A DNA stretch of 64,000 nucleotides from Diplonema japonicum. Taxonomy: Eukaryota; Protista; Euglenozoa: Diplonemea. A program made the translations under genes and the position numbers. The notes beneath the pieces were generated by a model. It had not been told where the DNA came from, searched no databases, and was given only the letters and a program-made list of their open reading frames with translations. This document shows positions 1 through 64,000 of this stretch, piece after piece. The stretch is from the NCBI GenBank assembly GCA_964019335.1, contig OZ025712.1:124001-188000 (forward strand), written 5' to 3'. The first letter of the stretch is position 1; every line of letters starts with the position of its first letter.

Positions 1-1366
1 AGTTTTTCGGCACACTGTGCATGTGGCTCTCATTAATAACTTGCAGAGATATTGGGCTGAATTTTTCAGATAACTTTGTTTCTATAGTGCATTGCACAGG
101 CCCCGCCATGTTAAGTAGTATTTGTGTAGCCCTCCTCATTCAGCTGTTTTTTTTCTCTTTTTTTTTTCCCTCAGAGGGAAGCAAAGAACAAAAAGGGGGG
201 GGGGGGGATATATATAAATATAAGAATTAGCTTATTAAATACCATGCATACTTATGGGTATTTTCTTTTTTTTTTGTTTTGTTTTTTTTCTGTTCCCCCA
301 TCGGGAAAAAAAAAAAAAAAAGTAAAAGAGGAGGGGTGAGAAGAAAGAAAGAAAATAGGACATAGGAGCCACCAATTGTTATGGCGGCTCTTCCCTACCT
401 CACCCACCCACCCACCCACCGATTTCTCGTGTTATTTTTTTTTTTTTTTTTTTCCCTCTTCAGAATTCATTTTCTTCTCTTTCCTTATCTTTTTTTTTCC
501 CCTTTCCCCCCCCCCTTTTTTTTCAATACTCGGTTCACCTTTTTTTTTGTCTGGCATCCGCCACACATGTTGCAACAGTACTCTGGAGAAGAAGGAGAAA
601 AGAAAAAAGAGAAAAACACTCTGAAAAAGCTAGCCATATGAGGTGAAACAAACTACCCCCCCCCCCCCCCCCCCCTGGTAACATACCGTCGAGCACAAGA
701 CTTTTTTTTTGGAAAAAAGAAAGAAGATTAAAAGAGGCGGGGGGAAAGAAAAGGTGAGAATGTTAATGCTAATTTACCCCCCCCCCCCGTTCTCTATGTA
801 ATTATATTTTTTTTTTCCCTTTTCTCGCCCATACACAAATAAGAAAGTCACCCATTACACTATGATGGGGATAAGAGAAAAAAAAAAAAAACCTAGAATA
901 TCCTGTCATCATAGCCAGAGCAATTTTGGTCTTTTTTTTTCTTCCTTTTTTTTATTTTATCCATGCGACCAAAAAAAAAAAAAAAAAAAAAAAACTCAAA
1001 GTGCAGGACAAAAAAAAAAAAAAAAAAAAAAAAAGGCGACTTTTAACGGGGGGAAGAGGTTAAAGAAAGACCACTTTTCAGAAAACAGAGATCGCCCGTT
1101 GTGCACTCCAGCAACCCTGGAACTTCCCACAAAAGTCTCTTTTTTTTTTTTTTTTTTTTTTTTTTGCCCGGGCTCTGATGTGGTTGCAAAAAGTCCTAAG
1201 AACTGCGTGTGTCCTTGCCAATATCAAACAAGAAAACTATTGCAAACTCTAGGCAAGGGGGATAGTGCCGGATAGTGCCCCCCCCCCCCCCTTTTTTTTA
1301 TATCCCCCCCTCTTCATTTTATTTTTGAAAAAAAAAAAAAAAAAATAACCCCAGCAAAATAAAAAA

Positions 1367-2509
1367 TCATCTTGTATAGGCTGGTAACGCGGCGATCTGT
1401 TTTCGGACAAAAGCGAGCTCCTCCTGGTAGCTTTGGCTGGGAGCCTCGCCGGGGGTGCAGGTTTCAGATGGGTCGGAAAAGAAATTGAGAAGCTTGTCCT
1501 TATTCATGGACAGAATTAGCTTGACTTCGTCCGTCTTGTTCGGGTTGCCGACAAACAACTTGAAAACATGGAAAGCTTCGAATTTAATATGTGCGGAGGT
1601 GTCACGGAGCAGGATCATAACCGCCTTGAGGTGCTGCGTCGATTGCGTCACCTTTGTCATAACACCAAAGTTCGATTTTCGAAGCAGCAGCTCACCGAGA
1701 ATTTTCAACGATTGTCGACGTGTCACATAATTCTGCTGAGGTTGCAACAGCTTCAAATACTGACCGAAAAACGGGGTGTAGTGAGCTGTCATATATTCCT
1801 CTGCAATAACCGGGTGTTTTGTCAACGCCTCCTTGAACGTCCAAAACGCATCGCTAGCAACTTCAAAATCTACCACATTGACGTACCTGAAGAATCTACG
1901 GAACAAAGAGCTTTCAAAAAACGCGGGTGTGATCTCTGTGTCTTTAGGGTGGTTGAGAAGTTTTCTGAGAATCGACTCGTGCCTTATCGCCTGTCTCAAG
2001 ATATTCCCGCTGTTTAAGGCTACCGCGCCAAAATTACACCATTCGTAAGCTTCGCAGAGTTGTTGTAAAAGATCGTGGTTGAAGGTCTCCACACCTTTTG
2101 TAGAGTTAGACAGAACGTCTATTAAAACGGCTTCTGTGTCTTTTCTGCACTCGAAGGCTTGAGACCTCAACGAAATGACTAGCATAGCCATTAGTCTGTT
2201 GTCCGATTTTGGGCATACTAGAGTCACCGTTGGCTCGTTGTCAGGTTGGTTAACTATCATCTCCCGAAGGCCGCCCTTGATTTCGGTTTTATCACCCACT
2301 AGCATCTTCCTCACAATGCTTAGGTCCCGTGCTACGTTGCCGCTTGCTTTTTCGTACTCGGGGCCTTCACCTACGCACAGGAGCACGCGGATGTTGTTTC
2401 TGAGTCCCGATACGAGTTCTTGGCAAGCTTTCTCGCATACTGGTAGTTCTTCCGGACAGCATCCTCCCTTTTGCTGCGAACCTTTCGGTGTTGTTGCTGT
2501 TGTTGCCAT
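1367..2509 (-). CDS. MO25: MO25/CAB39-family scaffold protein (380 aa)
   Basis: Motifs FEVASDAFWTFKEALTKH, NYVTRRQSLKILGELLL and IKFEAFHVFKLFVGNPNK are diagnostic of Mo25; single exon. Confidence 0.93.
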   Translation of the reverse strand: MATTATTPKGSQQKGGCCPEELPVCEKACQELVSGLRNNIRVLLCVGEGPEYEKASGNVARDLSIVRKMLVGDKTEIKGGLREMIVNQPDNEPTVTLVCPKSDNRLMAMLVISLRSQAFECRKDTEAVLIDVLSNSTKGVETFNHDLLQQLCEAYEWCNFGAVALNSGNILRQAIRHESILRKLLNHPKDTEITPAFFESSLFRRFFRYVNVVDFEVASDAFWTFKEALTKHPVIAEEYMTAHYTPFFGQYLKLLQPQQNYVTRRQSLKILGELLLRKSNFGVMTKVTQSTQHLKAVMILLRDTSAHIKFEAFHVFKLFVGNPNKTDEVKLILSMNKDKLLNFFSDPSETCTPGEAPSQSYQEELAFVRKQIAALPAYTR

Positions 2510-3572
2510 TTTTTTTTTTTTTTTCCTTTTTTAATTACTCCCTCTCTCTCCCCTCCTCCTTTTTTTTAAATTTTTTTTGACACCGATGTAATGGGGTGGG
2601 GGGGGGGTTACGATTATAAAGAGAGAGAAAGTAAAAAAAAAAATAAAAAAAAGTGGGGGAAGTGGCGAGCAAATAAAAAAAAAAGAAAACCAGTGTGTTT
2701 TTTGGAAAGGGATAATAGTTGGGATAAAAATCTAGTAAAAAAAAAAAGGGGGAGGAAAAAAAAAAAGAAAAAAAAAAAACAGGCAGGGCGTGGGGAGGGT
2801 GGGGGGGAAAAAGGAGGAGTACAGAAGTAAAATAAAATGGTAGCGAGTTTGAGATAAAAAAAATAATAAAAGTGAGAGGGGGGAAGGGCACAAAGGGGTG
2901 GGGTAGAATTATATTAATGGAGTGGATATTAAGCAAAGGAGAAGGGGGGGAAGAGAAGAAGAAAAAAAAAAAGAAGAAATTCTACCATAAATAAAAAATC
3001 CCGTGCCATCTAAAAAAAAAAAAGTTTTCAAAAAAACAACAAAAAAAAAAAACGAGATGGGGAGTGAGGTCCACAAAGCAGTCTGCCTTCTTTTTCCTTG
3101 ACGCTGTTTCCTTTGCCATAATTTTGTGTTCCTTCTTTTTTTTTTTGTTTTGTTGGGTGTGTAAGGGAAACCAATCAGAAATTGGGAGGGGGGGGGGGGG
3201 GGGGGGGAGAAAACACAAATACAAAAAAGGGGGAATTTTTATATTTCATTCTGGCGGGGGTAAGAACCCACACATTGCCAAAAATATTGGGGGGGGGGGA
3301 CACGGGGACCCAAAAAAAAAGAGTACCTTTTGACCGTGCCAAAATGCACCAGTAACCTCAAGGGCAGTTCTTCTGATAAACCAGGTGATCGGCTAAAATA
3401 AATAACAAAACCCTATTAGTTTTGAAGTACGTGGGCACGGCAAAAGACAACAACAACAAAAAAAAAAAAGAAGAAAAGTGAGCCGTTGCGAAGTGGAGGG
3501 AAAAGAAAGAAAGAAAAAAAAAAGAAATCTAAAAAAAAAAAAAAAAAAATGTCCCCCTCCCATGTGATTTTT

Positions 3573-4623
3573 CTACATCATGCCCATCATCTGCTGCTGT
3601 TGCTGCAGCAGGCTCATATGCATCGCAGGGCTATGAGGCAACCCAGTGGTCTATATATATTAAAAAAAAAACTTTTTTTTTTTACACCCACACCTGTGCC
3701 ATCTGCGCCACGTACATCTGTTTCCTGATCTCCGACTGTGCTTGGAGAAGCTGCTGCTGCTGGATCCGCAACTGCTGCAGCTGCATGATAGCTGCCTGGC
3801 GGTCCATCTGCATAGAAAGAGGGGCAACCTGCTGCGGGCTGTTAAAAAAAAAGAAATTCTTTCCCTCCCCATTTTTTTTTTTTTTTTTTTCAACAAAAAA
3901 AAAATACCTTTGCGCACCCCTCATAACATTGTGGGTCAAAGGTGCAGATGAAAGCGGCATCCCGCATTCAACAGGAGGGGGTGTCAAGGAAGCAGTGTTG
4001 TATCCAAGCGAAGAAGCAGGCGAGCGTTGCATAGGCGAAGGCGACGCGCCTGCAGGCTCGTTTTGCTGGGGTGTTTTCAGCCCTGAAGGCACCGTGGGCA
4101 GCAGCTGTGGGGGCTGCTGGGCAGTTTGCGGGGCCTCCTCGTCGAGGGGTTCCAAAGGAGGCGGTGGTGGCTTTGACGGAGTGCTCTCGCGTTTCGTCTC
4201 CTCATTCAAGTCGAGCATCGTGATGAGCTCATCAAAAACTTCACCAGTCTCAAAGGTAGGAGTAACAGGGCCGATGACAACAGGTGGTACCACTGCTTGC
4301 TGGACCAATGCGGGTTGTCCATCACCCCTTACCCTGCCTTCGATGGGCTGCCAAGAGAGCCTTGGCTTTTCCATATCTCTGGCTTTAACGGCTGCCGGCA
4401 GCCTTGGGGGTTTTCCCCCGGATCTCAGTGACAGCTTTTTCAGCTCCAAAAGAGCTCCCTTTTCATATTTGAAAATCGCGGCCGGGTCCTTCCTGGAGAG
4501 GGAGGCGTCGCTCTTGCTGTTTTTGTTCACCCGATCCTCCGTTTTCTCCATGGCCACCTTCTTGGGTACAAACCTCACGCAGTGGCTGTTACCCTGGGGC
4601 TGCTGCCTCACTGGCCGGGGCAT
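3573..4623 (-). CDS. Low-complexity Pro/Gln-rich protein with a canonical eIF4E-binding motif (4EIP-like), 312 aa; exons 4623-3908, 3838-3694, 3650-3573
   Basis: YEKGALL fits YxxxxLphi (4447-4467). GT-AG introns 3839-3907 (69 nt) and 3651-3693 (43 nt) remove poly-K/F junk and restore an in-frame Q/M-rich C-terminus. Confidence 0.6.
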
Positions 4624-6981
4624 CTTTTTGTTTTCAATTTTTTTTTTTTTTTCCTTTTTCCTTTTTGAAACCGCCCGCTCCTGTTTTTTTTTTTTTTTTT
4701 TTTTTTTTTTTTCCCCTCCCGGAAGCTACTTTTTTTATACTTTAAAAAAAAAAAAAAAAGGGTGTGGGCTGGGATTTGGGGTGGGGGTAAAAAAAAAAAA
4801 TGATGATTTTTTTTCTTCTTCGTTCTTTTTTCTTCTTTTTTTTTAGAGAGGAAGAAAAGAAAAAAAAAAAGGGAGGGGAACAAAAAATGGAGAAAGGAAG
4901 TAAAAAAAAAAAAAAAGTTCTTTTTACGTGAGTCATGTAGGAAAGTTAAGCTTTTTGTCTTCTTGCTTTTCCCCCCTTTCCGTCTTTTGGAGCAGGAAAA
5001 AAAAAAGGGGGGTTGGGGAAATGAAAGGGGGGGGGGGGGGGGTAAAGGGGGTGGAAACCTTACGCCACACTCGGAGAAGCAGAGATCACAGGGGGGGGTG
5101 TTACTTTCCCTTATTTCCCATTTTGCTTTCCCTTTTTTTTTTGCCCTAAAGGAAAAAGGAAAGGGGGGGATTATAAGGCATACCTTCAAGGGGTTTTAAA
5201 ACACCTTCAGGGTATAGAACCTTACATTTCTTTTTTAAAAAAAAGAAGAAAGACAAACGGAACGCCACAAAAGAAGAAGGAAAAAGATTTTCTTATGGCG
5301 TGAAACGCAGTTTAGAGGGGTGTGGAAAGGCTTTCAAAAAAAAATAGCAAGGTTGACAAAGATTGAAAGCAAAGGGGGGGGGTAAAAATAATAATAATAA
5401 AAAAAACAAAGAAAGGTTACTTACTTGCCTATTTTGGTCAATTCGGTCAATTGTGGGGGGAACAAAAGCCACTTTTTCTTTGTTCTTTTCTTTTTATCCC
5501 CTTTTGTTTTTTTTTTTTTTCCCTTCTTTTCCCCTCTTCTTTTCTTTTCAATCTCAAAAAAGAGAAGAAAGAAAAGGAAGAAAAAGAAAAGGAAGAAAAA
5601 AAAAAGAAAAAAAAAACAGGGGGGGAAAAATAGAAATAAAGATAAAAAGAAGATGAGTGAGCAGTGTTCACGCGACCCACAAATAAGGGGGGAAAAAAAA
5701 ATGAAAAAAAAAAAGAAAATACTTTTTGGGTGTGGATGACAAAAAAAAAAAAAAATGAAAATGAAGAGAAATTTCTTTTTCTCTACCCTACAATTTAACA
5801 CCTTTTTTTTTTTTTTTTTTTTTTAAATTTAATTCGTCCCAAAGCTGTGCTATTTAGCGAAAGTTATGGGTTTCCTTTTTTTTTTTTTTTTTTTTTCCCC
5901 AAGATTCTTTTTTTTTTCCCCATCCTCTCCCCCCATTTTCCTTTTTTTTTTTTTTTTTAGAAGAAAAAAAAAAAAAAAAAAGGGGTTTATCCTGTTTGCC
6001 CAATGTTCTTGTCCTTACCCCTCTTTTTTTTTCTTTTTTTTTTTTCTTCGTTTCCTTCTTCTTTTCACCCCGTAGTTCGGTCAGAGGCCCCTTCCTGAAG
6101 CTTTTGCTCCCGGTTACAGAAGTTAGTTTTGAATTTTTTTTTCATCCTTTTTTGGCTCTCCTGATTAATGCAGATACACGAACAGGAGGTCTTGAGGAGG
6201 AGAAAAAGAAAACGGAAAAGTAATCAACTTCTTTACCGAGGCTTTCAGAGAAAGAGGGGGGTGAAAGAATCTTTAAAAAAGAAAAAGAAGCGGGTAGGAA
6301 TCCTAGTAGCTACGACAAAAAGGAAGAAGGGGAGGGGGGGGGGGGGGGGTTACATGTAAAGAACAAAAGTCCACAAGAAAAATTTTTTTCTTAAGATCAC
6401 GCGTTATGTGGGGGGGAGGGAAAGGTAGACAAGTATTCCAAAAAATTCATTTTTTTTTTTTACTCCATTTTTTTTTTCTTTTTAATTTTTCTTCTTTCTT
6501 TCTTAATCTTTCTTCTTCTTCTTTTTTTTTTTTTTTTTTTTTTTTTTCTCCGCACACCTGGTTCCTAAAACCGAGTGAAACCGAGAGAAGGAAAAAAAAA
6601 AAAAGAAAAGAAAAGAAAAAAAAAGGTTATTGCGTGTGGAAAAACATTTGTTTTTTTTTTTTCTCTTTTTTCCTTTTAACTTTTATTCTTCTTTTTTTTT
6701 TGAAAAAAAAAGACGGGGGTTTTTTTGCTAAATATGCTTTTGCATACTTGCCCTTTCGTGTTTCCTGTACCCCGTTTTTTTTTTTTTTTTTTTTTTCCTT
6801 CAAAACACAAAAAAAAAAGAAAAAAAAGGGGAAAAAAAAAAAAAAATGTAAGAGAGGAAGATAAAAAAAAAGGGGTGGGGGGAATGAGGTGGAGAAAACA
6901 AAAAAGGGTTACGAGGGGGTTCTGGGATATGCAGAAACAAAAGGAGAAAAAAAAAAACGAATAAACAATCGCTAAATATGC

Positions 6982-7134
6982 TTAGCACAACTTGGGCTTC
7001 CTGTGCACGGCCCTCTTCCTGTTCCAAACCTGGCCAACAAGGGCCAGGCCGTCAATGAAAGCAGTGGTGGGGTTAAGGCAGTTCAGGCAACCAAGCTCCG
7101 ATGCAGAGTAGTCATACGGGTAGGTGTGGTGCCT

Positions 7135-7171
<37 letters not shown>

Positions 7172-8874
7172 CCCAACAAAACAAACCAGTTGTGGTAACC
7201 CTCACCAAGGGCAACAAGGGTGGTAAACCAAGACTCGGTGGGGTACATAGTGGCGGTGTACGGGCGGGCACCGAAGGTGTGCGCCACAGAGTTCACGGTC
7301 CAAGTGGCGTGAAGGCACAACAACCACCTGAAAACACCGAGAAGGGCGAACCCGCCCCAGAAGGCGTCGTACTGGAAGTGGTAGTAGATAGCAGGAAGGA
7401 CGTAGCAGAAGAAGAAGTTCCACCACGGGTCGCACACGTGCTGGATCCACACAAGCGGGTCCGCAAGAAGGTCAGAACAGTCGATCTGCTTACCGGCGTC
7501 CTTGACGGCCTGCCTCTTCTTCAGCAACAACCACCCCATGTGCGAGTAGAAGAATCCCCTGGTGATGTCGTGCGGGTCGGCCTCAGTGTCGGACTTGGCG
7601 TGGTGGACACGGTGGTCCCTGCTCCAGTGGTAGATGGACCCCTGGTTGGCAATCGAGTTGAAGAACTGCAGAAGCATCCTAGCAGGGAAGTGTGCCTTGT
7701 ACGAACGGTGCGACCACAGACGGTGAGCACCAGCAGTGATCCCGATCATGCCTGTCAGGGGGTACAGGATCCATACCTCAGCCCACATCCTGTAGAACTC
7801 TGGCCTGTCCCACGACCAGTACGCACCCCAAACACCGATGATGTGGGACGACACCATGAGGACCACCATTGCCCAGTTGACATCCTTCCACTCCCACTGG
7901 CTCCTTGTGGTCTGGCTGGAGGAGTCGACCTCCTTCAGCGCCTTGAGAAGCTCGCTGGGGCAAGGGTACGTCTTCAGGATGTTCTGGGGGAGTGACACTC
8001 CGTAAGGGCAGTGCCTCAGCTCCTTCACGAGCTCGCACTCCTGCTTGTGGTTCTTGATGCCGACTGTCTCCCACGACACGCCGCCCACACCAGCAGCCTC
8101 CACCTGCCAGACGTCAGCCTTGCCGCCAGCAGCCTTGATGGCCTCCGTGAGGTACTCCTCAGGGGTCAGCTCGGCACCGAACCCGATGGCGCCCTGCCCC
8201 TTGGTCTGCTCGTAGATGGTGTTCCAGTCAGGCTTCTCGTTGTTGTCGTTCTTCGAGGCGACGAGCTCGGCGACCTCGTGGGTCAGGTTATCCGAGTCGC
8301 GGAGGTCAAGAGCCGTCTGGCTGGAGATGCAAGGGATACGAGGACGGGAGAAGGTGATGCCCTGGTTCTTCCACTCTTCTTCGACGTTTCCGTCCTGTGC
8401 CTTGGCGGCGTAGAACGCGGCCTTCACTGCCTTCGCAGCGTGGAGCCCGAACTCGGCGTCAGTGGCGGAGGCGGCGATCGCCACGGCGGAGAGCACACCG
8501 CTCCTGTCACCAGTGGTGGCAACGAACTCCTTGCTGGACTCGTCGAGGCCCTTCCCGCTGTGCTTCATGTGCACGAAGAAGTTGGCCATCTGCGAGATGG
8601 TCGACAGAGAGCCCTCCACAGCGGGCTCCTGGAGCTGCTGCTGCAGGGTGTCCGTCTCGAGGGCCTCGATCAGGTCGAACTTCTTGTGTCCCATCGCCTC
8701 GTCGGCACCCATCAGGTCGGGGTAGCACGCAGAGAGCGCCTCGCCACAAGTGTGGATGAAAGGCCTGATGATGGCGGTGTTTTCCTTGAAAGTGGTGGCA
8801 AGGTCCTGTGCCGTCTTGACACCCTTACCGCTGAAGACTGCGAGCTTCCCCGCAATGCTGTCCATGCTGGTCAT
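6982..8874 (-). CDS. Delta-9 acyl desaturase fused to N-terminal degenerate FAS-I acyltransferase (SAT)-like and ACP-like domains; exons 8874-7187, 7132-6982
   Basis: His boxes HRLWSH, HRVHH and, after removing the 54-nt intron 7133-7186, GEGYHNWHH; SDTEADPHD..RGFFYSHMGWLL. The N-terminal ~315 aa resemble AT and ACP domains. Confidence 0.88.
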
Positions 8875-9042
8875 GATGAAAAAAAAAAGTGAAAAAAAAG
8901 GTGTGTAGGGTAGATATGAAAGATAACGTCCTGAGTTGAATCATTTAATTCTTTTTTTTTTTTGAACCCCCCCCACACTGCTGGAAAGAAGAAAACAAGA
9001 AAAAAAAAGAAAAAAGAAAACTCACGTAGAAACGCAAAGAAT

Positions 9043-9519
9043 CTATTGAAGGGTGTAAGACAGCGAAACCTCTGAGAGAAAGGTGGTAAAGGGTGTCTGC
9101 AGGGAAGTCATGCGATTTGCCTCAAGGCGTGTGAGGAGCCGTCCCTCGTCCTCTCGTAGCGAGGTTGTGTGGATTCTGATGCTGCCGTAAGTACTTCGAA
9201 AGATGGCTCCAGCACAGCTAGCAGCTACCCCACTGCATAATGAGAGGAGAACCAAGGAGAGTCTGGTCTGCTGGTCAAGTTGAAGCTTTGCAGCCAAAAC
9301 TTCTTCGTCATCGGTATTGTCGTCACCGCTCGTGCTCATGAGCTCCAGCTGCGGGGCCTTCTTTTCCAATCCACACAACACTTTTAGTTTCTGTTCAGCA
9401 GTCATCATCACCCAGATGTCGCCGCAGATTTTTTTTGCGTTCTCCACCGTGAGCCAAGTAGCCTCCAACTGTTTCATGGTGGCCGCCACACGCATTTTCG
9501 ATTCCTCCTTGCTTTCCAT
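9043..9519 (-). CDS. Hypothetical protein (158 aa) with one hydrophobic segment
   Basis: Mixed-composition ORF from MESKEESK between homopolymer spacers; same strand as its neighbours. Confidence 0.6.
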   Translation of the reverse strand: MESKEESKMRVAATMKQLEATWLTVENAKKICGDIWVMMTAEQKLKVLCGLEKKAPQLELMSTSGDDNTDDEEVLAAKLQLDQQTRLSLVLLSLCSGVAASCAGAIFRSTYGSIRIHTTSLREDEGRLLTRLEANRMTSLQTPFTTFLSEVSLSYTLQ

Positions 9520-9701
9520 TGCCCGCCTTTTTCCTTTTGAAAAAAAAGGGGGGGGGGCTTGTCGAAACAAACAATAAAGAACATTTGTAATCAAAAATTT
9601 TTTTTGTATAATACATAAAAAGCTTTTTTTTTTTTTTTTTAAAATAGAAAATTGGAAAAGGGAGAGTGAGAAAAAAAGAAGAAAAAAAAAAAACGGGTGG
9701 G

Positions 9702-9733
<32 letters not shown>

Positions 9734-9927
9734 CCATTATTCTTTTTTTTCTGCGCCAGAATCTGACAATAAATGTTATAAAAATAAAAAACTAGAGAGA
9801 AATAACGGGATGGGGGGGGGGGAGAGCAGGAGTGTAAATTTGCTTCTTTTTTTTTTTTTTTTTTTTTTTTTTTCCTCTTATATTTCCCTCACTTCCCCCG
9901 GTTTGCACCAGGGGAGGGGGTACACTA

Positions 9928-10328
9928 CTATTCGCGGAAGAAGAAAAATTTCGTTGTGTCCTTGCCTGTGTCTGGGTGCGTCACGGTATTTGTGCCCTTC
10001 AGACGCCAGTCCTCACCTTCAAGGCATTCTATGAGAGTTAAAAACATCATTGACCTGCCAAGCTGATCGCAGAAGTGCTGCCCAAGGTCGGTGTGCCAGT
10101 GAGGAGGGTTCTGGATGTAAACGAATTTAGGTAGCTCCTTCTTTGGAGACACAGATGTAGTTGTGACGGCAGGGAGCCGCTGATCCAACTTGTGTACGGT
10201 TTCCTTGGTTTTTTTTTTTTTCTTTTTTTCTTTTTTTTTTTTTTTTGTTTGCAAACCTCTCTGAGCGTCGCGCCCATTAGCTTAATAACTGGGGGGTTAA
10301 AGGTACAGTTAACTACTAGGTGCGGCAT
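9928..10328 (-). CDS. Small conserved euglenozoan protein (115 aa); exons 10328-10257, 10203-9928
   Basis: A 53-nt GT-AG intron (10204-10256) joins MPHLVVNCTFNPPVIKLMGATLRE to ETVHKLDQRLP...GKDTTKFFFFRE. From memory it resembles a kinetoplastid-conserved hypothetical (FNPPVI, QHFCD, LEGE.W, GKDTTK.FF). Confidence 0.75.
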
Positions 10329-11138
10329 ATTTTTTTTTTTTTCTCTTTTTTTTTGTCGTCTGTGTCTCCTTTTGTTTTATTTATTTATTTATTTATTTTT
10401 TTTGCTCCAATGGATTTACAACTACTGGTAAATACCGTAGCGGAAAAAAAAAAAAAAAAAAAATAATAATTTAAAAAAAAAAAAAAAAAAAAAACTGATT
10501 TCGGGGGGGGGCAATAAAACAAAGGGGGATGGGAATGAAAAAAAATGGGGGAAAATGCAAAAGTGCGTAAATGGGGAATTAGGGGAAGGAGTAAGTGGAA
10601 GGGGAAAAAAAAAAAAAAAAAAAAAAAAAGAAGGAACTTAAAGAAAAAAAAGAATCAAAATTCTTTTTACATAATCGCCCCCCCTTTTTTTTTCTCTCTT
10701 TCTTCCCCACCCTCTCCATTCCATTCCTTCCCCTTTTACCAATTCTCTTTCTTTTTCTTCTGTGTGGTTTTCTTTTTTCTTTTTTCTTTTCCTCTTTTTT
10801 TTGTGTTTTTTTTTCCCCCTTCCCTCATTCCCTTCACTACGGAGGAAAAGAAAGAGGGAAAAAAAAAAACTCTGGAAAAAGAAATTTAAAAAAATAAAAA
10901 GAAAACACACATACAAAACAGAATGGAAAAAAGACAAGAGGAAAAAAAAAAGTCATAAAAGAGAAAAAAAAAGCCCCCCCAACCAAAGGCACAATTTAAG
11001 AAAAAAAAAACCCCCCCTAATTTCCTCTATTCCTCCATGGGGAAGAGGGCAAAAAAAAAAAAAAAGGGAATGTAAAACCAGATTAAAAAAAGGGAAAGTT
11101 TTTGTTTAACCAAGAGGAGGCCATTTCTTTTTTCTATT

Positions 11139-11169
<31 letters not shown>

Positions 11170-11849
11170 CCACCATCCCACTCTCAGCCGCTGCATTGAG
11201 GTGCCGACTTTGCGAAAGGGAAGAAACAAAAGAAACTGAAAAAGAGGGAGAAACAAAGGAAGAATAAATTGACAAGCTCATTTTTTTTTTTCTTTTTTCT
11301 TTTTTTTACAATACCGGCAGGAGTACCTGCACCAATATAAGTAACAAAAAGGAAACGATATATAATAGAGAAAATGTCCGCCCCCTCCCCCCTCAAATTA
11401 TTTCTTTTTATTTATTTTTCTCACGCACTTGCCTGCACATGATTCTGGTCAGAGAGTAGATGAAGAGAGATTAAAAAAAAAGAAAGGAATTTTTATTAAA
11501 CTCCTCCCCCCCCCAAAAAAAAACAGAATACCCGAGCGTGCCTCCTTCTACCTGATTTCTTACACAGAGTAACAAAGACTTCCGCGAAAATAAAAAAATA
11601 AAAAAATAAAAAACTAAGAATGGGCGGTAGGGGATAAATGAAAGTGTGTTGTGCCACAAAAAAAAAAAAAAAAAAAGCCAAAAAAGAAATGGGGAGGGTT
11701 GTACAGCACTAAAGGGAAGGAGGAGCATTTAGAGGAGGGGGAAATATACACTGCCTATGCTTCTTTTTTTTTTTTTTTTTTTTTTTCCGCTGTGATATTT
11801 TTTTTTTTTTCAAATCCTTCTCTTTTTTTTTTTTTTTCCATTTAGTCAT

Positions 11850-12741
11850 CTAAACAGAGCCGTACATGCTGCGGCTGGGCTTGCTGGCCCTCCAAGTGTC
11901 ACGGATCTCCTGAGCAGGAAAACCCATGGTCTCAAGCTTCTCCTGGATTTTTTTTTTCCCCTCTCCCAATAAACTATACCTCAACGGCCTCGGGGAGGTA
12001 CCCAGGCTTCCTCACCTTAACAGCAACAAGGACAGCAACCATGGCCAGGAGGGGGACCACAAGAACAGAGGCGGAGGCGGGCTTCACGACCTTGGTGGGG
12101 ACAGGGGCAGCTGCCTGTTTCACGGTCTTTGCCTCAGGGAGCTTAACGGCCTCAACAGGCTTCTCAACCTTCTCCTGGGCGATGGTGGCCTTCTCAACCT
12201 TCTCCTCGGTAGTGGCGGCCTTCTCAACCTGCTTGGCAACCTCCTTGACTTCGTCAGTGGACAGAAGGGTCGACTTGGCAACGGTTTCCTTCACCGCCTC
12301 GGCGAGAGCCTCCTTGCGGAGGTTCACGTGCACAGTCACGTGGACGTCCTTGGCCTGTGTTGCGTGGTCGGCCATCACAGGCTTGGCCTCGCTCTCAACC
12401 TTCTTTTCAGTCACAGACTCCTCCTTGGCGTTGGTCTGGGCGGCCTCCGAGGCAGAGTTCTTCTGCGTCACAGCGCCCTTTTTTTTTTTGTTTTGTTTTT
12501 TGTTTTGTTTTATCACACCTCGGCACCAGCCGGCACGCTCACGGTGTTCACCTGCTGCACTTCAATTTTCTTCGCGCTCTCCACCGCCACAGACCTGGCC
12601 TGCATCTGCCTGCTGCTCGTACTCGTGCTGATCGCCATCAACGCGAACAGCCCGAACTTTTTTTTTTTTGTTGGAAAAAAGATGTTCTTTTTTAAGACAT
12701 ACGCAGATCACGATAGCCTTGCTGAGTGTTGCGCCCTGCAT
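11850..12741 (-). CDS. Type I membrane protein (255 aa): signal peptide, E/K/A/V-rich ectodomain, TM helix, tail ending YGSV; exons 12741-12703, 12656-12519, 12477-11980, 11942-11850
   Basis: Three phase-0 GT-AG introns (46, 41, 37 nt) give a continuous frame; repeats EKVEKA; TM segment VLVVPLLAMVAVLVAV. Confidence 0.75.
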
Positions 12742-12909
12742 CTTTCTTTTTTGTTTCTTTTGTCTAAGAGGGGGGTTGTAAACAAGAGGGGGCCTTTTTT
12801 TTTTTTTTGATATGAATGCGTTTCATTGTCGGCAGATTACTTTCAATTCAAAGAAAAAAAAAAAAAGAAAAAAAAGCATATCCAAAACGCAAGCCTTGAA
12901 AAAGGCCCA

Positions 12910-15900
12910 CTACATCAAGATCAAGAAGCAGCATAAGAGGAGTACAAGGAAGGGAGACGACCGTGATACGGATTCGATAGGGAGGGGTGGGGGTCCAGGA
13001 CGGGGCGTGGCTGCAAAGGGGAGGGGTGTTGGCGGGGGCGTCCTAGGCGAGGGGGTGGCTGGGTTGGGCGGTGAGAAGGTAGAGACAAGTGCACCCGGAA
13101 AGGACGAGTTGGATAGCACAGCAGGAAGACTGCTTAGCAACGTAGATACAGCACCAGACGTGGCATTCCTAGGGAAGACAAAATACACTTCGAGGAGCGT
13201 GGTGCACCCGTCCCGACAGCTGACATCAACAACAACACCATTCCTCCTTTCAACACATGCCCCTTGGGTCTTTTTATGCAAAGGTGTGATGCCGTATGCG
13301 ACCTTGCTGACGGACACCCTGCAGGCCCACCTGACGTCCACCCCCTCCACACTGCTTCCTAACAAAGCCTGCAGATCCGCTTCCATCCCAGTGAAGTTGA
13401 CGGCCAGCAACGGTGTGTCCCCCACGTCGAGCATACAACCGGGGTCATCAAACACAGAGGGCACCGTTGCCAATGGTGAGGGGGTCTGTGGGAGGATCGT
13501 GTTCCCCACTTCAAAGACACTGCTATTTACCGTGATTGACGCCCCGCTCGAAACCACAGCAGCCACCGTCAGGTACGCCCGTTCACACAGCCCGTCAAAG
13601 GCGAGCCCTGACCAGACCCCACTGCCCTCTACCAGCGCTGTCATGTCCCACCCGCCAGTCCCGTCCACCAACCCATTCACGTATTTTCCTATGTAAAAAT
13701 TCCCGGTTTTGTTGCTGTCAAGACAGTGCGTCGACAGCACGGCATGTCCGCCCGACTCCCCTAAAAGAGCCTTCCCCCTAGAGTCTGCAGCGGCCACTGG
13801 TAGTGAAAACACCGTCCTCGGCAGCACCCTCAACGACGTCAAGATCCCCGACCCCGGGTCCGCGTGCTGCCTCTCCGCGGTCACGTTGCGGAACACACCT
13901 TCTTCAACCAGTACACACGTCTCCTTGTCGGTGCACGTTGCGCTTTGCAACAGTACTTGAGTGTATGACTGGAACCCCCAGTGAACTGTGGCAGGGGGAA
14001 GTCCGTCAGCGTGGAAAAAGAGTCCATGGAGGCCTTCGCGCGTGCCTGTGTACGTGAGGGTTTGCACGGTGGTTGTACCGTTTGTGATGGGGATCCATTC
14101 ATCCCCTGACCACAGGGTGTCGTGCATCCTGCACACGGGCTCCTCGAGTGGTAGGCACGCCCCGTTTGTGACACACGTCTCGGCAACGTACGGCGGCTGC
14201 CCTGCCCTGTCCACCGTGATGCAAGGAATCAGTGTAGGCCTCACCTGCAGCATGCCGTCCCATGCCTCCACCACAGCCCCAAAAGGATCTACCGCACCAA
14301 CCTTGACTTCCATAGAGTTCCCTACAACCCACCACCCTTGTGGGGATTCAATTTCCAGCCGGACTGGCACCCTGATCACATCTACTGACAGCTTTAAGGG
14401 AACGCCTATAATTCTGCCAGACGGGTCTGTGCCAGTGATCCGTATCATCGCAGACGGGAGGTGCTCTTCAGTCAAAACAAGCCACACGGAGGCAACGCCC
14501 GCAGCGACCGTAGCGTTCACAACCACAGCATCTGTAGAAGTGACAATGCGGGTAGAAAAATCACCCTTACAGATACCCCCGGGGGAAAATACCGCCACAG
14601 GAAGCTCAAATGGCACACCGACAACGGCCTCCAGAAGTGGCATGGGGAGGAGCGCAATGGTGGTCGCCTCTGAGACTACAAGGGTGAGGGTGCTGGGCGG
14701 TGTGGTCAGTGAAGGGAAGCCGGTGAGCGTCACGCTGCACTCGCCTGCTGTGGTGAACGATCCGTTGAACGCGACGGCAGTAGCTTCTTTGTTTAGGATG
14801 CTGGCTGAAGTCTGCATGAAGCACCCATCGGGCACCGACACGGCGTGCAGCAACGCAAGGCTTGTCCCGTTCCAATCAACAAATGACACCTCGGTCCACA
14901 TCTCCGACTTGAAGATGTCGTTGTTGACGGCCCTCACGATGAACTCCGTCTTGTATCCTAGCATGGCGCTCACGTTGCCTACGTACTGCCACGCGGTTAC
15001 GCCGATGGGCTGGATGAGGATGTTCGTCTTCATTGTCCAGTTGCCGTGTTTGAACAGCACGGTGCAGGACCCTGTCCCTGAGGGCATCAAGATGTTGAAG
15101 GCAGTGTGTCCAGTGTTGATCTGAACATTTGTGTCTGCCTGGAACTGGCACACTCCAGAGACGTCCCTGCACAGGCTGCAGTCCCACTCGGCAGTGATGT
15201 TGCCGGATGCCTCGCCTACCACGACCTCCTTTGGGACCACTGACTCGTTGTTCATGAGCACAGTGTACACATCGATAGTAGCAGCGTGGTTTGTACGGAT
15301 GGAAATGTCACCTGCAGGCGCCACAGCTAGCATAGTGGCGGGCTTGGGGTGCTTCAAAAGAACGGGTTTGCCTTCTGTGTCTACCGTAGGTAGACGTCCC
15401 CACCCTTCTCCGTGCAGCATCAGCTCGTAGCCCAGGGATGGCGTGCCAGACATGACGCCCTCTATCACACCGACGCGCCATGGCCCTGTCCCCTTCCCTA
15501 CTGCCACACCGTTGTACATTTTCTCTTTGATCGTCACTGTCGGGTTGCCTCTTGTGATGATCACATTCTCGCCTTTGACAGTTCCTAGTGTGGTGTTCGT
15601 GTTGAAAGGAAGCACCGTGAGGCTCACGCCGGGCATCACCTTCTGTTCGTACACACGCTGTTCCAGTAACCCCGTGGGACCACCCATGCCGTATGCTCTG
15701 TTGCCGTCACTGTCTGCAGCATATACCTCGCACGTGAAGGTGTCACCCGACAGCTGCACGTGTTGCACCACATACACAACGGGTTCGCTGTAGACAGACA
15801 CCTGCTGCTGCTTCCCCATCACGGTGGCCCTGCATTTTTGGCACGCTTTGTCATACGTCAACACAGCGGTGGAAGCACCATCCGACGACCGCTGAAGCTG

Positions 15901-18900
15901 CGCCATGACATGTCCCCCACCTCCGTTGGAGCCCTTGTACAGGTTTAGTGTAATAGTGGCATTGCTTGCGTCGTTCCAAACAGGGTTGCCGTTCCTGTCA
16001 GTGGGAACAACTGATATCGAGAAAGGCCGACGGCGTTGCACTGTAGCAGGGGGGTGGCCGAGAACAGCCCAGTCAAATGCGCAAGATCGCACGTTGAAGA
16101 CCAGCACATGCCCAGGGATGCCGTTCGAGAAGCTCCGCAGCGGAACGGTAAGCGAGTGTCTGCTGTTAATATCTACCTGCAGGATCACAGCACACCCACT
16201 GCATTGCTGAGTGAAATGGAACACCAGCGAGCCATCACCAGCGGTCGACGTCACTGCCAGCGTCTCCGAGGCGCTCTGCGGCTGACACTTCTCGGTCAGC
16301 CCCTCGCCCATTGCCCCTCCATGACCATGCTGCACTGTTTCCCACTCGAAACCCTTATCAGGGTGCTGCCATATTGAAAGCACACGTATTGTCACGTTAC
16401 TAGCGACATTTATTGGGAGCGGCCAGGTGTTGAAATCTTCCGCCAGCTGCCAGCGCAGTGTGATGGGCTCCCCAACGTGGATTACATTGCCTGAGCTAGA
16501 CAGCTCTTGATGCGTGACGAGGAAGGAGTTAGGCTCTGGCTTCCCTATGGTGATGCTTTTAGTGACATGCACTCTGTGGTGGTAATCTGGGCCACTGGCG
16601 TCGGGGGTGCCTTCTAAGCACTGCTTGGCGGAGGTCGCTGCTGAGTAGCAAAGTGTAAACTCGAGTGTGCAGTGTTGGCACGGAGATGTGAAAAGCGGCC
16701 ACAAAACGGCCACACCATTAGTGACCCTGCCTGTCGTGATGCGTGTGAAGGAGTCGGACATCGTGCCGAGAAACGGAGTGCTTGTCTCCCCACCAGGCCT
16801 TAGTGTGTACAGCTGCAACACACCACCGTCATTACAACCAGACCAAGAGTGCTTTTTGACTGTGATCAACATCCCACTAGAGCTCCAAGCCCTGCCCCCG
16901 TGATGGCCTATAAGGGTTGTTTGCACTGGGAAGGGTACTCCTGCCACACCATGACCGTAGCTCCATCCGTTACCAGGAACTGCCTCGAAGTTCGCGTAAT
17001 GCCCCGTGTCTCTGGCCATAAGCCGCACCCGAGGGCATTCTTCTTCGTCATCCACCGTATGCTGCACTACCCATTCATTGTACGGGGTGTCACTTGGGTA
17101 CCCCCAGCTGTGCGTGCTTGCCGTCCTTCCTACCCCCTGCACATCGGGCCTCCATACAAGAAACGGTGCCGCACTGCTCGCCGTCCATGCACCGGTGAAG
17201 GTGAAGACAACGACCCCACTGCCGGGTGAGAGCAACCTGTCGTGATAGGCAGTTGGGAGCTGAGTACTGCGGGTAAGCATTGACGTTATGTTTATCGCAT
17301 TGTCAGCAGAGGTGTCCACGTCAACAAGCGGGACCCGTGCTGAAGAGCCGTGTCTGAGGTAGTAGGTAGCGGGCTTGTCATAGACGATCTGCTTAGTGCC
17401 AAACCAGTAGAAATACATTGCAGCATGAAGTGAGATGACTGTTGCTGTACCGCAGGGGGAGCCCACGGCCGACCCGGGTCGGAGGGCTGCTTCAGAAAGG
17501 TTTTTTTCGTTCACAAAACCAACAAGAACATCGGGATGGGGGTCATAGGTGGTATCCACGACCACCCATAAACGGAGCATGATGCATGTGGTGCTTAGCT
17601 GCGCCCCATTGTGGAGACAGACCTCGACCTCCGCATCACGCATGGGGTTGATGCTGGGGTACCCCCTGCCACGTTGCACCGTTTCGAACTTCATGGTCAC
17701 CATCGTGGTGTTCACTTGCTCGTAGGTCACACTATTGTTGCCGTACCCTGCTTCGCTCCCATTGCTGCTGACCACTGTTTCATAGGTAGATGCAACGTAT
17801 ACTGTGGTTCCGATGTCTTGCACTGAGATAGGCTGCGAACCCACGATGCGCACTTCCGTGACTGATGTGTGTGTCATCCACATGAGGCAGCCCCCCGTTG
17901 TGTCGTTGCACAAGGGTGTACACTCAGGCAAGGTCACTCCCCATCCTGTAGTCTTGTTTTTCGTTGTGTGCGCCGCCATTTCTATGTTGATCGCTGTCGT
18001 GCACGGCATCCCGTTAACGTCCAGCAGCACTTCGTCACTCAGCTTATCAACAGTGCCGTTCAGCACATAAAGTCCATCTTGCGCCACGATTCCGTACCCA
18101 CCTGATGTGGTGGTGTTGCGAACGGCAACCACATGCGCAGGGTACGTGTTGATGAGGTCGAGTCTGCTGAGCCGAACGATCGTGATCGAGAATGGCTCGC
18201 TCTGTGAGTTCCCTGTGAACCACATAACTGGTGAGGGTGCGGCACATGTCACCTTTGACGTGTCGTCGGTGAAGTTGTACGTGAGCAGCTCGTTGCTTGT
18301 TGCACCCCACGAGGTATGGAAACTGAAGGAGCAGAGAACACATGGTGTCGTTGGCCTGATGATCACATCAGCGCCATACAACCCGGTGCCAAGAGGCTGC
18401 AGCTCCCACTCAGGCTGCGCCAGGGTGATGTTCTCTCCGTTTGTGCCCACGACAACCCGTCCGTAGTGGAATTCATCAGCGTAAAAATTGCTATCATGGA
18501 ATGCTCCGGGAAGGACGCGGACCACAGCACCTGAACGGAGTGTTGCCGACCACTCGGTGACGCCCCGCACGGGCAGAACTTGTAGTGTGGTGGCCACTAC
18601 CCGTACAGGTGTGCGGACACGTGCATAGCTGGCCTGCGGCGTTCCCTTTCTATGCAAGACCAGTGCAATGTCGCACCCTTGTTGCGGCTGAAATCGCGTG
18701 CAGCCCACGTTGTTCAAGACACGGAACTCGACAGAAAACACAGCAGGGGTTGATCCGTCCTTAGCAGTTGCTGTGCCAACCCTCAAGCTTTGCGCATATC
18801 TTACAAACGTCATCAGGTTCTCCTCCAACAATTTTCCGTCCTGTCCTTTCTGCACCTCGACAAACGCTGCTCCAGTAAGGACCACTTCGTACCCAACAAG

Positions 18901-21900
18901 ATTACTGCCCACCATTACGCTGCCTGCAGAGTCCACCACTTCATACGAAATCGCATAGGGGTACAAGGCTTGCAGATAGCTCCCTTGAGCAGCGGTGAGG
19001 GTCTCCGACGATCTACCAGCGAATTGTGTTGTGGGAAGCCATTGCGGGGGCTGGATGCCTTCCGAAAGGCCGAGATCCATCTTTTGCATCTCTAAAATTC
19101 TCACTTTCTTCGGAAGGTTCCGCGTCACAAGGACTGCGTACGTGGTGAAGACGCTTTGAGACTCACCAAAGCTGACGTTGAAATATACAGTAGCCTCGTC
19201 TGTGAAGAAGTCATTGAACGCAGGGACGAAGGTGTGGTTGTAATACCCGCCGGGTAGCCAAGTGGCATTGGAAACAATGCCGAATGAAGCATGGAGGGAG
19301 ACGGGGGATGCAGCCGTGATGGAAAGGTTTCCAATGGGGGCGAACTCTCTGGGTCCTTGATACCTAGCGAACAACCTTGTGAGACACGGCTTTGCGTCCC
19401 AGCACTCGAACAGTGGACACGACGGATTGCCAACACTGCACGCTGCACCAACCTGAGAAGGTACTGCTGTGACATCATTCACAAATACCGCATCTGGCGC
19501 ATTTGACGCGACGTTAAGCCATACAGGCGAAGAGGCCACCTCGGACAAACTCCCTCTGAGGTTGCCCGGCTGGTGACCAGGAGGAAGCCCCACAAACAGA
19601 AACCCACAGCCAGGGTTCGGCAACCGTTGGTTAACAGGGCAGCCGGACTTAAACTGTATTCTGAACTCCGCGACACCTGAAACAAGGAACTGTTGCAGTC
19701 CGTCGCTGCCCCAGTCATACAGACCCCCCTCCGTGTTCTTGCACCCACCGTCAACACCTTCAATGACAAACAGGTCACGGGGCGTAGGTTTGTGACAGTT
19801 CATCTCAGCCCACGATAACCCCGCCGGGCATTGTACCACCCAAACAGGGAACTCGCCATATGGTACCACCCTCCCTCCAGAGGTGGGTTTCACCACAAAA
19901 GAGACAACGCCGCCAGAAGTCACCACAGGTGTGCTGGATGCTATGTCGGTGACTTTCCCGTAGGTGCCCTCGGTCGTGTCGCTGAATACAGAGAATTGCA
20001 CGCTCTCGTTGTAATCCAGCTGCACCTGCACGTCCAGGCCGTCGATGACGCCGGTGGCACGGTAGAAGATGGTCCCCTTCCCCGTGGCCGTGTCTCCGTT
20101 GTTCTCCAACACATAAACCTTGTTCCCGGGGAGTGCCGATGGGGCTGAGGCACGTTTGTCACCAGCTTTGTAGAGGCAGATCTTGTACAGGTCCACGGGG
20201 GAAGGGTATGTAGGTGGGAGGATGAAGCTTGGTTGTATCGGACGTGCTGTGGCAGAGCTTGCTGCAAGAGCGTACCATCCAGGGGAGTTCCCGGTGCTGT
20301 TAGCAGGGACAGGGCAGTCAGAAGTTGAGTTTGCGATATGCACGAGATCCACACCTAATCCGCAATCGATGACCCCGCACCAGCTTGCGCCTTGAGGGCT
20401 GGAGTCGTACGTCACCAAACTGTTCAGGCCCCCTATGTATGCAAGACTTGTCTTGACCACCTTGAAGCTCCTGTCGACGCCTCCTTCTACTTCGAGCCAC
20501 GGGAGACCTGTATCTTGCTTGTAGCACAGTTTGTACATGTTCACGTCGTTGGGGAACTGCGTGCGTAAGTACACGAGCAGGCCGTCGCTCGTTGAGTTAT
20601 CGTGCACCAAAGCTGCGGTGTGACCATGGGTGTCGTCGGTACAGGGCCGAGCAGCAAGAACGAGCTTTGCTCTGTGGCGCTCTATACCGTGGGGTGGCTG
20701 GAATAGACTGATAAAGAAGCCTGTGTTGAGCGAGAGAGGTGTTGACGTCGAGAGGCCAGAGAACACCTGCGGAGGACCTGGCAGGGTGGTATTTTGAGGT
20801 GATTGGAAGTCCGCATCAATACTCCAAGATTTCACCCCTGAAGGGATAGAGAGGAAGTCCACTCGGCGGGGAGAGGCTTCAAGCCAGTGCCTCTGCACAT
20901 TCCCGTCTGCATGGGTGACGGTCCACACACAAATTTTGAACCTCCTTCGCGCGTCTAGGTACCCTTGTGGGATTCTGAAAGTCATTGTTGCCTCAGACAC
21001 CTTACCGTCAGACGGACCAAGATCGCTTTTGAGGCCGCCCACACCGCTGCTCTCCCCGTGCGCACGCATCCCCACTGTGTCACGCCCCCCATGGCAGCTG
21101 TCTTCATCTACTACGACCTTTGCTGCGTCCTCCCCGACCCCAACTGAGAACACTTCGAGGTCTGTGTCTTTCGTCATCCCGACTGTCACCACAGCCTGAC
21201 TCAGCAAAACGTCCCCCACGTCCCACCACACGCCGTTTTTCTCTGACGTATAAGGCCCGAAGCGGTGCCAGGAGTGAACCTCGTCAAGCTGAAAGCAAAG
21301 AAAAAACTCGCCAGAAGCAGCCGGCACCTCGAGGTAGAATGAAAGATGGTTGATAGTTGTGCCTGCACGTGAGTCAGTTGTATACGCTCCGAAGGGGACC
21401 GACGGTGTGTCGGCAGGCGGCGAATGGCATGCTGTGTCACTAGGTACGAACTTGGCCTGAAAAGTTGGGAAGAACGATCGCGTGGAAGAGTCGGTAATGT
21501 CTCGCTCTGTCACCATCTGTGCCTGATTGGACAACTGGCCTTGTGCACCTGTCCATGTCCCACCAGCTTCTAGCTCCACAATCACATCACCGGTGGGAAG
21601 GAACCCCGTAACACCACCAAAGCCCGCGTCTGTCTTGACACGAGTCCCTATTGCGAGGAACGGTGAGGACCCAGGGTACCATGGCTGGTTGGTGTACCGC
21701 GACATCCGTGCGTCAGACCTGACCTCAAACCTCATGAGGGTGCCGCCGATAAGCACCTTGTCACCTACGGGGGAGACGGTCACGTCACTGGGAGGTGCAA
21801 TCCATGTGTCATTGAATGTGGCCCAGTTCGAATACACAGCCTGCTTGTAGCACATCTTGTACAAACCAGGGCTAGGGAGAACAAGGTCAGCAACAACTTG

Positions 21901-24360
21901 CTGCACGTCAGGGGCTTCTATATCTCCAGGCACCACGTCGTCATAAGGGTGCCGCATTGCTGCTTCATACAGGACAAGCCTTCGCTGGTCCTGTCGAAGC
22001 ACACGCTCTGTTAGGCTAGCGCAGGGCTCAGCTCCTGTCGCACCCGATGCATTCCCACTAAGGCAGAAAAGAGACAGTTGTGAGTCTCCTGTAGCCGGGT
22101 CCCAGTTCGCTGCGATGTCACATTCCTGCTCGCGTGGCACTATTCTGAATACATCGCTCCCTGCATAGAGACGCGACTCAAGCGCGTCGGTGATGAGCAC
22201 CATGGTGTCCATGCCAGAGCGTGTCTCGCGTAGCTCGACGGTCACGTTGCTGGGGGGGGTCACGACAAGTCCGGGTGACGCAGCAACCTTCCAGTTCTCC
22301 TTCCCATACTGCACGCACAACTTGAACGGGTTCAGCGCCTCGTAGGGCACTGTGATGAAGTACGCATGCGACGTGTGCTCCGATGTGTCTGCGGAGCCCA
22401 GGCACCCTGCATCGGGTGTGCACTCTGGCTGTCCTCCGCGGCTGCTCTCAGCTGCAAAGCTTGCACTGTGGTATTTCCCAAACTCATCCCAGCTGCATGG
22501 CATGCCAGCAGGCACCACGCGAACTCTCATCCCCAAAGCTGCATGCCAACTCCACTCCCCACCTGCTATGGGCCCTGTCTCGTTCCAGTGGTACACCACA
22601 ATTTGTCCCCATGTGCCTTCTCTCGTATCATTCATAGACCATGCTGGTGGCCGTGTCTCGTTGACGGTATCGTACGTGCCTGAGGCCAGGAGGTACGTCT
22701 GAGGGTAGTCGGCTATCGGACTGTAGTCAGTGTGCTGTTGGGTGTCCCATTCCAAAATGTTCCACCCCCCCAGCATGCTCCCTCTCCTATAGCACACGTA
22801 GTACGTGTCGTTGGGCGCTGTGAAATAGATCGACGTCGCGAACCCATACAAGAGGGAGCTTCCGTCGCTGTTTGCGTCGTAGTAGTGTCCTGTGAGGTCT
22901 TTGGAACCTGTAGTGTGGCTGTGGGGCGACGGGTCGGAGCTCCAAGACCCTGAAGCGTGCCAGCAGCCAGGCTCGGTGTATGTGTTTGGCACCGTTGCGA
23001 AGTACTCAGAACTGACTATTTTGAGGGCATCACCTCCTTGAGGCAGCCAGTTGTGTTCGACATGTCTCTTCCTATTCACGCCTACACCAGACACCCTGAG
23101 GTCCCCCCAAGTGTAGGGGGTAAGCCTTGTCGCGGACCACTTGTATGCAACAGGGGTGGTGGTGAAGTGGAGTGATGATGAAGAGGGTGCCGCACATGAG
23201 GGAGAACTGCAGGGCCACAATTTCCTCCACACGGGGATGGAGGCGATGGAGTTGTTTTGGGTGACAAGCAGAGCGCGCTGCCGCCGGGAGGAGAAGCAAA
23301 CATCAAAATTTTCAACGCTCCTAGGCAGCTGCACGTACGCGTACCCTGTCTTCACCACGCCACCGTTGTGCTCCGTGTCCGTGTCGTTCACCCCAGCCAG
23401 CCCTTCGCCGATGAAAGGGTTCAGTTCTATAGTGCCGAACACCGCTGCACCCCCTTCGGTTGCACCGACAATATTTCTCCCTTCAGCCCACAGTCCATCG
23501 GCTTCGACATGTCTCGACCCTCGGTAGACACCGTTGTACGTCCTGCTCTCTGCTGTACAGGGCGTACCCTTTTTGACAATCTTCAAGCTGTCTCCCTTGT
23601 AGGTGAAGTTCCATTCCGGCTCCATAGAGTTCACCTGCACGATGGTATATTGCATCACGGCGGCGGGCTGAGGGATGTAGTACCAAGCAAGGCTTCGCTC
23701 GGGTGTAAAGATATAGGACCCGTTCCCTTCCCGAGCGGTGTCGATAAAAGCTGTCCACCCGATGGGCCCCGTGACGTGTTGGTACTCCGGGGAAAAGTCG
23801 TGGCTGTAGCAGATAACGAACGGAACCTGGGGTGCTTCAAATGTGACAAACAAAGTATCTGTGAAGGGCGAAGCGATAGGGTACCCGAACCCATTGATAA
23901 GCGAGAGAGGCTCTTGCATCGCATGGTAAGCAGTACAATTGGCAGAGAGAGTAGGGGAGTAGGCGAAAAGCTCTGTTTGGAAAGCTGCGTCGTCCGACGT
24001 ATTGACGATGAAGGCGGGCCGGCTGTCGTACCAGTAATGCAGCTGGAGGCGAAGCTCCTGCCCTTCCTTGAACCTTTCGGGGTCTAGGCGCATTGTCACA
24101 TTGTCGTATACTTCTATGCTTCGCGTATAACTTTCCGTCAGCGTCTCGGACTTCGTCACAGAGTAACTCTCAGTCTCTGTCAATGAAGGTGTGTGTGTGA
24201 CGCTTGCAGTCTCGCTCCTACTGTAGCTCGCAGTCCTTGTCGGCTCCGTCAAGCTCGCCGAGGAGGTCCCAGTTCCCAGTGTAGCTGTAAACGTCTCGGT
24301 CCTTGTCCCCACACTGTAGCTCACAACCCACGCCAGCGCGAAGAGAAGCCGTCTGTCCAT
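12910..24360 (-). CDS. Giant secreted/GPI-anchored surface protein (3816 aa, single exon)
   Basis: N-terminal signal MDRRLLFALAWVVSYS, Thr/Ser-rich linker, recurrent (Y/F)xxC(Y/F/V) and CxxC modules, Pro-rich stalk, hydrophobic C-terminus PFLVLLLCCFLILM. Confidence 0.85.
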   Translation of the reverse strand: MDRRLLFALAWVVSYSVGTRTETFTATLGTGTSSASLTEPTRTASYSRSETASVTHTPSLTETESYSVTKSETLTESYTRSIEVYDNVTMRLDPERFKEGQELRLQLHYWYDSRPAFIVNTSDDAAFQTELFAYSPTLSANCTAYHAMQEPLSLINGFGYPIASPFTDTLFVTFEAPQVPFVICYSHDFSPEYQHVTGPIGWTAFIDTAREGNGSYIFTPERSLAWYYIPQPAAVMQYTIVQVNSMEPEWNFTYKGDSLKIVKKGTPCTAESRTYNGVYRGSRHVEADGLWAEGRNIVGATEGGAAVFGTIELNPFIGEGLAGVNDTDTEHNGGVVKTGYAYVQLPRSVENFDVCFSSRRQRALLVTQNNSIASIPVWRKLWPCSSPSCAAPSSSSLHFTTTPVAYKWSATRLTPYTWGDLRVSGVGVNRKRHVEHNWLPQGGDALKIVSSEYFATVPNTYTEPGCWHASGSWSSDPSPHSHTTGSKDLTGHYYDANSDGSSLLYGFATSIYFTAPNDTYYVCYRRGSMLGGWNILEWDTQQHTDYSPIADYPQTYLLASGTYDTVNETRPPAWSMNDTREGTWGQIVVYHWNETGPIAGGEWSWHAALGMRVRVVPAGMPCSWDEFGKYHSASFAAESSRGGQPECTPDAGCLGSADTSEHTSHAYFITVPYEALNPFKLCVQYGKENWKVAASPGLVVTPPSNVTVELRETRSGMDTMVLITDALESRLYAGSDVFRIVPREQECDIAANWDPATGDSQLSLFCLSGNASGATGAEPCASLTERVLRQDQRRLVLYEAAMRHPYDDVVPGDIEAPDVQQVVADLVLPSPGLYKMCYKQAVYSNWATFNDTWIAPPSDVTVSPVGDKVLIGGTLMRFEVRSDARMSRYTNQPWYPGSSPFLAIGTRVKTDAGFGGVTGFLPTGDVIVELEAGGTWTGAQGQLSNQAQMVTERDITDSSTRSFFPTFQAKFVPSDTACHSPPADTPSVPFGAYTTDSRAGTTINHLSFYLEVPAASGEFFLCFQLDEVHSWHRFGPYTSEKNGVWWDVGDVLLSQAVVTVGMTKDTDLEVFSVGVGEDAAKVVVDEDSCHGGRDTVGMRAHGESSGVGGLKSDLGPSDGKVSEATMTFRIPQGYLDARRRFKICVWTVTHADGNVQRHWLEASPRRVDFLSIPSGVKSWSIDADFQSPQNTTLPGPPQVFSGLSTSTPLSLNTGFFISLFQPPHGIERHRAKLVLAARPCTDDTHGHTAALVHDNSTSDGLLVYLRTQFPNDVNMYKLCYKQDTGLPWLEVEGGVDRSFKVVKTSLAYIGGLNSLVTYDSSPQGASWCGVIDCGLGVDLVHIANSTSDCPVPANSTGNSPGWYALAASSATARPIQPSFILPPTYPSPVDLYKICLYKAGDKRASAPSALPGNKVYVLENNGDTATGKGTIFYRATGVIDGLDVQVQLDYNESVQFSVFSDTTEGTYGKVTDIASSTPVVTSGGVVSFVVKPTSGGRVVPYGEFPVWVVQCPAGLSWAEMNCHKPTPRDLFVIEGVDGGCKNTEGGLYDWGSDGLQQFLVSGVAEFRIQFKSGCPVNQRLPNPGCGFLFVGLPPGHQPGNLRGSLSEVASSPVWLNVASNAPDAVFVNDVTAVPSQVGAACSVGNPSCPLFECWDAKPCLTRLFARYQGPREFAPIGNLSITAASPVSLHASFGIVSNATWLPGGYYNHTFVPAFNDFFTDEATVYFNVSFGESQSVFTTYAVLVTRNLPKKVRILEMQKMDLGLSEGIQPPQWLPTTQFAGRSSETLTAAQGSYLQALYPYAISYEVVDSAGSVMVGSNLVGYEVVLTGAAFVEVQKGQDGKLLEENLMTFVRYAQSLRVGTATAKDGSTPAVFSVEFRVLNNVGCTRFQPQQGCDIALVLHRKGTPQASYARVRTPVRVVATTLQVLPVRGVTEWSATLRSGAVVRVLPGAFHDSNFYADEFHYGRVVVGTNGENITLAQPEWELQPLGTGLYGADVIIRPTTPCVLCSFSFHTSWGATSNELLTYNFTDDTSKVTCAAPSPVMWFTGNSQSEPFSITIVRLSRLDLINTYPAHVVAVRNTTTSGGYGIVAQDGLYVLNGTVDKLSDEVLLDVNGMPCTTAINIEMAAHTTKNKTTGWGVTLPECTPLCNDTTGGCLMWMTHTSVTEVRIVGSQPISVQDIGTTVYVASTYETVVSSNGSEAGYGNNSVTYEQVNTTMVTMKFETVQRGRGYPSINPMRDAEVEVCLHNGAQLSTTCIMLRLWVVVDTTYDPHPDVLVGFVNEKNLSEAALRPGSAVGSPCGTATVISLHAAMYFYWFGTKQIVYDKPATYYLRHGSSARVPLVDVDTSADNAINITSMLTRSTQLPTAYHDRLLSPGSGVVVFTFTGAWTASSAAPFLVWRPDVQGVGRTASTHSWGYPSDTPYNEWVVQHTVDDEEECPRVRLMARDTGHYANFEAVPGNGWSYGHGVAGVPFPVQTTLIGHHGGRAWSSSGMLITVKKHSWSGCNDGGVLQLYTLRPGGETSTPFLGTMSDSFTRITTGRVTNGVAVLWPLFTSPCQHCTLEFTLCYSAATSAKQCLEGTPDASGPDYHHRVHVTKSITIGKPEPNSFLVTHQELSSSGNVIHVGEPITLRWQLAEDFNTWPLPINVASNVTIRVLSIWQHPDKGFEWETVQHGHGGAMGEGLTEKCQPQSASETLAVTSTAGDGSLVFHFTQQCSGCAVILQVDINSRHSLTVPLRSFSNGIPGHVLVFNVRSCAFDWAVLGHPPATVQRRRPFSISVVPTDRNGNPVWNDASNATITLNLYKGSNGGGGHVMAQLQRSSDGASTAVLTYDKACQKCRATVMGKQQQVSVYSEPVVYVVQHVQLSGDTFTCEVYAADSDGNRAYGMGGPTGLLEQRVYEQKVMPGVSLTVLPFNTNTTLGTVKGENVIITRGNPTVTIKEKMYNGVAVGKGTGPWRVGVIEGVMSGTPSLGYELMLHGEGWGRLPTVDTEGKPVLLKHPKPATMLAVAPAGDISIRTNHAATIDVYTVLMNNESVVPKEVVVGEASGNITAEWDCSLCRDVSGVCQFQADTNVQINTGHTAFNILMPSGTGSCTVLFKHGNWTMKTNILIQPIGVTAWQYVGNVSAMLGYKTEFIVRAVNNDIFKSEMWTEVSFVDWNGTSLALLHAVSVPDGCFMQTSASILNKEATAVAFNGSFTTAGECSVTLTGFPSLTTPPSTLTLVVSEATTIALLPMPLLEAVVGVPFELPVAVFSPGGICKGDFSTRIVTSTDAVVVNATVAAGVASVWLVLTEEHLPSAMIRITGTDPSGRIIGVPLKLSVDVIRVPVRLEIESPQGWWVVGNSMEVKVGAVDPFGAVVEAWDGMLQVRPTLIPCITVDRAGQPPYVAETCVTNGACLPLEEPVCRMHDTLWSGDEWIPITNGTTTVQTLTYTGTREGLHGLFFHADGLPPATVHWGFQSYTQVLLQSATCTDKETCVLVEEGVFRNVTAERQHADPGSGILTSLRVLPRTVFSLPVAAADSRGKALLGESGGHAVLSTHCLDSNKTGNFYIGKYVNGLVDGTGGWDMTALVEGSGVWSGLAFDGLCERAYLTVAAVVSSGASITVNSSVFEVGNTILPQTPSPLATVPSVFDDPGCMLDVGDTPLLAVNFTGMEADLQALLGSSVEGVDVRWACRVSVSKVAYGITPLHKKTQGACVERRNGVVVDVSCRDGCTTLLEVYFVFPRNATSGAVSTLLSSLPAVLSNSSFPGALVSTFSPPNPATPSPRTPPPTPLPFAATPRPGPPPLPIESVSRSSPFLVLLLCCFLILM

Positions 24361-24808
24361 TGCCCCAGAGCATTGTACCCAGCCTTTGTTTTAATAGGTG
24401 TTTCCCCCTCTTTTTTTTTCCCCGCTTTTTTTTTTAAAAAAAAAAGGGAATCTTGACCAGGGTGTTGCTTTGTTCAAGAATTGTGGGGGACTATCGCAAG
24501 ACATATATCGAGCGTTCGAGACGAAAAAGAGGTTTCCCTCCCTCCCTTTTTTTTTTATCCAGAAGGTCTAGTCTTCCCTTCTTGTTGTGATCGTCGAAAA
24601 GCGCCGGAAGAAAGAAAAAGAATACAAAAAAAAAAGATTCGGCTGATTGTTGTTTTGTGCAAGCCGGGAAAACAAAAAAAAGAGCCAAACAATTTTTGCT
24701 TGCTTTTACAGGGGGGGGGGGAATAAAAGAATAAAATAGGTACAAGACAATTTAAAAAAAAAAAAAAAGGGGTACGACCTTTTTTTTTTTTTTTTTTGAA
24801 AAATATTT

Positions 24809-25483
24809 TTACAGCGAGAAGTCCTCGCCATGTGTCTCCATTAAGGGTGCTGCATCTGCTCCCTCAACTACCCGTCCGGAGGAAGGCGGTGGGGGGCCTC
24901 CCTTTCGTTGCCACACGGACCCTGATTTCCATTTTATAATGTCACCATCGAAGGTGCCGACAGAGCCCATGGCGTGGATGGTGAGAAGGGGCCGGGCGGG
25001 CTTAGGGTTCCAAGGAAAACGGTGCTTGGGCCGCACGGGTGTGGGGAGAGTTGAGTGTGGTGGTGGGGGCTCATCGAGAACGCCAACCCACGGCGTGGGA
25101 TGGGTGGCCCTTCGGACCTTCATCTTGGGAATAGCTCGGAGTTTCTGCGTCTCTCTGGTAACCGTACCTTCATGCATTTCACCTGTAGAGACATCGATGA
25201 TGGCCAGCCTGTCTCCTTGGTGTTGAAAAACGTGTTTCGAGCCGTACCAACAGCTCCACATCCCCGACAAGTCGTGCATGGGTGCGACCTTAGCAGCTGC
25301 AAGGTGTTCAGGAGGAATAAGCCTGGTGTCCCCTGTTTCAAACCTCACCACCGCCAGCAATACGCCATCGGGCGCACGTTGATAACCCGTGACGAAACCG
25401 CGCAACCCATTCAGCTCCACCGTGTTCACCAACGAATGAGCCTCAACCTCGGCACCTTCCGGAAAGGGTGTGTCATGCGTCAT
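24809..25483 (-). CDS. Hypothetical protein (224 aa) with N-terminal SH3/KOW-like beta-barrel
   Basis: GAEVEAHSLVNTVELNGLRGFVTGY...VVRF pattern; coding-like composition. Confidence 0.55.
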   Translation of the reverse strand: MTHDTPFPEGAEVEAHSLVNTVELNGLRGFVTGYQRAPDGVLLAVVRFETGDTRLIPPEHLAAAKVAPMHDLSGMWSCWYGSKHVFQHQGDRLAIIDVSTGEMHEGTVTRETQKLRAIPKMKVRRATHPTPWVGVLDEPPPPHSTLPTPVRPKHRFPWNPKPARPLLTIHAMGSVGTFDGDIIKWKSGSVWQRKGGPPPPSSGRVVEGADAAPLMETHGEDFSL

Positions 25484-25636
25484 TGAATGTTTTATTCTAT
25501 TGTCCCCCCTCCCCCCCCCCTCTCTTCCTTTTTTTTTTTTTTTTCCCTAAGAAAAATCTGTTTTTGCGGGAAAGTTTGGGTCGGGAGAGATCCAACAAAA
25601 CTGTGTATTTTTTTTCCCCCCCTTTTTTTTTTTTTT

Positions 25637-26167
25637 TTAATGCCGGCGGGAAAGGTAAGAGTTCAACGATGTCGCCTCTGCGGCTGCACGTTGTGAAGGG
25701 GGCAGTCTTCCGCCAGACCCGACTAGGTTTTTGTTGTATTGCATTGCCAGTTTGATCGCAAGAGAAGACTCTAAATTTGCACGCGCCTTCTTCAGGGAAG
25801 TGGAGTACACCACGGCAGAGAGGGCAAGAAGGTTAGAAACTGTGAAAGATGGGGGCTGGATGGGGACCGAGACACAGGACGGTGCAAAGAAGCTGAGCAA
25901 CGACATGAACGGGCTTTTCGTCGCCTTTTGAACAGCACGGTCGCCCACTCCCATCCTCACATCTACACTGCAGCCATGGCAGAGCCCGGCCTCGGTTATG
26001 GCAACGCCGTCGTTCACCGCCTCCCCACCAACGAATAATTTTATCCCCGTCACATCGCCTCCCCAGAATTCCGCGGATTTCTTTTTCAAGACGTCAGTAG
26101 TGTCGATCCCGTTCACCTCCACTGTGATAACCTCCCCGCTGCTCAGGTTGTAAATGTAAATTTCCAT
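25637..26167 (-). CDS. Ubiquitin-like domain protein (176 aa)
   Basis: MEIYIYNLSSGEVITVEVNGIDTTDVLKKK...KLFVGGEAVNDGVAITEAGL fits the Ubl beta-grasp pattern; the upstream part of the track ORF is spacer. Confidence 0.65.
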   Translation of the reverse strand: MEIYIYNLSSGEVITVEVNGIDTTDVLKKKSAEFWGGDVTGIKLFVGGEAVNDGVAITEAGLCHGCSVDVRMGVGDRAVQKATKSPFMSLLSFFAPSCVSVPIQPPSFTVSNLLALSAVVYSTSLKKARANLESSLAIKLAMQYNKNLVGSGGRLPPSQRAAAEATSLNSYLSRRH

Positions 26168-26423
26168 CGAATCGGATGGTTTTAGTGTTGTAGTGTACAG
26201 ATAATAAGCCCCCTCCCTCCCTTCCCAAAGAATGGATGCCGGCGGGTAGATATGAAGAAAACAAGGGGTGGTGGTGGGATGCGGGGAAAATATTGATTCA
26301 AAAAAACAAAATAAATACTTAACTATTTTTTTTCTTTCTTTCTTTTTTTTTTTCTTCCGTGCCCTGCGTTGATCCGTTTCCTCGTGCGGGACAAGGTTAC
26401 AACGTCTTCTGCAACACACGCAA

Positions 26424-26461
<38 letters not shown>

Positions 26462-26823
26462 GAAGAAAGTTGGGAAAAAGGCTGAAGGGAAGTAGTGCCA
26501 AGAGCTGCAACAACAAGCTTTGGTACAAAATCAAACGGGGGGAAACTACAAAAAAAAAGAGAAAAAAAACTTGATCAGGGGAAGGATGAGGTGCTATATG
26601 AACTGGCGAGGTTCCTCTTATTTGATTAATACTTCCACTCCGTGATCAACTCGAGAGGGGGTTTAAAAAAAAAAAAAAACTGTGCCATTAAACACAAGTA
26701 TAGGGAGAGGGCGGACATGTAGTACACATATCGGTGTCACGTCTCAGTGGGCGAAGTGGTGCACTTCATAACAAAAAAAGCGGGAGATGGGAAACACTAG
26801 GCAGGGAAGAGTGGCCTACAAAC

Positions 26824-27516
26824 TTATTCCTTCTTGTCCTCCTTCTTCTCCTCTTCCTTCTTCTCCTCCTTGGGCTCCTCAGTGGTGTTCTCCTGTTTTT
26901 GTTGAGAATGAGTTTTTCTTGCCACTGGCATACCGTGGATGAAGAGCCAGCGTTGGCAGCTGCGGCGGCCTCGTAGTCCTTCTTCCCGCACTCCATCACG
27001 AGCTTCTGCACCTTGTCGGTGGCCTCCTGGAGCTGCTCCGCGGAGGAGGACTCGTTGTTCAAGAGGTCCCTCGCCTCCTGAACTGCCTCCTTCACCTCCT
27101 GCTTCTCCGCCTCCGACACGTGCTTCCAGTCCTCGAGAGCCTTCTCCGCCTGAACCACCTGTGTCTCCACTGTGTTCTTCGCCTCAACAGCCTCCCTCTT
27201 CTTCGTGTCCTGCTCCTTCATGTCCTCCGCGTCCCTGATCATCCTCTCGATCTCTTCCTTGTTCAGGCCACCGCTCGACTGGATGCGCACGTTCTGCTCC
27301 TTCCCGGTCGCCTTGTCCTTCCCGGACACGGTGCAGATCCCGTTCGCGTCGATGTCGAACGTCACCTCGATCTGAGGAACACCACGCGGTGCGGGGGGAA
27401 CGCCAGTCAGGTCGAACTGACCGAGGACCTGGTTGTCCGCAGCCATCTCCCTCTCTCCCTGAAGCACCTTGATCCCGACCTGGCTCTGGTTGTCAGCGGC
27501 GGTCGAGAACACCTGT

Positions 27517-27578
<62 letters not shown>

Positions 27579-30500
27579 ATGTTATCCCCTAAACGCCCGC
27601 GCGGACGTTTTTGTCCTTATTTCAAAATTTGCTTTTTCGCTAAGTACTTTTTTTTAGAACACGGCCCCTGGACTTCAAAATATGGCATTGTTGCGCGGTT
27701 TATTTTGTCTTGGAACTACATTTTGCGTTAAAAGTTTTGTTTTAATTGAAACCGGCAGGGTTGGCTTAAAATGAAATCAGATGGTCAAAATAGCAGCGAA
27801 AACGTGAGTCTCCCCCGACTGGTCAGATAAAGAAGAAAAAGACGATGAGGCGGTCAAAGAGGGGCCGGAAACGATGCTTGGGTGGGAGAAATACTCCCAA
27901 AGGCCCGAAACATATCATTTCCGTGAAAAGGTGGGCTCAGGACACCTCTAGGTGGAGGGGCCTATGTGGAGGGTGTTTTTAGTCTTTTTTTTACACACGC
28001 GGTACTTGAGCTCATAGTTTCTTCCACGAACGGTCGTTTCGATTCAAAAAAACAGCGGAATCTGAATCTTTCCATCCCAGAGTACAAAATTTGGCTTGGG
28101 TTGGTCCTGTTAATGGGTTTACGCTCGGCACCGAACATGAAGAGCTACTGGACAACAGATTCTATTTTAACCATCCCGGCTTTTAAGAAAATGAGGAAAC
28201 CGATTCGTTGACATACAGCGCTACCTCACCTTTGACAACCTGGAAACATCAATAAGGCCCGAAACTGCACCTCATGCGTAGGCTTCTTGACATCAATGTC
28301 AACCGATGTAGGACTGTGCGGACCCCTGGCAAGTGGTTGTCTGTTGACGACAGTGTTATCCCGACAACAATAAAAGTCATGGCACCACGAAAAAACAACT
28401 CGGTGGGCATCAAGGTAGTCGCTACATGCGACTCATAAAACTGTTACCTTGCGAATTTCAACATTTTCAGCAAGAAGTCCACAACACAGGACCTAGTCAT
28501 GCGTGCTGTCGACTCCTAAGGGTTTGCTGTCGACCCCTGACCGGCAAGACCAGCTCCAGGGGACTGGAGTTCGGCATATGAAAACCCGGAAGTGGACCAT
28601 GGTCGTTTTTTATTGGGTCCTGGAAAGCTGTGTTGCCAACTCCTCCATAATCTGGAAGAAGAGCAAGGAATGTGGCAAAAGTTATGGCTTCCCGAGCTTC
28701 AAAGAAGAACTTGTTGGCAAGCTTCTCACCCATGCCCCAAAAACCGATAGCACACACACCCCGACAACACCGTCACCGACCCCCAAGCGCAAACACGCTA
28801 GCAATGAGGATTCCCTCACTCAGAAATACCCAAAACGTCTCTATTTAACCCTAAATCACACCTCCGAGACCATGATGAACGGAACGAAGGTGAGGAGGGT
28901 GCTCTGTGCTGTTCCTGGGTGCGGGAAGAAGGTGCAAACGTGATTCCCCTGTTGCAAAACCCCCTTATGCAAAACGTGTTTTTTACCCTTGCATGCTACC
29001 CCAGCTGGAAAAAAAACTCACAAGTTGCTTTTTTCATCCCACAGCCCCAAAAAGTCTCCAGACTGACCTCAATCCTAGAATTCAGGGCACCAAATAGGGC
29101 TGAATGCTGCCCTTTTTAGCCCAGCCATAACTCCACGGACCCCCCACGACAAGACCCCCCAAAATCGGACATAAAAAGTACACCCTCAACCCCCCTCTTA
29201 CACATATAGTTAAGTGTTCTCATCTGAATCTGGCACCTGGAATTGAAAATTTTAGTACCGTTTACCCTTTCCTTGCACCTTCCTATGGTTGCATGCTGCC
29301 CTTTTTTTGAGTATTCAAAGCAACAACGAAAATGGGGGGGTACCGTAGATAGGCTCCGGGCGTTTAGGGGTTATTAGTATTGGTTGGCTTACCTGGCTCT
29401 TCTTCGTGGGGATGGTGGTGTTCTTGGGGATGAGACGGGTGAACACACCACCGAGGGTCTCGATACCTGTTGTTGTTGTTGTTGTTGTTGTTGTGTTCCT
29501 TTTTTGCTGAACATACCAAGAGAAAGAGGAGTAACGTCAAGGAGGAGGAGACCACCAACGTCACCCTTGAGGACACCGCCCTGGATGGCTGCCCCCATGG
29601 CGACCACCTCGTCAGGGTTCACACCCTTGAAGGGCTCACGCTTGAAGATGTCCTTCACCAGCTCCTGGACCTTGGGCATACGGGACATCCCACCGACAAG
29701 GATCACCTCCTCGATCTCGTTCACGGAGAGACCAGAGTCCTTCAAGCACACCTCACACGGCTTCTTCGTGCGAGAGATGAGCCCATCAACGAGCCCCTCG
29801 AGCTTCGACCTCGTCATCGTCTCCTGCAAGTGCTGGGGACCAGACTCGTTCGCGGAGATGTAGGGAAGGTTCACCTCAGTCTGCATCGACGAGGACAGCT
29901 CCATCTTAGCCTTCTCCGCTGCCTCCCTCACCCTCTGCAGGGCCATCTTGTCCTTCGTGAGGTCGATCCCGACCTGCTTCTTGAAGCTGTCGGTGAGGTA
30001 GGTCGTGATCGCCATGTCGAAGTCCTCCCCGCCGAGGAAGGTGTCACCGTTGGTCGCCTTCACCTCGAACACCCCACCGCTCACCTCCAAGATCGACACG
30101 TCGAAGGTACCACCCCCAAGGTCGTACACAGCGACCACCTTGTCCTCCCCGCTCTTGTCCATCCCGTAGGCGAGGGCCGCCGCCGTAGGCTCGTTGATGA
30201 TACGGGTCACGTTCAGCTTCGCGATGCTCCCAGCGTCCTTCGTCGCCTGCCTCTGCGAGTCGTTGAAGTAGGCGGGAACCGTGATCACCGCGTTGGGGAC
30301 AGACGACCCCACGTGGCCCTCCGCCGTCTCCTTCATCTTCTCAAGCACGAACGAACCGATCTGGCTCGGGCTGTACTCCTTCCCGTTGCTGTCCTGAACC
30401 CACGCGTCTCCGTTTCCGGCCCTCGTGATCTTGAACGGGACCTGCTTCTGGTCCTCCTTCGTCTCCTTGTCGTCGTAGCCCCTTCCGATCAAACGCTTGA

Positions 30501-30759
30501 CAGCGTAGAAGGTGTTCGCTGGGTTCGTCACCGACTGCCTCTTCGCCGCCAGACCCACCAGCCTCTCAGACCCCTTGAACGCCACGACGGACGGCGTCGT
30601 CCTGAAACCCTCGCTGTTCTCGATCACACGCGGTGCAGACCCCTCCATGATCGCCACGCACGAGTTCGTTGTCCCAAGGTCGATCCCGATCACGTGCCCG
30701 GTCACCTTGCTGCAGTACCCCCTGCGGGCAGGGGCCATCGCGGTGCGCATACGCAACAT
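26824..30759 (-). CDS. mtHSP70: Mitochondrial Hsp70 copy A (654 aa); exons 30759-29517, 29466-29393, 27512-26934, 26892-26824; intron 2 carries a piggyBac element
   Basis: [67 protein letters not shown]; short Arg-rich presequence; no EEVD. Confidence 0.95.
27586..29370 (+). mobile_element. Decayed piggyBac-like DNA transposon (1785 bp)
   Basis: 14-bp TIR CCCCTAAACGCCCG at both ends; TTAT duplicated (27582-85, 29371-74); the empty site is visible in Hsp70 copy B. Broken transposase pieces: FSLFFT...[10 protein letters not shown]...[36 protein letters not shown], and a Cys-rich tail. Confidence 0.93.
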
Positions 30760-31406
30760 ATTTTTGATATATGGTTTTTTCCCCTTTGATAATACGTCAA
30801 TGAGAGGGGCTTGTTTCAGGAGCACAAACCTCCTTTGCACCCCGCAAAAAGGGTTAAAAAACCCTAGTGACAAAAAATTCCGGAACATCTTGGCTCTGCG
30901 TAAGAGCTAACAAGGAACACAAGGAATAAGGCCCCTCCGATACTAAGTTGGCGATCCGGACAAGGGACAAGGGTTGAACTACATCCCTTAGCCTTAATCA
31001 TCCCCGTGCTGAGAGAAGTGCTAAACGTGGAAATTAAAAATAAAAATAAAAATTCATACTTTTAAAGGTAAAAAATACACCATGATGGGGGGAGGGGGGA
31101 GGGAGTTGTTCGCAACACCCACCAAATAAAAAAAATGCAATTAGCATTAACCATATTGCAAAAGGGGGTTGGAGGAAGAAAAAAAACCAAGAGGTGATGC
31201 ATAGAAACCAAGTGGAAGAGAAAATAAAAAAGGAAACTAGATGAGAGGTAAGAAAAGGAAAGAAAAAGAGGGGTGAGGGGGATAATTGTCAAAAAGAAGC
31301 TAACTTAAAGTACCAAATGGCCTACGAGCCGAGCAGGAGATCAAGCTTTGGGCATGATACACTATGGGACGAATGGTGGATAGAGCAAAATGTGCAAGGC
31401 GTTGTT

Positions 31407-32101
31407 CTATTCCTTCTTGTCCTCCTTCTTCTCCTCTTCCTTCTTCTCCTCCTTGGGCTCCTCAGTGGTGTTCTCCTGTTTTTGTTGAGAGGTGAGTTTT
31501 TTCTTGCCACTGGCATACCGTGGATGAAGAGCCAGCGTTGGCAGCTGCGGCGGCCTCGTAGTCCTTCTTCCCGCACTCCATCACGAGCTTCTGCACCTTG
31601 TCGGTGGCCTCCTGGAGCTGCTCCGCGGAGGAGGACTCGTTGTTCAAGAGGTCCCTCGCCTCCTGAACTGCCTCCTTCACCTCCTGCTTCTCCGCCTCCG
31701 ACACGTGCTTCCAGTCCTCGAGAGCCTTCTCCGCCTGAACCACCTGTGTCTCCACTGTGTTCTTCGCCTCAACAGCCTCCCTCTTCTTCGTGTCCTGCTC
31801 CTTCATGTCCTCCGCGTCCCTGATCATCCTCTCGATCTCTTCCTTGTTCAGGCCACCGCTCGACTGGATGCGCACGTTCTGCTCCTTCCCGGTCGCCTTG
31901 TCCTTCCCGGACACGGTGCAGATCCCGTTCGCGTCGATGTCGAACGTCACCTCGATCTGAGGAACACCACGCGGTGCGGGGGGAACGCCAGTCAGGTCGA
32001 ACTGACCGAGGACCTGGTTGTCCGCAGCCATCTCCCTCTCTCCCTGAAGCACCTTGATCCCGACCTGGCTCTGGTTGTCAGCGGCGGTCGAGAACACCTG
32101 T

Positions 32102-32151
<50 letters not shown>

Positions 32152-33543
32152 ATGTTATTAGTATTGGTTGGCTTACCTGGCTCTTCTTCGTGGGGATGGT
32201 GGTGTTCTTGGGGATGAGACGGGTGAACACACCACCGAGGGTCTCGATACCTGTTGTTGTTGTTGTTGTTGTTGTTGTGTTCCTTTTTTGCTGAACATAC
32301 CAAGAGAAAGAGGAGTAACGTCAAGGAGGAGGAGACCACCAACGTCACCCTTGAGGACACCGCCCTGGATGGCTGCCCCCATGGCGACCACCTCGTCAGG
32401 GTTCACACCCTTGAAGGGCTCACGCTTGAAGATGTCCTTCACCAGCTCCTGGACCTTGGGCATACGGGACATCCCACCGACAAGGATCACCTCCTCGATC
32501 TCGTTCACGGAGAGACCAGAGTCCTTCAAGCACACCTCACACGGCTTCTTCGTGCGAGAGATGAGCCCATCAACGAGCCCCTCGAGCTTCGACCTCGTCA
32601 TCGTCTCCTGCAAGTGCTGGGGACCAGACTCGTTCGCGGAGATGTAGGGAAGGTTCACCTCAGTCTGCATCGACGAGGACAGCTCCATCTTAGCCTTCTC
32701 CGCTGCCTCCCTCACCCTCTGCAGGGCCATCTTGTCCTTCGTGAGGTCGATCCCGACCTGCTTCTTGAAGCTGTCGGTGAGGTAGGTCGTGATCGCCATG
32801 TCGAAGTCCTCCCCGCCGAGGAAGGTGTCACCGTTGGTCGCCTTCACCTCGAACACCCCACCGCTCACCTCCAAGATCGACACGTCGAAGGTACCACCCC
32901 CAAGGTCGTACACAGCGACCACCTTGTCCTCCCCGCTCTTGTCCATCCCGTAGGCGAGGGCCGCCGCCGTAGGCTCGTTGATGATACGGGTCACGTTCAG
33001 CTTCGCGATGCTCCCAGCGTCCTTCGTCGCCTGCCTCTGCGAGTCGTTGAAGTAGGCGGGAACCGTGATCACCGCGTTGGGGACAGACGACCCCACGTGG
33101 CCCTCCGCCGTCTCCTTCATCTTCTCAAGCACGAACGAACCGATCTGGCTCGGGCTGTACTCCTTCCCGTTGCTGTCCTGAACCCACGCGTCTCCGTTTC
33201 CGGCCCTCGTGATCTTGAACGGGACCTGCTTCTGGTCCTCCTTCGTCTCCTTGTCGTCGTAGCCCCTTCCGATCAAACGCTTGACAGCGTAGAAGGTGTT
33301 CGCTGGGTTCGTCACCGACTGCCTCTTCGCCGCCAGACCCACCAGCCTCTCAGACCCCTTGAACGCCACGACGGACGGCGTCGTCCTGAAACCCTCGCTG
33401 TTCTCGATCACACGCGGCGCAGACCCCTCCATGATCGCCACGCACGAGTTAGTTGTCCCAAGGTCGATCCCGATCACGTGCCCGGTCACCTTGCTGCAGT
33501 ACCCCCTGCGGGCAGGGGCCATCGCGGTGCGCATACGCAACAT
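31407..33543 (-). CDS. mtHSP70: Mitochondrial Hsp70 copy B (654 aa); exons 33543-32301, 32250-32177, 32097-31519, 31475-31407
   Basis: Same motifs as copy A; introns of 50, 79 and 43 nt, all GT-AG and in correct phase. Confidence 0.96.
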
Positions 33544-33824
33544 TTTAGATAGAGAAATAAATGCTGCGAATTATTGAAGTTAAGGCGAGGAGAGAGAAAG
33601 TAAAAAAAAATACAAGAAAGAAGGCCCATTGGCCCATGAAGGTACGGGAAGAGAAGCTCGACGTGTCAAAAACTGTGTGGTCGAGAGGAAGAGGGAGAGT
33701 GAAGGAGCTTTTTTCTCTGTCGCGGCTGCCCTCTTTTATAGAGGTAATCCTCTGTTTGTTGAGTGTGTGCGGCCTTTTGTAGAAAATCACAGAAAAAAGA
33801 AAGCTCAACTCACTTCAAGATAGC

Positions 33825-34814
33825 TCACTTACGAGGAGCGACAGGTGCAGCGGTGTACAACACCTTCCCATGAGTGTCATGGTACTTGATGGTGGTGGCT
33901 GTCTCCGTGGCGGTGAGGGAGGCGAACCCGCCGTCGGCGCCGTAGGTGTTGCCACTGTCCATGTGGAACTTCATAGAGTCCTTCGGGACCCTGTGGGTGT
34001 TTGAGGGGTTGTAGCAGCACTCCTTCCCAGCGCCCGCGAGAACGAGGGCCTTGTTGTCGACAACGAAGTGTCCCTGGCAGTGGTCGTGGCCTGCCAGGTA
34101 CCCGCTGGCGTCGTACTTCGTGAGGAGGGGAAGCACGTCGTCGATGAGCTGCTGCGTGGGGCCGTGCGAGCACTGCGAGTAGATAGGGTAGTGCCCCGAC
34201 ACCCACAGGTAGTCGGCCGTCGACTTCGCCATCGTCGCCTCCAACCACTGCAGCTGTGACTCCTTCGCAGCCATATCGGGTGTCCCGGTGTACTTCACGA
34301 ACTCGCCCGTCGCGTCGTCTCGGTAGGACTGCCCCCCGAACACCACAGTGTCGATGTAGATCACTTGCGTCGACACATTCTTCCCTGTCGAGGTCACGAA
34401 GGACTCGGTGAAGGTGTAGTACAGGGAGGGGAAGGTCCACCTCTTCGAGAGGTGCGTGTAGGCGATCTGCGCCGTCACGTTCCCCTTGTGGTCGTGGTTC
34501 CCCGCCACTGCGTACCACGGGACCTGCAGGCTTGCGTCCGTGAACACGTTCTCGTAGGTTTCCTTGAACCTCGCCGAGTGCACGTCGGTGTCAATCCCAG
34601 CGTCGTAGAAGTTGTCCCCCATCGCCATCACAAAGCGGATCCCGCCAAGGGACTGCGCCACAGCTCCCATCCCCTTGTTGTTGTCAACCTCACCAGGGGC
34701 GGTCGGATCCTGGTCGCTGTTTCCACCCCAGTCCCCAAGGGCAAGGAAGCTCATCGAATCGGCAGCAGCGGCAACGCCCACCACAGCCAGCATCGTCACC
34801 ATCTTCATGGACAT
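33825..34814 (-). CDS. ACP5: Secreted purple acid phosphatase (ACP5/TRAP-type metallophosphoesterase, 329 aa)
   Basis: Signal peptide; GDWG, GDNFY, VAGNHD, VSGHYP and LAGHDH metal-binding motifs. Confidence 0.92.
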   Translation of the reverse strand: MSMKMVTMLAVVGVAAAADSMSFLALGDWGGNSDQDPTAPGEVDNNKGMGAVAQSLGGIRFVMAMGDNFYDAGIDTDVHSARFKETYENVFTDASLQVPWYAVAGNHDHKGNVTAQIAYTHLSKRWTFPSLYYTFTESFVTSTGKNVSTQVIYIDTVVFGGQSYRDDATGEFVKYTGTPDMAAKESQLQWLEATMAKSTADYLWVSGHYPIYSQCSHGPTQQLIDDVLPLLTKYDASGYLAGHDHCQGHFVVDNKALVLAGAGKECCYNPSNTHRVPKDSMKFHMDSGNTYGADGGFASLTATETATTIKYHDTHGKVLYTAAPVAPRK

Positions 34815-35433
34815 GGTATCTGGTGAGCTGATGTACTCTTTTGAACGAAAAAAAAAAAGAAGAAGAATGGATATGAAAAAAAGGTACAAATGTAAAATAA
34901 AAAAGAAAGAAAGAAAGAAAAGCGGGAAGGGCGCAAGAGGATGAAAGGGACAAAAAAAGGTAGGAAATGACGAAGCGTTTTGGCACGGCTGCGCGCTCAA
35001 CTCATTTATATTCTCTAGAAAAAAAAAGGGGGTAGGGGACACAGGAGGGAGGGGAAGAAGTAAAAAAAAAGAAGATAAAAACGGGGAACAAGAGAGGACA
35101 ACGTAATATGTTGGGAAAAGGGGGGGGTTTTGTGGGAGTTTCTACTTCAAAAAAGTTTCTTTTTTTTTTTTTTTAAATTTTGAAGGGACAAAAGTGGAGG
35201 GGAAACACAGGGAAAATAATAGGGATGGGGAACAACAACTGTGAATGAAGTAAAAAAAGAGAAGGAAAAAAAAATTATGGATTTCTGTTGATTTCTTTGA
35301 AATATCTAATTTCGTTATTAGAAAGTAGGAAACCCGTATACAGTGGAAGGGGTGTGGATGAGAACTGCACAACAAATAGAAACAAAGTAGCTTTTTTTTT
35401 TTTTTTTTTTTTTTTTCTTTCCGTCTAACGCAT

Positions 35434-37356
35434 TTACTGCAGACGTCTCGGCGAGACGCCAGTGACACGGGGGCTCCTGGTGTCGTGGACTCGGTAGGGG
35501 CTGGTGGAAGGAATGGTACGTGTGCCATGGAAGGCAGTGGCCTCGGAGCGCAGCTTTGCCTCCTTCTCTTCAAGGGATTCACGCTGCTCCCTCAGCCTGA
35601 CTTCCTGTTCCAGGAGGGGCTTCTCTTGGTCCTCGACCTGCTTCCTCCTCTGCAGCGCAGCCTGCTTCTCCGCCTCCTGCGCCACTACCTTCTTGTCCTG
35701 GTCCTCCACCGCTCTCTGCGCTTCCAGGTGCCTCATGTGCGCCTGCTGCTCACCATCCCTGCTCACCTGCAGGAGCCTGTCCTCCTCGTCTCTCCTGTAC
35801 TTCTCCCTGTCAGTGGTGACCGCGGCCTCCTTCGATCTCCCATCAAGGTCCCTCTCCCTGGCAACCCTCTGCTGCAGCTCGAGTTCCGCCTGGTTCAACC
35901 TGTCCTGTGCCAGCTCCGTCTGCCTCTTCTCCTCTAGCAGAGAAAGGTTCGCGTGCTGCTCCCTGTCCCTCGTGGCTTGCAGGTCTGCCGTCGCCTCAGC
36001 CTCAGCCCTCCTGCACCTCTCGGTCTCCCTCTGGGACTCCAACATGAGCTGAGCGCACTGCCTCTCCTTATCTTGAGACGCAGCCTGCTCGGCCTCTTGC
36101 TGAGCAAGCGCTTGCTCGGCTCTATCAGTGTCCCTTTGGGTCTCGTTGTGAGCAAGAGTGCGCTGCCTCTCCCTCTCCTTAGCAAGGTCAAGGTCCTGAG
36201 CACGCTGGCTCCTCTCCCTCAGAGCGGCCTCAGTGTCTCTCTGCCCGTCGAGCAGCCTGTTCTTGGACTCCCTCTCGGATTCCACGATCTCAGCGAGCTG
36301 CAATTCACCTTGAGCAAGGCGCTTCTCCTGAGCATTGGTGGCGTGCTGCGCTTCAGCGTGCGTGATGTGCGCCTGCTTCTCGGCTTCCTTCTGCGCCTCG
36401 AGCTCCTCGCGCGCAGTCTTGATTTCCTGCTTCTGCCTGAAGTCTTCCCAGTGGTCCCTAGCACGGAAGTAAATCGAGTCGAGGAGGGTAGGGTACATCT
36501 CGGTGAAGCGCTGCCATTCGTTGAAGGAGATGACGCCGTCGTGGTTGGTGTCGGCCTTGCCGAAGAGGTCGATGACGGTGGCCGCAGACAGGTCGAAGTT
36601 GAAGACCCTGAAGCCCCTCTTGAACTCCTCGGCCTCGATCACCTTGTTGGTGTTGACGTCGAGTTCCTCGAACACAGCACGCGTCTTCTCGTCGTGTGTG
36701 GCGTTGTCGGGGAGGATGGGCACGATCTGCGAAGCGGCGGGGCCAACGGTAGCGACGGCCATGGCGGTGGGCACCGAGGGTGTGGCAGGGACAACACTGG
36801 GAACACCGTGTGCTGCGGTGGTAGTAGTGGCAGCGGCATAAGCAGGCCCAACGGCACCTGGCCTGCTAGGAGGGGGAATGGCCTTCTGGACCTCGTGGTG
36901 CCAGGGCGCCTCCTTCTGGAACGCGTAGAGCTGCAAATAAATTTACTCTATTCTGCAACACCATACCTGGATGCCCTCCTTCAGCTGGGTGGCCGTCTGA
37001 AGATCAGCCCACCTGAGGAGACTTTCGTCGTAAGCCTGGATTCTGCTGAGCTGGAACGCCGCCTGTGCGTGATAAGTAAAGAAATGACACAAAAAAAAGG
37101 GGGAGGGGCAAAAACACAAATCCATACATGCACTGGGACATCAGTGGGCCTGTGCACCTGCATCTCAGCGTTGTAGGTAGCGGCAATGTGGGACTCAAGC
37201 TCCGCAATCGACGGGATGCGAGGGAACTGCACCTCAAGGTTGTGCTGTTGGTGGGGGGGGGGGGTTGAAAAAGAATTAAGGGAGGGGGAGAAAAAAAAAT
37301 CACACCTTGACACCAAACATGTCAGCAGCGCACAAAATAGTGAACGGAGTGGCCAT
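35434..37356 (-). CDS. BILBO1: BILBO1 homologue (586 aa): ubiquitin-like NTD, two EF-hands, long coiled coil; exons 37356-37306, 37244-37128, 37062-36967, 36930-35434
   Basis: Spliced NTD AADMFGVKHNLEVQFPRIPSIAEL...RPTDVP...YDESLLRWADL...QLYAFQ...WH matches the BILBO1 NTD pattern; EF loops DVNTNKVIEAEE and DTNHDGVISFNE; introns 61, 65, 36 nt. Confidence 0.87.
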
Positions 37357-37544
37357 TTTTTTTTTAAAGTTTCTTTTCTTCCCTCTTTTGTTGTTTCGGT
37401 TCGCAAAGATAACCTTTTTTTTTTGATGGAGTTTTTCGTGCGTTTTTTTTCTTCTTCTTTTTTTTCTCTGCATGCACACAAATAAAAAAAAAGGAGAAAA
37501 AAAAAAAACTTAGGCGCCTAAAAAAGAGAGAAAAAAAAAAAAGT

Positions 37545-39785
37545 TCATTATGATAGGAACGAAGTGGTTAGCAACGACCCGCCATAAAATATATGATCTC
37601 GTCGGGGGCGAGAGTCCCTCTGTGGCAATGAAGTCTACGGCCAGCTCAAGCCTGGAGACCTGTCCACCTGTTGTGCCCCAGTGAAGGGCCGAGAGCCATC
37701 GGATGACGTGCGGGAAGTACTGCTGCCTCAAACCATTGTCGTAGTACCACCTCAGTGACCGCGGCTTGAGCAAACACCCCTTCTCGAAGGGCCTGTTCCA
37801 CAAGTGAACACTGAAGTCCACTGTCTTCTTTCGTGCAAAGGCGAGTTGCAAGTTGCCAGTAATTTCCGCCATCATTAGCTGTAACTCAGCTGTTTCCAGC
37901 ACGAGTCCCCCCGTCGCAATGCCATGCAGTTGTGTGCACCGTGGCCACTGGTTACGTTGTGCGCATAGTGCCGCCCGCTCCTCGGATGCTGTCCTGATGT
38001 GCTCGTGCGCCTGGCAGTCCCAGAGGGTGTGCTCCAGGAGCCTTGACGTATGTTGCGAAATGTCGAAAGTAGCGTCGCATCCCATGCATTTCGTCCGCCC
38101 CCCGACCGCGTCGTTGATGACCTTGGGATGGAACGGGGAAACGGCCCCCACTATCACCTGTAGCACCCTTCGAGCTTTGGGCGGATTTCGGGTCGCCAGG
38201 TGCAAGTGTAGCTCGTTGGTGGCCTTCTCGTCGATGTTGCCCGTCCCCTGAAAGGAGGGTCTGCTCTCTTCTAGGGCCGTTCGCAGGTGGACCTTCAGGA
38301 GCTTCCTGACCTCCTGCGTTCTCTGCAGTTGGAGCACTTTAACCTGCATCTCCGCGGCGTCCCTGGCCAAATCCACCGACGGCGCCGCGTTCTCTGGTCT
38401 GACGCATTGATTCACCGCTCGTCGCACCACGTTGTCCCAAGCTTTAGATTTCATGCGGAGGGGCTCCACATAGAGGCTTCAGCCGCCTGATTATAGCCGC
38501 ACAGCCTACGCGAATTTTCTCGAGCGCCAGATGTCTTTTCGAGACCGCACCCATACTGTGCGCTGTGGCAGGCGCCGTTATGCACTTGAGAGTCGGCTCG
38601 CCCAGACTCCCTCGCCCAAGGTAGCTCGGATTAAAGCTTTCCCTTGACGTTCCCAGTAGGTGCCGTTCGCAAATCGAGGAAAGGAACTGGTAGGCGCTGT
38701 CCATGTCATCCAGCTCCCTGAAAGACGCCAGCGTTTGTAGGAGGTCCGCGGGCGGGGGGCGCCTTTGCCCGGCCGGAGCCGGGGCAATCTGCCTAGGAAT
38801 GGAAAACCGGTAGGTTGTTTGCTTGAGCGCTGTGATTCCTAGCCTAAGCCTAAGAGCATGGTGTGAGGGAACCCCGATGTCGACCGTTTCGCAGTTCTTC
38901 AACGTGTGGGCCGCAACCCTGTTAAGCATTTGCTGAGGAGGCGGCTGGCGTGCAGCCAGTCCACGCGCACCCTTGCAGTTGCTCGCTGCGCCGTCCTCTC
39001 GACCCGCCATACGTTGTCCCTCGTGACCTCGTAGGCTTCCTGTTTGTCCTTAGCAGCTAGCATCGCCATCCTGGCCACTGCCTCCCCGTCCGTAGTTCTC
39101 GCCCACTGCTCGTTGGAGCAAAAGTCCTTGGCGACAATCGCCACGAGGACCACTGTCCTGTTCGTGCGCGTCTTGGGCTTGTCCCCGTCGGCCATCGTCG
39201 GGTCGTAGTGATCGCCGGACGTCCACAGGGTTTTGATGCCTCTGCTAGTGGGGGTCGCAACCTCCCTGGCGCCCTCGAACCGGGTTGTTGAGACGACGCG
39301 GTGGTCCAGCTCCAGGCTCGCCAACCTCGCCGCTAGGACTTCGGGGTCGGGACAGTTGAAGTAGATCCCCTTGAGAAGTGGTTCGGGGACTTCGTTGAAA
39401 ATGGGCGCGCCGCTCCAGTGTTTCGCGTCCAGGGAGGTCTTTGGTGGGGGGCCTCTCAGTTTGTCAGCCCACGTGGAGGTCACAGGTCGCTTCTGCTGGT
39501 CTGGCTTCCTGGGTTTGATTGGTTGCCCGACCGTCTGCCACTTCCCGGCCTTTTGGTGCTGCGGTTGTTGTTGCTTGGCCGGGGTCTGCTTCTGTTGCTG
39601 TCCCTGCTTCTGTGGCTGTCCCTGCAGCTGCTTCTGTTGCTGTCCCTGCTGTCCTTTCATGAGCTTCAAAAGCAATCCAACAATCCTGGCGCATTCTCCG
39701 CTCCAAGCCCCCTGGCTTGCCAGTCTCTCTGCTTCGTCGAGCAGCTCTCCGATCAGCTTCCTATCCATTTTGGTGGGAAGACAAG
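37545..39785 (-). mobile_element. Internally deleted non-LTR (LINE-like) retrotransposon remnant
   Basis: GC-rich island with three overlapping frames: an ORF1-like piece (38899-39768), an endonuclease-tail-like VPSHHALRL, and a C-terminal CxxC...EHTLWDC zinc-knuckle-like motif. No RT core seen; ends approximate. Confidence 0.6.
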
Positions 39786-40066
39786 TTTTTTTTTTTTTTT
39801 TTTTGTTTATGATTATTATTATAATATATTATTTTATATTATTTATTAGTTTCTTGAGTTTATAGTATAGTCAAGTATGATTGATGTTCCACTCCCGTGT
39901 TGAAAGGAAGTAGAGATTAACCCCGTTAACGCCTATATTTATCAGCCACGGGGAGCGACCAATAAAGTACAGAAACTGTAGCTTTAGAATCGTTGGTAAA
40001 AAAAAAACCTGGAAAGATTTTTTATATAAAAAAAATTACTATTTTTTTTTCTTCTTCTTCTACTTC

Positions 40067-43000
40067 TCAAAGAAAAGTAGAAGGAAGACACAACTGAGCA
40101 GTATAAACCTCCGTCTAAAAAAAAAATTTTTTTTTTCAAGATTTCCCCATACCTCATGTAAATCGATGATAAACTGGGCTGCTTTTGCCACCTCATCCGA
40201 CGTGCCGTTCTCGAGAAACATTCGAAACTGCTTGGTCTCGGGCAGCTCATCACATGCTTGACACCAGTCAGAGAGACTTGGTGGGGTAGATTCGAAAAAA
40301 GCAAGGATGTCAACCATCCAGACAGGGGGGAATTGTATCAGGCTTCTCTTGTAACTGAACGGGAAGCAAAACACCCCGTCTCCACAAATACAAGTCACGC
40401 GCAAATATCCCGCTAAGTGTGCAAGAGCCAGCGCTTCATCGATTACAGTACCAACCAGGGGTCGGTTGGACCTGCAGCCAGATGCTTGATGTGAGAACGT
40501 GGCTGTTCCCGCTGCAACACCTAAGTGGGAGGTACCTGCAATGTCCAGCTGAAGGATGACGCGGATGATGGCATCGATCGCCTTATCAACTTTTTCGTGG
40601 GTTTGGTAAAATGCAATTGAAACCCCGCAGCCCGATATAGATGCAAGGAAACCCGTGTCGCGCAACAATTCTTCGCAGACCTCCACCACCCGCATCAGTC
40701 CTTCAAAGATCTCTTGCCGGGTGGTAGTGCAGCGTTTTACATGCAGCACCACAACCTCAACTTTATTAGTCTTCATCGACATCATGGCATCCTCTTCATT
40801 CTCCTCCGATTCGAACACATCCACAGTCGACTCCAGTACCTTCGTGTAGTGGTTCCTCACCGCATCAACACGATCGTGCAGCGAAGGGTGTATGATCCCT
40901 GCCACAGTGACCAACCCCACACCTTTAAACTCCATGTCGGGGAGATCGATGAATATGGGAATGCTTCCTTCCCGTGCGCTCAAACATGCGGCTGTGACAC
41001 TTGACGACACCAAGGCAAGACCGCCTATCGCAGCGTGTGCCAGTCTAGAAGCTTTGTTCGACGTGCTGCCGTGGTAGTCAAGTTTGTCGGTTAATATGTT
41101 CTTCTCGACGATGACGGGGCCGTAGTCGATTCCGATCTTCAGGCGGAGTCCGCACCACAGCATTTTTCTGCCGACACGTATGGGGGCGAAGGGCGCGAGT
41201 TCGAGGAGGTCAGCAGGCCAATCTGCCTCCACCATCGCAAGCTGCACTGTCGTCGCGAATTCAACAGCGCTGTTGCAGTCTGAGAACGCAAACATAAATG
41301 TGTCACCCATCGACTTCACCTCTCTCCCGTCGTACACCTTGACTTGCTCCCGCACGATGTCTCGATGCACGATGTTCGCCTTCGACATCTCCTCTTTGTG
41401 CTCTAGCCAGTGGGTTTCACCTAGTTCAACATGCGTGAATACAATGGCCATGAACCCATCTGGCGCCCTTGAGACCCTGGTATCCCTTGCAGCCCGCAGT
41501 GTCGGTACCGCAGAGACCCTTTCCGACGTCATTACAAGCGCCTCAGGTAGGTACATGCGGTACGTTCTTAAGGACTGAAGCAGTACCTCTAGCTTCGCGA
41601 AGGCGGCTTTGTTTCCCTCATCAACGACCCCCTTGCTGAACAGGTGTCGCTGTTTCTGACATGCATCGATGTCGAAAGACACAACGTCTGGCTCGATCTG
41701 CGCGATCAGCCTTTCAAAATGTATGAAAGCACAGCAGCGCGTCTGCAGTTCTGTCACGTACCCCATTCCGGTCACGTCGTAAACGGCCCTCTTGACGCTG
41801 TGCTCACTGTGCACGTCCAAGCCTAGCAGGTTGACTGCTACATATGACACGAAAAGGGCCCAGTATACCGCCCACAATGAGAGTAGCAGACCCCCCAGGC
41901 ATTGCACTCCGAAAGTGTCCAGATTGCCCGACACTATCCCCCCAGCGTCTGGGGATCTGCCGGCTTCTGAAAAAATCCCAGCGGCAACGCAACCCCAAAT
42001 ACCCCCCGCACAATAGATTGGAAACACATCTCCTTGGTAGCCGTACCTTTCTTGAAGAAAGTAGCTTGCGTGCATGATAAGCGCACCGATGGCGCCTGCT
42101 GCAGCTGAGCTGGATGGACGCATGTATGCACCACCGAAGCTGCAAGCGAGAAGGCCGGTAAGCATGCCGTTCAGCAGACGCCAGCTGAGGTTTGGAGCAG
42201 CGTTCCATTCGCTGAGCGCTACCATGAGTAAAACAACAAGCCCTCCTGCAGCGGATGCCACCGTGCTGTTGACAACCGTCTTGTTGACCACGTTAAAGTC
42301 CCAACTGTGCGGCGAAACGACGTTGTGGAAAAGAAGACACGACCACGCGATTGCGCCAGAGCTCCAGTACAGAACCTTGCTGAGAAAGACGTCGTGTTCA
42401 TTGTCTTTGTTTCTTCTATGCATCCTTGCGGGGGTTTTCGGTGCACGTACTTTCCACATGAACCCCACCATGTAGGCACCGGACACGATGTAGACATGCC
42501 CGTTGCTATAGTTCACAAACCCGTAGTCCACCAACCAGCCGTCATTGGTGCACCAGTGCGAAGCAACAGGGTACACGAACGCCACATATACCGCACATAT
42601 AAGGTTGAGAAATACACCTTGCGCTGGCAAGGTGCAGAGGAGGGCCAACCCCTGCAGCATCGCAACCAAGGAAGCAAAGTACCGCATGAGCGTCTCCTCT
42701 GTAGCTTTGTCAGGGTACTCCAGCATGGCGTACCGCCCCCCGATCAAGGCCCCCGGTCCCGTTTCAAAGTAAAACCCGACTATCCACCACAGCAGCATCC
42801 CGATCGACGTGAGCACAATGTGGTTTGCAATGGTCTCTGACATGAACCAAATGTGGGCCTGTTGTGTCCCAAAGACGATGACCAACGGGATCACCCGCCA
42901 GTGGAGGGCAGGGGCACCGCTTATTTTTGTAGGATTGAAAAAACCCAAGTACAACCATACTGTCAACAATATACAGAACCCACAGACACAAACGACCTTG

Positions 43001-44178
43001 TAGGTGGTGGCTCTAAAACGACGCCCACCCTGGGTTTTTAAGTTGGACGTGAGAATTGGCTCTATCGCACATGGGAAGTCAAGACGGGAAGGAGGAAGGC
43101 TGGTGGTGACCAATGTCAAAGCTACGGCGAAGGCGGAGAAGCATGAGATGAACAGCACACCCATAAGCTGAACGCCCAGGGAACCAGCATCACCGCTGAT
43201 GACGCCCCTGCCGCCTGACTGTGATGTGACGAACCCCGCGTAAATCGCACCAAGCAAACCCCCACCCCCGTGATACACGGCAGCGTTCGCAGTATCGTTG
43301 TTTTGGAGCCTCCCCCAGAAGAACGAAAGAGTTCTGCATAAAATAGCAGAGATGCAACCCAATATACAACTTGCGATGGGTGTTGAGGTGCTACTGCTGC
43401 TTGCTACTGCCGCAACAGAAAACAACAAGGTGTCGGTCATACCCAGTGGGTCGTAGTACTGAAGACTGAGCTTCGACATGAACAGTTCTGTTGTTATGGC
43501 AGAGCAGACGGTCACAGTGATACAGACGCACGCCGTGATGGACGAGGAAACGGTGGTGTGGGATGCTGCATATGTGCTGAGGGCTATCCAGAACACGACC
43601 TTCCCGACACATGCTACCTTCGTCAGGGTAAAAGATTTCTCTAGTGGGTCCCAACGGTTTGAGTAGCCTTCTTGAAGAGAAATGACGCAGATGACAACAC
43701 CGGTTGTGAGATGGTACACAGAGCCCCCTGATGCGTCAGTGTACTTACCGCTTAACCAACCGTCCTTTGACCACACCCAACAGCACGTCAAAGGGTACAG
43801 CATGCAGTACATGAAGAACATCCTCATCACGCCGCTTCTTGTAAGTTTCGGCGTTGCAGCGTGCGCAATAGCCATCGACCCGGCCACCCCTAACGCAAGC
43901 CCTCGCAGAAAGAACCTTGTGGTTGGTTCGTGTGGGAACGACATGAAATAATAGTCCATCCCGAGGAAGAAACTCCCGTTGCCATACCCCACAGCGTAGC
44001 CAGTGCAGCACCACACCACTGTGGCCCATGACAAGCATTTCCCAAGGCTTGCGGGTAGACTTGAAACATCGTCTTGGTGCGACGTACCCAAGCAGATGAG
44101 GACCTGACCGGTCACTAGCAAACCAAAACGCAGGTTTGACAACAGGGATAAGGATGCTGCAATGGACTCATCGTTCAT
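40067..44178 (-). CDS. Tandem ammonium-transporter (Amt) domains fused to a class III adenylate cyclase plus a degenerate second cyclase-like domain (~1357 aa); exons 44178-40153, 40114-40067
   Basis: Amt motifs YP...WVWSKDGWL, DASGGSVYH, AVYHGGGG, LGVQLMG occur twice; cyclase motifs EVKSMGDTFMFAF, GLRLKIGI, DYHGSTSNKASR; probable 38-nt intron 40115-40152. Confidence 0.88.
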
Positions 44179-44208
44179 AGGCTCTGTGATGATCGTGTTT
44201 TTTGGAGG

Positions 44209-44246
<38 letters not shown>

Positions 44247-44269
44247 CAATAAAATATAGTAATCTAATT

Positions 44270-44599
44270 CTACATCCCTTCCCACCAATTTTCAAACGTT
44301 TGCACTTGGGCCTGTTGAAGTTGATGGTGTCCTCTGTCGTCAGGAACGGTGCTGCAAGGGCTGCAGGGGCTGCAGGCAGTGTGCTGCCCTTGCTGCCGTG
44401 CCGAGTCGAGCTTCTCCTCTAGCTCCTTGACTCTGTTCCAGAGCAACACGTTCTGTTGGAACACGCGCTCCATTATTATTTTCATTTTCTCATCAACTCG
44501 CCGCTCGACCGCCTCTTCTATCTCTTTCGGCAGTGGGGTCACTTGCCTGCCCTCAGGGCAAATAACCTGCCCCTGCGTGGTTGGCTGGCACTGTTCCAT
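44270..44599 (-). CDS. Small coiled-coil hypothetical protein (109 aa)
   Basis: ORF from MEQCQP with a heptad-like segment; same strand as its neighbours. Confidence 0.55.
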   Translation of the reverse strand: MEQCQPTTQGQVICPEGRQVTPLPKEIEEAVERRVDEKMKIIMERVFQQNVLLWNRVKELEEKLDSARQQGQHTACSPCSPCSTVPDDRGHHQLQQAQVQTFENWWEGM

Positions 44600-44842
44600 C
44601 GTTCCTTGAAATGAGTTGTTGAAGGACAAATAAAAAATTTTTAAAAAAAACGAACACAAACCAAACTACCAAAAACAGATTAGTTAAGAGAAAAAAAAGG
44701 GGGGGGGGAGGGGAGGGGGAGCAAGTTGTTGAAGGTGACAATGTAATCAAAGGATATGAGATCTTTTTTTTTCTTTTTTTTTTCTTTACTTTTGAATTTG
44801 GCTATGCAAAAAAGAATAAAAAAAAACAAAAAAAAGAAGAGC

Positions 44843-44876
<34 letters not shown>

Positions 44877-45284
44877 GAAGTGATGAGCAACAGCGCAGCA
44901 ACTACCCACCAAAAAAAACCGAAATAAACTAGACATTCAAGAGTTGTTTTCACGCTAACCAGCTACTTTTCGGCCCTTTTTTTCTTCCTCACTTGAGTGC
45001 GGTGCCTATGGGTGAGAACCCTGACAAATTCTGGCCAACAAACCTTTACTTTCTCATCCCACTGCCGGACGGGTGGGGTGCACCTTCGAAACAACGGAAA
45101 ACTATTTAGGGGCCCAAAAAAAAAAGTACTTTTTGTTTGTATTTTTTTTTTTCATTGAGATATGGAAGTAAGCAAAAATATGAAATAAAAATAGAAAAAA
45201 AAAAAAAAAAAAGAAGTATGCCAATCTAAGTTTGAAGGCTTTTCATATCATAAATCATGAGAATTTTTCTGTTCTTCTTTTTTT

Positions 45285-45850
45285 TTTTATTTCACTCTTC
45301 GTCATTTTCTTCACTCACTAGGGGCCTCATTATTTAACGCGAAATGGCCATTATTTAACGCGAAACGGCCATTATTTAACGCGAAATCGCCATTATTTAA
45401 CTAGTTAAATAATGAGATTTTGCAGTTAAATAATGGCCCTTCAGAGTGAAAAAATGGGTCTTGTCGTGGAAAAAAATGCACCCAACCCCTTGAAAAATTT
45501 TTTTGGGGTGGGGGTATTTTGACTATTTTTGGCCATCTGAGGCCATTCCAGCCCTTAAAAGTGGGAATAAGTGCCTTACTTCCCCTTTAAATGCCACGGC
45601 GAAATAGCTACCCTGTATTACCTTAGGAAAATCCCCAAAAAGCTGACCTGCGTGAAAAAAAACAGCAGTGAAAGCAGTGAAGAGTGAGTGACTCAAATGA
45701 CGAAGAGTGAAATAAAACGACTTACTTGCCGCCAAATGAGCCATTATTTAACACTCGTTACCCGTTTTTTTGCACTCGGGCCCTGCGGGCCCTCGTGCAA
45801 AAAATTCGGGAACTCGAGTTAAATAATGACTCATTATTTGTTGGCAATAA
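45285..45850. repeat. Non-coding palindromic element (possible non-autonomous Crypton-like transposon)
   Basis: 21-bp tandem CATTATTTAACGCGAAATGGC x3.5; 24-bp perfect palindrome 45391-45414; inverted pair 45285-45307/45695-45717; ~120-bp foldback 45726-45847. Confidence 0.65.
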
Positions 45851-46107
45851 ATAGTTATTTCTTTCACATATCAAACATACCCCCCCAAAAAATTTTTTTT
45901 CTTCTTTCTTCCTGTAGCATACACGTTATAACGCAAAGCCATAACGCAAGGGGAAAAAAAAAATAATAATTAAAAAAAAAAAAAAATAATAATGGATATT
46001 TTTTTTAATTTCAGCGCAAATACTTGATTAGGTTTCCATTATTTTTAATCAAAAACCACGTTCAACAGGCCGTACTTAACACTTTTTTTCCCCTCTTTTT
46101 TTTCTTC

Positions 46108-46929
46108 TCAAAGTTCATCCAAGCCAGGTTCACCACCTCTTGTCCAATTGTCCAAAGCAGTGTTCACAGCATCAAGCACAGTCTGAACCGCTTCAACATC
46201 GATGGGGGTATTTGGGTGAACCCATTGAAGGCCTTCATCGTCCTCACGAAGCTCAAAACCGAGAAACTTCAAAACCTCAACGGCCGTGGGGTGCTTACCG
46301 ACGGTATTCTCAAACCTATCAGAACTGGCGAACAACGTCCGGTACTTGTCCTCACATGACCGGTACAGTAAATTCTCGGAAATAGCTTGCAAACAAACAA
46401 GGGTGTTCCTATTGGTAAAGGGAGCAAGGAGCGGGGCAATCGGACATTTCGACGGCATCTCGATTTCATCAGGGTCAGACGCTGCAACGACTACAGGGCA
46501 GTCTTCACGATTGCCCAAAAGCCGCTTCAGAGCATTTCGAACAGCCGTTTTCGAAGCTTTCACTGTGATATTCTTGACATTCTGTATATGAGGTTCCGGG
46601 GCTGCCAGTTCGTCAACAGTGTTCAGGACTGCAATGACGTTAGCACCCCTGCCCATCAGCTGTGACACCAATACTCTGTTCCAGCAAAGTACTACCCCGC
46701 TGCCCACACCGCTGCAGAGTTCTTCGATGCCCTCTTCTAGTTTTACGCCTTCGCCTCTCCAATCTAGAATCTCGTAGTCGCTTCCCCCGGCCCATTCTCC
46801 TATAAGCGGAGAGGTGCTCAGCACCACCACCAACCGCCTCTCCTTGAAACTGTTATCTTCGTCCTTTCCTCCTCCCATTACCCATTTGATTGGTCGGGTC
46901 GGGTCCAGGTATCGCAACATCGATCTCAT
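46108..46929 (-). CDS. PUB-domain protein (273 aa)
   Basis: C-terminal TLVCLQAISENLL...EDKYRTL...RFENTVG...AVEVLKFLGFE fits the PUB/PUG pattern. Confidence 0.7.
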   Translation of the reverse strand: MRSMLRYLDPTRPIKWVMGGGKDEDNSFKERRLVVVLSTSPLIGEWAGGSDYEILDWRGEGVKLEEGIEELCSGVGSGVVLCWNRVLVSQLMGRGANVIAVLNTVDELAAPEPHIQNVKNITVKASKTAVRNALKRLLGNREDCPVVVAASDPDEIEMPSKCPIAPLLAPFTNRNTLVCLQAISENLLYRSCEDKYRTLFASSDRFENTVGKHPTAVEVLKFLGFELREDDEGLQWVHPNTPIDVEAVQTVLDAVNTALDNWTRGGEPGLDEL

Positions 46930-48121
46930 TTTTTTTTTCTTCCAAAAAACGGGAGTTTTTTTTTTCCTGTAAAAAAAAAAAAGATATGGTTACAGGGGGG
47001 GGGGGGACTGTGAAGAAAAAACAATGGAGGAAAAAAAAAAGTAAAGGTTTTTTTTTTTTTTTTTTTTTCCCTTCCCCCCTCGCTCTTCCGCCCCTTTCCT
47101 TTTTTTTTTTTGTTTTATGTACTGGTAGTTTGCTAGGGTTAAATCGAATCATCCAACGAGAGAGGGGGGGGGGGGGGGGGGGGCGGGCAGTCCCCCCCCC
47201 CCCCCCCCCCATACAGCATTTGTTTGTGCTATGTCTCATATATTTTTTCTCATTTTCTTTTTGGACTTTAGGGTCTGAGCAGGCCTAGGGCCTTTAGACG
47301 GCCTTTTTTTTTAATTTGGAAAAAAAAAAAAAAAAAAAAAAAAACCGATTTTCTTTAGATCCTAAAATCCTAAAATTGTCTGGGTTTGAAACCCCGTTGA
47401 TGATAGGTTAAGCCTGAACTACGGGGAAAAAAAAAAAAGATTGGGGAAGGGGAAAGGAACTAGAGCGGGGGGAAGGGTGAAGAATATGTAACAGAGAAAA
47501 AGAAGAAGAATAAAAACAAAGATATTTGTGGCAAGACAAACCAGAAAAAAAAAAAAGAAAAAAGAAAAAAAAAACCGCATAGGTACACGTTATTTAATTG
47601 ACACTATAACGCAATAACGATGGCAAGCTATCGGATAACGTGTACATCTATGTGTTACTCCTGTACCCCTTCCTGTTTCCTTCTTTGTCAGAAAACACAA
47701 TGTAAGCAAGCTTAGAAGAAGAGAAAAGAAAAAAGAGGGGAAAAAAACGAAAACCTTACCCTATCCCTCCCTTTTTTGGCTAGAAAGAAAAAAAGGGGGG
47801 GGGAGCGACTGGATGTTTTCTCCTCTCTCCATTATTTTTTAATACCCCCCCCCTTCCCCTTAATCAAACCTGAACAGAATGTACATAAAAAAGGGGGGCG
47901 ATGATTCAGGGCAAAATCCCCGCTTGAGGACCAGTTTTTTTTCTCTTTTTTTTTCTCTTTTTTCTTTTTCACACAACACGGTTTGTGGGTTAGGGAGGGA
48001 GGGATTTTTTTTTTTTTTACAACAACCTATTACAGGTTTTTTGTGAGCCCTTTCAATTACCCCCCCCCCCCCCCCATTTGCTACTTCTTATTTCCCATTT
48101 TTTTTCCCTTTTTTTTTTTCC

Positions 48122-49123
48122 CTACGGCGTGGGGTAGTCGAAAACAGGGCGTTTGGAATCGACAACGGTGAAGTAGGAATATGGCATCCGTGCAGGTTTG
48201 CTTGACTCAAGGAAATCAAGCAGCTCCTGAGCCTCGTCAGTGCCGTTCACATAGTAACAGAAGAGGCAGCAAGTGTCCATATCTGATACGGACACGGAGA
48301 TCTTCCTCGGTTGGGTGAGACTCCCGGCTGTTTCTGAGGTTAAAAATGCGTTCTGAACCCGATGCGGGTCGAGCACGACGGCGTGCCCGCCCTTGTGTCC
48401 GATGATATACAGGGCATGACGGGGCCGTCCCCCTAATATGCCCACGCTGTACTTGTGCGTCAGATTTTCGAAGAAAAAATCAGCGTAATTATTTTCCATC
48501 GGCGGCTCCATCCCAAGCATAACTGGGATCATTAAAAGAACACCGCTGCTTGAAGATGCGGCTGAGAGGAGCTCCGGTCTCGAGATGGTTCGGTCGTCCG
48601 CGACTATGGCAGACAGCCGTGACGACGAACCTACCGTGTGCAGCTGAACCAAATCCTTCAAAACCCTTGCTATCGTTGTGGGTGCGAACCACTGCCCAGG
48701 AGGTTTCCCGTGGTGACCGCCTTTCAACGCTATTTTTTGTATGGAAAAATCAGACACAGGATCGTCTTTAAAATGATGTAAAAGCTCGGCCGCGGTGCAC
48801 TTATAATGTCGTTTTAAAGTGGTCACCATCATCATTTGTCCTGTGCGGTGTACGCACCCCCATGCTGTGTCATATGTGTAATCGGAAAGACCCGCGAAGC
48901 CTATTCTGTAGGAGAACCAGATGAAGGCTTTGAGGTATTCTTCAAGTTCTTCTTGTTCGTCTTCGGTGAACCGCACGCCTCCTAGCATCTCGATATCCCC
49001 TTGAACCCCTTTTGGGAACAGCTCTTCCGACGTCACCATGTCCATCATCGCTGTGCGTGCCCAGTACACCTTATTCATCAATACCCCTTTCAGCATCCCG
49101 TACGACCACTCCTCTGCGGTCAT
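48122..49123 (-). CDS. ATG4: Autophagy cysteine protease ATG4 (peptidase C54, 333 aa)
   Basis: IWFSYRIGF, DTAWGCVHRTGQM (catalytic Cys), GQWFAPT, GILGGRPRHALYIIG, LDPH. Confidence 0.93.
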   Translation of the reverse strand: MTAEEWSYGMLKGVLMNKVYWARTAMMDMVTSEELFPKGVQGDIEMLGGVRFTEDEQEELEEYLKAFIWFSYRIGFAGLSDYTYDTAWGCVHRTGQMMMVTTLKRHYKCTAAELLHHFKDDPVSDFSIQKIALKGGHHGKPPGQWFAPTTIARVLKDLVQLHTVGSSSRLSAIVADDRTISRPELLSAASSSSGVLLMIPVMLGMEPPMENNYADFFFENLTHKYSVGILGGRPRHALYIIGHKGGHAVVLDPHRVQNAFLTSETAGSLTQPRKISVSVSDMDTCCLFCYYVNGTDEAQELLDFLESSKPARMPYSYFTVVDSKRPVFDYPTP

Positions 49124-49175
49124 GTGTCCCTGGAGGGAATTTTTTTGAAAAAAATTTGAAAAGTTTAAGGATAAT

Positions 49176-50309
49176 TTATAGTTTTAAGTTGTCGTCCAGA
49201 GGGGTTTCTGGTAAGCCTTGTTCCGTTTTTCTCCGGCGGTCCGCTGCTTTGCACAGGCAGCCCAACGCGCCTGCGAATTCCGAGTGTTTTAAAAACAACG
49301 CTTTTTCGTTCATTATAGAACAATACGTTGATATCTTCCGCACAGCGGCGAGATTGTCCCGAAGAAACCCACCCGCGAAGAAAAGAGCTTTGCAGTTCGC
49401 ACGGTTGCAGAGCGTCGAGGCAACGATCATAATCGTTTGCGAGACCATATCAAGAAGCGCGGACGCAAGATCCGCGTGGGAGAAGTTTGAGAAATCCGTG
49501 GCGGACACAAGCTTTCCAAAGGAAGCAGCGGCAACGTCACCCGGCAGCCCGAACAGTTCCTTTACACTGTCTCCGTATATGTCGCCTATTGTCGTATCTA
49601 CGTTTCTTGAGTCGCCTTCCTCTGCAAGCTTTACAGCTTCATCGTAGTCTTGAACGCCCGTTACAAGCCTGCAAAGTCCTAAAAATGTCGAACCCCCGAC
49701 GGATGTCCCTCCAAGCCTTTCGTATCGACCGTCAGATTCTACTTTTAAAACGGAAACTCCGCTTCCTATGTTGCAGATGACGCATGGGAAATCCGTTTCA
49801 GGGTTGAAGCTCGATGGTGTTTGCTGCCTATCGCGCATAGTGTATATGGTATCAGGATGGTGTGTAACAAGGTGGCGGAATCCTATTACCAAGGAGTCGA
49901 ATTCTGCGACTTTTCGGTAGGTTATTCCAAGGGACTCGGATATTAGTGTTTCGAATTTGTGTGCGCCGCCGCCTGTTGCGTATAAAGCGTGTTTAGACTG
50001 TCTGCGGCGGGGGGAGAGTTGTGGGTCTTGGTCTGTCAGTATTCTGTCGCAGAACTGCCCCACCCTGTGTGTCGCCCATTTGAGGAAGTGGACGGTCCCC
50101 CCTAGTTTCTTGCATGTTAGCTCTAACCCTCCCACCCGCGTGCCGGTTTCTCCCCATGCTGTTTTGCTCTTCAACTCTGCGACATCGACGCCTTCGTCTT
50201 GCAAATAGGCTACCTTCCCAGCAGTCCCTCCGATGTCGATCCCCACCAACCCCGAGCTTATCATCAGGTTGAGGTATTGAAACGCATCTTTATCTTGCTC
50301 GGTTGTCAT
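49176..50309 (-). CDS. PANK: Type II pantothenate kinase (377 aa)
   Basis: GIDIGGT, ATGGGAHKF, NIGSGVSVLKV, RLGGTSVGGSTFLGL, AASFGK. Confidence 0.95.
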   Translation of the reverse strand: MTTEQDKDAFQYLNLMISSGLVGIDIGGTAGKVAYLQDEGVDVAELKSKTAWGETGTRVGGLELTCKKLGGTVHFLKWATHRVGQFCDRILTDQDPQLSPRRRQSKHALYATGGGAHKFETLISESLGITYRKVAEFDSLVIGFRHLVTHHPDTIYTMRDRQQTPSSFNPETDFPCVICNIGSGVSVLKVESDGRYERLGGTSVGGSTFLGLCRLVTGVQDYDEAVKLAEEGDSRNVDTTIGDIYGDSVKELFGLPGDVAAASFGKLVSATDFSNFSHADLASALLDMVSQTIMIVASTLCNRANCKALFFAGGFLRDNLAAVRKISTYCSIMNEKALFLKHSEFAGALGCLCKAADRRRKTEQGLPETPLDDNLKL

Positions 50310-50385
50310 TTTTTTCTTCCTTTTTTTTTTCATTATTACTCTCGAGGATATGGGGGGTGGGCAAAAAAAAAAGTTTTTTTGTTGA

Positions 50386-52626
50386 TCATATGAAGTTCAA
50401 GAGGTTGAGCTCCTCGGAGACCTTCACGCTGACGGGGTCTTCGTATCCGCTCCAGCAGTGCATCGACACCATTTCGTTCAGAAACGACTCCAGCGCCGCG
50501 TCCTTTGGCAGCGTAGACGTGATTTTGAAGGTGTGAGCGGTGTCCTCGGGGGGCTTCACAATGCTGGTAAACGTTGTCCCGAGGCAGTTCTCGCACTCCC
50601 CTGCCGAGGTGTGGTTGACAAGCCCGCACGAATCACATTCTTTGATCTCAGCATAAGGGCCAGGTGGCGGAAGCGGCGCTGCTGGCATCCCCGTTAAAAG
50701 CTTCGCCCACTGATGCCGGGTGAACACCTTCCCGTGCACAAGACACGTTAGCAAGACCTCCGGATCAGGTTGATACGCAACACGGTGCTGCGGGGGTTGG
50801 ACCTTCTTCTTCTTCTTCTTCCCCTTTTTTTTCAAGTAAACCGCGGCCCTGCATGCGACCTCCGTGGCCATGACAGGTGCATCGCCGTCGATACCTCCCT
50901 GGTGTACCTCAACAGAGACGTTCTTAGGCTTGCTGGTAAAGTTCCTGTACGGGGTCCAACCTTCGTTGGTTCTCATCTCGTTCGGGTGGAGGCGGTCTGG
51001 GGTCATCCCGAACTGTTTCATCATAATCTCATATGCTGTTTGGCTCACACGGTGTGTTGGGAACACGACATCCTTCGACCACTGCGGGCCCTTGCTGAGC
51101 TGCGGGTAAGGGAGCAACACGTCGTGCCGTGTGTACATACCACGCTCCGAGTCGGACTTGATGACTTTAACAGCGCCAAGCGGGGTCCTGACAACATCGC
51201 CCACGATGGGGTCCACCCCGTACCGTGTCAGCCGTTCCACGGCCATGCGGTTCCAGAGAAAGGTGGAAGGTGCCTCTTCGATCCATGAACGGGTAGCAAT
51301 AGGGATGGAATGCCATGCCGTCCGATGCCGAGCCATGGCCGTCGAGACCAATATGGTGTGGAGCAGCTCGCCCGCCCACCGAAGGTGCGGTGGGAGGCGA
51401 CGGAGCTTCGCCGTCACCTTGTCACCATCGACAACAACATCTTCTTGAGATTCCCGTCGGAGGTACCACGCGTCCACGTTGGTCCTTGCACGGGACACGT
51501 ATTTAACAAGATACACAACGATTTCTTGAAATTCAGGGCTGGACTTCGCAACTGCTTGTAGCAGTCTGGAGCAAGCTGACTTGTAGTCTCCGTTCAAGGC
51601 GCAGGTCCCGACCTCCACCCAATCCAGGGCGTGTCTTGATTTTCCCAATGGGATCGGTTTCAGGTTCAAAAACCCCTCCTCTGCCACCATCCCAACGTTG
51701 TTCTGCAAGATTTCAGTGTCGTAGACATCCCTGACGATGATTGTGGTTTCAAACCCGGAGATCTCCATCACATTGTGAAAGGTTGTTGCAGAGGTAATCG
51801 TGAGGAGACCCGTAGTGCATGGTGCGGAGGTGGATGCGTTGCCACCCCATCCCCACGGCGAGTTCGACGCACCCTTGTGCAGCACATCTTCAAGAGAACG
51901 AGGGACGGTCGAGATATTTGTAAAAACCTCGTTGTTCTCGATGAATTGCGACAGTTTACCAGTCACGTGTTGCAGTGAAGACGCATCGGTCGCGGTGAAA
52001 AGAACCGTCTGGGTGATATGGGTGTGGGTGTCGATATTGCTGAAATAAGGCTTGAACGCGGAGACAGGCTGGCGCAGCTCGTCGGCGAGAATCATCACTG
52101 CTGCTGAAGTGGTAAGCCGCTCAGTGGAGAATGTAATGGAAAGTATTGAGCCGCATGGCTGCTTTGTCTTCGTCAGGATCTCCTTCACACTGATGTCGGA
52201 GGAAGAGGTTTGAATGACAGCCATCGGCTTGTTTGCCTCGCATAACGATTCGTCTACCCCGTTTAACCCTGCAGCTTTAAACGGAGTTATGGAGACTGTG
52301 TGCTCTGTGGTATTTTCGTGAAACTGGTACGGTTTGTCTATCTCAGTTTCGGAGTCGCCGTGAAGTTTTGCCGCCCTTGCCTGGTCCCATGAGGTAACCT
52401 TCGCTTTCTCTAAGGTTGTCGAGCCCTTTACTGTTATCTCGTCGTCGCCGCCTTGTTCACCTTGTTCTTCTTTTTCACCTTCTCCTATGCCGACCACTTT
52501 TATATTCACATTTCTCGACGCCTTCTTGTGATAGTTTGCCCATGTCATTTCCCTGCCTCTTTCGCCCGGTACCATCTGCCTGTGGGAGGCTCGTAAGAGT
52601 ATTCGGGTTTTGTTCATGAGTAACAT
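50386..52626 (-). CDS. Divergent TruD/Pus7-like pseudouridine synthase-family protein with inserted Cys4 zinc ribbon; probable intron 50803-50841
   Basis: FLWNRMAVERLTRYG...VGDVV, DVLLPYP, YRNFTSKP and TLPKDAALESFLNEM parallel Pus7/TruD; CDSC...CENC; basic presequence-like N-terminus. Confidence 0.7.
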   Translation of the reverse strand: MLLMNKTRILLRASHRQMVPGERGREMTWANYHKKASRNVNIKVVGIGEGEKEEQGEQGGDDEITVKGSTTLEKAKVTSWDQARAAKLHGDSETEIDKPYQFHENTTEHTVSITPFKAAGLNGVDESLCEANKPMAVIQTSSSDISVKEILTKTKQPCGSILSITFSTERLTTSAAVMILADELRQPVSAFKPYFSNIDTHTHITQTVLFTATDASSLQHVTGKLSQFIENNEVFTNISTVPRSLEDVLHKGASNSPWGWGGNASTSAPCTTGLLTITSATTFHNVMEISGFETTIIVRDVYDTEILQNNVGMVAEEGFLNLKPIPLGKSRHALDWVEVGTCALNGDYKSACSRLLQAVAKSSPEFQEIVVYLVKYVSRARTNVDAWYLRRESQEDVVVDGDKVTAKLRRLPPHLRWAGELLHTILVSTAMARHRTAWHSIPIATRSWIEEAPSTFLWNRMAVERLTRYGVDPIVGDVVRTPLGAVKVIKSDSERGMYTRHDVLLPYPQLSKGPQWSKDVVFPTHRVSQTAYEIMMKQFGMTPDRLHPNEMRTNEGWTPYRNFTSKPKNVSVEVHQGGIDGDAPVMATEVACRAAVYLKKKGKKKKKKVQPPQHRVAYQPDPEVLLTCLVHGKVFTRHQWAKLLTGMPAAPLPPPGPYAEIKECDSCGLVNHTSAGECENCLGTTFTSIVKPPEDTAHTFKITSTLPKDAALESFLNEMVSMHCWSGYEDPVSVKVSEELNLLNFI

Positions 52627-52738
52627 TTTTTTTTTTTTTTTTTGGAGTGAGAGGGGGCGGTGGTCCAAAATAATACCCCCCCTTTTTTTTGGTTTGTGTT
52701 GTGGTTTAAGTGAGGGGAATTGTTTTTTTTCTTTTTAA

Positions 52739-54554
52739 CCATCTACCAACGGACCATTTTTGCACCAGGGGGTAAATTTTCAAAACTTCAAAAAAAGCTA
52801 TTCCAGCGCAACGCCGGGGCTATATGCCCCCGGAAATGCCTCCAGATGTCCCAATTCTAGAGAGAGGGTGCCCACAGCAGGGTCCACCCCCACAACATTG
52901 TCAAAAATATCGTTCCTGAAGTGCCCGAGAGGGGATACAAAAAACAAGTCAAAAAAAATCGACTGTAAAATTCTATAAAAAGCTATTTAAGGCCTTCTTG
53001 ACGCGGTTCGTATGTGCCCCAGGGCTGGGGGACTTCTTTTTTGACCCCGGGAGGGGTTTCTGGGGGGTATCCCCGGCAAGGTGGTAGTCTTTGAAGCACG
53101 GAGTCACGCAAAGTTGTACCAAGCAGGCTGAACACTGAAATAGGGGTCTTTTCGACTTGCAATGCTTGCACCGCACGTTGCACTACTTTTTCGGGGAAAT
53201 GGTCCCAGAAGGTACTGTCACGGCGCATTGGGGTCTCAGAGCACTCGTTCTGTGTTTCGGGGCATGGTATTGGGGCAGCCTGCTCTGTAGTTGATTTTAT
53301 CTGTTGTTTAGACTGCCTCTCCTAGTAGCCCTTCGATGACTGCCTCTTTGAAAGGCCTGAATCCACTGTCGTTCGTACTCAGGGCGTTGGGGGGCAAGGC
53401 TTCTTTCCAAACAAGCCAAGCATTCGCCAGAGATTTACCTAACAAGTACAAAAATACTTTTAGGGGCCACTTTTAAGTCATAAGGGTGCGTTTATGGCGT
53501 TTTGTCACAGCATCACCCAGCGTCGGTTCCGCCCATTGCGGTGTTGTAAATATGCACTTGGTGGGGGGCGGGATGTCCTTTCCGGCTTTCATTCTCTTTT
53601 GGCGGACACGTCAAATTCGACTTCACCGGAACATCCAACGTCGATAGAAAGCACGCTGGCATGATGTCATGCCACGTTGTGGTGCAAAGGATGCTCGCGT
53701 GCTGGTGGAACTGGGTGTCCCCACGGGATGCGCGTCCTTGGCATGCGGCCTCGCTTCTTTGGGGCATCCATGATCTCCGGGAGGCCTTTGCGATAAGTAG
53801 AAGTCAGCATGCTTGTTTGTTTCGCTGTGGAAACACAGATTTCCCAGAATAGTCAAAAAGCGGTCTCTTGACATGACGGTGGCGTACCCAGGGGTGTAGT
53901 TGAGAGACGTGGAGCCAGTGTGCCAGTAATCAGAATAATCTGGCTTGATATCCAAGTCCATCGACAAAAGGACACCTAGGAAGGTACGCAGAGAAGCAGC
54001 ATCGAGATCCAGGGAGACACCTTTTTTAGCCGCATTTGCCACATTGTTCAAAGTTATGACCCGAATAAAGTTTGGGACGAGCATTTGGGAGAATATATGG
54101 TATGGCGTTGAGCCTTTGATGTCAAAACAGGGTCCACAAGGATTCCGATCTTCACGAAACCGGATGCCTTCCAACTGCTCCGGCTTTGCCGTCCAATCAC
54201 CCTGCTGTGACTCGGAATCGGTCGAATTCGTATCAGAATCACTGTTTGTATCAAAATTGCATAATAGGGATGAGCCATCGTGCTGCCATCACTCATGACG
54301 TCCTCTTCCGGCCCTCTTTCCGGCGCCTTTTTTTGAAGTGATTTTTGGGGGATTTTTAGGGTAAATTTGGGCTGGCGTTTTTTTTCATTTTTTCATTTTC
54401 TTGTTAAGTTAGGGCAGCATTTAGTTTATTTTTTTCATATTTTCCGCGCAGGACCCCGCCGGCAAGAAAGGGCCGGGCCGTATTGCATTGAAAGCCCTTT
54501 GCGTAAAAGATTTTTTTTCAAATCGTCTATATATAGACGCTCGTTGATAGATGG
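52739..54554 (-). mobile_element. Decayed piggyBac-like DNA transposon (1816 bp)
   Basis: TTAA on both sides (52735-38, 54555-58); TIR CCATCTACCAACG / CGTTGATAGATGG (12 of 13). Transposase fragments FLGVLLSM...DYW...MSRDRFLTILGNLCF, YNTAMGGTD and RCKHC...CSACLVQLCVTPCFKDYH. Confidence 0.93.
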
Positions 54555-55107
54555 TTAAATAATAATAAAAAAAAAAATGGAAAAAAAAAAATAAAAATAA
54601 AATAAAAAAAAGAAGGAAGTGCGGATACGAGATAGGGTCCCTCATTGAAAAAGAAATGAATGACTTACCTCTGTTCCTCCCCCCCCCCCCCCCCTTCTAC
54701 CTCTCTCGTATTCAGTTTTTTTTTTTTTTGCGGGAAGAACAAACTCCCCCTCACAAGGTAGCAAAAAAAAAAGAGCGGATGAAATAAAATTTCTTTTTAA
54801 CGCCAACGGTGAAAAACACACCACTGTCTTTTAATTTTCTTTTTTTTTGACCCCCTTTTTTTCTCCTTTTTTTTTGGGTTTGGCCGGAAAAGACCTTGTA
54901 AGTACCCCCCCCCCCCCCCCCCCCATGAAAATCTCTCGGAAATCTTTTTAAAAGGGGGAATAGGCACAGCTACTTCGGTACCGGAACAAAAGTGATTACT
55001 GTAAAACAAAAATCTTTTGCTTTTAGAGTATTTATTTCCTAATTATTTTAAGAAGAGATTTTTTTTTTTTTCTTTCTTGTAACAAACCGTTGCCCTCCCC
55101 CAGACAA

Positions 55108-55140
<33 letters not shown>

Positions 55141-55232
55141 CGACAACAACCTAATAAAGTGTTTCTGCAAATAAAAAAAAATACGTTTTCTTTTTTTTTT
55201 TCTCCCCCCGGCAACAAAAAAAAAAAAAAAAA

Positions 55233-55558
55233 TGGGGCTTTGATTGCAACACTAGGTGGCGTTAAGCGTGCAATGAAGCACGAACTACCTACTTGATTAC
55301 AGGGGGCGCTCCCCGGCCGAGTTGTAGCTTCTTTTGCGTTCCGCGTCGTGTCCTTAATGCGTGCGGTGTGCTCAACCCTAGCCGGGGCGTCCCGGGTAAC
55401 CAAGATTCTGCGCTCGTGCAGTTTGCTGCCTGTTCGTCACCCTGAGCATCTGCGTTACGTTCTTCCACTCGGGCGCTACCGGTGATGACCGACGAGGAGG
55501 TCAACAGCGAACAACACATCTGATGTACTTCTTATATTTCCATGTTATCCCCACCACC
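55233..55558 (-). mobile_element. ~326-nt structured SINE-like repeat, full copy
   Basis: 227 of 235 nt identical to 63766-64000; a diverged copy at 61984-62320; followed by a T-tract on the minus strand. Confidence 0.8.
55425..55558 (-). ncRNA. HDV-like self-cleaving ribozyme (predicted)
   Basis: P1 GGUGGUG/CAUCACC, P2 GCUGUUG/CAG(G)CAGC, P3 ACC/GGU, L3 UCCUCGUC, P1.1 CC/GG, P4 CGCCCGAGUG/UGCUC(A)GGGUG, J4/2 ACGAA, all in HDV order. Confidence 0.82.
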
Positions 55559-55907
55559 TAAAAAAAAGTGCCCCAACAGAGGTACAGTGGTACTAGAAAA
55601 TAACCAAGAGGGGGGTTGGACCTCTCTTTCTGCCTACGGATTCAGCGACTCGCTGAGTTTTGTCAGCGCCATGAAACAGGTTGGACTCCACTGCCCACTG
55701 TCGTCCCAGTGCGGCTGGGGTGCTGGGTGCGTTTGATCACCGAGCAGCCCCCCTTTGCTAGTTTTTTGACACCCCAGTACACACGACGAGAAAAAAAAAA
55801 GGGGGGGGAAACCATGGAACAAAAAAAAAAAAAAAAAGAAACATAGCATAACAAACATAACTTACCAGTACGGGGGGGGGGGGGGGAAGGGGGAAAAAAA
55901 AAACCCC

Positions 55908-55940
<33 letters not shown>

Positions 55941-56105
55941 AAAGAAAACCCTGAAAAAAATATTACAGAAAAAAAAAAGGGATGAGGGGAAATAATATTT
56001 CCTCTCCCCCCCCTCTCTCCTTTCTTTTTTTTTTTTAAAAGTCTTCTTTCTAAAGGCCAAGGTTCTTCTTTTTTTTCCCCCCCTTTTCCCCCCCTCTTTT
56101 TTTTT

Positions 56106-58221
56106 TCAAATAGGCGGCAGCGTCGGGAGGTTCATGAGCACAGCAATCTATAAAAAAAAATAATTTTTTTTTTTTACCCTTCTTTAAAAAAAAAAAAACA
56201 AACCTTTTCTTGCTCAACGTTCCTCTCAGCGGGGGTAGGCCATCGGTCAGGCGAAGGTCGTTTATATGCCCACGTGTTGTTCGCAGCGTCAGTAACCTCG
56301 ATGCCTTTTTTTTTTTTTTTTTTTTTTTCTTTCTCCCAAATGTATAAATAATAAAACAAAACATACCTTTATCCGCCAACGTTTCCTCAACTAACTCAGA
56401 ACACATTTCTTCTATGCAGGCTTTTAACGCCTCGGCAGGTAGGTTTTGGTCCAGTTTTTCACAGATCTCCAGCTTCAATTTCTTTTTGAACTCCAAAAAG
56501 GAATCGACGACCTCGATGACCTCAGTTTGTTCAAACGCCTTGTCCCCTTCTGTCGCTGAGATACAGTTCTGCCCTGGCTCCATCAACCCAAACGAAACAA
56601 AAACTTTTCGCGCGTACTCAAAAATATCATTGATAAGCAGTGTTTTAACAGCAGACCCCGCTTTACCAATATAGTCGATAGTGAGTTTGGCAAGATCCTT
56701 AAGGTGCGCCATTGCGGTTGACGTGTCGAAATTGTTACAGAGGGCCTTGTGGATTTCGCTGCGTAGATTCCGGAAAGCAGCAGCAAGATTACCTTCTAAT
56801 TTCATATTCCATGCTTGATGTTCCGACAGTGAGCCGTTAGCGAGTGATAGAACATCTTTAACCGCTTTGAAGAATGAGATAAACACTTCTTCTTGTTGCT
56901 GTGCAACTGTCATGCTGTTATGGCAGAACATAAGCGCACCGTCGTAAGGGTGTAACAAGAACAACATTCGAAGTTGAGTTGCGGTGTAACGTTCAAGCGC
57001 GCCTTCGATTGTGACAAAGCTTTTCAATGTGTTTGCCATGTTTCTCCCATCGATGTGGAGATGTCCATGGTGGATAAAATAGTTCACCCATTGGTCAGAA
57101 CACCACCTTGCCTCCGATTGCGCGAGTTCATTGTCGTGATGCGGGAATTTTAAATCCTCGCCGCCTGAATGTATATCGAACTGCTCACCGAGGATTTCGC
57201 TCGCCATAACAGAACATTCTATGTGCCAACCGGGTCTACCGTACCCCCAGGGCGACATCCATTTTGGTTCGGCTTCTTTGGATTTTTTCCACAGGATGAA
57301 GTCTTTGGGATGGCGTTTCTCCCGTTTTGCAATCTCGTTGCAGTGAAGGATACCCTCGCAGTTTCCCATCAACCCGCCGTCGTCGTCCGCTGAACACGGC
57401 ATCAACTTCGCATACGTGTGTTTTTCAGTGAACGCTTGTATGTTAAAATACACGTTCCCGTTGCTTTCGTACGCGAAACCGTTTGAAACGATCTTCTCGA
57501 CGAAGGATATAATGGACGGGATGTATTCGGTAACCCGTGTGATGACTGTCGGGGGTTTGATACCGAGTCTCGACATGTCTCTGAAAAACTGTTTTTCCAT
57601 CTCGCGTGTTAAGGGCAAGGTGTTCAACCCTTTGTTCTCGTTGTCGGGGAGGTCGTCTGTTGAAGGCACCGTCTTCTTGGGGTCGGGAACCTTGACACCA
57701 TTCGCCGATAACCACTTCCTCGCAAGTTCGAGAGTTTTGATATCGCATAAGCAGGAACCCCACACCTCTGACAACGCTTGCAGCGATTGTTGCCAAGAGT
57801 ACCCGTCCTCTACTAGGGTTTCCAAAAGCCTTGTCCGGACTATGATCCGATCGTCAATGTCGGTGACTCCCATAACAAGGGTCACGTCGTAGCTGAAATA
57901 ATTCTCGAGGATTCTCCTTATGATGTCGAATGTGAGGTATGTTCTGCAGTGACCGAGGTGTGGGGGGTCGCACACGGTCGGGCCGCATGTGTACCATTTC
58001 ACGGTCCTCCCCTCCATGGCCCGGAATTCCACGGGACCTGCGTCCTGTGCCAGGCTGTTGTTCAGTTTCAGCCGGACGCCGTCCTCCGGCATCCCCCACG
58101 GTTGTCCCTTCTTCTTCCCCTTGCTGCCCCCCTTCATCGGGCTCACCGGCGAGGATTCCCCGCTACGCAGCTGCCTCACATCATTGGAGTGAGGATGGCC
58201 TTCATCGTCGCATATATTCAT
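56106..58221 (-). CDS. Cysteinyl-tRNA synthetase-like paralogue with degenerate KMSKS; exons 58221-56367, 56304-56204, 56147-56106
   Basis: [55 protein letters not shown]; NMANT in place of KMSKS; introns 62 and 56 nt. Confidence 0.88.
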
Positions 58222-58486
58222 ATTCAGACCCCCTTTTTTTTTGTAAGATTTGTGGACATTTAGTTAAGAAAGTTTAGAAAAGAAGAATAAAAAAGAAAGA
58301 AAAAAAGGAGGGTTTTTTTTGGGGTTGGTTTTTTTTTTTTCGAGGGGTGGGGGAGGGGGTGGGGGTGACAACAGGTTAAAAAAGGGGGGGGGTCGATAAA
58401 ATTCCAGTGTGCCGGAGGGTGCTCACTGGGGAAAAAAAAAAAAAAAAAAGAAAAAGGTGGGGGAGGAAAAAAAAAAAAAGAAATGT

Positions 58487-59854
<1,368 letters not shown>

Positions 59855-60764
59855 TTAAATTTAGGTGTTAAAGAATAAAAAAAGGGGCTGTGTGCATGGT
59901 GTTTATTTTACTTTTTAGTTTGAACGGATGCTGATGGAAGCATTTTTTTTTTTTGAAAAGAGGAAAAAAAAAAAAAAAATCATTTTGGTCAGGAGGGGGG
60001 ACAAGAGAGAAAAAGGAAAGGGGGAGGGGGGAAGGAAAGAAAAGAAACAAATGAAGTCGGTAATATCTTTTTAATTAACAAGCAAAAAAAAAAAAAAAAA
60101 AAAAAAAAAGGAAAGCTTCTCCTCATATCTCAAAACTGTGGTTTTGCGGTAAAGGCCCAAAAGGGGTTGGGGTAGTTCCTGAGGGGGGTCTCTGTGACTC
60201 CGTGAAGCGGGAAAAAGTTCTTTTTTTTCTCTCCTTTTTTTTTTTTATGTTTTAGGTGGGATAAAGTAATGGAAAAAAAAATAAGTGTAGGCAAGTCAAA
60301 AAAGAAATAAAACAGGGGAGAGAGACTGGATGCGCTTCCGGAGATAGTTTTGAGAGTGGGAAAACAAGATACATTTTCTTTTCTTTTTATCACCTTCACC
60401 CAGGTTTCTTTATGTTCTTTTTTTTTTTTTTTTTTTAAACACAATGCAGCCATTTGACTGGAGGTAAACCAAACCAGGTCACACCATACTGTTTTTAATA
60501 AGGAAAAGAAAATTCAGTGTTTTTTTTAAAACTATGAGATTTTTTTCCAAAAAAAAAAAAAAAAAAAAAAAAATATCACCCACCACCCCCAAAAAAGAGA
60601 TGGATGAGCTTGATAAGCAATTTTGGAAAAGTAGCAGTCGAGGGGGTGAAATAATATTTCAAAAGAGGAACGGAACTGGCCGTTGTTTGTACGTGCCCGG
60701 GTAAAACCTGGAGAAGTTTGTCAATCCGAAACACGTTGCCAACGTTCCCCTTTTGTTTAGACAG

Positions 60765-60816
<52 letters not shown>

Positions 60817-60913
60817 ATTTGTCCACCACCAATCATTTCCCTTAGTAATTGATTAATATTAGCTATTTATTAAATGAAAATCAGATAGCCTGATTTTATT
60901 CAATACTGCATTT

Positions 60914-61501
60914 TATTTAATGATGAGCTGCTCTCGAAAAGAATTTAGGTGCTAAGTGTGGCTTCGCTGCTGCCTGCTTGTAGCGGCGCAATGCGAGTCT
61001 TTACGGTACTGGGTTTGGTATGATCAACTCGGCGAATTGATGTTGACGTTTATATCAAACGTGATTCTGTGCACTGTTGAAGTAGTGGGCTGTGTCGAAG
61101 GGGGCAGGGCCGAAGGGTGCGTTGCAGGCTGCTGTGTTTGTTCCAGCCCGCCTGAGACCTCTTTGCTTGCTGTATCCGAGCGTTTTACGTACCGGTTCAT
61201 GTAGGCTATTTTGCTTGCCGTTGGAAGCGTGTCTTCCATCACAGATTTGGCCTCTTTCTCGAGGCTGATCCCCTTGGCTCGCTTCCCGGTCGCCTTCGGT
61301 TTTCTTCCCATTTTGCTAGAAATGACTGTGGGCGTGAAATAAAGTACCTGATTTTCACGCCCAGCAACGTTTGGCTTAAAAAACATGAGGAGAAAAAAAA
61401 AAAAAAAATCAGATACTTTATTTCACACCCCGTGAAATAAAGTGAAACCTGATTTATATCTTCCGGCGTAATTCTTTAAGAGAGCTGCTCAGAATTAAAT
61501 A
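60914..61501 (-). mobile_element. Small element with ~32-bp imperfect terminal inverted repeats and a deleted ORF (Crypton-like relic)
   Basis: TATTTAATGATGAGCTGCTCTCGAAAAGAATT (60914-45) versus its inverted counterpart 61470-61501 (27 of 32); palindrome ACTTTATTTCAC-ACCCC-GTGAAATAAAGT; ORF remnant TLPTASKIAYMNRY...FDINVNIN. Confidence 0.5.
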
Positions 61502-61939
61502 TTTTCTTTCTTTTTTTTTTTTTTACTTTTTCCAATCTGCTTTCTTGTGAAATCGCTTCTGGCTCCTACAGAAAAGCAAGCACGGAGCACACGAAAGCGT
61601 TGGAACGATTCTTCAAAGTTTGTTCACTCTCCGAGGCAACTGAGAGAGCGAAAGTTCACCAAGCGGTTGAACGGCTGCCGTAAGGGCCGCTGCAAAAAGC
61701 TCCAAATGGCCTCGGGTTAAAAGCAGTTTGTCAAAAAAAAAAAAAGAGAAAAAAAAAAAAAAAATGTACTCATGAAAAATCAGCCAGATTTTCATTTGTG
61801 TCTCCACAAGTGAAATCTGGAGGTTTTTATAAATAAATACTTATAATTTTTATTAAGGGTCGCGTTGTGTGTGTGTGGTTTTTTTTTTTTCCCCCCTTTT
61901 TTTCCCCCTTTTAAATACGGTATTCTTCGAAGTGGAACG

Positions 61940-61983
<44 letters not shown>

Positions 61984-61985
<2 letters not shown>

Positions 61986-62320
61986 AGTTGGCGCTTCACT
62001 TGCTNNNNNNNNNNNNNNNNNNNNNNNNNNNNNNNNNNNNNNNNNNNNNNNNNNNNNNNNNNNNNNNNNNNNNNNNNNNNNNNNNNNNNNNNNNNNNNNN
62101 NNNNNNNNNNNNNNNNNNNNNNNNNNNNNNNNNNNNNNNNNNNNNNNNNNNNNNNNNNNNNNNNNNNNNNNNNNNNNNNNNNNNNNNNNNNNNNNNNNNN
62201 NNNNGTTCTGCGTTGTGTCCTTTGTGCGGTGTACTCAACCCCAGCCGGGTCAGCTCTCGTGCAGTTTGCTGACTGTTCGTCACCCTGAGCATCTGTATTG
62301 TGTTATTCCACTCGCTACCG
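61984..62320 (-). repeat. Diverged, 5'-truncated copy of the ribozyme-headed repeat, interrupted by the assembly gap
   Basis: 62205-62320 aligns to ~55337-55481 with deletions; 61984-62004 resembles the 3' part. Confidence 0.7.
62005..62204. other. Assembly gap (200 N)
   Basis: Run of N. Confidence 0.99.
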
Positions 62321-62746
62321 AGAGAAGAAAATAAAGAAAAAAAAAAAAAAAAAAAAACCTTAACTGCCAAATGGAGCCATTGTTTTAGACAAATAGCTTT
62401 TTTTTTTTTCCTTCTTTCTTTTCTTCATATACCATAGTTGCGATTAGTCATTCGATCTACTTTGGAGGCCGATTGGAAATCATAGATAAGCCGATCTCAT
62501 AGGGGAGAGAACATCATGGAAAGAAGAGGAGAAAAAAAAAAAAAAACACTATGAAAAAAGCATCACACGGCCCTCATCATTAAGAAAGTCTGGGGAAAGG
62601 CACAGTGGATCAGGAGCTGAAACGACTTCACACTGTTGGCGCTTTCCATTTTTTTTTTTTTGTTTGTATTGCTAGCAGTTGAAAGGAATATCGGCTATTA
62701 TTTCTTTTTTTTTCTTCCCTTCGTTCTCGTCGTTGCTCGGTGCGGG

Positions 62747-62751
<5 letters not shown>

Positions 62752-62781
<30 letters not shown>
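62752..62781. repeat. (TG)n microsatellite
   Basis: About 15 TG units. Confidence 0.9.
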
Positions 62782-62782
<1 letters not shown>

Positions 62783-63732
62783 ATTCTCCTCCCCCTTCTT
62801 AATTTCGGAGTTATATAAAAAAAAAAAAAGCATAACGATTTCCCTACCCTCCCTGTTTTCCCTCAACCTTTGCGGACATAAACAACAGCCTTCATCCAAA
62901 AAAAAAAAAAAAAAAAAAAGAAAAAAAGAAAAGAAAGAAAAAAAAAAAGAATAAAAGAAAGCTCGGAGCAGGTCATTCCACCTGTATTTCTTTTTTTAAA
63001 AAGTTCTTCACATGGGAGCGGTGCCGGGGGTGGGGTGGGGTGAGAGCCAAGTTTATTAGCTACAGACAGACGGTTGAGGCGGTAGGGCACACGAGAAAAA
63101 AAAGAAATGTCTAAAAAAGAAATAGATAGCCTGGTGAAAAGGGGATGCACTACGAGCGGTGCTTACCCACCTTTTTTTTTTTTTTTTAAAGTTGCCATGA
63201 GAAAAAAAAAAAAGATTTTTCTTTGAGGGTGGAGGTAGGTAAGCGCAAAAAAAAAGAAAAAAAAAAAAAAAAAAAAAAAAGTAGTTAAAACAACAAAGGG
63301 GAGGGAGGAGGTGAACTCGTGACTACATTACTGAAAAAAAAAAAAATGAAAAAAAAAGAACCCTAATGATGCTCCCCTTTTGGAGGGTCACGACTTACGT
63401 TCTTGCAAGCTGGGAGGAAGAGGAGGAGGAGGGGTGAAACAAAAAAATATTTCGCTGCACTCTCGGCAGCTCACTCTCTCCCTTCCCCCCAAAAAAAAGG
63501 AAGAGGAAAAAAAAAGGGGGGGGGAAAGAACACAATTATTCCGGGACTTTACATTTCCCCCCCTTCCCTTATTACGTGTACTCTTAGTTTTAAAAAAAAA
63601 AAAAAAACCTGTGTGAACGAGGGGGAGAAAAAAAAAAAAAAAGTGTAGTTCTTATTTATTATTTTTTTATTTTTTTTTTTTTTTTTTGGATACATCATGC
63701 TTAGTTTTCGGACGCAGTAAAAAAAAGGGGAA

Positions 63733-63765
<33 letters not shown>

Positions 63766-63768
<3 letters not shown>

Positions 63769-64000
63769 GGCTTTGATTGCAACACTAGGTGGCGTTAAGC
63801 GTGCAACGAAGCACGAAATACCTACTTGATTACAGGGGGCGCTCCTCGGCCGAGCAGTAGCTTCTTCTGCGTTCCGCGTCGTGTCCTTAATGCATGCGGT
63901 GTGCTCAACCCTAGCCGGGGCGTCCCGGGTAACCAAGATTCTGCGCTCGTGCAGTTTGCTGCCTGTTCGTCACCCTGAGCATCTGCGATACGTTCTTCCA
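63766..64000 (-). repeat. Third copy of the ribozyme-headed repeat, cut by the window edge
   Basis: Colinear with 55233-55467, 8 substitutions and no indels; ~31-nt T-tract downstream on the minus strand. Confidence 0.9.

What the first reader, a model, noticed from the sequence alone, without database searches (positions are those of the whole stretch)
6982..8874. Delta-9 desaturase fused to dead FAS-I acyltransferase-like and ACP-like domains
Seen, and compared from memory with the yeast Fas1 acetyltransferase/SAT domain: LAVFSGKG ~ FGGQG; ATTGDRSGVLSAVAIAAS ~ ATGHSQGLVTAVAIAET; IPCISSQTALDLR ~ IPVYDTFDGSDLR; PDWNT...AIGFG ~ PVKWET...ILDFG. The nucleophile GHSxG is GDRSG (8497-8511), and the small ferredoxin-like subdomain appears deleted. 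Next comes WETVGIKNHKQECELVKELR..YGVSLPQNILKTYPCPSELLKAL, an ACP-like pattern lacking the DSL serine (8041-8061). An intact three-His-box desaturase with no cytochrome b5 follows. C/G-ending codon bias like tubulin runs across the whole ORF, suggesting high expression. Inference: a relic of a PKS/FAS module reused for acyl-CoA sensing or channelling, or for docking a reductase.
Basis: partly seen in the sequence, partly recalled or inferred. Interest (0 to 1): 0.85.

Follow-up and report, generated by a model that had tools for sequence, protein, structure and literature searches.

The report
Delta-9 desaturase with dead acyltransferase head
A marine diplonemid protist makes its only stearoyl-CoA-type fatty-acid desaturase as one protein with a catalytically dead fatty-acid-synthase acyltransferase domain on the front. 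This domain combination appears in no paper I could search, and the same dead domain also sits on a second, Delta-12-type desaturase in the same genome.

Summary
Window 6982-8874 (minus strand) is one real gene of a diplonemid (Euglenozoa).

- **Transcript.** cDNA-like contigs from ~98%-identical relatives carry the spliced leader 56 nt upstream of the ATG. They run unbroken through both halves of the gene and lack exactly 54 nt.
- **N-terminal domain, aa 1-232.** It is an acyltransferase fold (Pfam SAT E 3e-13; Z 23.7 to the fungal FAS AT domain). It has lost the nucleophile (GHSxG is now G-D-[R/Q]-x-G), the small subdomain and the catalytic-His segment, so it is dead.
- **Middle segment, aa 233-325.** Predicted alone, it resembles carrier proteins (Z up to 8, and the hit lists are almost all ACP/PCP). 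It has no sequence-profile support and no conserved serine, so "ACP-like" stays a fold-level resemblance only.
- **Desaturase.** It is a normal SCD-type Delta-9 enzyme (E 2e-56 to SCD1), has no cytochrome b5 domain, and is single-copy.
- **Distribution.** The family was found only in diplonemids, among 1.8 billion representative proteins. A paralogue fuses the same dead module to a FAD2-type desaturase.
- **Selection.** The module is under purifying selection (16 synonymous vs 2 replacement differences).

The function is untested. My best guess is a non-catalytic docking or regulatory module. The scan also holds an earlier first-reader note on the FAD2-type fusion, on another contig of this genome.

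The parts
8931..8932 (-). AG acceptor for spliced-leader trans-splicing; the mature 5' UTR starts at 8930
   Evidence: The cDNA-like contig X1 record 1 fits the window up to 8931 and then continues with 25 letters. Their reverse complement is the 3' part of the spliced leader. That string followed by GT occurs 202 times in the genome, and its reversed control 0 times.
8875..8930 (-). 5' UTR (56 nt)
7187..8874 (-). Coding exon 1 (aa 1-562 plus two bases of W563)
   Evidence: ORF. Transcript-derived orthologues P0001 and P0003 are colinear with it. cDNA contigs are continuous across it.
8179..8874 (-). Dead acyltransferase (AT/SAT-fold) domain, aa 1-232, without the small subdomain
   Evidence: Pfam SAT E 3.7e-14. 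AF2 model pLDDT 82, pTM 0.84. VIA Z 23.7, rmsd 3.5, 248 aligned residues to C. albicans FAS beta 144-540. HMM alignment to this genome's own FAS skips FAS 319-441.
8821..8835 (-). FSGKG loop (aa 14-18), the counterpart of the FGGQG oxyanion loop of ATs. A12, F14 and G16 are nearly invariant across both fusion types.
8497..8511 (-). GDRSG (aa 122-126) in place of the GHSxG nucleophile elbow. It is G-D-[R/Q]-x-G in all relatives except the fragment P0006, which has V at the first G.
7900..8178 (-). Helical segment aa 233-325. It is carrier-protein-like when folded alone, but may partly be the C-terminal end of the AT fold plus a three-helix linker. It is present in the Delta-9-type fusions only.
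8041..8061 (-). GIKNHKQ (aa 272-278). N275 stands where a carrier protein would have its serine. Orthologues read GLDSR, GITSD, GVKST, GVKTS and GITDE.
7187..7899 (-). SCD-type desaturase, exon-1 part (aa 326-562). It holds TM1 onward, His box 1 HRLWSH at 7708-7725, His box 2 HRVHH at 7600-7614, the NSVAH motif, and the start of His box 3 (HNW).
   Evidence: phmmer to 4ymk_A E 2.1e-56, residues 17-246 against 46-273. Profile search E 1.8e-78.
7133..7186 (-). 54-nt in-frame GT..AG intron (GTTTGT...A-run...ACAG) inside His box 3
   Evidence: Sequence. Orthologous transcripts read GEGYHNWHHTYPYDY. cDNA-like contigs X1 and X2 have 6 letters where the window has 60, which is exactly 54 fewer (table 8).
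6985..7132 (-). Coding exon 2 (last base of W563, then HHTYPYDY...KLC); stop codon at 6982-6984
6863..6981 (-). 3' UTR, as far as the cDNA-like contig reaches
   Evidence: table 8

Best explanation
This is one gene of a diplonemid. It is trans-spliced at 8931/8930 and cis-spliced once.

**The protein.** It is a 611-aa ER-type membrane protein. Its C-terminal 285 residues are a conventional di-iron stearoyl-CoA (SCD-type) Delta-9 desaturase. That enzyme must receive electrons from a separate cytochrome b5.

**The N-terminal 325 residues.**
- By homology with SCD1, whose N-terminus is cytosolic, this part lies in the cytosol. It is tethered within about 10-15 residues of the first membrane helix.
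- It is a pseudoenzyme: the large alpha/beta subdomain of a fungal-FAS/SAT-type acyltransferase.
- The nucleophile serine, its partner histidine, the whole small subdomain and the catalytic-His segment are all gone.
- A helical segment that looks like a carrier protein follows, but it has no conserved serine.
- It therefore cannot transfer or carry acyl groups.

**Proposed role (inferred, not shown).** The module is a non-catalytic docking or assembly module. The former active-site face is still conserved (the FxGxG loop and the G-D-[R/Q]-x-G elbow). I propose it is now a binding surface that recruits a partner to the cytosolic face of the desaturase. The partner could be the electron donors or the next desaturase in the pathway. 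The same dead module heads the FAD2-type desaturase of the same organisms, so the role should be common to both enzymes.

**How sure each step is.** Gene structure and fusion: about 0.95. Catalytically dead: about 0.85. Docking rather than ligand binding: about 0.4.
For: **One mRNA**
- cDNA-like contigs X1 (2048 nt) and X2 (1933 nt) cover 6863-8931 and lack exactly the 54-nt intron.
- X1 carries the spliced-leader end at 8931. That string plus GT occurs 202 times in the genome, against 0 for the control.

**The fusion is conserved**
- Full-length transcript ORFs from Diplonema ambulator (P0001) and Flectonema neradi (P0003), each 609 aa, show SAT + FA_desaturase.
- It is also present in D. papillatum, in Sulcionema specki (both halves on one transcript) and in ENA genome contigs.

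**AT fold:**

**Dead**
- G-D-[R/Q]-x-G replaces GHSxG in all relatives except the fragment P0006, which has V at the first G. The genome's own FAS keeps STGHSQG.
- FAS 319-441, which includes the PFHS catalytic-His segment, has no counterpart.

**Selection:** 16 synonymous vs 2 replacement differences in aa 1-325, against 13 vs 5 in the desaturase.

**Shared module:** a paralogue on contig C83 (L003) and P0007, P0009 and P0012 join the same dead, small-subdomain-less AT to a FAD2-type desaturase with HECGH and HHKHH boxes.

**This is the organism's Delta-9 enzyme:** it is the only SCD-type locus in the genome.

**Former active-site residues stay conserved:** A12, F14, G16, D123 and G126 are conserved across both fusion types.
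Against: - No experiment or structure shows any binding partner.
- Docking is inferred only from loss of catalysis, conservation, and the module's presence on two different desaturases.
- Four or so other desaturases in the genome have neither cytochrome b5 nor this module. So the module is not simply 'the b5 substitute'.
- The conserved former active-site loops could equally hold a small ligand such as CoA, pantetheine or an acyl chain.
- The tools return no coordinates, so I could not inspect pockets or interdomain contacts in the model.
- The cDNA evidence comes from ~98%-identical relatives, not from the assembled strain. Their run type is only guessed to be RNA, although spliced-leader addition and intron removal can only come from RNA.
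Confidence: 0.45

Rival explanations
1. Ligand-binding pseudoenzyme. The AT remnant, perhaps together with the carrier-like helices, still binds acyl-CoA or an acyl-pantetheine. It either hands substrate to the desaturase, whose acyl-CoA entrance is on the same cytosolic face, or senses saturated versus unsaturated acyl-CoA and tunes activity or turnover.
For: - The AT fold is kept with high predicted confidence.
- The glycine-rich loop and the elbow that line the AT active site remain conserved.
- The module sits next to TM1 of an acyl-CoA-using enzyme.
- The module is under purifying selection.
- From general knowledge: other alpha/beta-hydrolase pseudoenzymes, such as ABHD5/CGI-58, bind long-chain acyl-CoA as regulators.
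Against: - The small subdomain, which forms half of the substrate cleft in all ATs, is deleted, and so is the His segment.
- An Arg or Gln side chain now occupies the nucleophile position.
- The same module heads a FAD2-type desaturase. In most eukaryotes that enzyme class acts on phospholipid-bound acyl chains, not acyl-CoA (general knowledge, not tested here).
Confidence: 0.3
2. Cryptic enzyme. The module still catalyses an acyl transfer or hydrolysis using non-canonical residues, for example S125, S136 or a cysteine. The carrier-like segment is phosphopantetheinylated in some species, such as D. papillatum with its GLDS motif.
For: - S136 is invariant, and S125 is conserved among the closest Delta-9-type sequences.
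- The D. papillatum orthologue reads GLDS at the carrier-serine position.
Against: - Position 125 is S, E, Q, H or P across the family.
- Neither candidate serine of the helical segment is conserved. The N275 position reads N, S, S, T, S, D. The S267 position reads S, S, S, S, A, L.
- No His partner is present.
- There is no PP-binding profile signal.
Confidence: 0.07
3. Neutral relic. The N-terminal extension is a decaying leftover of a gene-fusion accident. It serves at most as a spacer or a folding aid.
For: - Catalytic residues and a whole subdomain are lost.
- The middle segment is variable between genera: 38-42% identity to Flectonema and P0002, and the full range across the aligned relatives is 32-69%.
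Against: - The extension is kept at full length across Diplonema, D. papillatum, Flectonema, Sulcionema and environmental relatives, and on two different desaturases.
- It shows 16 synonymous vs 2 replacement changes between close relatives.
- AF2 predicts a compact, confident fold.
- Its codon bias is as strong as in the desaturase half.
Confidence: 0.1
4. Artefact. The fusion comes from a mis-assembly or from reading through two adjacent genes.
For: - Diplonemid genes are transcribed polycistronically.
- The D. papillatum and Sulcionema records split the gene into two models.
Against: - A single continuous frame, with uniform codon usage.
- Independent Trinity transcripts from two genera give complete 609-aa ORFs.
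- cDNA contigs from three studies span the junction, with the spliced leader only at the 5' end.
- The split models end where they read into introns.
Confidence: 0.02

Closest known systems
Mammalian stearoyl-CoA desaturase 1 (PDB 4YMK, 4ZYO)
   Same: The desaturase half aligns over 230 residues (E 2e-56; profile E 1.8e-78). All His boxes and the NSxAH motif are present. As in animals, there is no fused cytochrome b5.
   Different: SCD1 has a short, disordered N-terminus of about 45 aa. Here a folded 325-aa module takes its place.
Fungal Ole1 and front-end desaturases with a fused cytochrome b5
   Same: The principle is the same: a membrane desaturase carries a soluble accessory domain on its cytosolic side. 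Five other desaturases in this genome do carry an N-terminal cytochrome b5.
   Different: The accessory domain here is not a redox domain. It is an inactivated acyltransferase fold, and no haem-binding motif or b5 match is found.
Acetyl-transferase (AT) domain of fungal-type FAS-I beta subunit, and SAT domains of fungal non-reducing PKSs (Pfam PF16073)
   Same: This is the best sequence and fold match: Z 23.7-21 to FAS, Z about 19 to CTB1/PksA SAT, Z about 16-17 to FabD. The genome has its own 4,100-aa fungal-type FAS with an intact STGHSQG motif.
   Different: The nucleophile and its His neighbour are replaced by D-R/Q. The ferredoxin-like subdomain and catalytic-His segment are deleted. The domain is not part of a synthase.
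Non-catalytic remnants of synthase domains (pseudo-KR and pseudo-methyltransferase of animal FAS; AT-docking remnants of trans-AT PKSs). Recalled from general knowledge, not tested here.
   Same: An enzyme fold is retained as scaffold or docking surface after the catalytic residues are lost.
   Different: Those remnants stay inside megasynthases. This one has been moved onto membrane desaturases.
Acyl/peptidyl carrier proteins (PP-binding, PF00550)
   Same: aa 233-330 predicted alone has a carrier-protein-like helix arrangement. The best match is Lsd14 ACP (Z 8.0, 79 of 86 residues), and nearly all of the top 50 hits in two independent searches are ACP/PCP.
   Different: There is no profile similarity and no conserved serine. 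The model has only moderate confidence alone (pLDDT 69). Part of the segment may belong to the AT fold. The FAD2-type fusions lack most of it.

Membership tests
SCD-type acyl-CoA Delta-9 desaturase | Significant full-domain similarity to structurally solved SCD1 | tested here: met
   phmmer E 2.1e-56 to 4ymk_A, query 17-246 against chain 46-273. Profile E 1.8e-78. Closest named relatives are annotated as stearoyl-CoA / Delta-9 desaturase.
SCD-type acyl-CoA Delta-9 desaturase | Di-iron ligands: HxxxxH, HxxHH, NxxxH and HxxHH | tested here: met
   HRLWSH (aa 384-389), HRVHH (421-425), NSVAH (528-532), and HNW|HH once the intron is removed.
SCD-type acyl-CoA Delta-9 desaturase | Pfam FA_desaturase PF00487 above the gathering score | tested here: inconclusive
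   No hit for the window ORF or for its exon pieces. The spliced orthologues do pass: P0001 38.5 bits and P0003 43.6 bits against a cut-off of 29.7.
SCD-type acyl-CoA Delta-9 desaturase | Delta-9 regiospecific desaturation of C16/C18 acyl-CoA | not testable with these tools
   Needs ole1 complementation or an in-vitro assay.
Acyltransferase (FabD/AT/SAT) domain | Family profile match above the curated threshold | tested here: met
   PF16073 at 50.4-53.4 bits against a cut-off of 22.8. Only profile positions 2-146 of 239 are covered.
Acyltransferase (FabD/AT/SAT) domain | alpha/beta large-subdomain fold | tested here: met
   AF2 pLDDT 82, pTM 0.84. Z 23.7, rmsd 3.5, 248 residues to FAS AT; Z 16.7 to E. 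coli FabD. Foldseek probability 1.00.
Acyltransferase (FabD/AT/SAT) domain | Nucleophile Ser or Cys in a GHSxG/GHCxG elbow | tested here: not met
   GDRSG here. The motif is G-D-[R/Q]-x-G in all relatives except the fragment P0006, which has V at the first G. The genome's own FAS has GHSQG.
Acyltransferase (FabD/AT/SAT) domain | Ferredoxin-like small subdomain and the catalytic His that follows it | tested here: not met
   The family HMM skips residues 319-441 of the genome's own FAS, which include PFHS. The model has one continuous helix, 139-158, at the junction.
Acyl carrier protein / PP-binding | PP-binding profile match | tested here: not met
   No PF00550 hit at E up to 10 in the window piece or in five orthologues. 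The locus is not among 37 PP-binding matches in the genome. hhalign probability 0.6% against 24 of the genome's own carrier domains.
Acyl carrier protein / PP-binding | Four-helix carrier fold | tested here: inconclusive
   For: the sub-model (pLDDT 69) gives almost only ACP/PCP hits, with Z 8.0-5.8 and Foldseek E 0.4-3. Against: scores are at the level the tool calls non-decisive for helical bundles, and in the 330-aa model the same helices are included in alignments to stand-alone ATs.
Acyl carrier protein / PP-binding | Conserved serine for 4'-phosphopantetheine at the start of helix II | tested here: not met
   N275 here. Orthologues have S, S, T, S or D at that position. The alternative position 267 reads S, S, S, S, A, L.
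Cytochrome-b5-fused desaturase | Cyt-b5 domain (PF00173) in the same protein | tested here: not met
   No b5 hit in the protein or its orthologues. None of the genome's 53 b5 matches lies at this locus.

The most novel reading that the evidence does not exclude
The dead AT core and the carrier-like helices form a frozen, intramolecular copy of an AT:ACP complex, and evolution has turned it into a shared docking handle. Through it, the Delta-9 and FAD2-type desaturases of diplonemids would assemble with each other, or with the fungal-type FAS or its ACP. Newly made 16:0/18:0 would then be channelled straight into 18:1 and 18:2 synthesis. That would be a new way of coupling a cytosolic megasynthase to ER desaturases.
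Probability: 0.12. Interest if true: 0.85.

Novelty: new variant of a known kind. Interest (0 to 1): 0.62.

Why it matters
- **A new kind of accessory domain.** Membrane fatty-acid desaturases are known with one kind of fused accessory domain, cytochrome b5. Here a whole, ecologically dominant group of marine protists has put an inactivated fatty-acid-synthase acyltransferase on two desaturases: its only SCD-type Delta-9 enzyme and a FAD2-type enzyme. The module is kept under purifying selection.
- **A clean pseudoenzyme case.** A megasynthase domain has been recycled outside the synthase.
- **A testable question.** It points to an unknown layer of control or assembly at the step that sets membrane unsaturation. 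That matters for organisms living from the surface to the cold deep ocean.
- **Annotation fix.** The public D. papillatum record calls the N-terminal part a 'hypothetical protein' and truncates the model.
- **Tractable.** D. papillatum is described as genetically tractable (PMC8611851), so the question can be tested directly.

Tried and rejected
- **Pfam FA_desaturase on the window ORF and its exon pieces:** no hit. This is explained by the intron and truncation, because the spliced orthologues do hit.
- **NCBIfam:** nothing useful.
- **ESM Atlas look-alikes for aa 233-322:** scores 0.82-0.84, which is chance level. A few hits were MAT or FAS_AT_central clusters and none was PP-binding. Not used as evidence.
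- **Sequence tests of the ACP idea:** all negative. These were Pfam at E up to 10, hhalign against 24 PP-binding domains of this genome, and an HMM built from those domains.
- **Relatives with intact GHSxG or DSL fused to a desaturase:** an exhaustive phmmer search of aa 1-316 against 1.84 billion representatives gave only 8 hits. Six are diplonemid-type proteins, all lacking GHSxG. The other two are a fungal-type FAS and a SAT fragment.
- **Environmental SCD loci:** 75 loci from metagenome contigs were scanned in six frames with the N-terminal HMM, with no hit.
- **The third AT-like gene (L004):** I asked whether it is the source of the module. It is only remotely similar (E 0.13) and has no desaturase downstream, so I set it aside.
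- **'The module replaces cytochrome b5':** rejected as a simple rule, because several desaturases here have neither.
- **Interdomain geometry and pockets:** could not be examined, because model coordinates are not returned.
- **Literature:** three diplonemid genome and metabolism papers never mention desaturases. Full-text searches found no description of this fusion.
Full report
**What is there**

On the minus strand of the window, 6982-8874 is a single 630-codon ORF. It is GC-rich (about 0.6) and lies between AT-rich spacers full of homopolymer runs. Its closest relatives are complete 609-aa ORFs from Trinity transcripts of Diplonema ambulator (77% identity) and Flectonema neradi (60%). A genome-derived protein from an ENA contig is also close. 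Further relatives come from Diplonema papillatum and Sulcionema specki. Diplonema papillatum contributes KAJ9460102.1, a truncated model annotated 'hypothetical protein DIPPA_29628'. The window therefore comes from a diplonemid (Euglenozoa), closest to D. ambulator among the named sequences. It is not D. papillatum, which is only 53% identical.

**Gene structure**

It is not. Inside the third histidine box the DNA reads ...CACAACTG|GTTTGT...(A-run)...ACAG|GCACCAC.... The 54 nt at 7133-7186 begin with GT, end with AG and are in frame. If retained they would insert [18 protein letters not shown] into GEGYHNW-HHTYPYDY.

- The transcript-derived orthologues read straight through as GEGYHNWHHTYPYDY. 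The ENA gene model runs off into an intron at the same point.
- I laid public contigs on 6700-9100. Two cDNA-like contigs from ~98%-identical organisms (X1, 2048 nt; X2, 1933 nt) cover 6863-7125 and 7186-8931/8870. They have 6 letters where the window has 60, which is exactly 54 missing (table 8).
- The X1 contig continues beyond 8931 with 25 letters whose reverse complement is AAAGCTACAGTTTCTGTACTTTATT. That string followed by GT occurs 202 times across the genome, and its reversed control 0 times. It is therefore the 3' part of the spliced-leader mini-exon.
- The acceptor AG is at 8932-8931, 56 nt upstream of the ATG. No spliced leader or break lies between the two halves of the protein.

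The run type of X1-X3 is only 'guessed RNA', but spliced-leader addition and intron removal can only come from RNA. The caveat is that these runs are close relatives, not the assembled strain. The strain's own DNA contigs break at the A-run.

Exons were searched separately by reference, and the natural full-length orthologues stood in for the spliced protein. One script concatenated the two exons' coordinates only to number codons, and printed only lengths and single codons.

**The desaturase half**

- Residues about 333-562 align to mouse and human SCD1 over 230 residues (E 2.1e-56; family profile E 1.8e-78).
- HRLWSH, HRVHH, NSVAH and HNW|HH are all present.
- More than 1,200 homologues at E < 1e-20 include many annotated stearoyl-CoA Delta-9 desaturases at about 50% identity.
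- No cytochrome b5 domain is found in the protein or its full-length orthologues.
- It is the only SCD-type locus in the 62.5-Mb assembly. It is therefore presumably the cell's working Delta-9 desaturase.

**The N-terminal 232 residues**

- Pfam SAT (PF16073) matches aa 13-159 at E 3e-13 to 4e-14, well above threshold, but covers only profile positions 2-146 of 239.
- An AlphaFold2 model of aa 1-330, built from an 11-sequence alignment, is confident (pLDDT 82, pTM 0.84).
- Its best structural matches are all fungal FAS beta-subunit AT domains (VIA Z 23.7-21, rmsd about 3.5 Å, about 248 residues). Next come NR-PKS SAT domains (Z about 19), then FabD-type transacylases (Z about 16-17).
- The genome encodes its own fungal-type FAS-I as one open frame of about 4,100 aa. 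It has FAS_N, SAT and FAS_AT_central matches and an intact STGHSQG motif.

Three features that define a working AT are gone:

1. GHSxG is GDRSG here. It is G-D-[R/Q]-x-G in all relatives except the fragment P0006, which has V at the first G. The nucleophile position therefore carries Arg or Gln.
2. FAS residues 319-441 (the ferredoxin-like small subdomain) have no counterpart.
3. The PFHS catalytic-histidine segment lies in that gap. The model shows one uninterrupted helix (139-158) across the junction.

No alternative Ser or Cys is conserved across the family. The domain is a pseudoenzyme.

**The middle segment (aa 233-325)**

*Evidence for:*

- Predicted on its own it gives a moderate model (pLDDT 69).
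- Two independent structure searches return almost nothing but carrier proteins. Foldseek over 350,000 chains has ACP/PCP in nearly all of its top 50, at E 0.4-3. An all-against-48,161-chain VIA search has Lsd14 ACP as best hit (Z 8.0, 79 of 86 residues), with Z 5.8 at rank 50.

*Evidence against:*

- No PP-binding profile signal at E up to 10.
- hhalign probability is 0.6% against 24 genuine carrier domains of the same genome.
- Neither candidate serine is conserved.
- Z of about 8 is in the range the tool itself calls non-decisive for helical bundles.
- aa 233-263 can be read as the C-terminal helix and strand of the AT fold. Compare the own-FAS stretch DFGPGGVSGCGKLVHHNVDGTGTQVLISG.
- Alignments of the 330-aa model to stand-alone AT structures extend to residue about 324.
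- The FAD2-type fusions lack most of the segment.

I rate this a fold-level resemblance, with about even odds that it is truly ACP-derived. It is certainly not a functional carrier in this species.

**A family, not a one-off**

- A phmmer search of aa 1-316 against 1.84 billion representative proteins found only 8 hits below E 1e-3. Six are diplonemid-type proteins. The next hits are a fungal-type FAS (E 7e-4) and a SAT fragment.
- None of 75 environmental SCD loci carries the module.
- The family has two architectures. The second joins the same dead AT, also lacking the small subdomain, to a FAD2-type desaturase. Its elbow reads GDRHG, GDRQG or GDRPG, and the desaturase has HECGH and HHKHH boxes.
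- That second architecture is seen on contig C83 of this genome (L003), in Flectonema (P0012, 614 aa, from a transcript) and on ENA contigs.
- An earlier first-reader note of this scan (s1-857634) flagged that gene independently.
- The shared deletion and the shared D-R/Q substitution argue for a single origin followed by transfer to the second desaturase.
- Of at least 11 desaturase loci in the genome, five carry an N-terminal cytochrome b5, two carry this module and about four carry neither.

**Selection and expression**

- Between the window and the ~98%-identical cDNA contigs, aa 1-325 show 16 synonymous and 2 replacement differences. The desaturase shows 13 and 5. The module is at least as constrained as the enzyme.
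- GC3 is 0.85 (AT-like part), 0.84 (middle segment), 0.80 and 0.76 (desaturase exons), against 0.55-0.63 in four neighbouring ORFs. It is compatible with high expression, but contig depth cannot measure expression.

**How it most likely works**

*Shown:*

- It is one mRNA and one protein.
- The desaturase has a full complement of metal ligands.
- The N-terminal module has an AT fold but lacks every catalytic element.
- The module is conserved, and it is shared with a second desaturase class.

*Follows from established knowledge of SCD1 (PDB 4YMK, 4ZYO):*

- The N-terminus is cytosolic.
- The module therefore sits within about 10-15 residues of TM1. That is on the face where acyl-CoA enters and cytochrome b5 docks.

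*Inferred:*

- The module is a non-catalytic docking or assembly device. Its old active-site face (FxGxG loop, G-D-[R/Q]-x-G elbow) is exposed by the loss of the small subdomain and is still conserved in both fusion types. It would now be a binding surface.
- I prefer a protein partner (electron donors, or pairing of the Delta-9 and FAD2-type enzymes) over acyl-CoA binding, for two reasons. Half of the substrate cleft is gone, and the module serves two desaturases that usually use different substrates. The margin is small, about 0.4 against 0.3.
- Cryptic catalysis, a neutral relic and an artefact are unlikely, for the reasons given under rival explanations.

**Comparison and novelty**

- The desaturase is an ordinary member of the SCD family.
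- The N-terminal domain has the AT/SAT fold and passes the Pfam threshold, but fails every catalytic criterion. It should be called an AT-fold pseudoenzyme, not an acyltransferase.
- The carrier-protein label is not established.
- A desaturase fused to a megasynthase-derived pseudo-domain is not described in any paper I could search. The three main diplonemid genome and metabolism papers never mention desaturases. The public D. papillatum annotation calls the N-terminal part a hypothetical protein.
- I class it as a new variant of a known kind: known domains in a new and lineage-wide architecture, with unknown function.

Noticed in passing
window 7133-7186 (-): A very short (54 nt) in-frame GT-AG intron made largely of an A-run of more than 30 bases. 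It is invisible to ORF finders because it contains no stop codon. Short-read DNA contigs of the same organism break at this run.
   Followed up: yes
L003 = G000:C83:9718-13176 (gene on the minus strand; protein start at L003:1977): A second fusion in the same genome. The same dead, small-subdomain-less AT module (GDRHG) is joined to a FAD2-type desaturase (HECGH, HHKHH), with an intron after ...HVPNHRNGM. It was also flagged by an earlier first-reader note (s1-857634).
   Followed up: partly
L004/L008 = G000:C10:483583-485314 (-): A third degenerate AT-like gene, about 80 kb from the FAS gene. It matches SAT at E 1.4e-9, keeps a small-subdomain-like part, and has GKGML where GHSxG should be. 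Its last exon ends with ...FTDSLSAM..LPPTLLIMCPTVAALMEV, a DSL-type motif with no Pfam PP-binding hit. No desaturase follows; the next gene encodes a cyclophilin-like sequence (by eye, not scanned).
   Followed up: partly
G000:C10:~392840-405227 (-) (L005, L006): A fungal-type FAS-I encoded as a single open frame of about 4,100 aa (beta and alpha parts fused). It has FAS_N, SAT and FAS_AT_central matches and an intact STGHSQG motif.
   Followed up: partly
G000:C96:~228000-291000 (-): One open frame of 21,455 aa containing at least 20 PP-binding domains. This is a giant NRPS/PKS-like megasynthase gene in a diplonemid.
   Followed up: no
window 39958-39985 (-) (= G000:C65:163958-163985): A copy of the spliced-leader mini-exon 3' end plus its GT donor lies inside the window. 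The motif occurs 202 times, dispersed over most contigs and often near contig ends.
   Followed up: no
window 12913-24360 (-): A 3,816-aa ORF with no Pfam match at E <= 0.001. The ORFs at 3685-4623 (-) and 9046-9594 (-) also have no match. The ORF at 1370-2509 (-) is a Mo25-like protein. All are on the same strand as the desaturase, which fits one polycistronic unit.
   Followed up: no
P0004 (KAJ9460102.1) and P0016, D. papillatum; P0006 and P0015, Sulcionema specki: Public gene models split or truncate the orthologues. In D. papillatum, 'hypothetical protein DIPPA_29628' stops inside an intron after TM2, and a separate partial 'Delta(9) desaturase fat-7' lies on another contig. In Sulcionema, the two halves are called as two ORFs on one transcript (Locus_77).
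   Followed up: partly
G000:C65:63904-64122 and C65:78350-78568 (-): Two cytochrome-b5 matches with identical scores, each in a 652-aa open frame and 14 kb apart, lie on the same contig upstream of the window. They look like a recent duplication.
   Followed up: no
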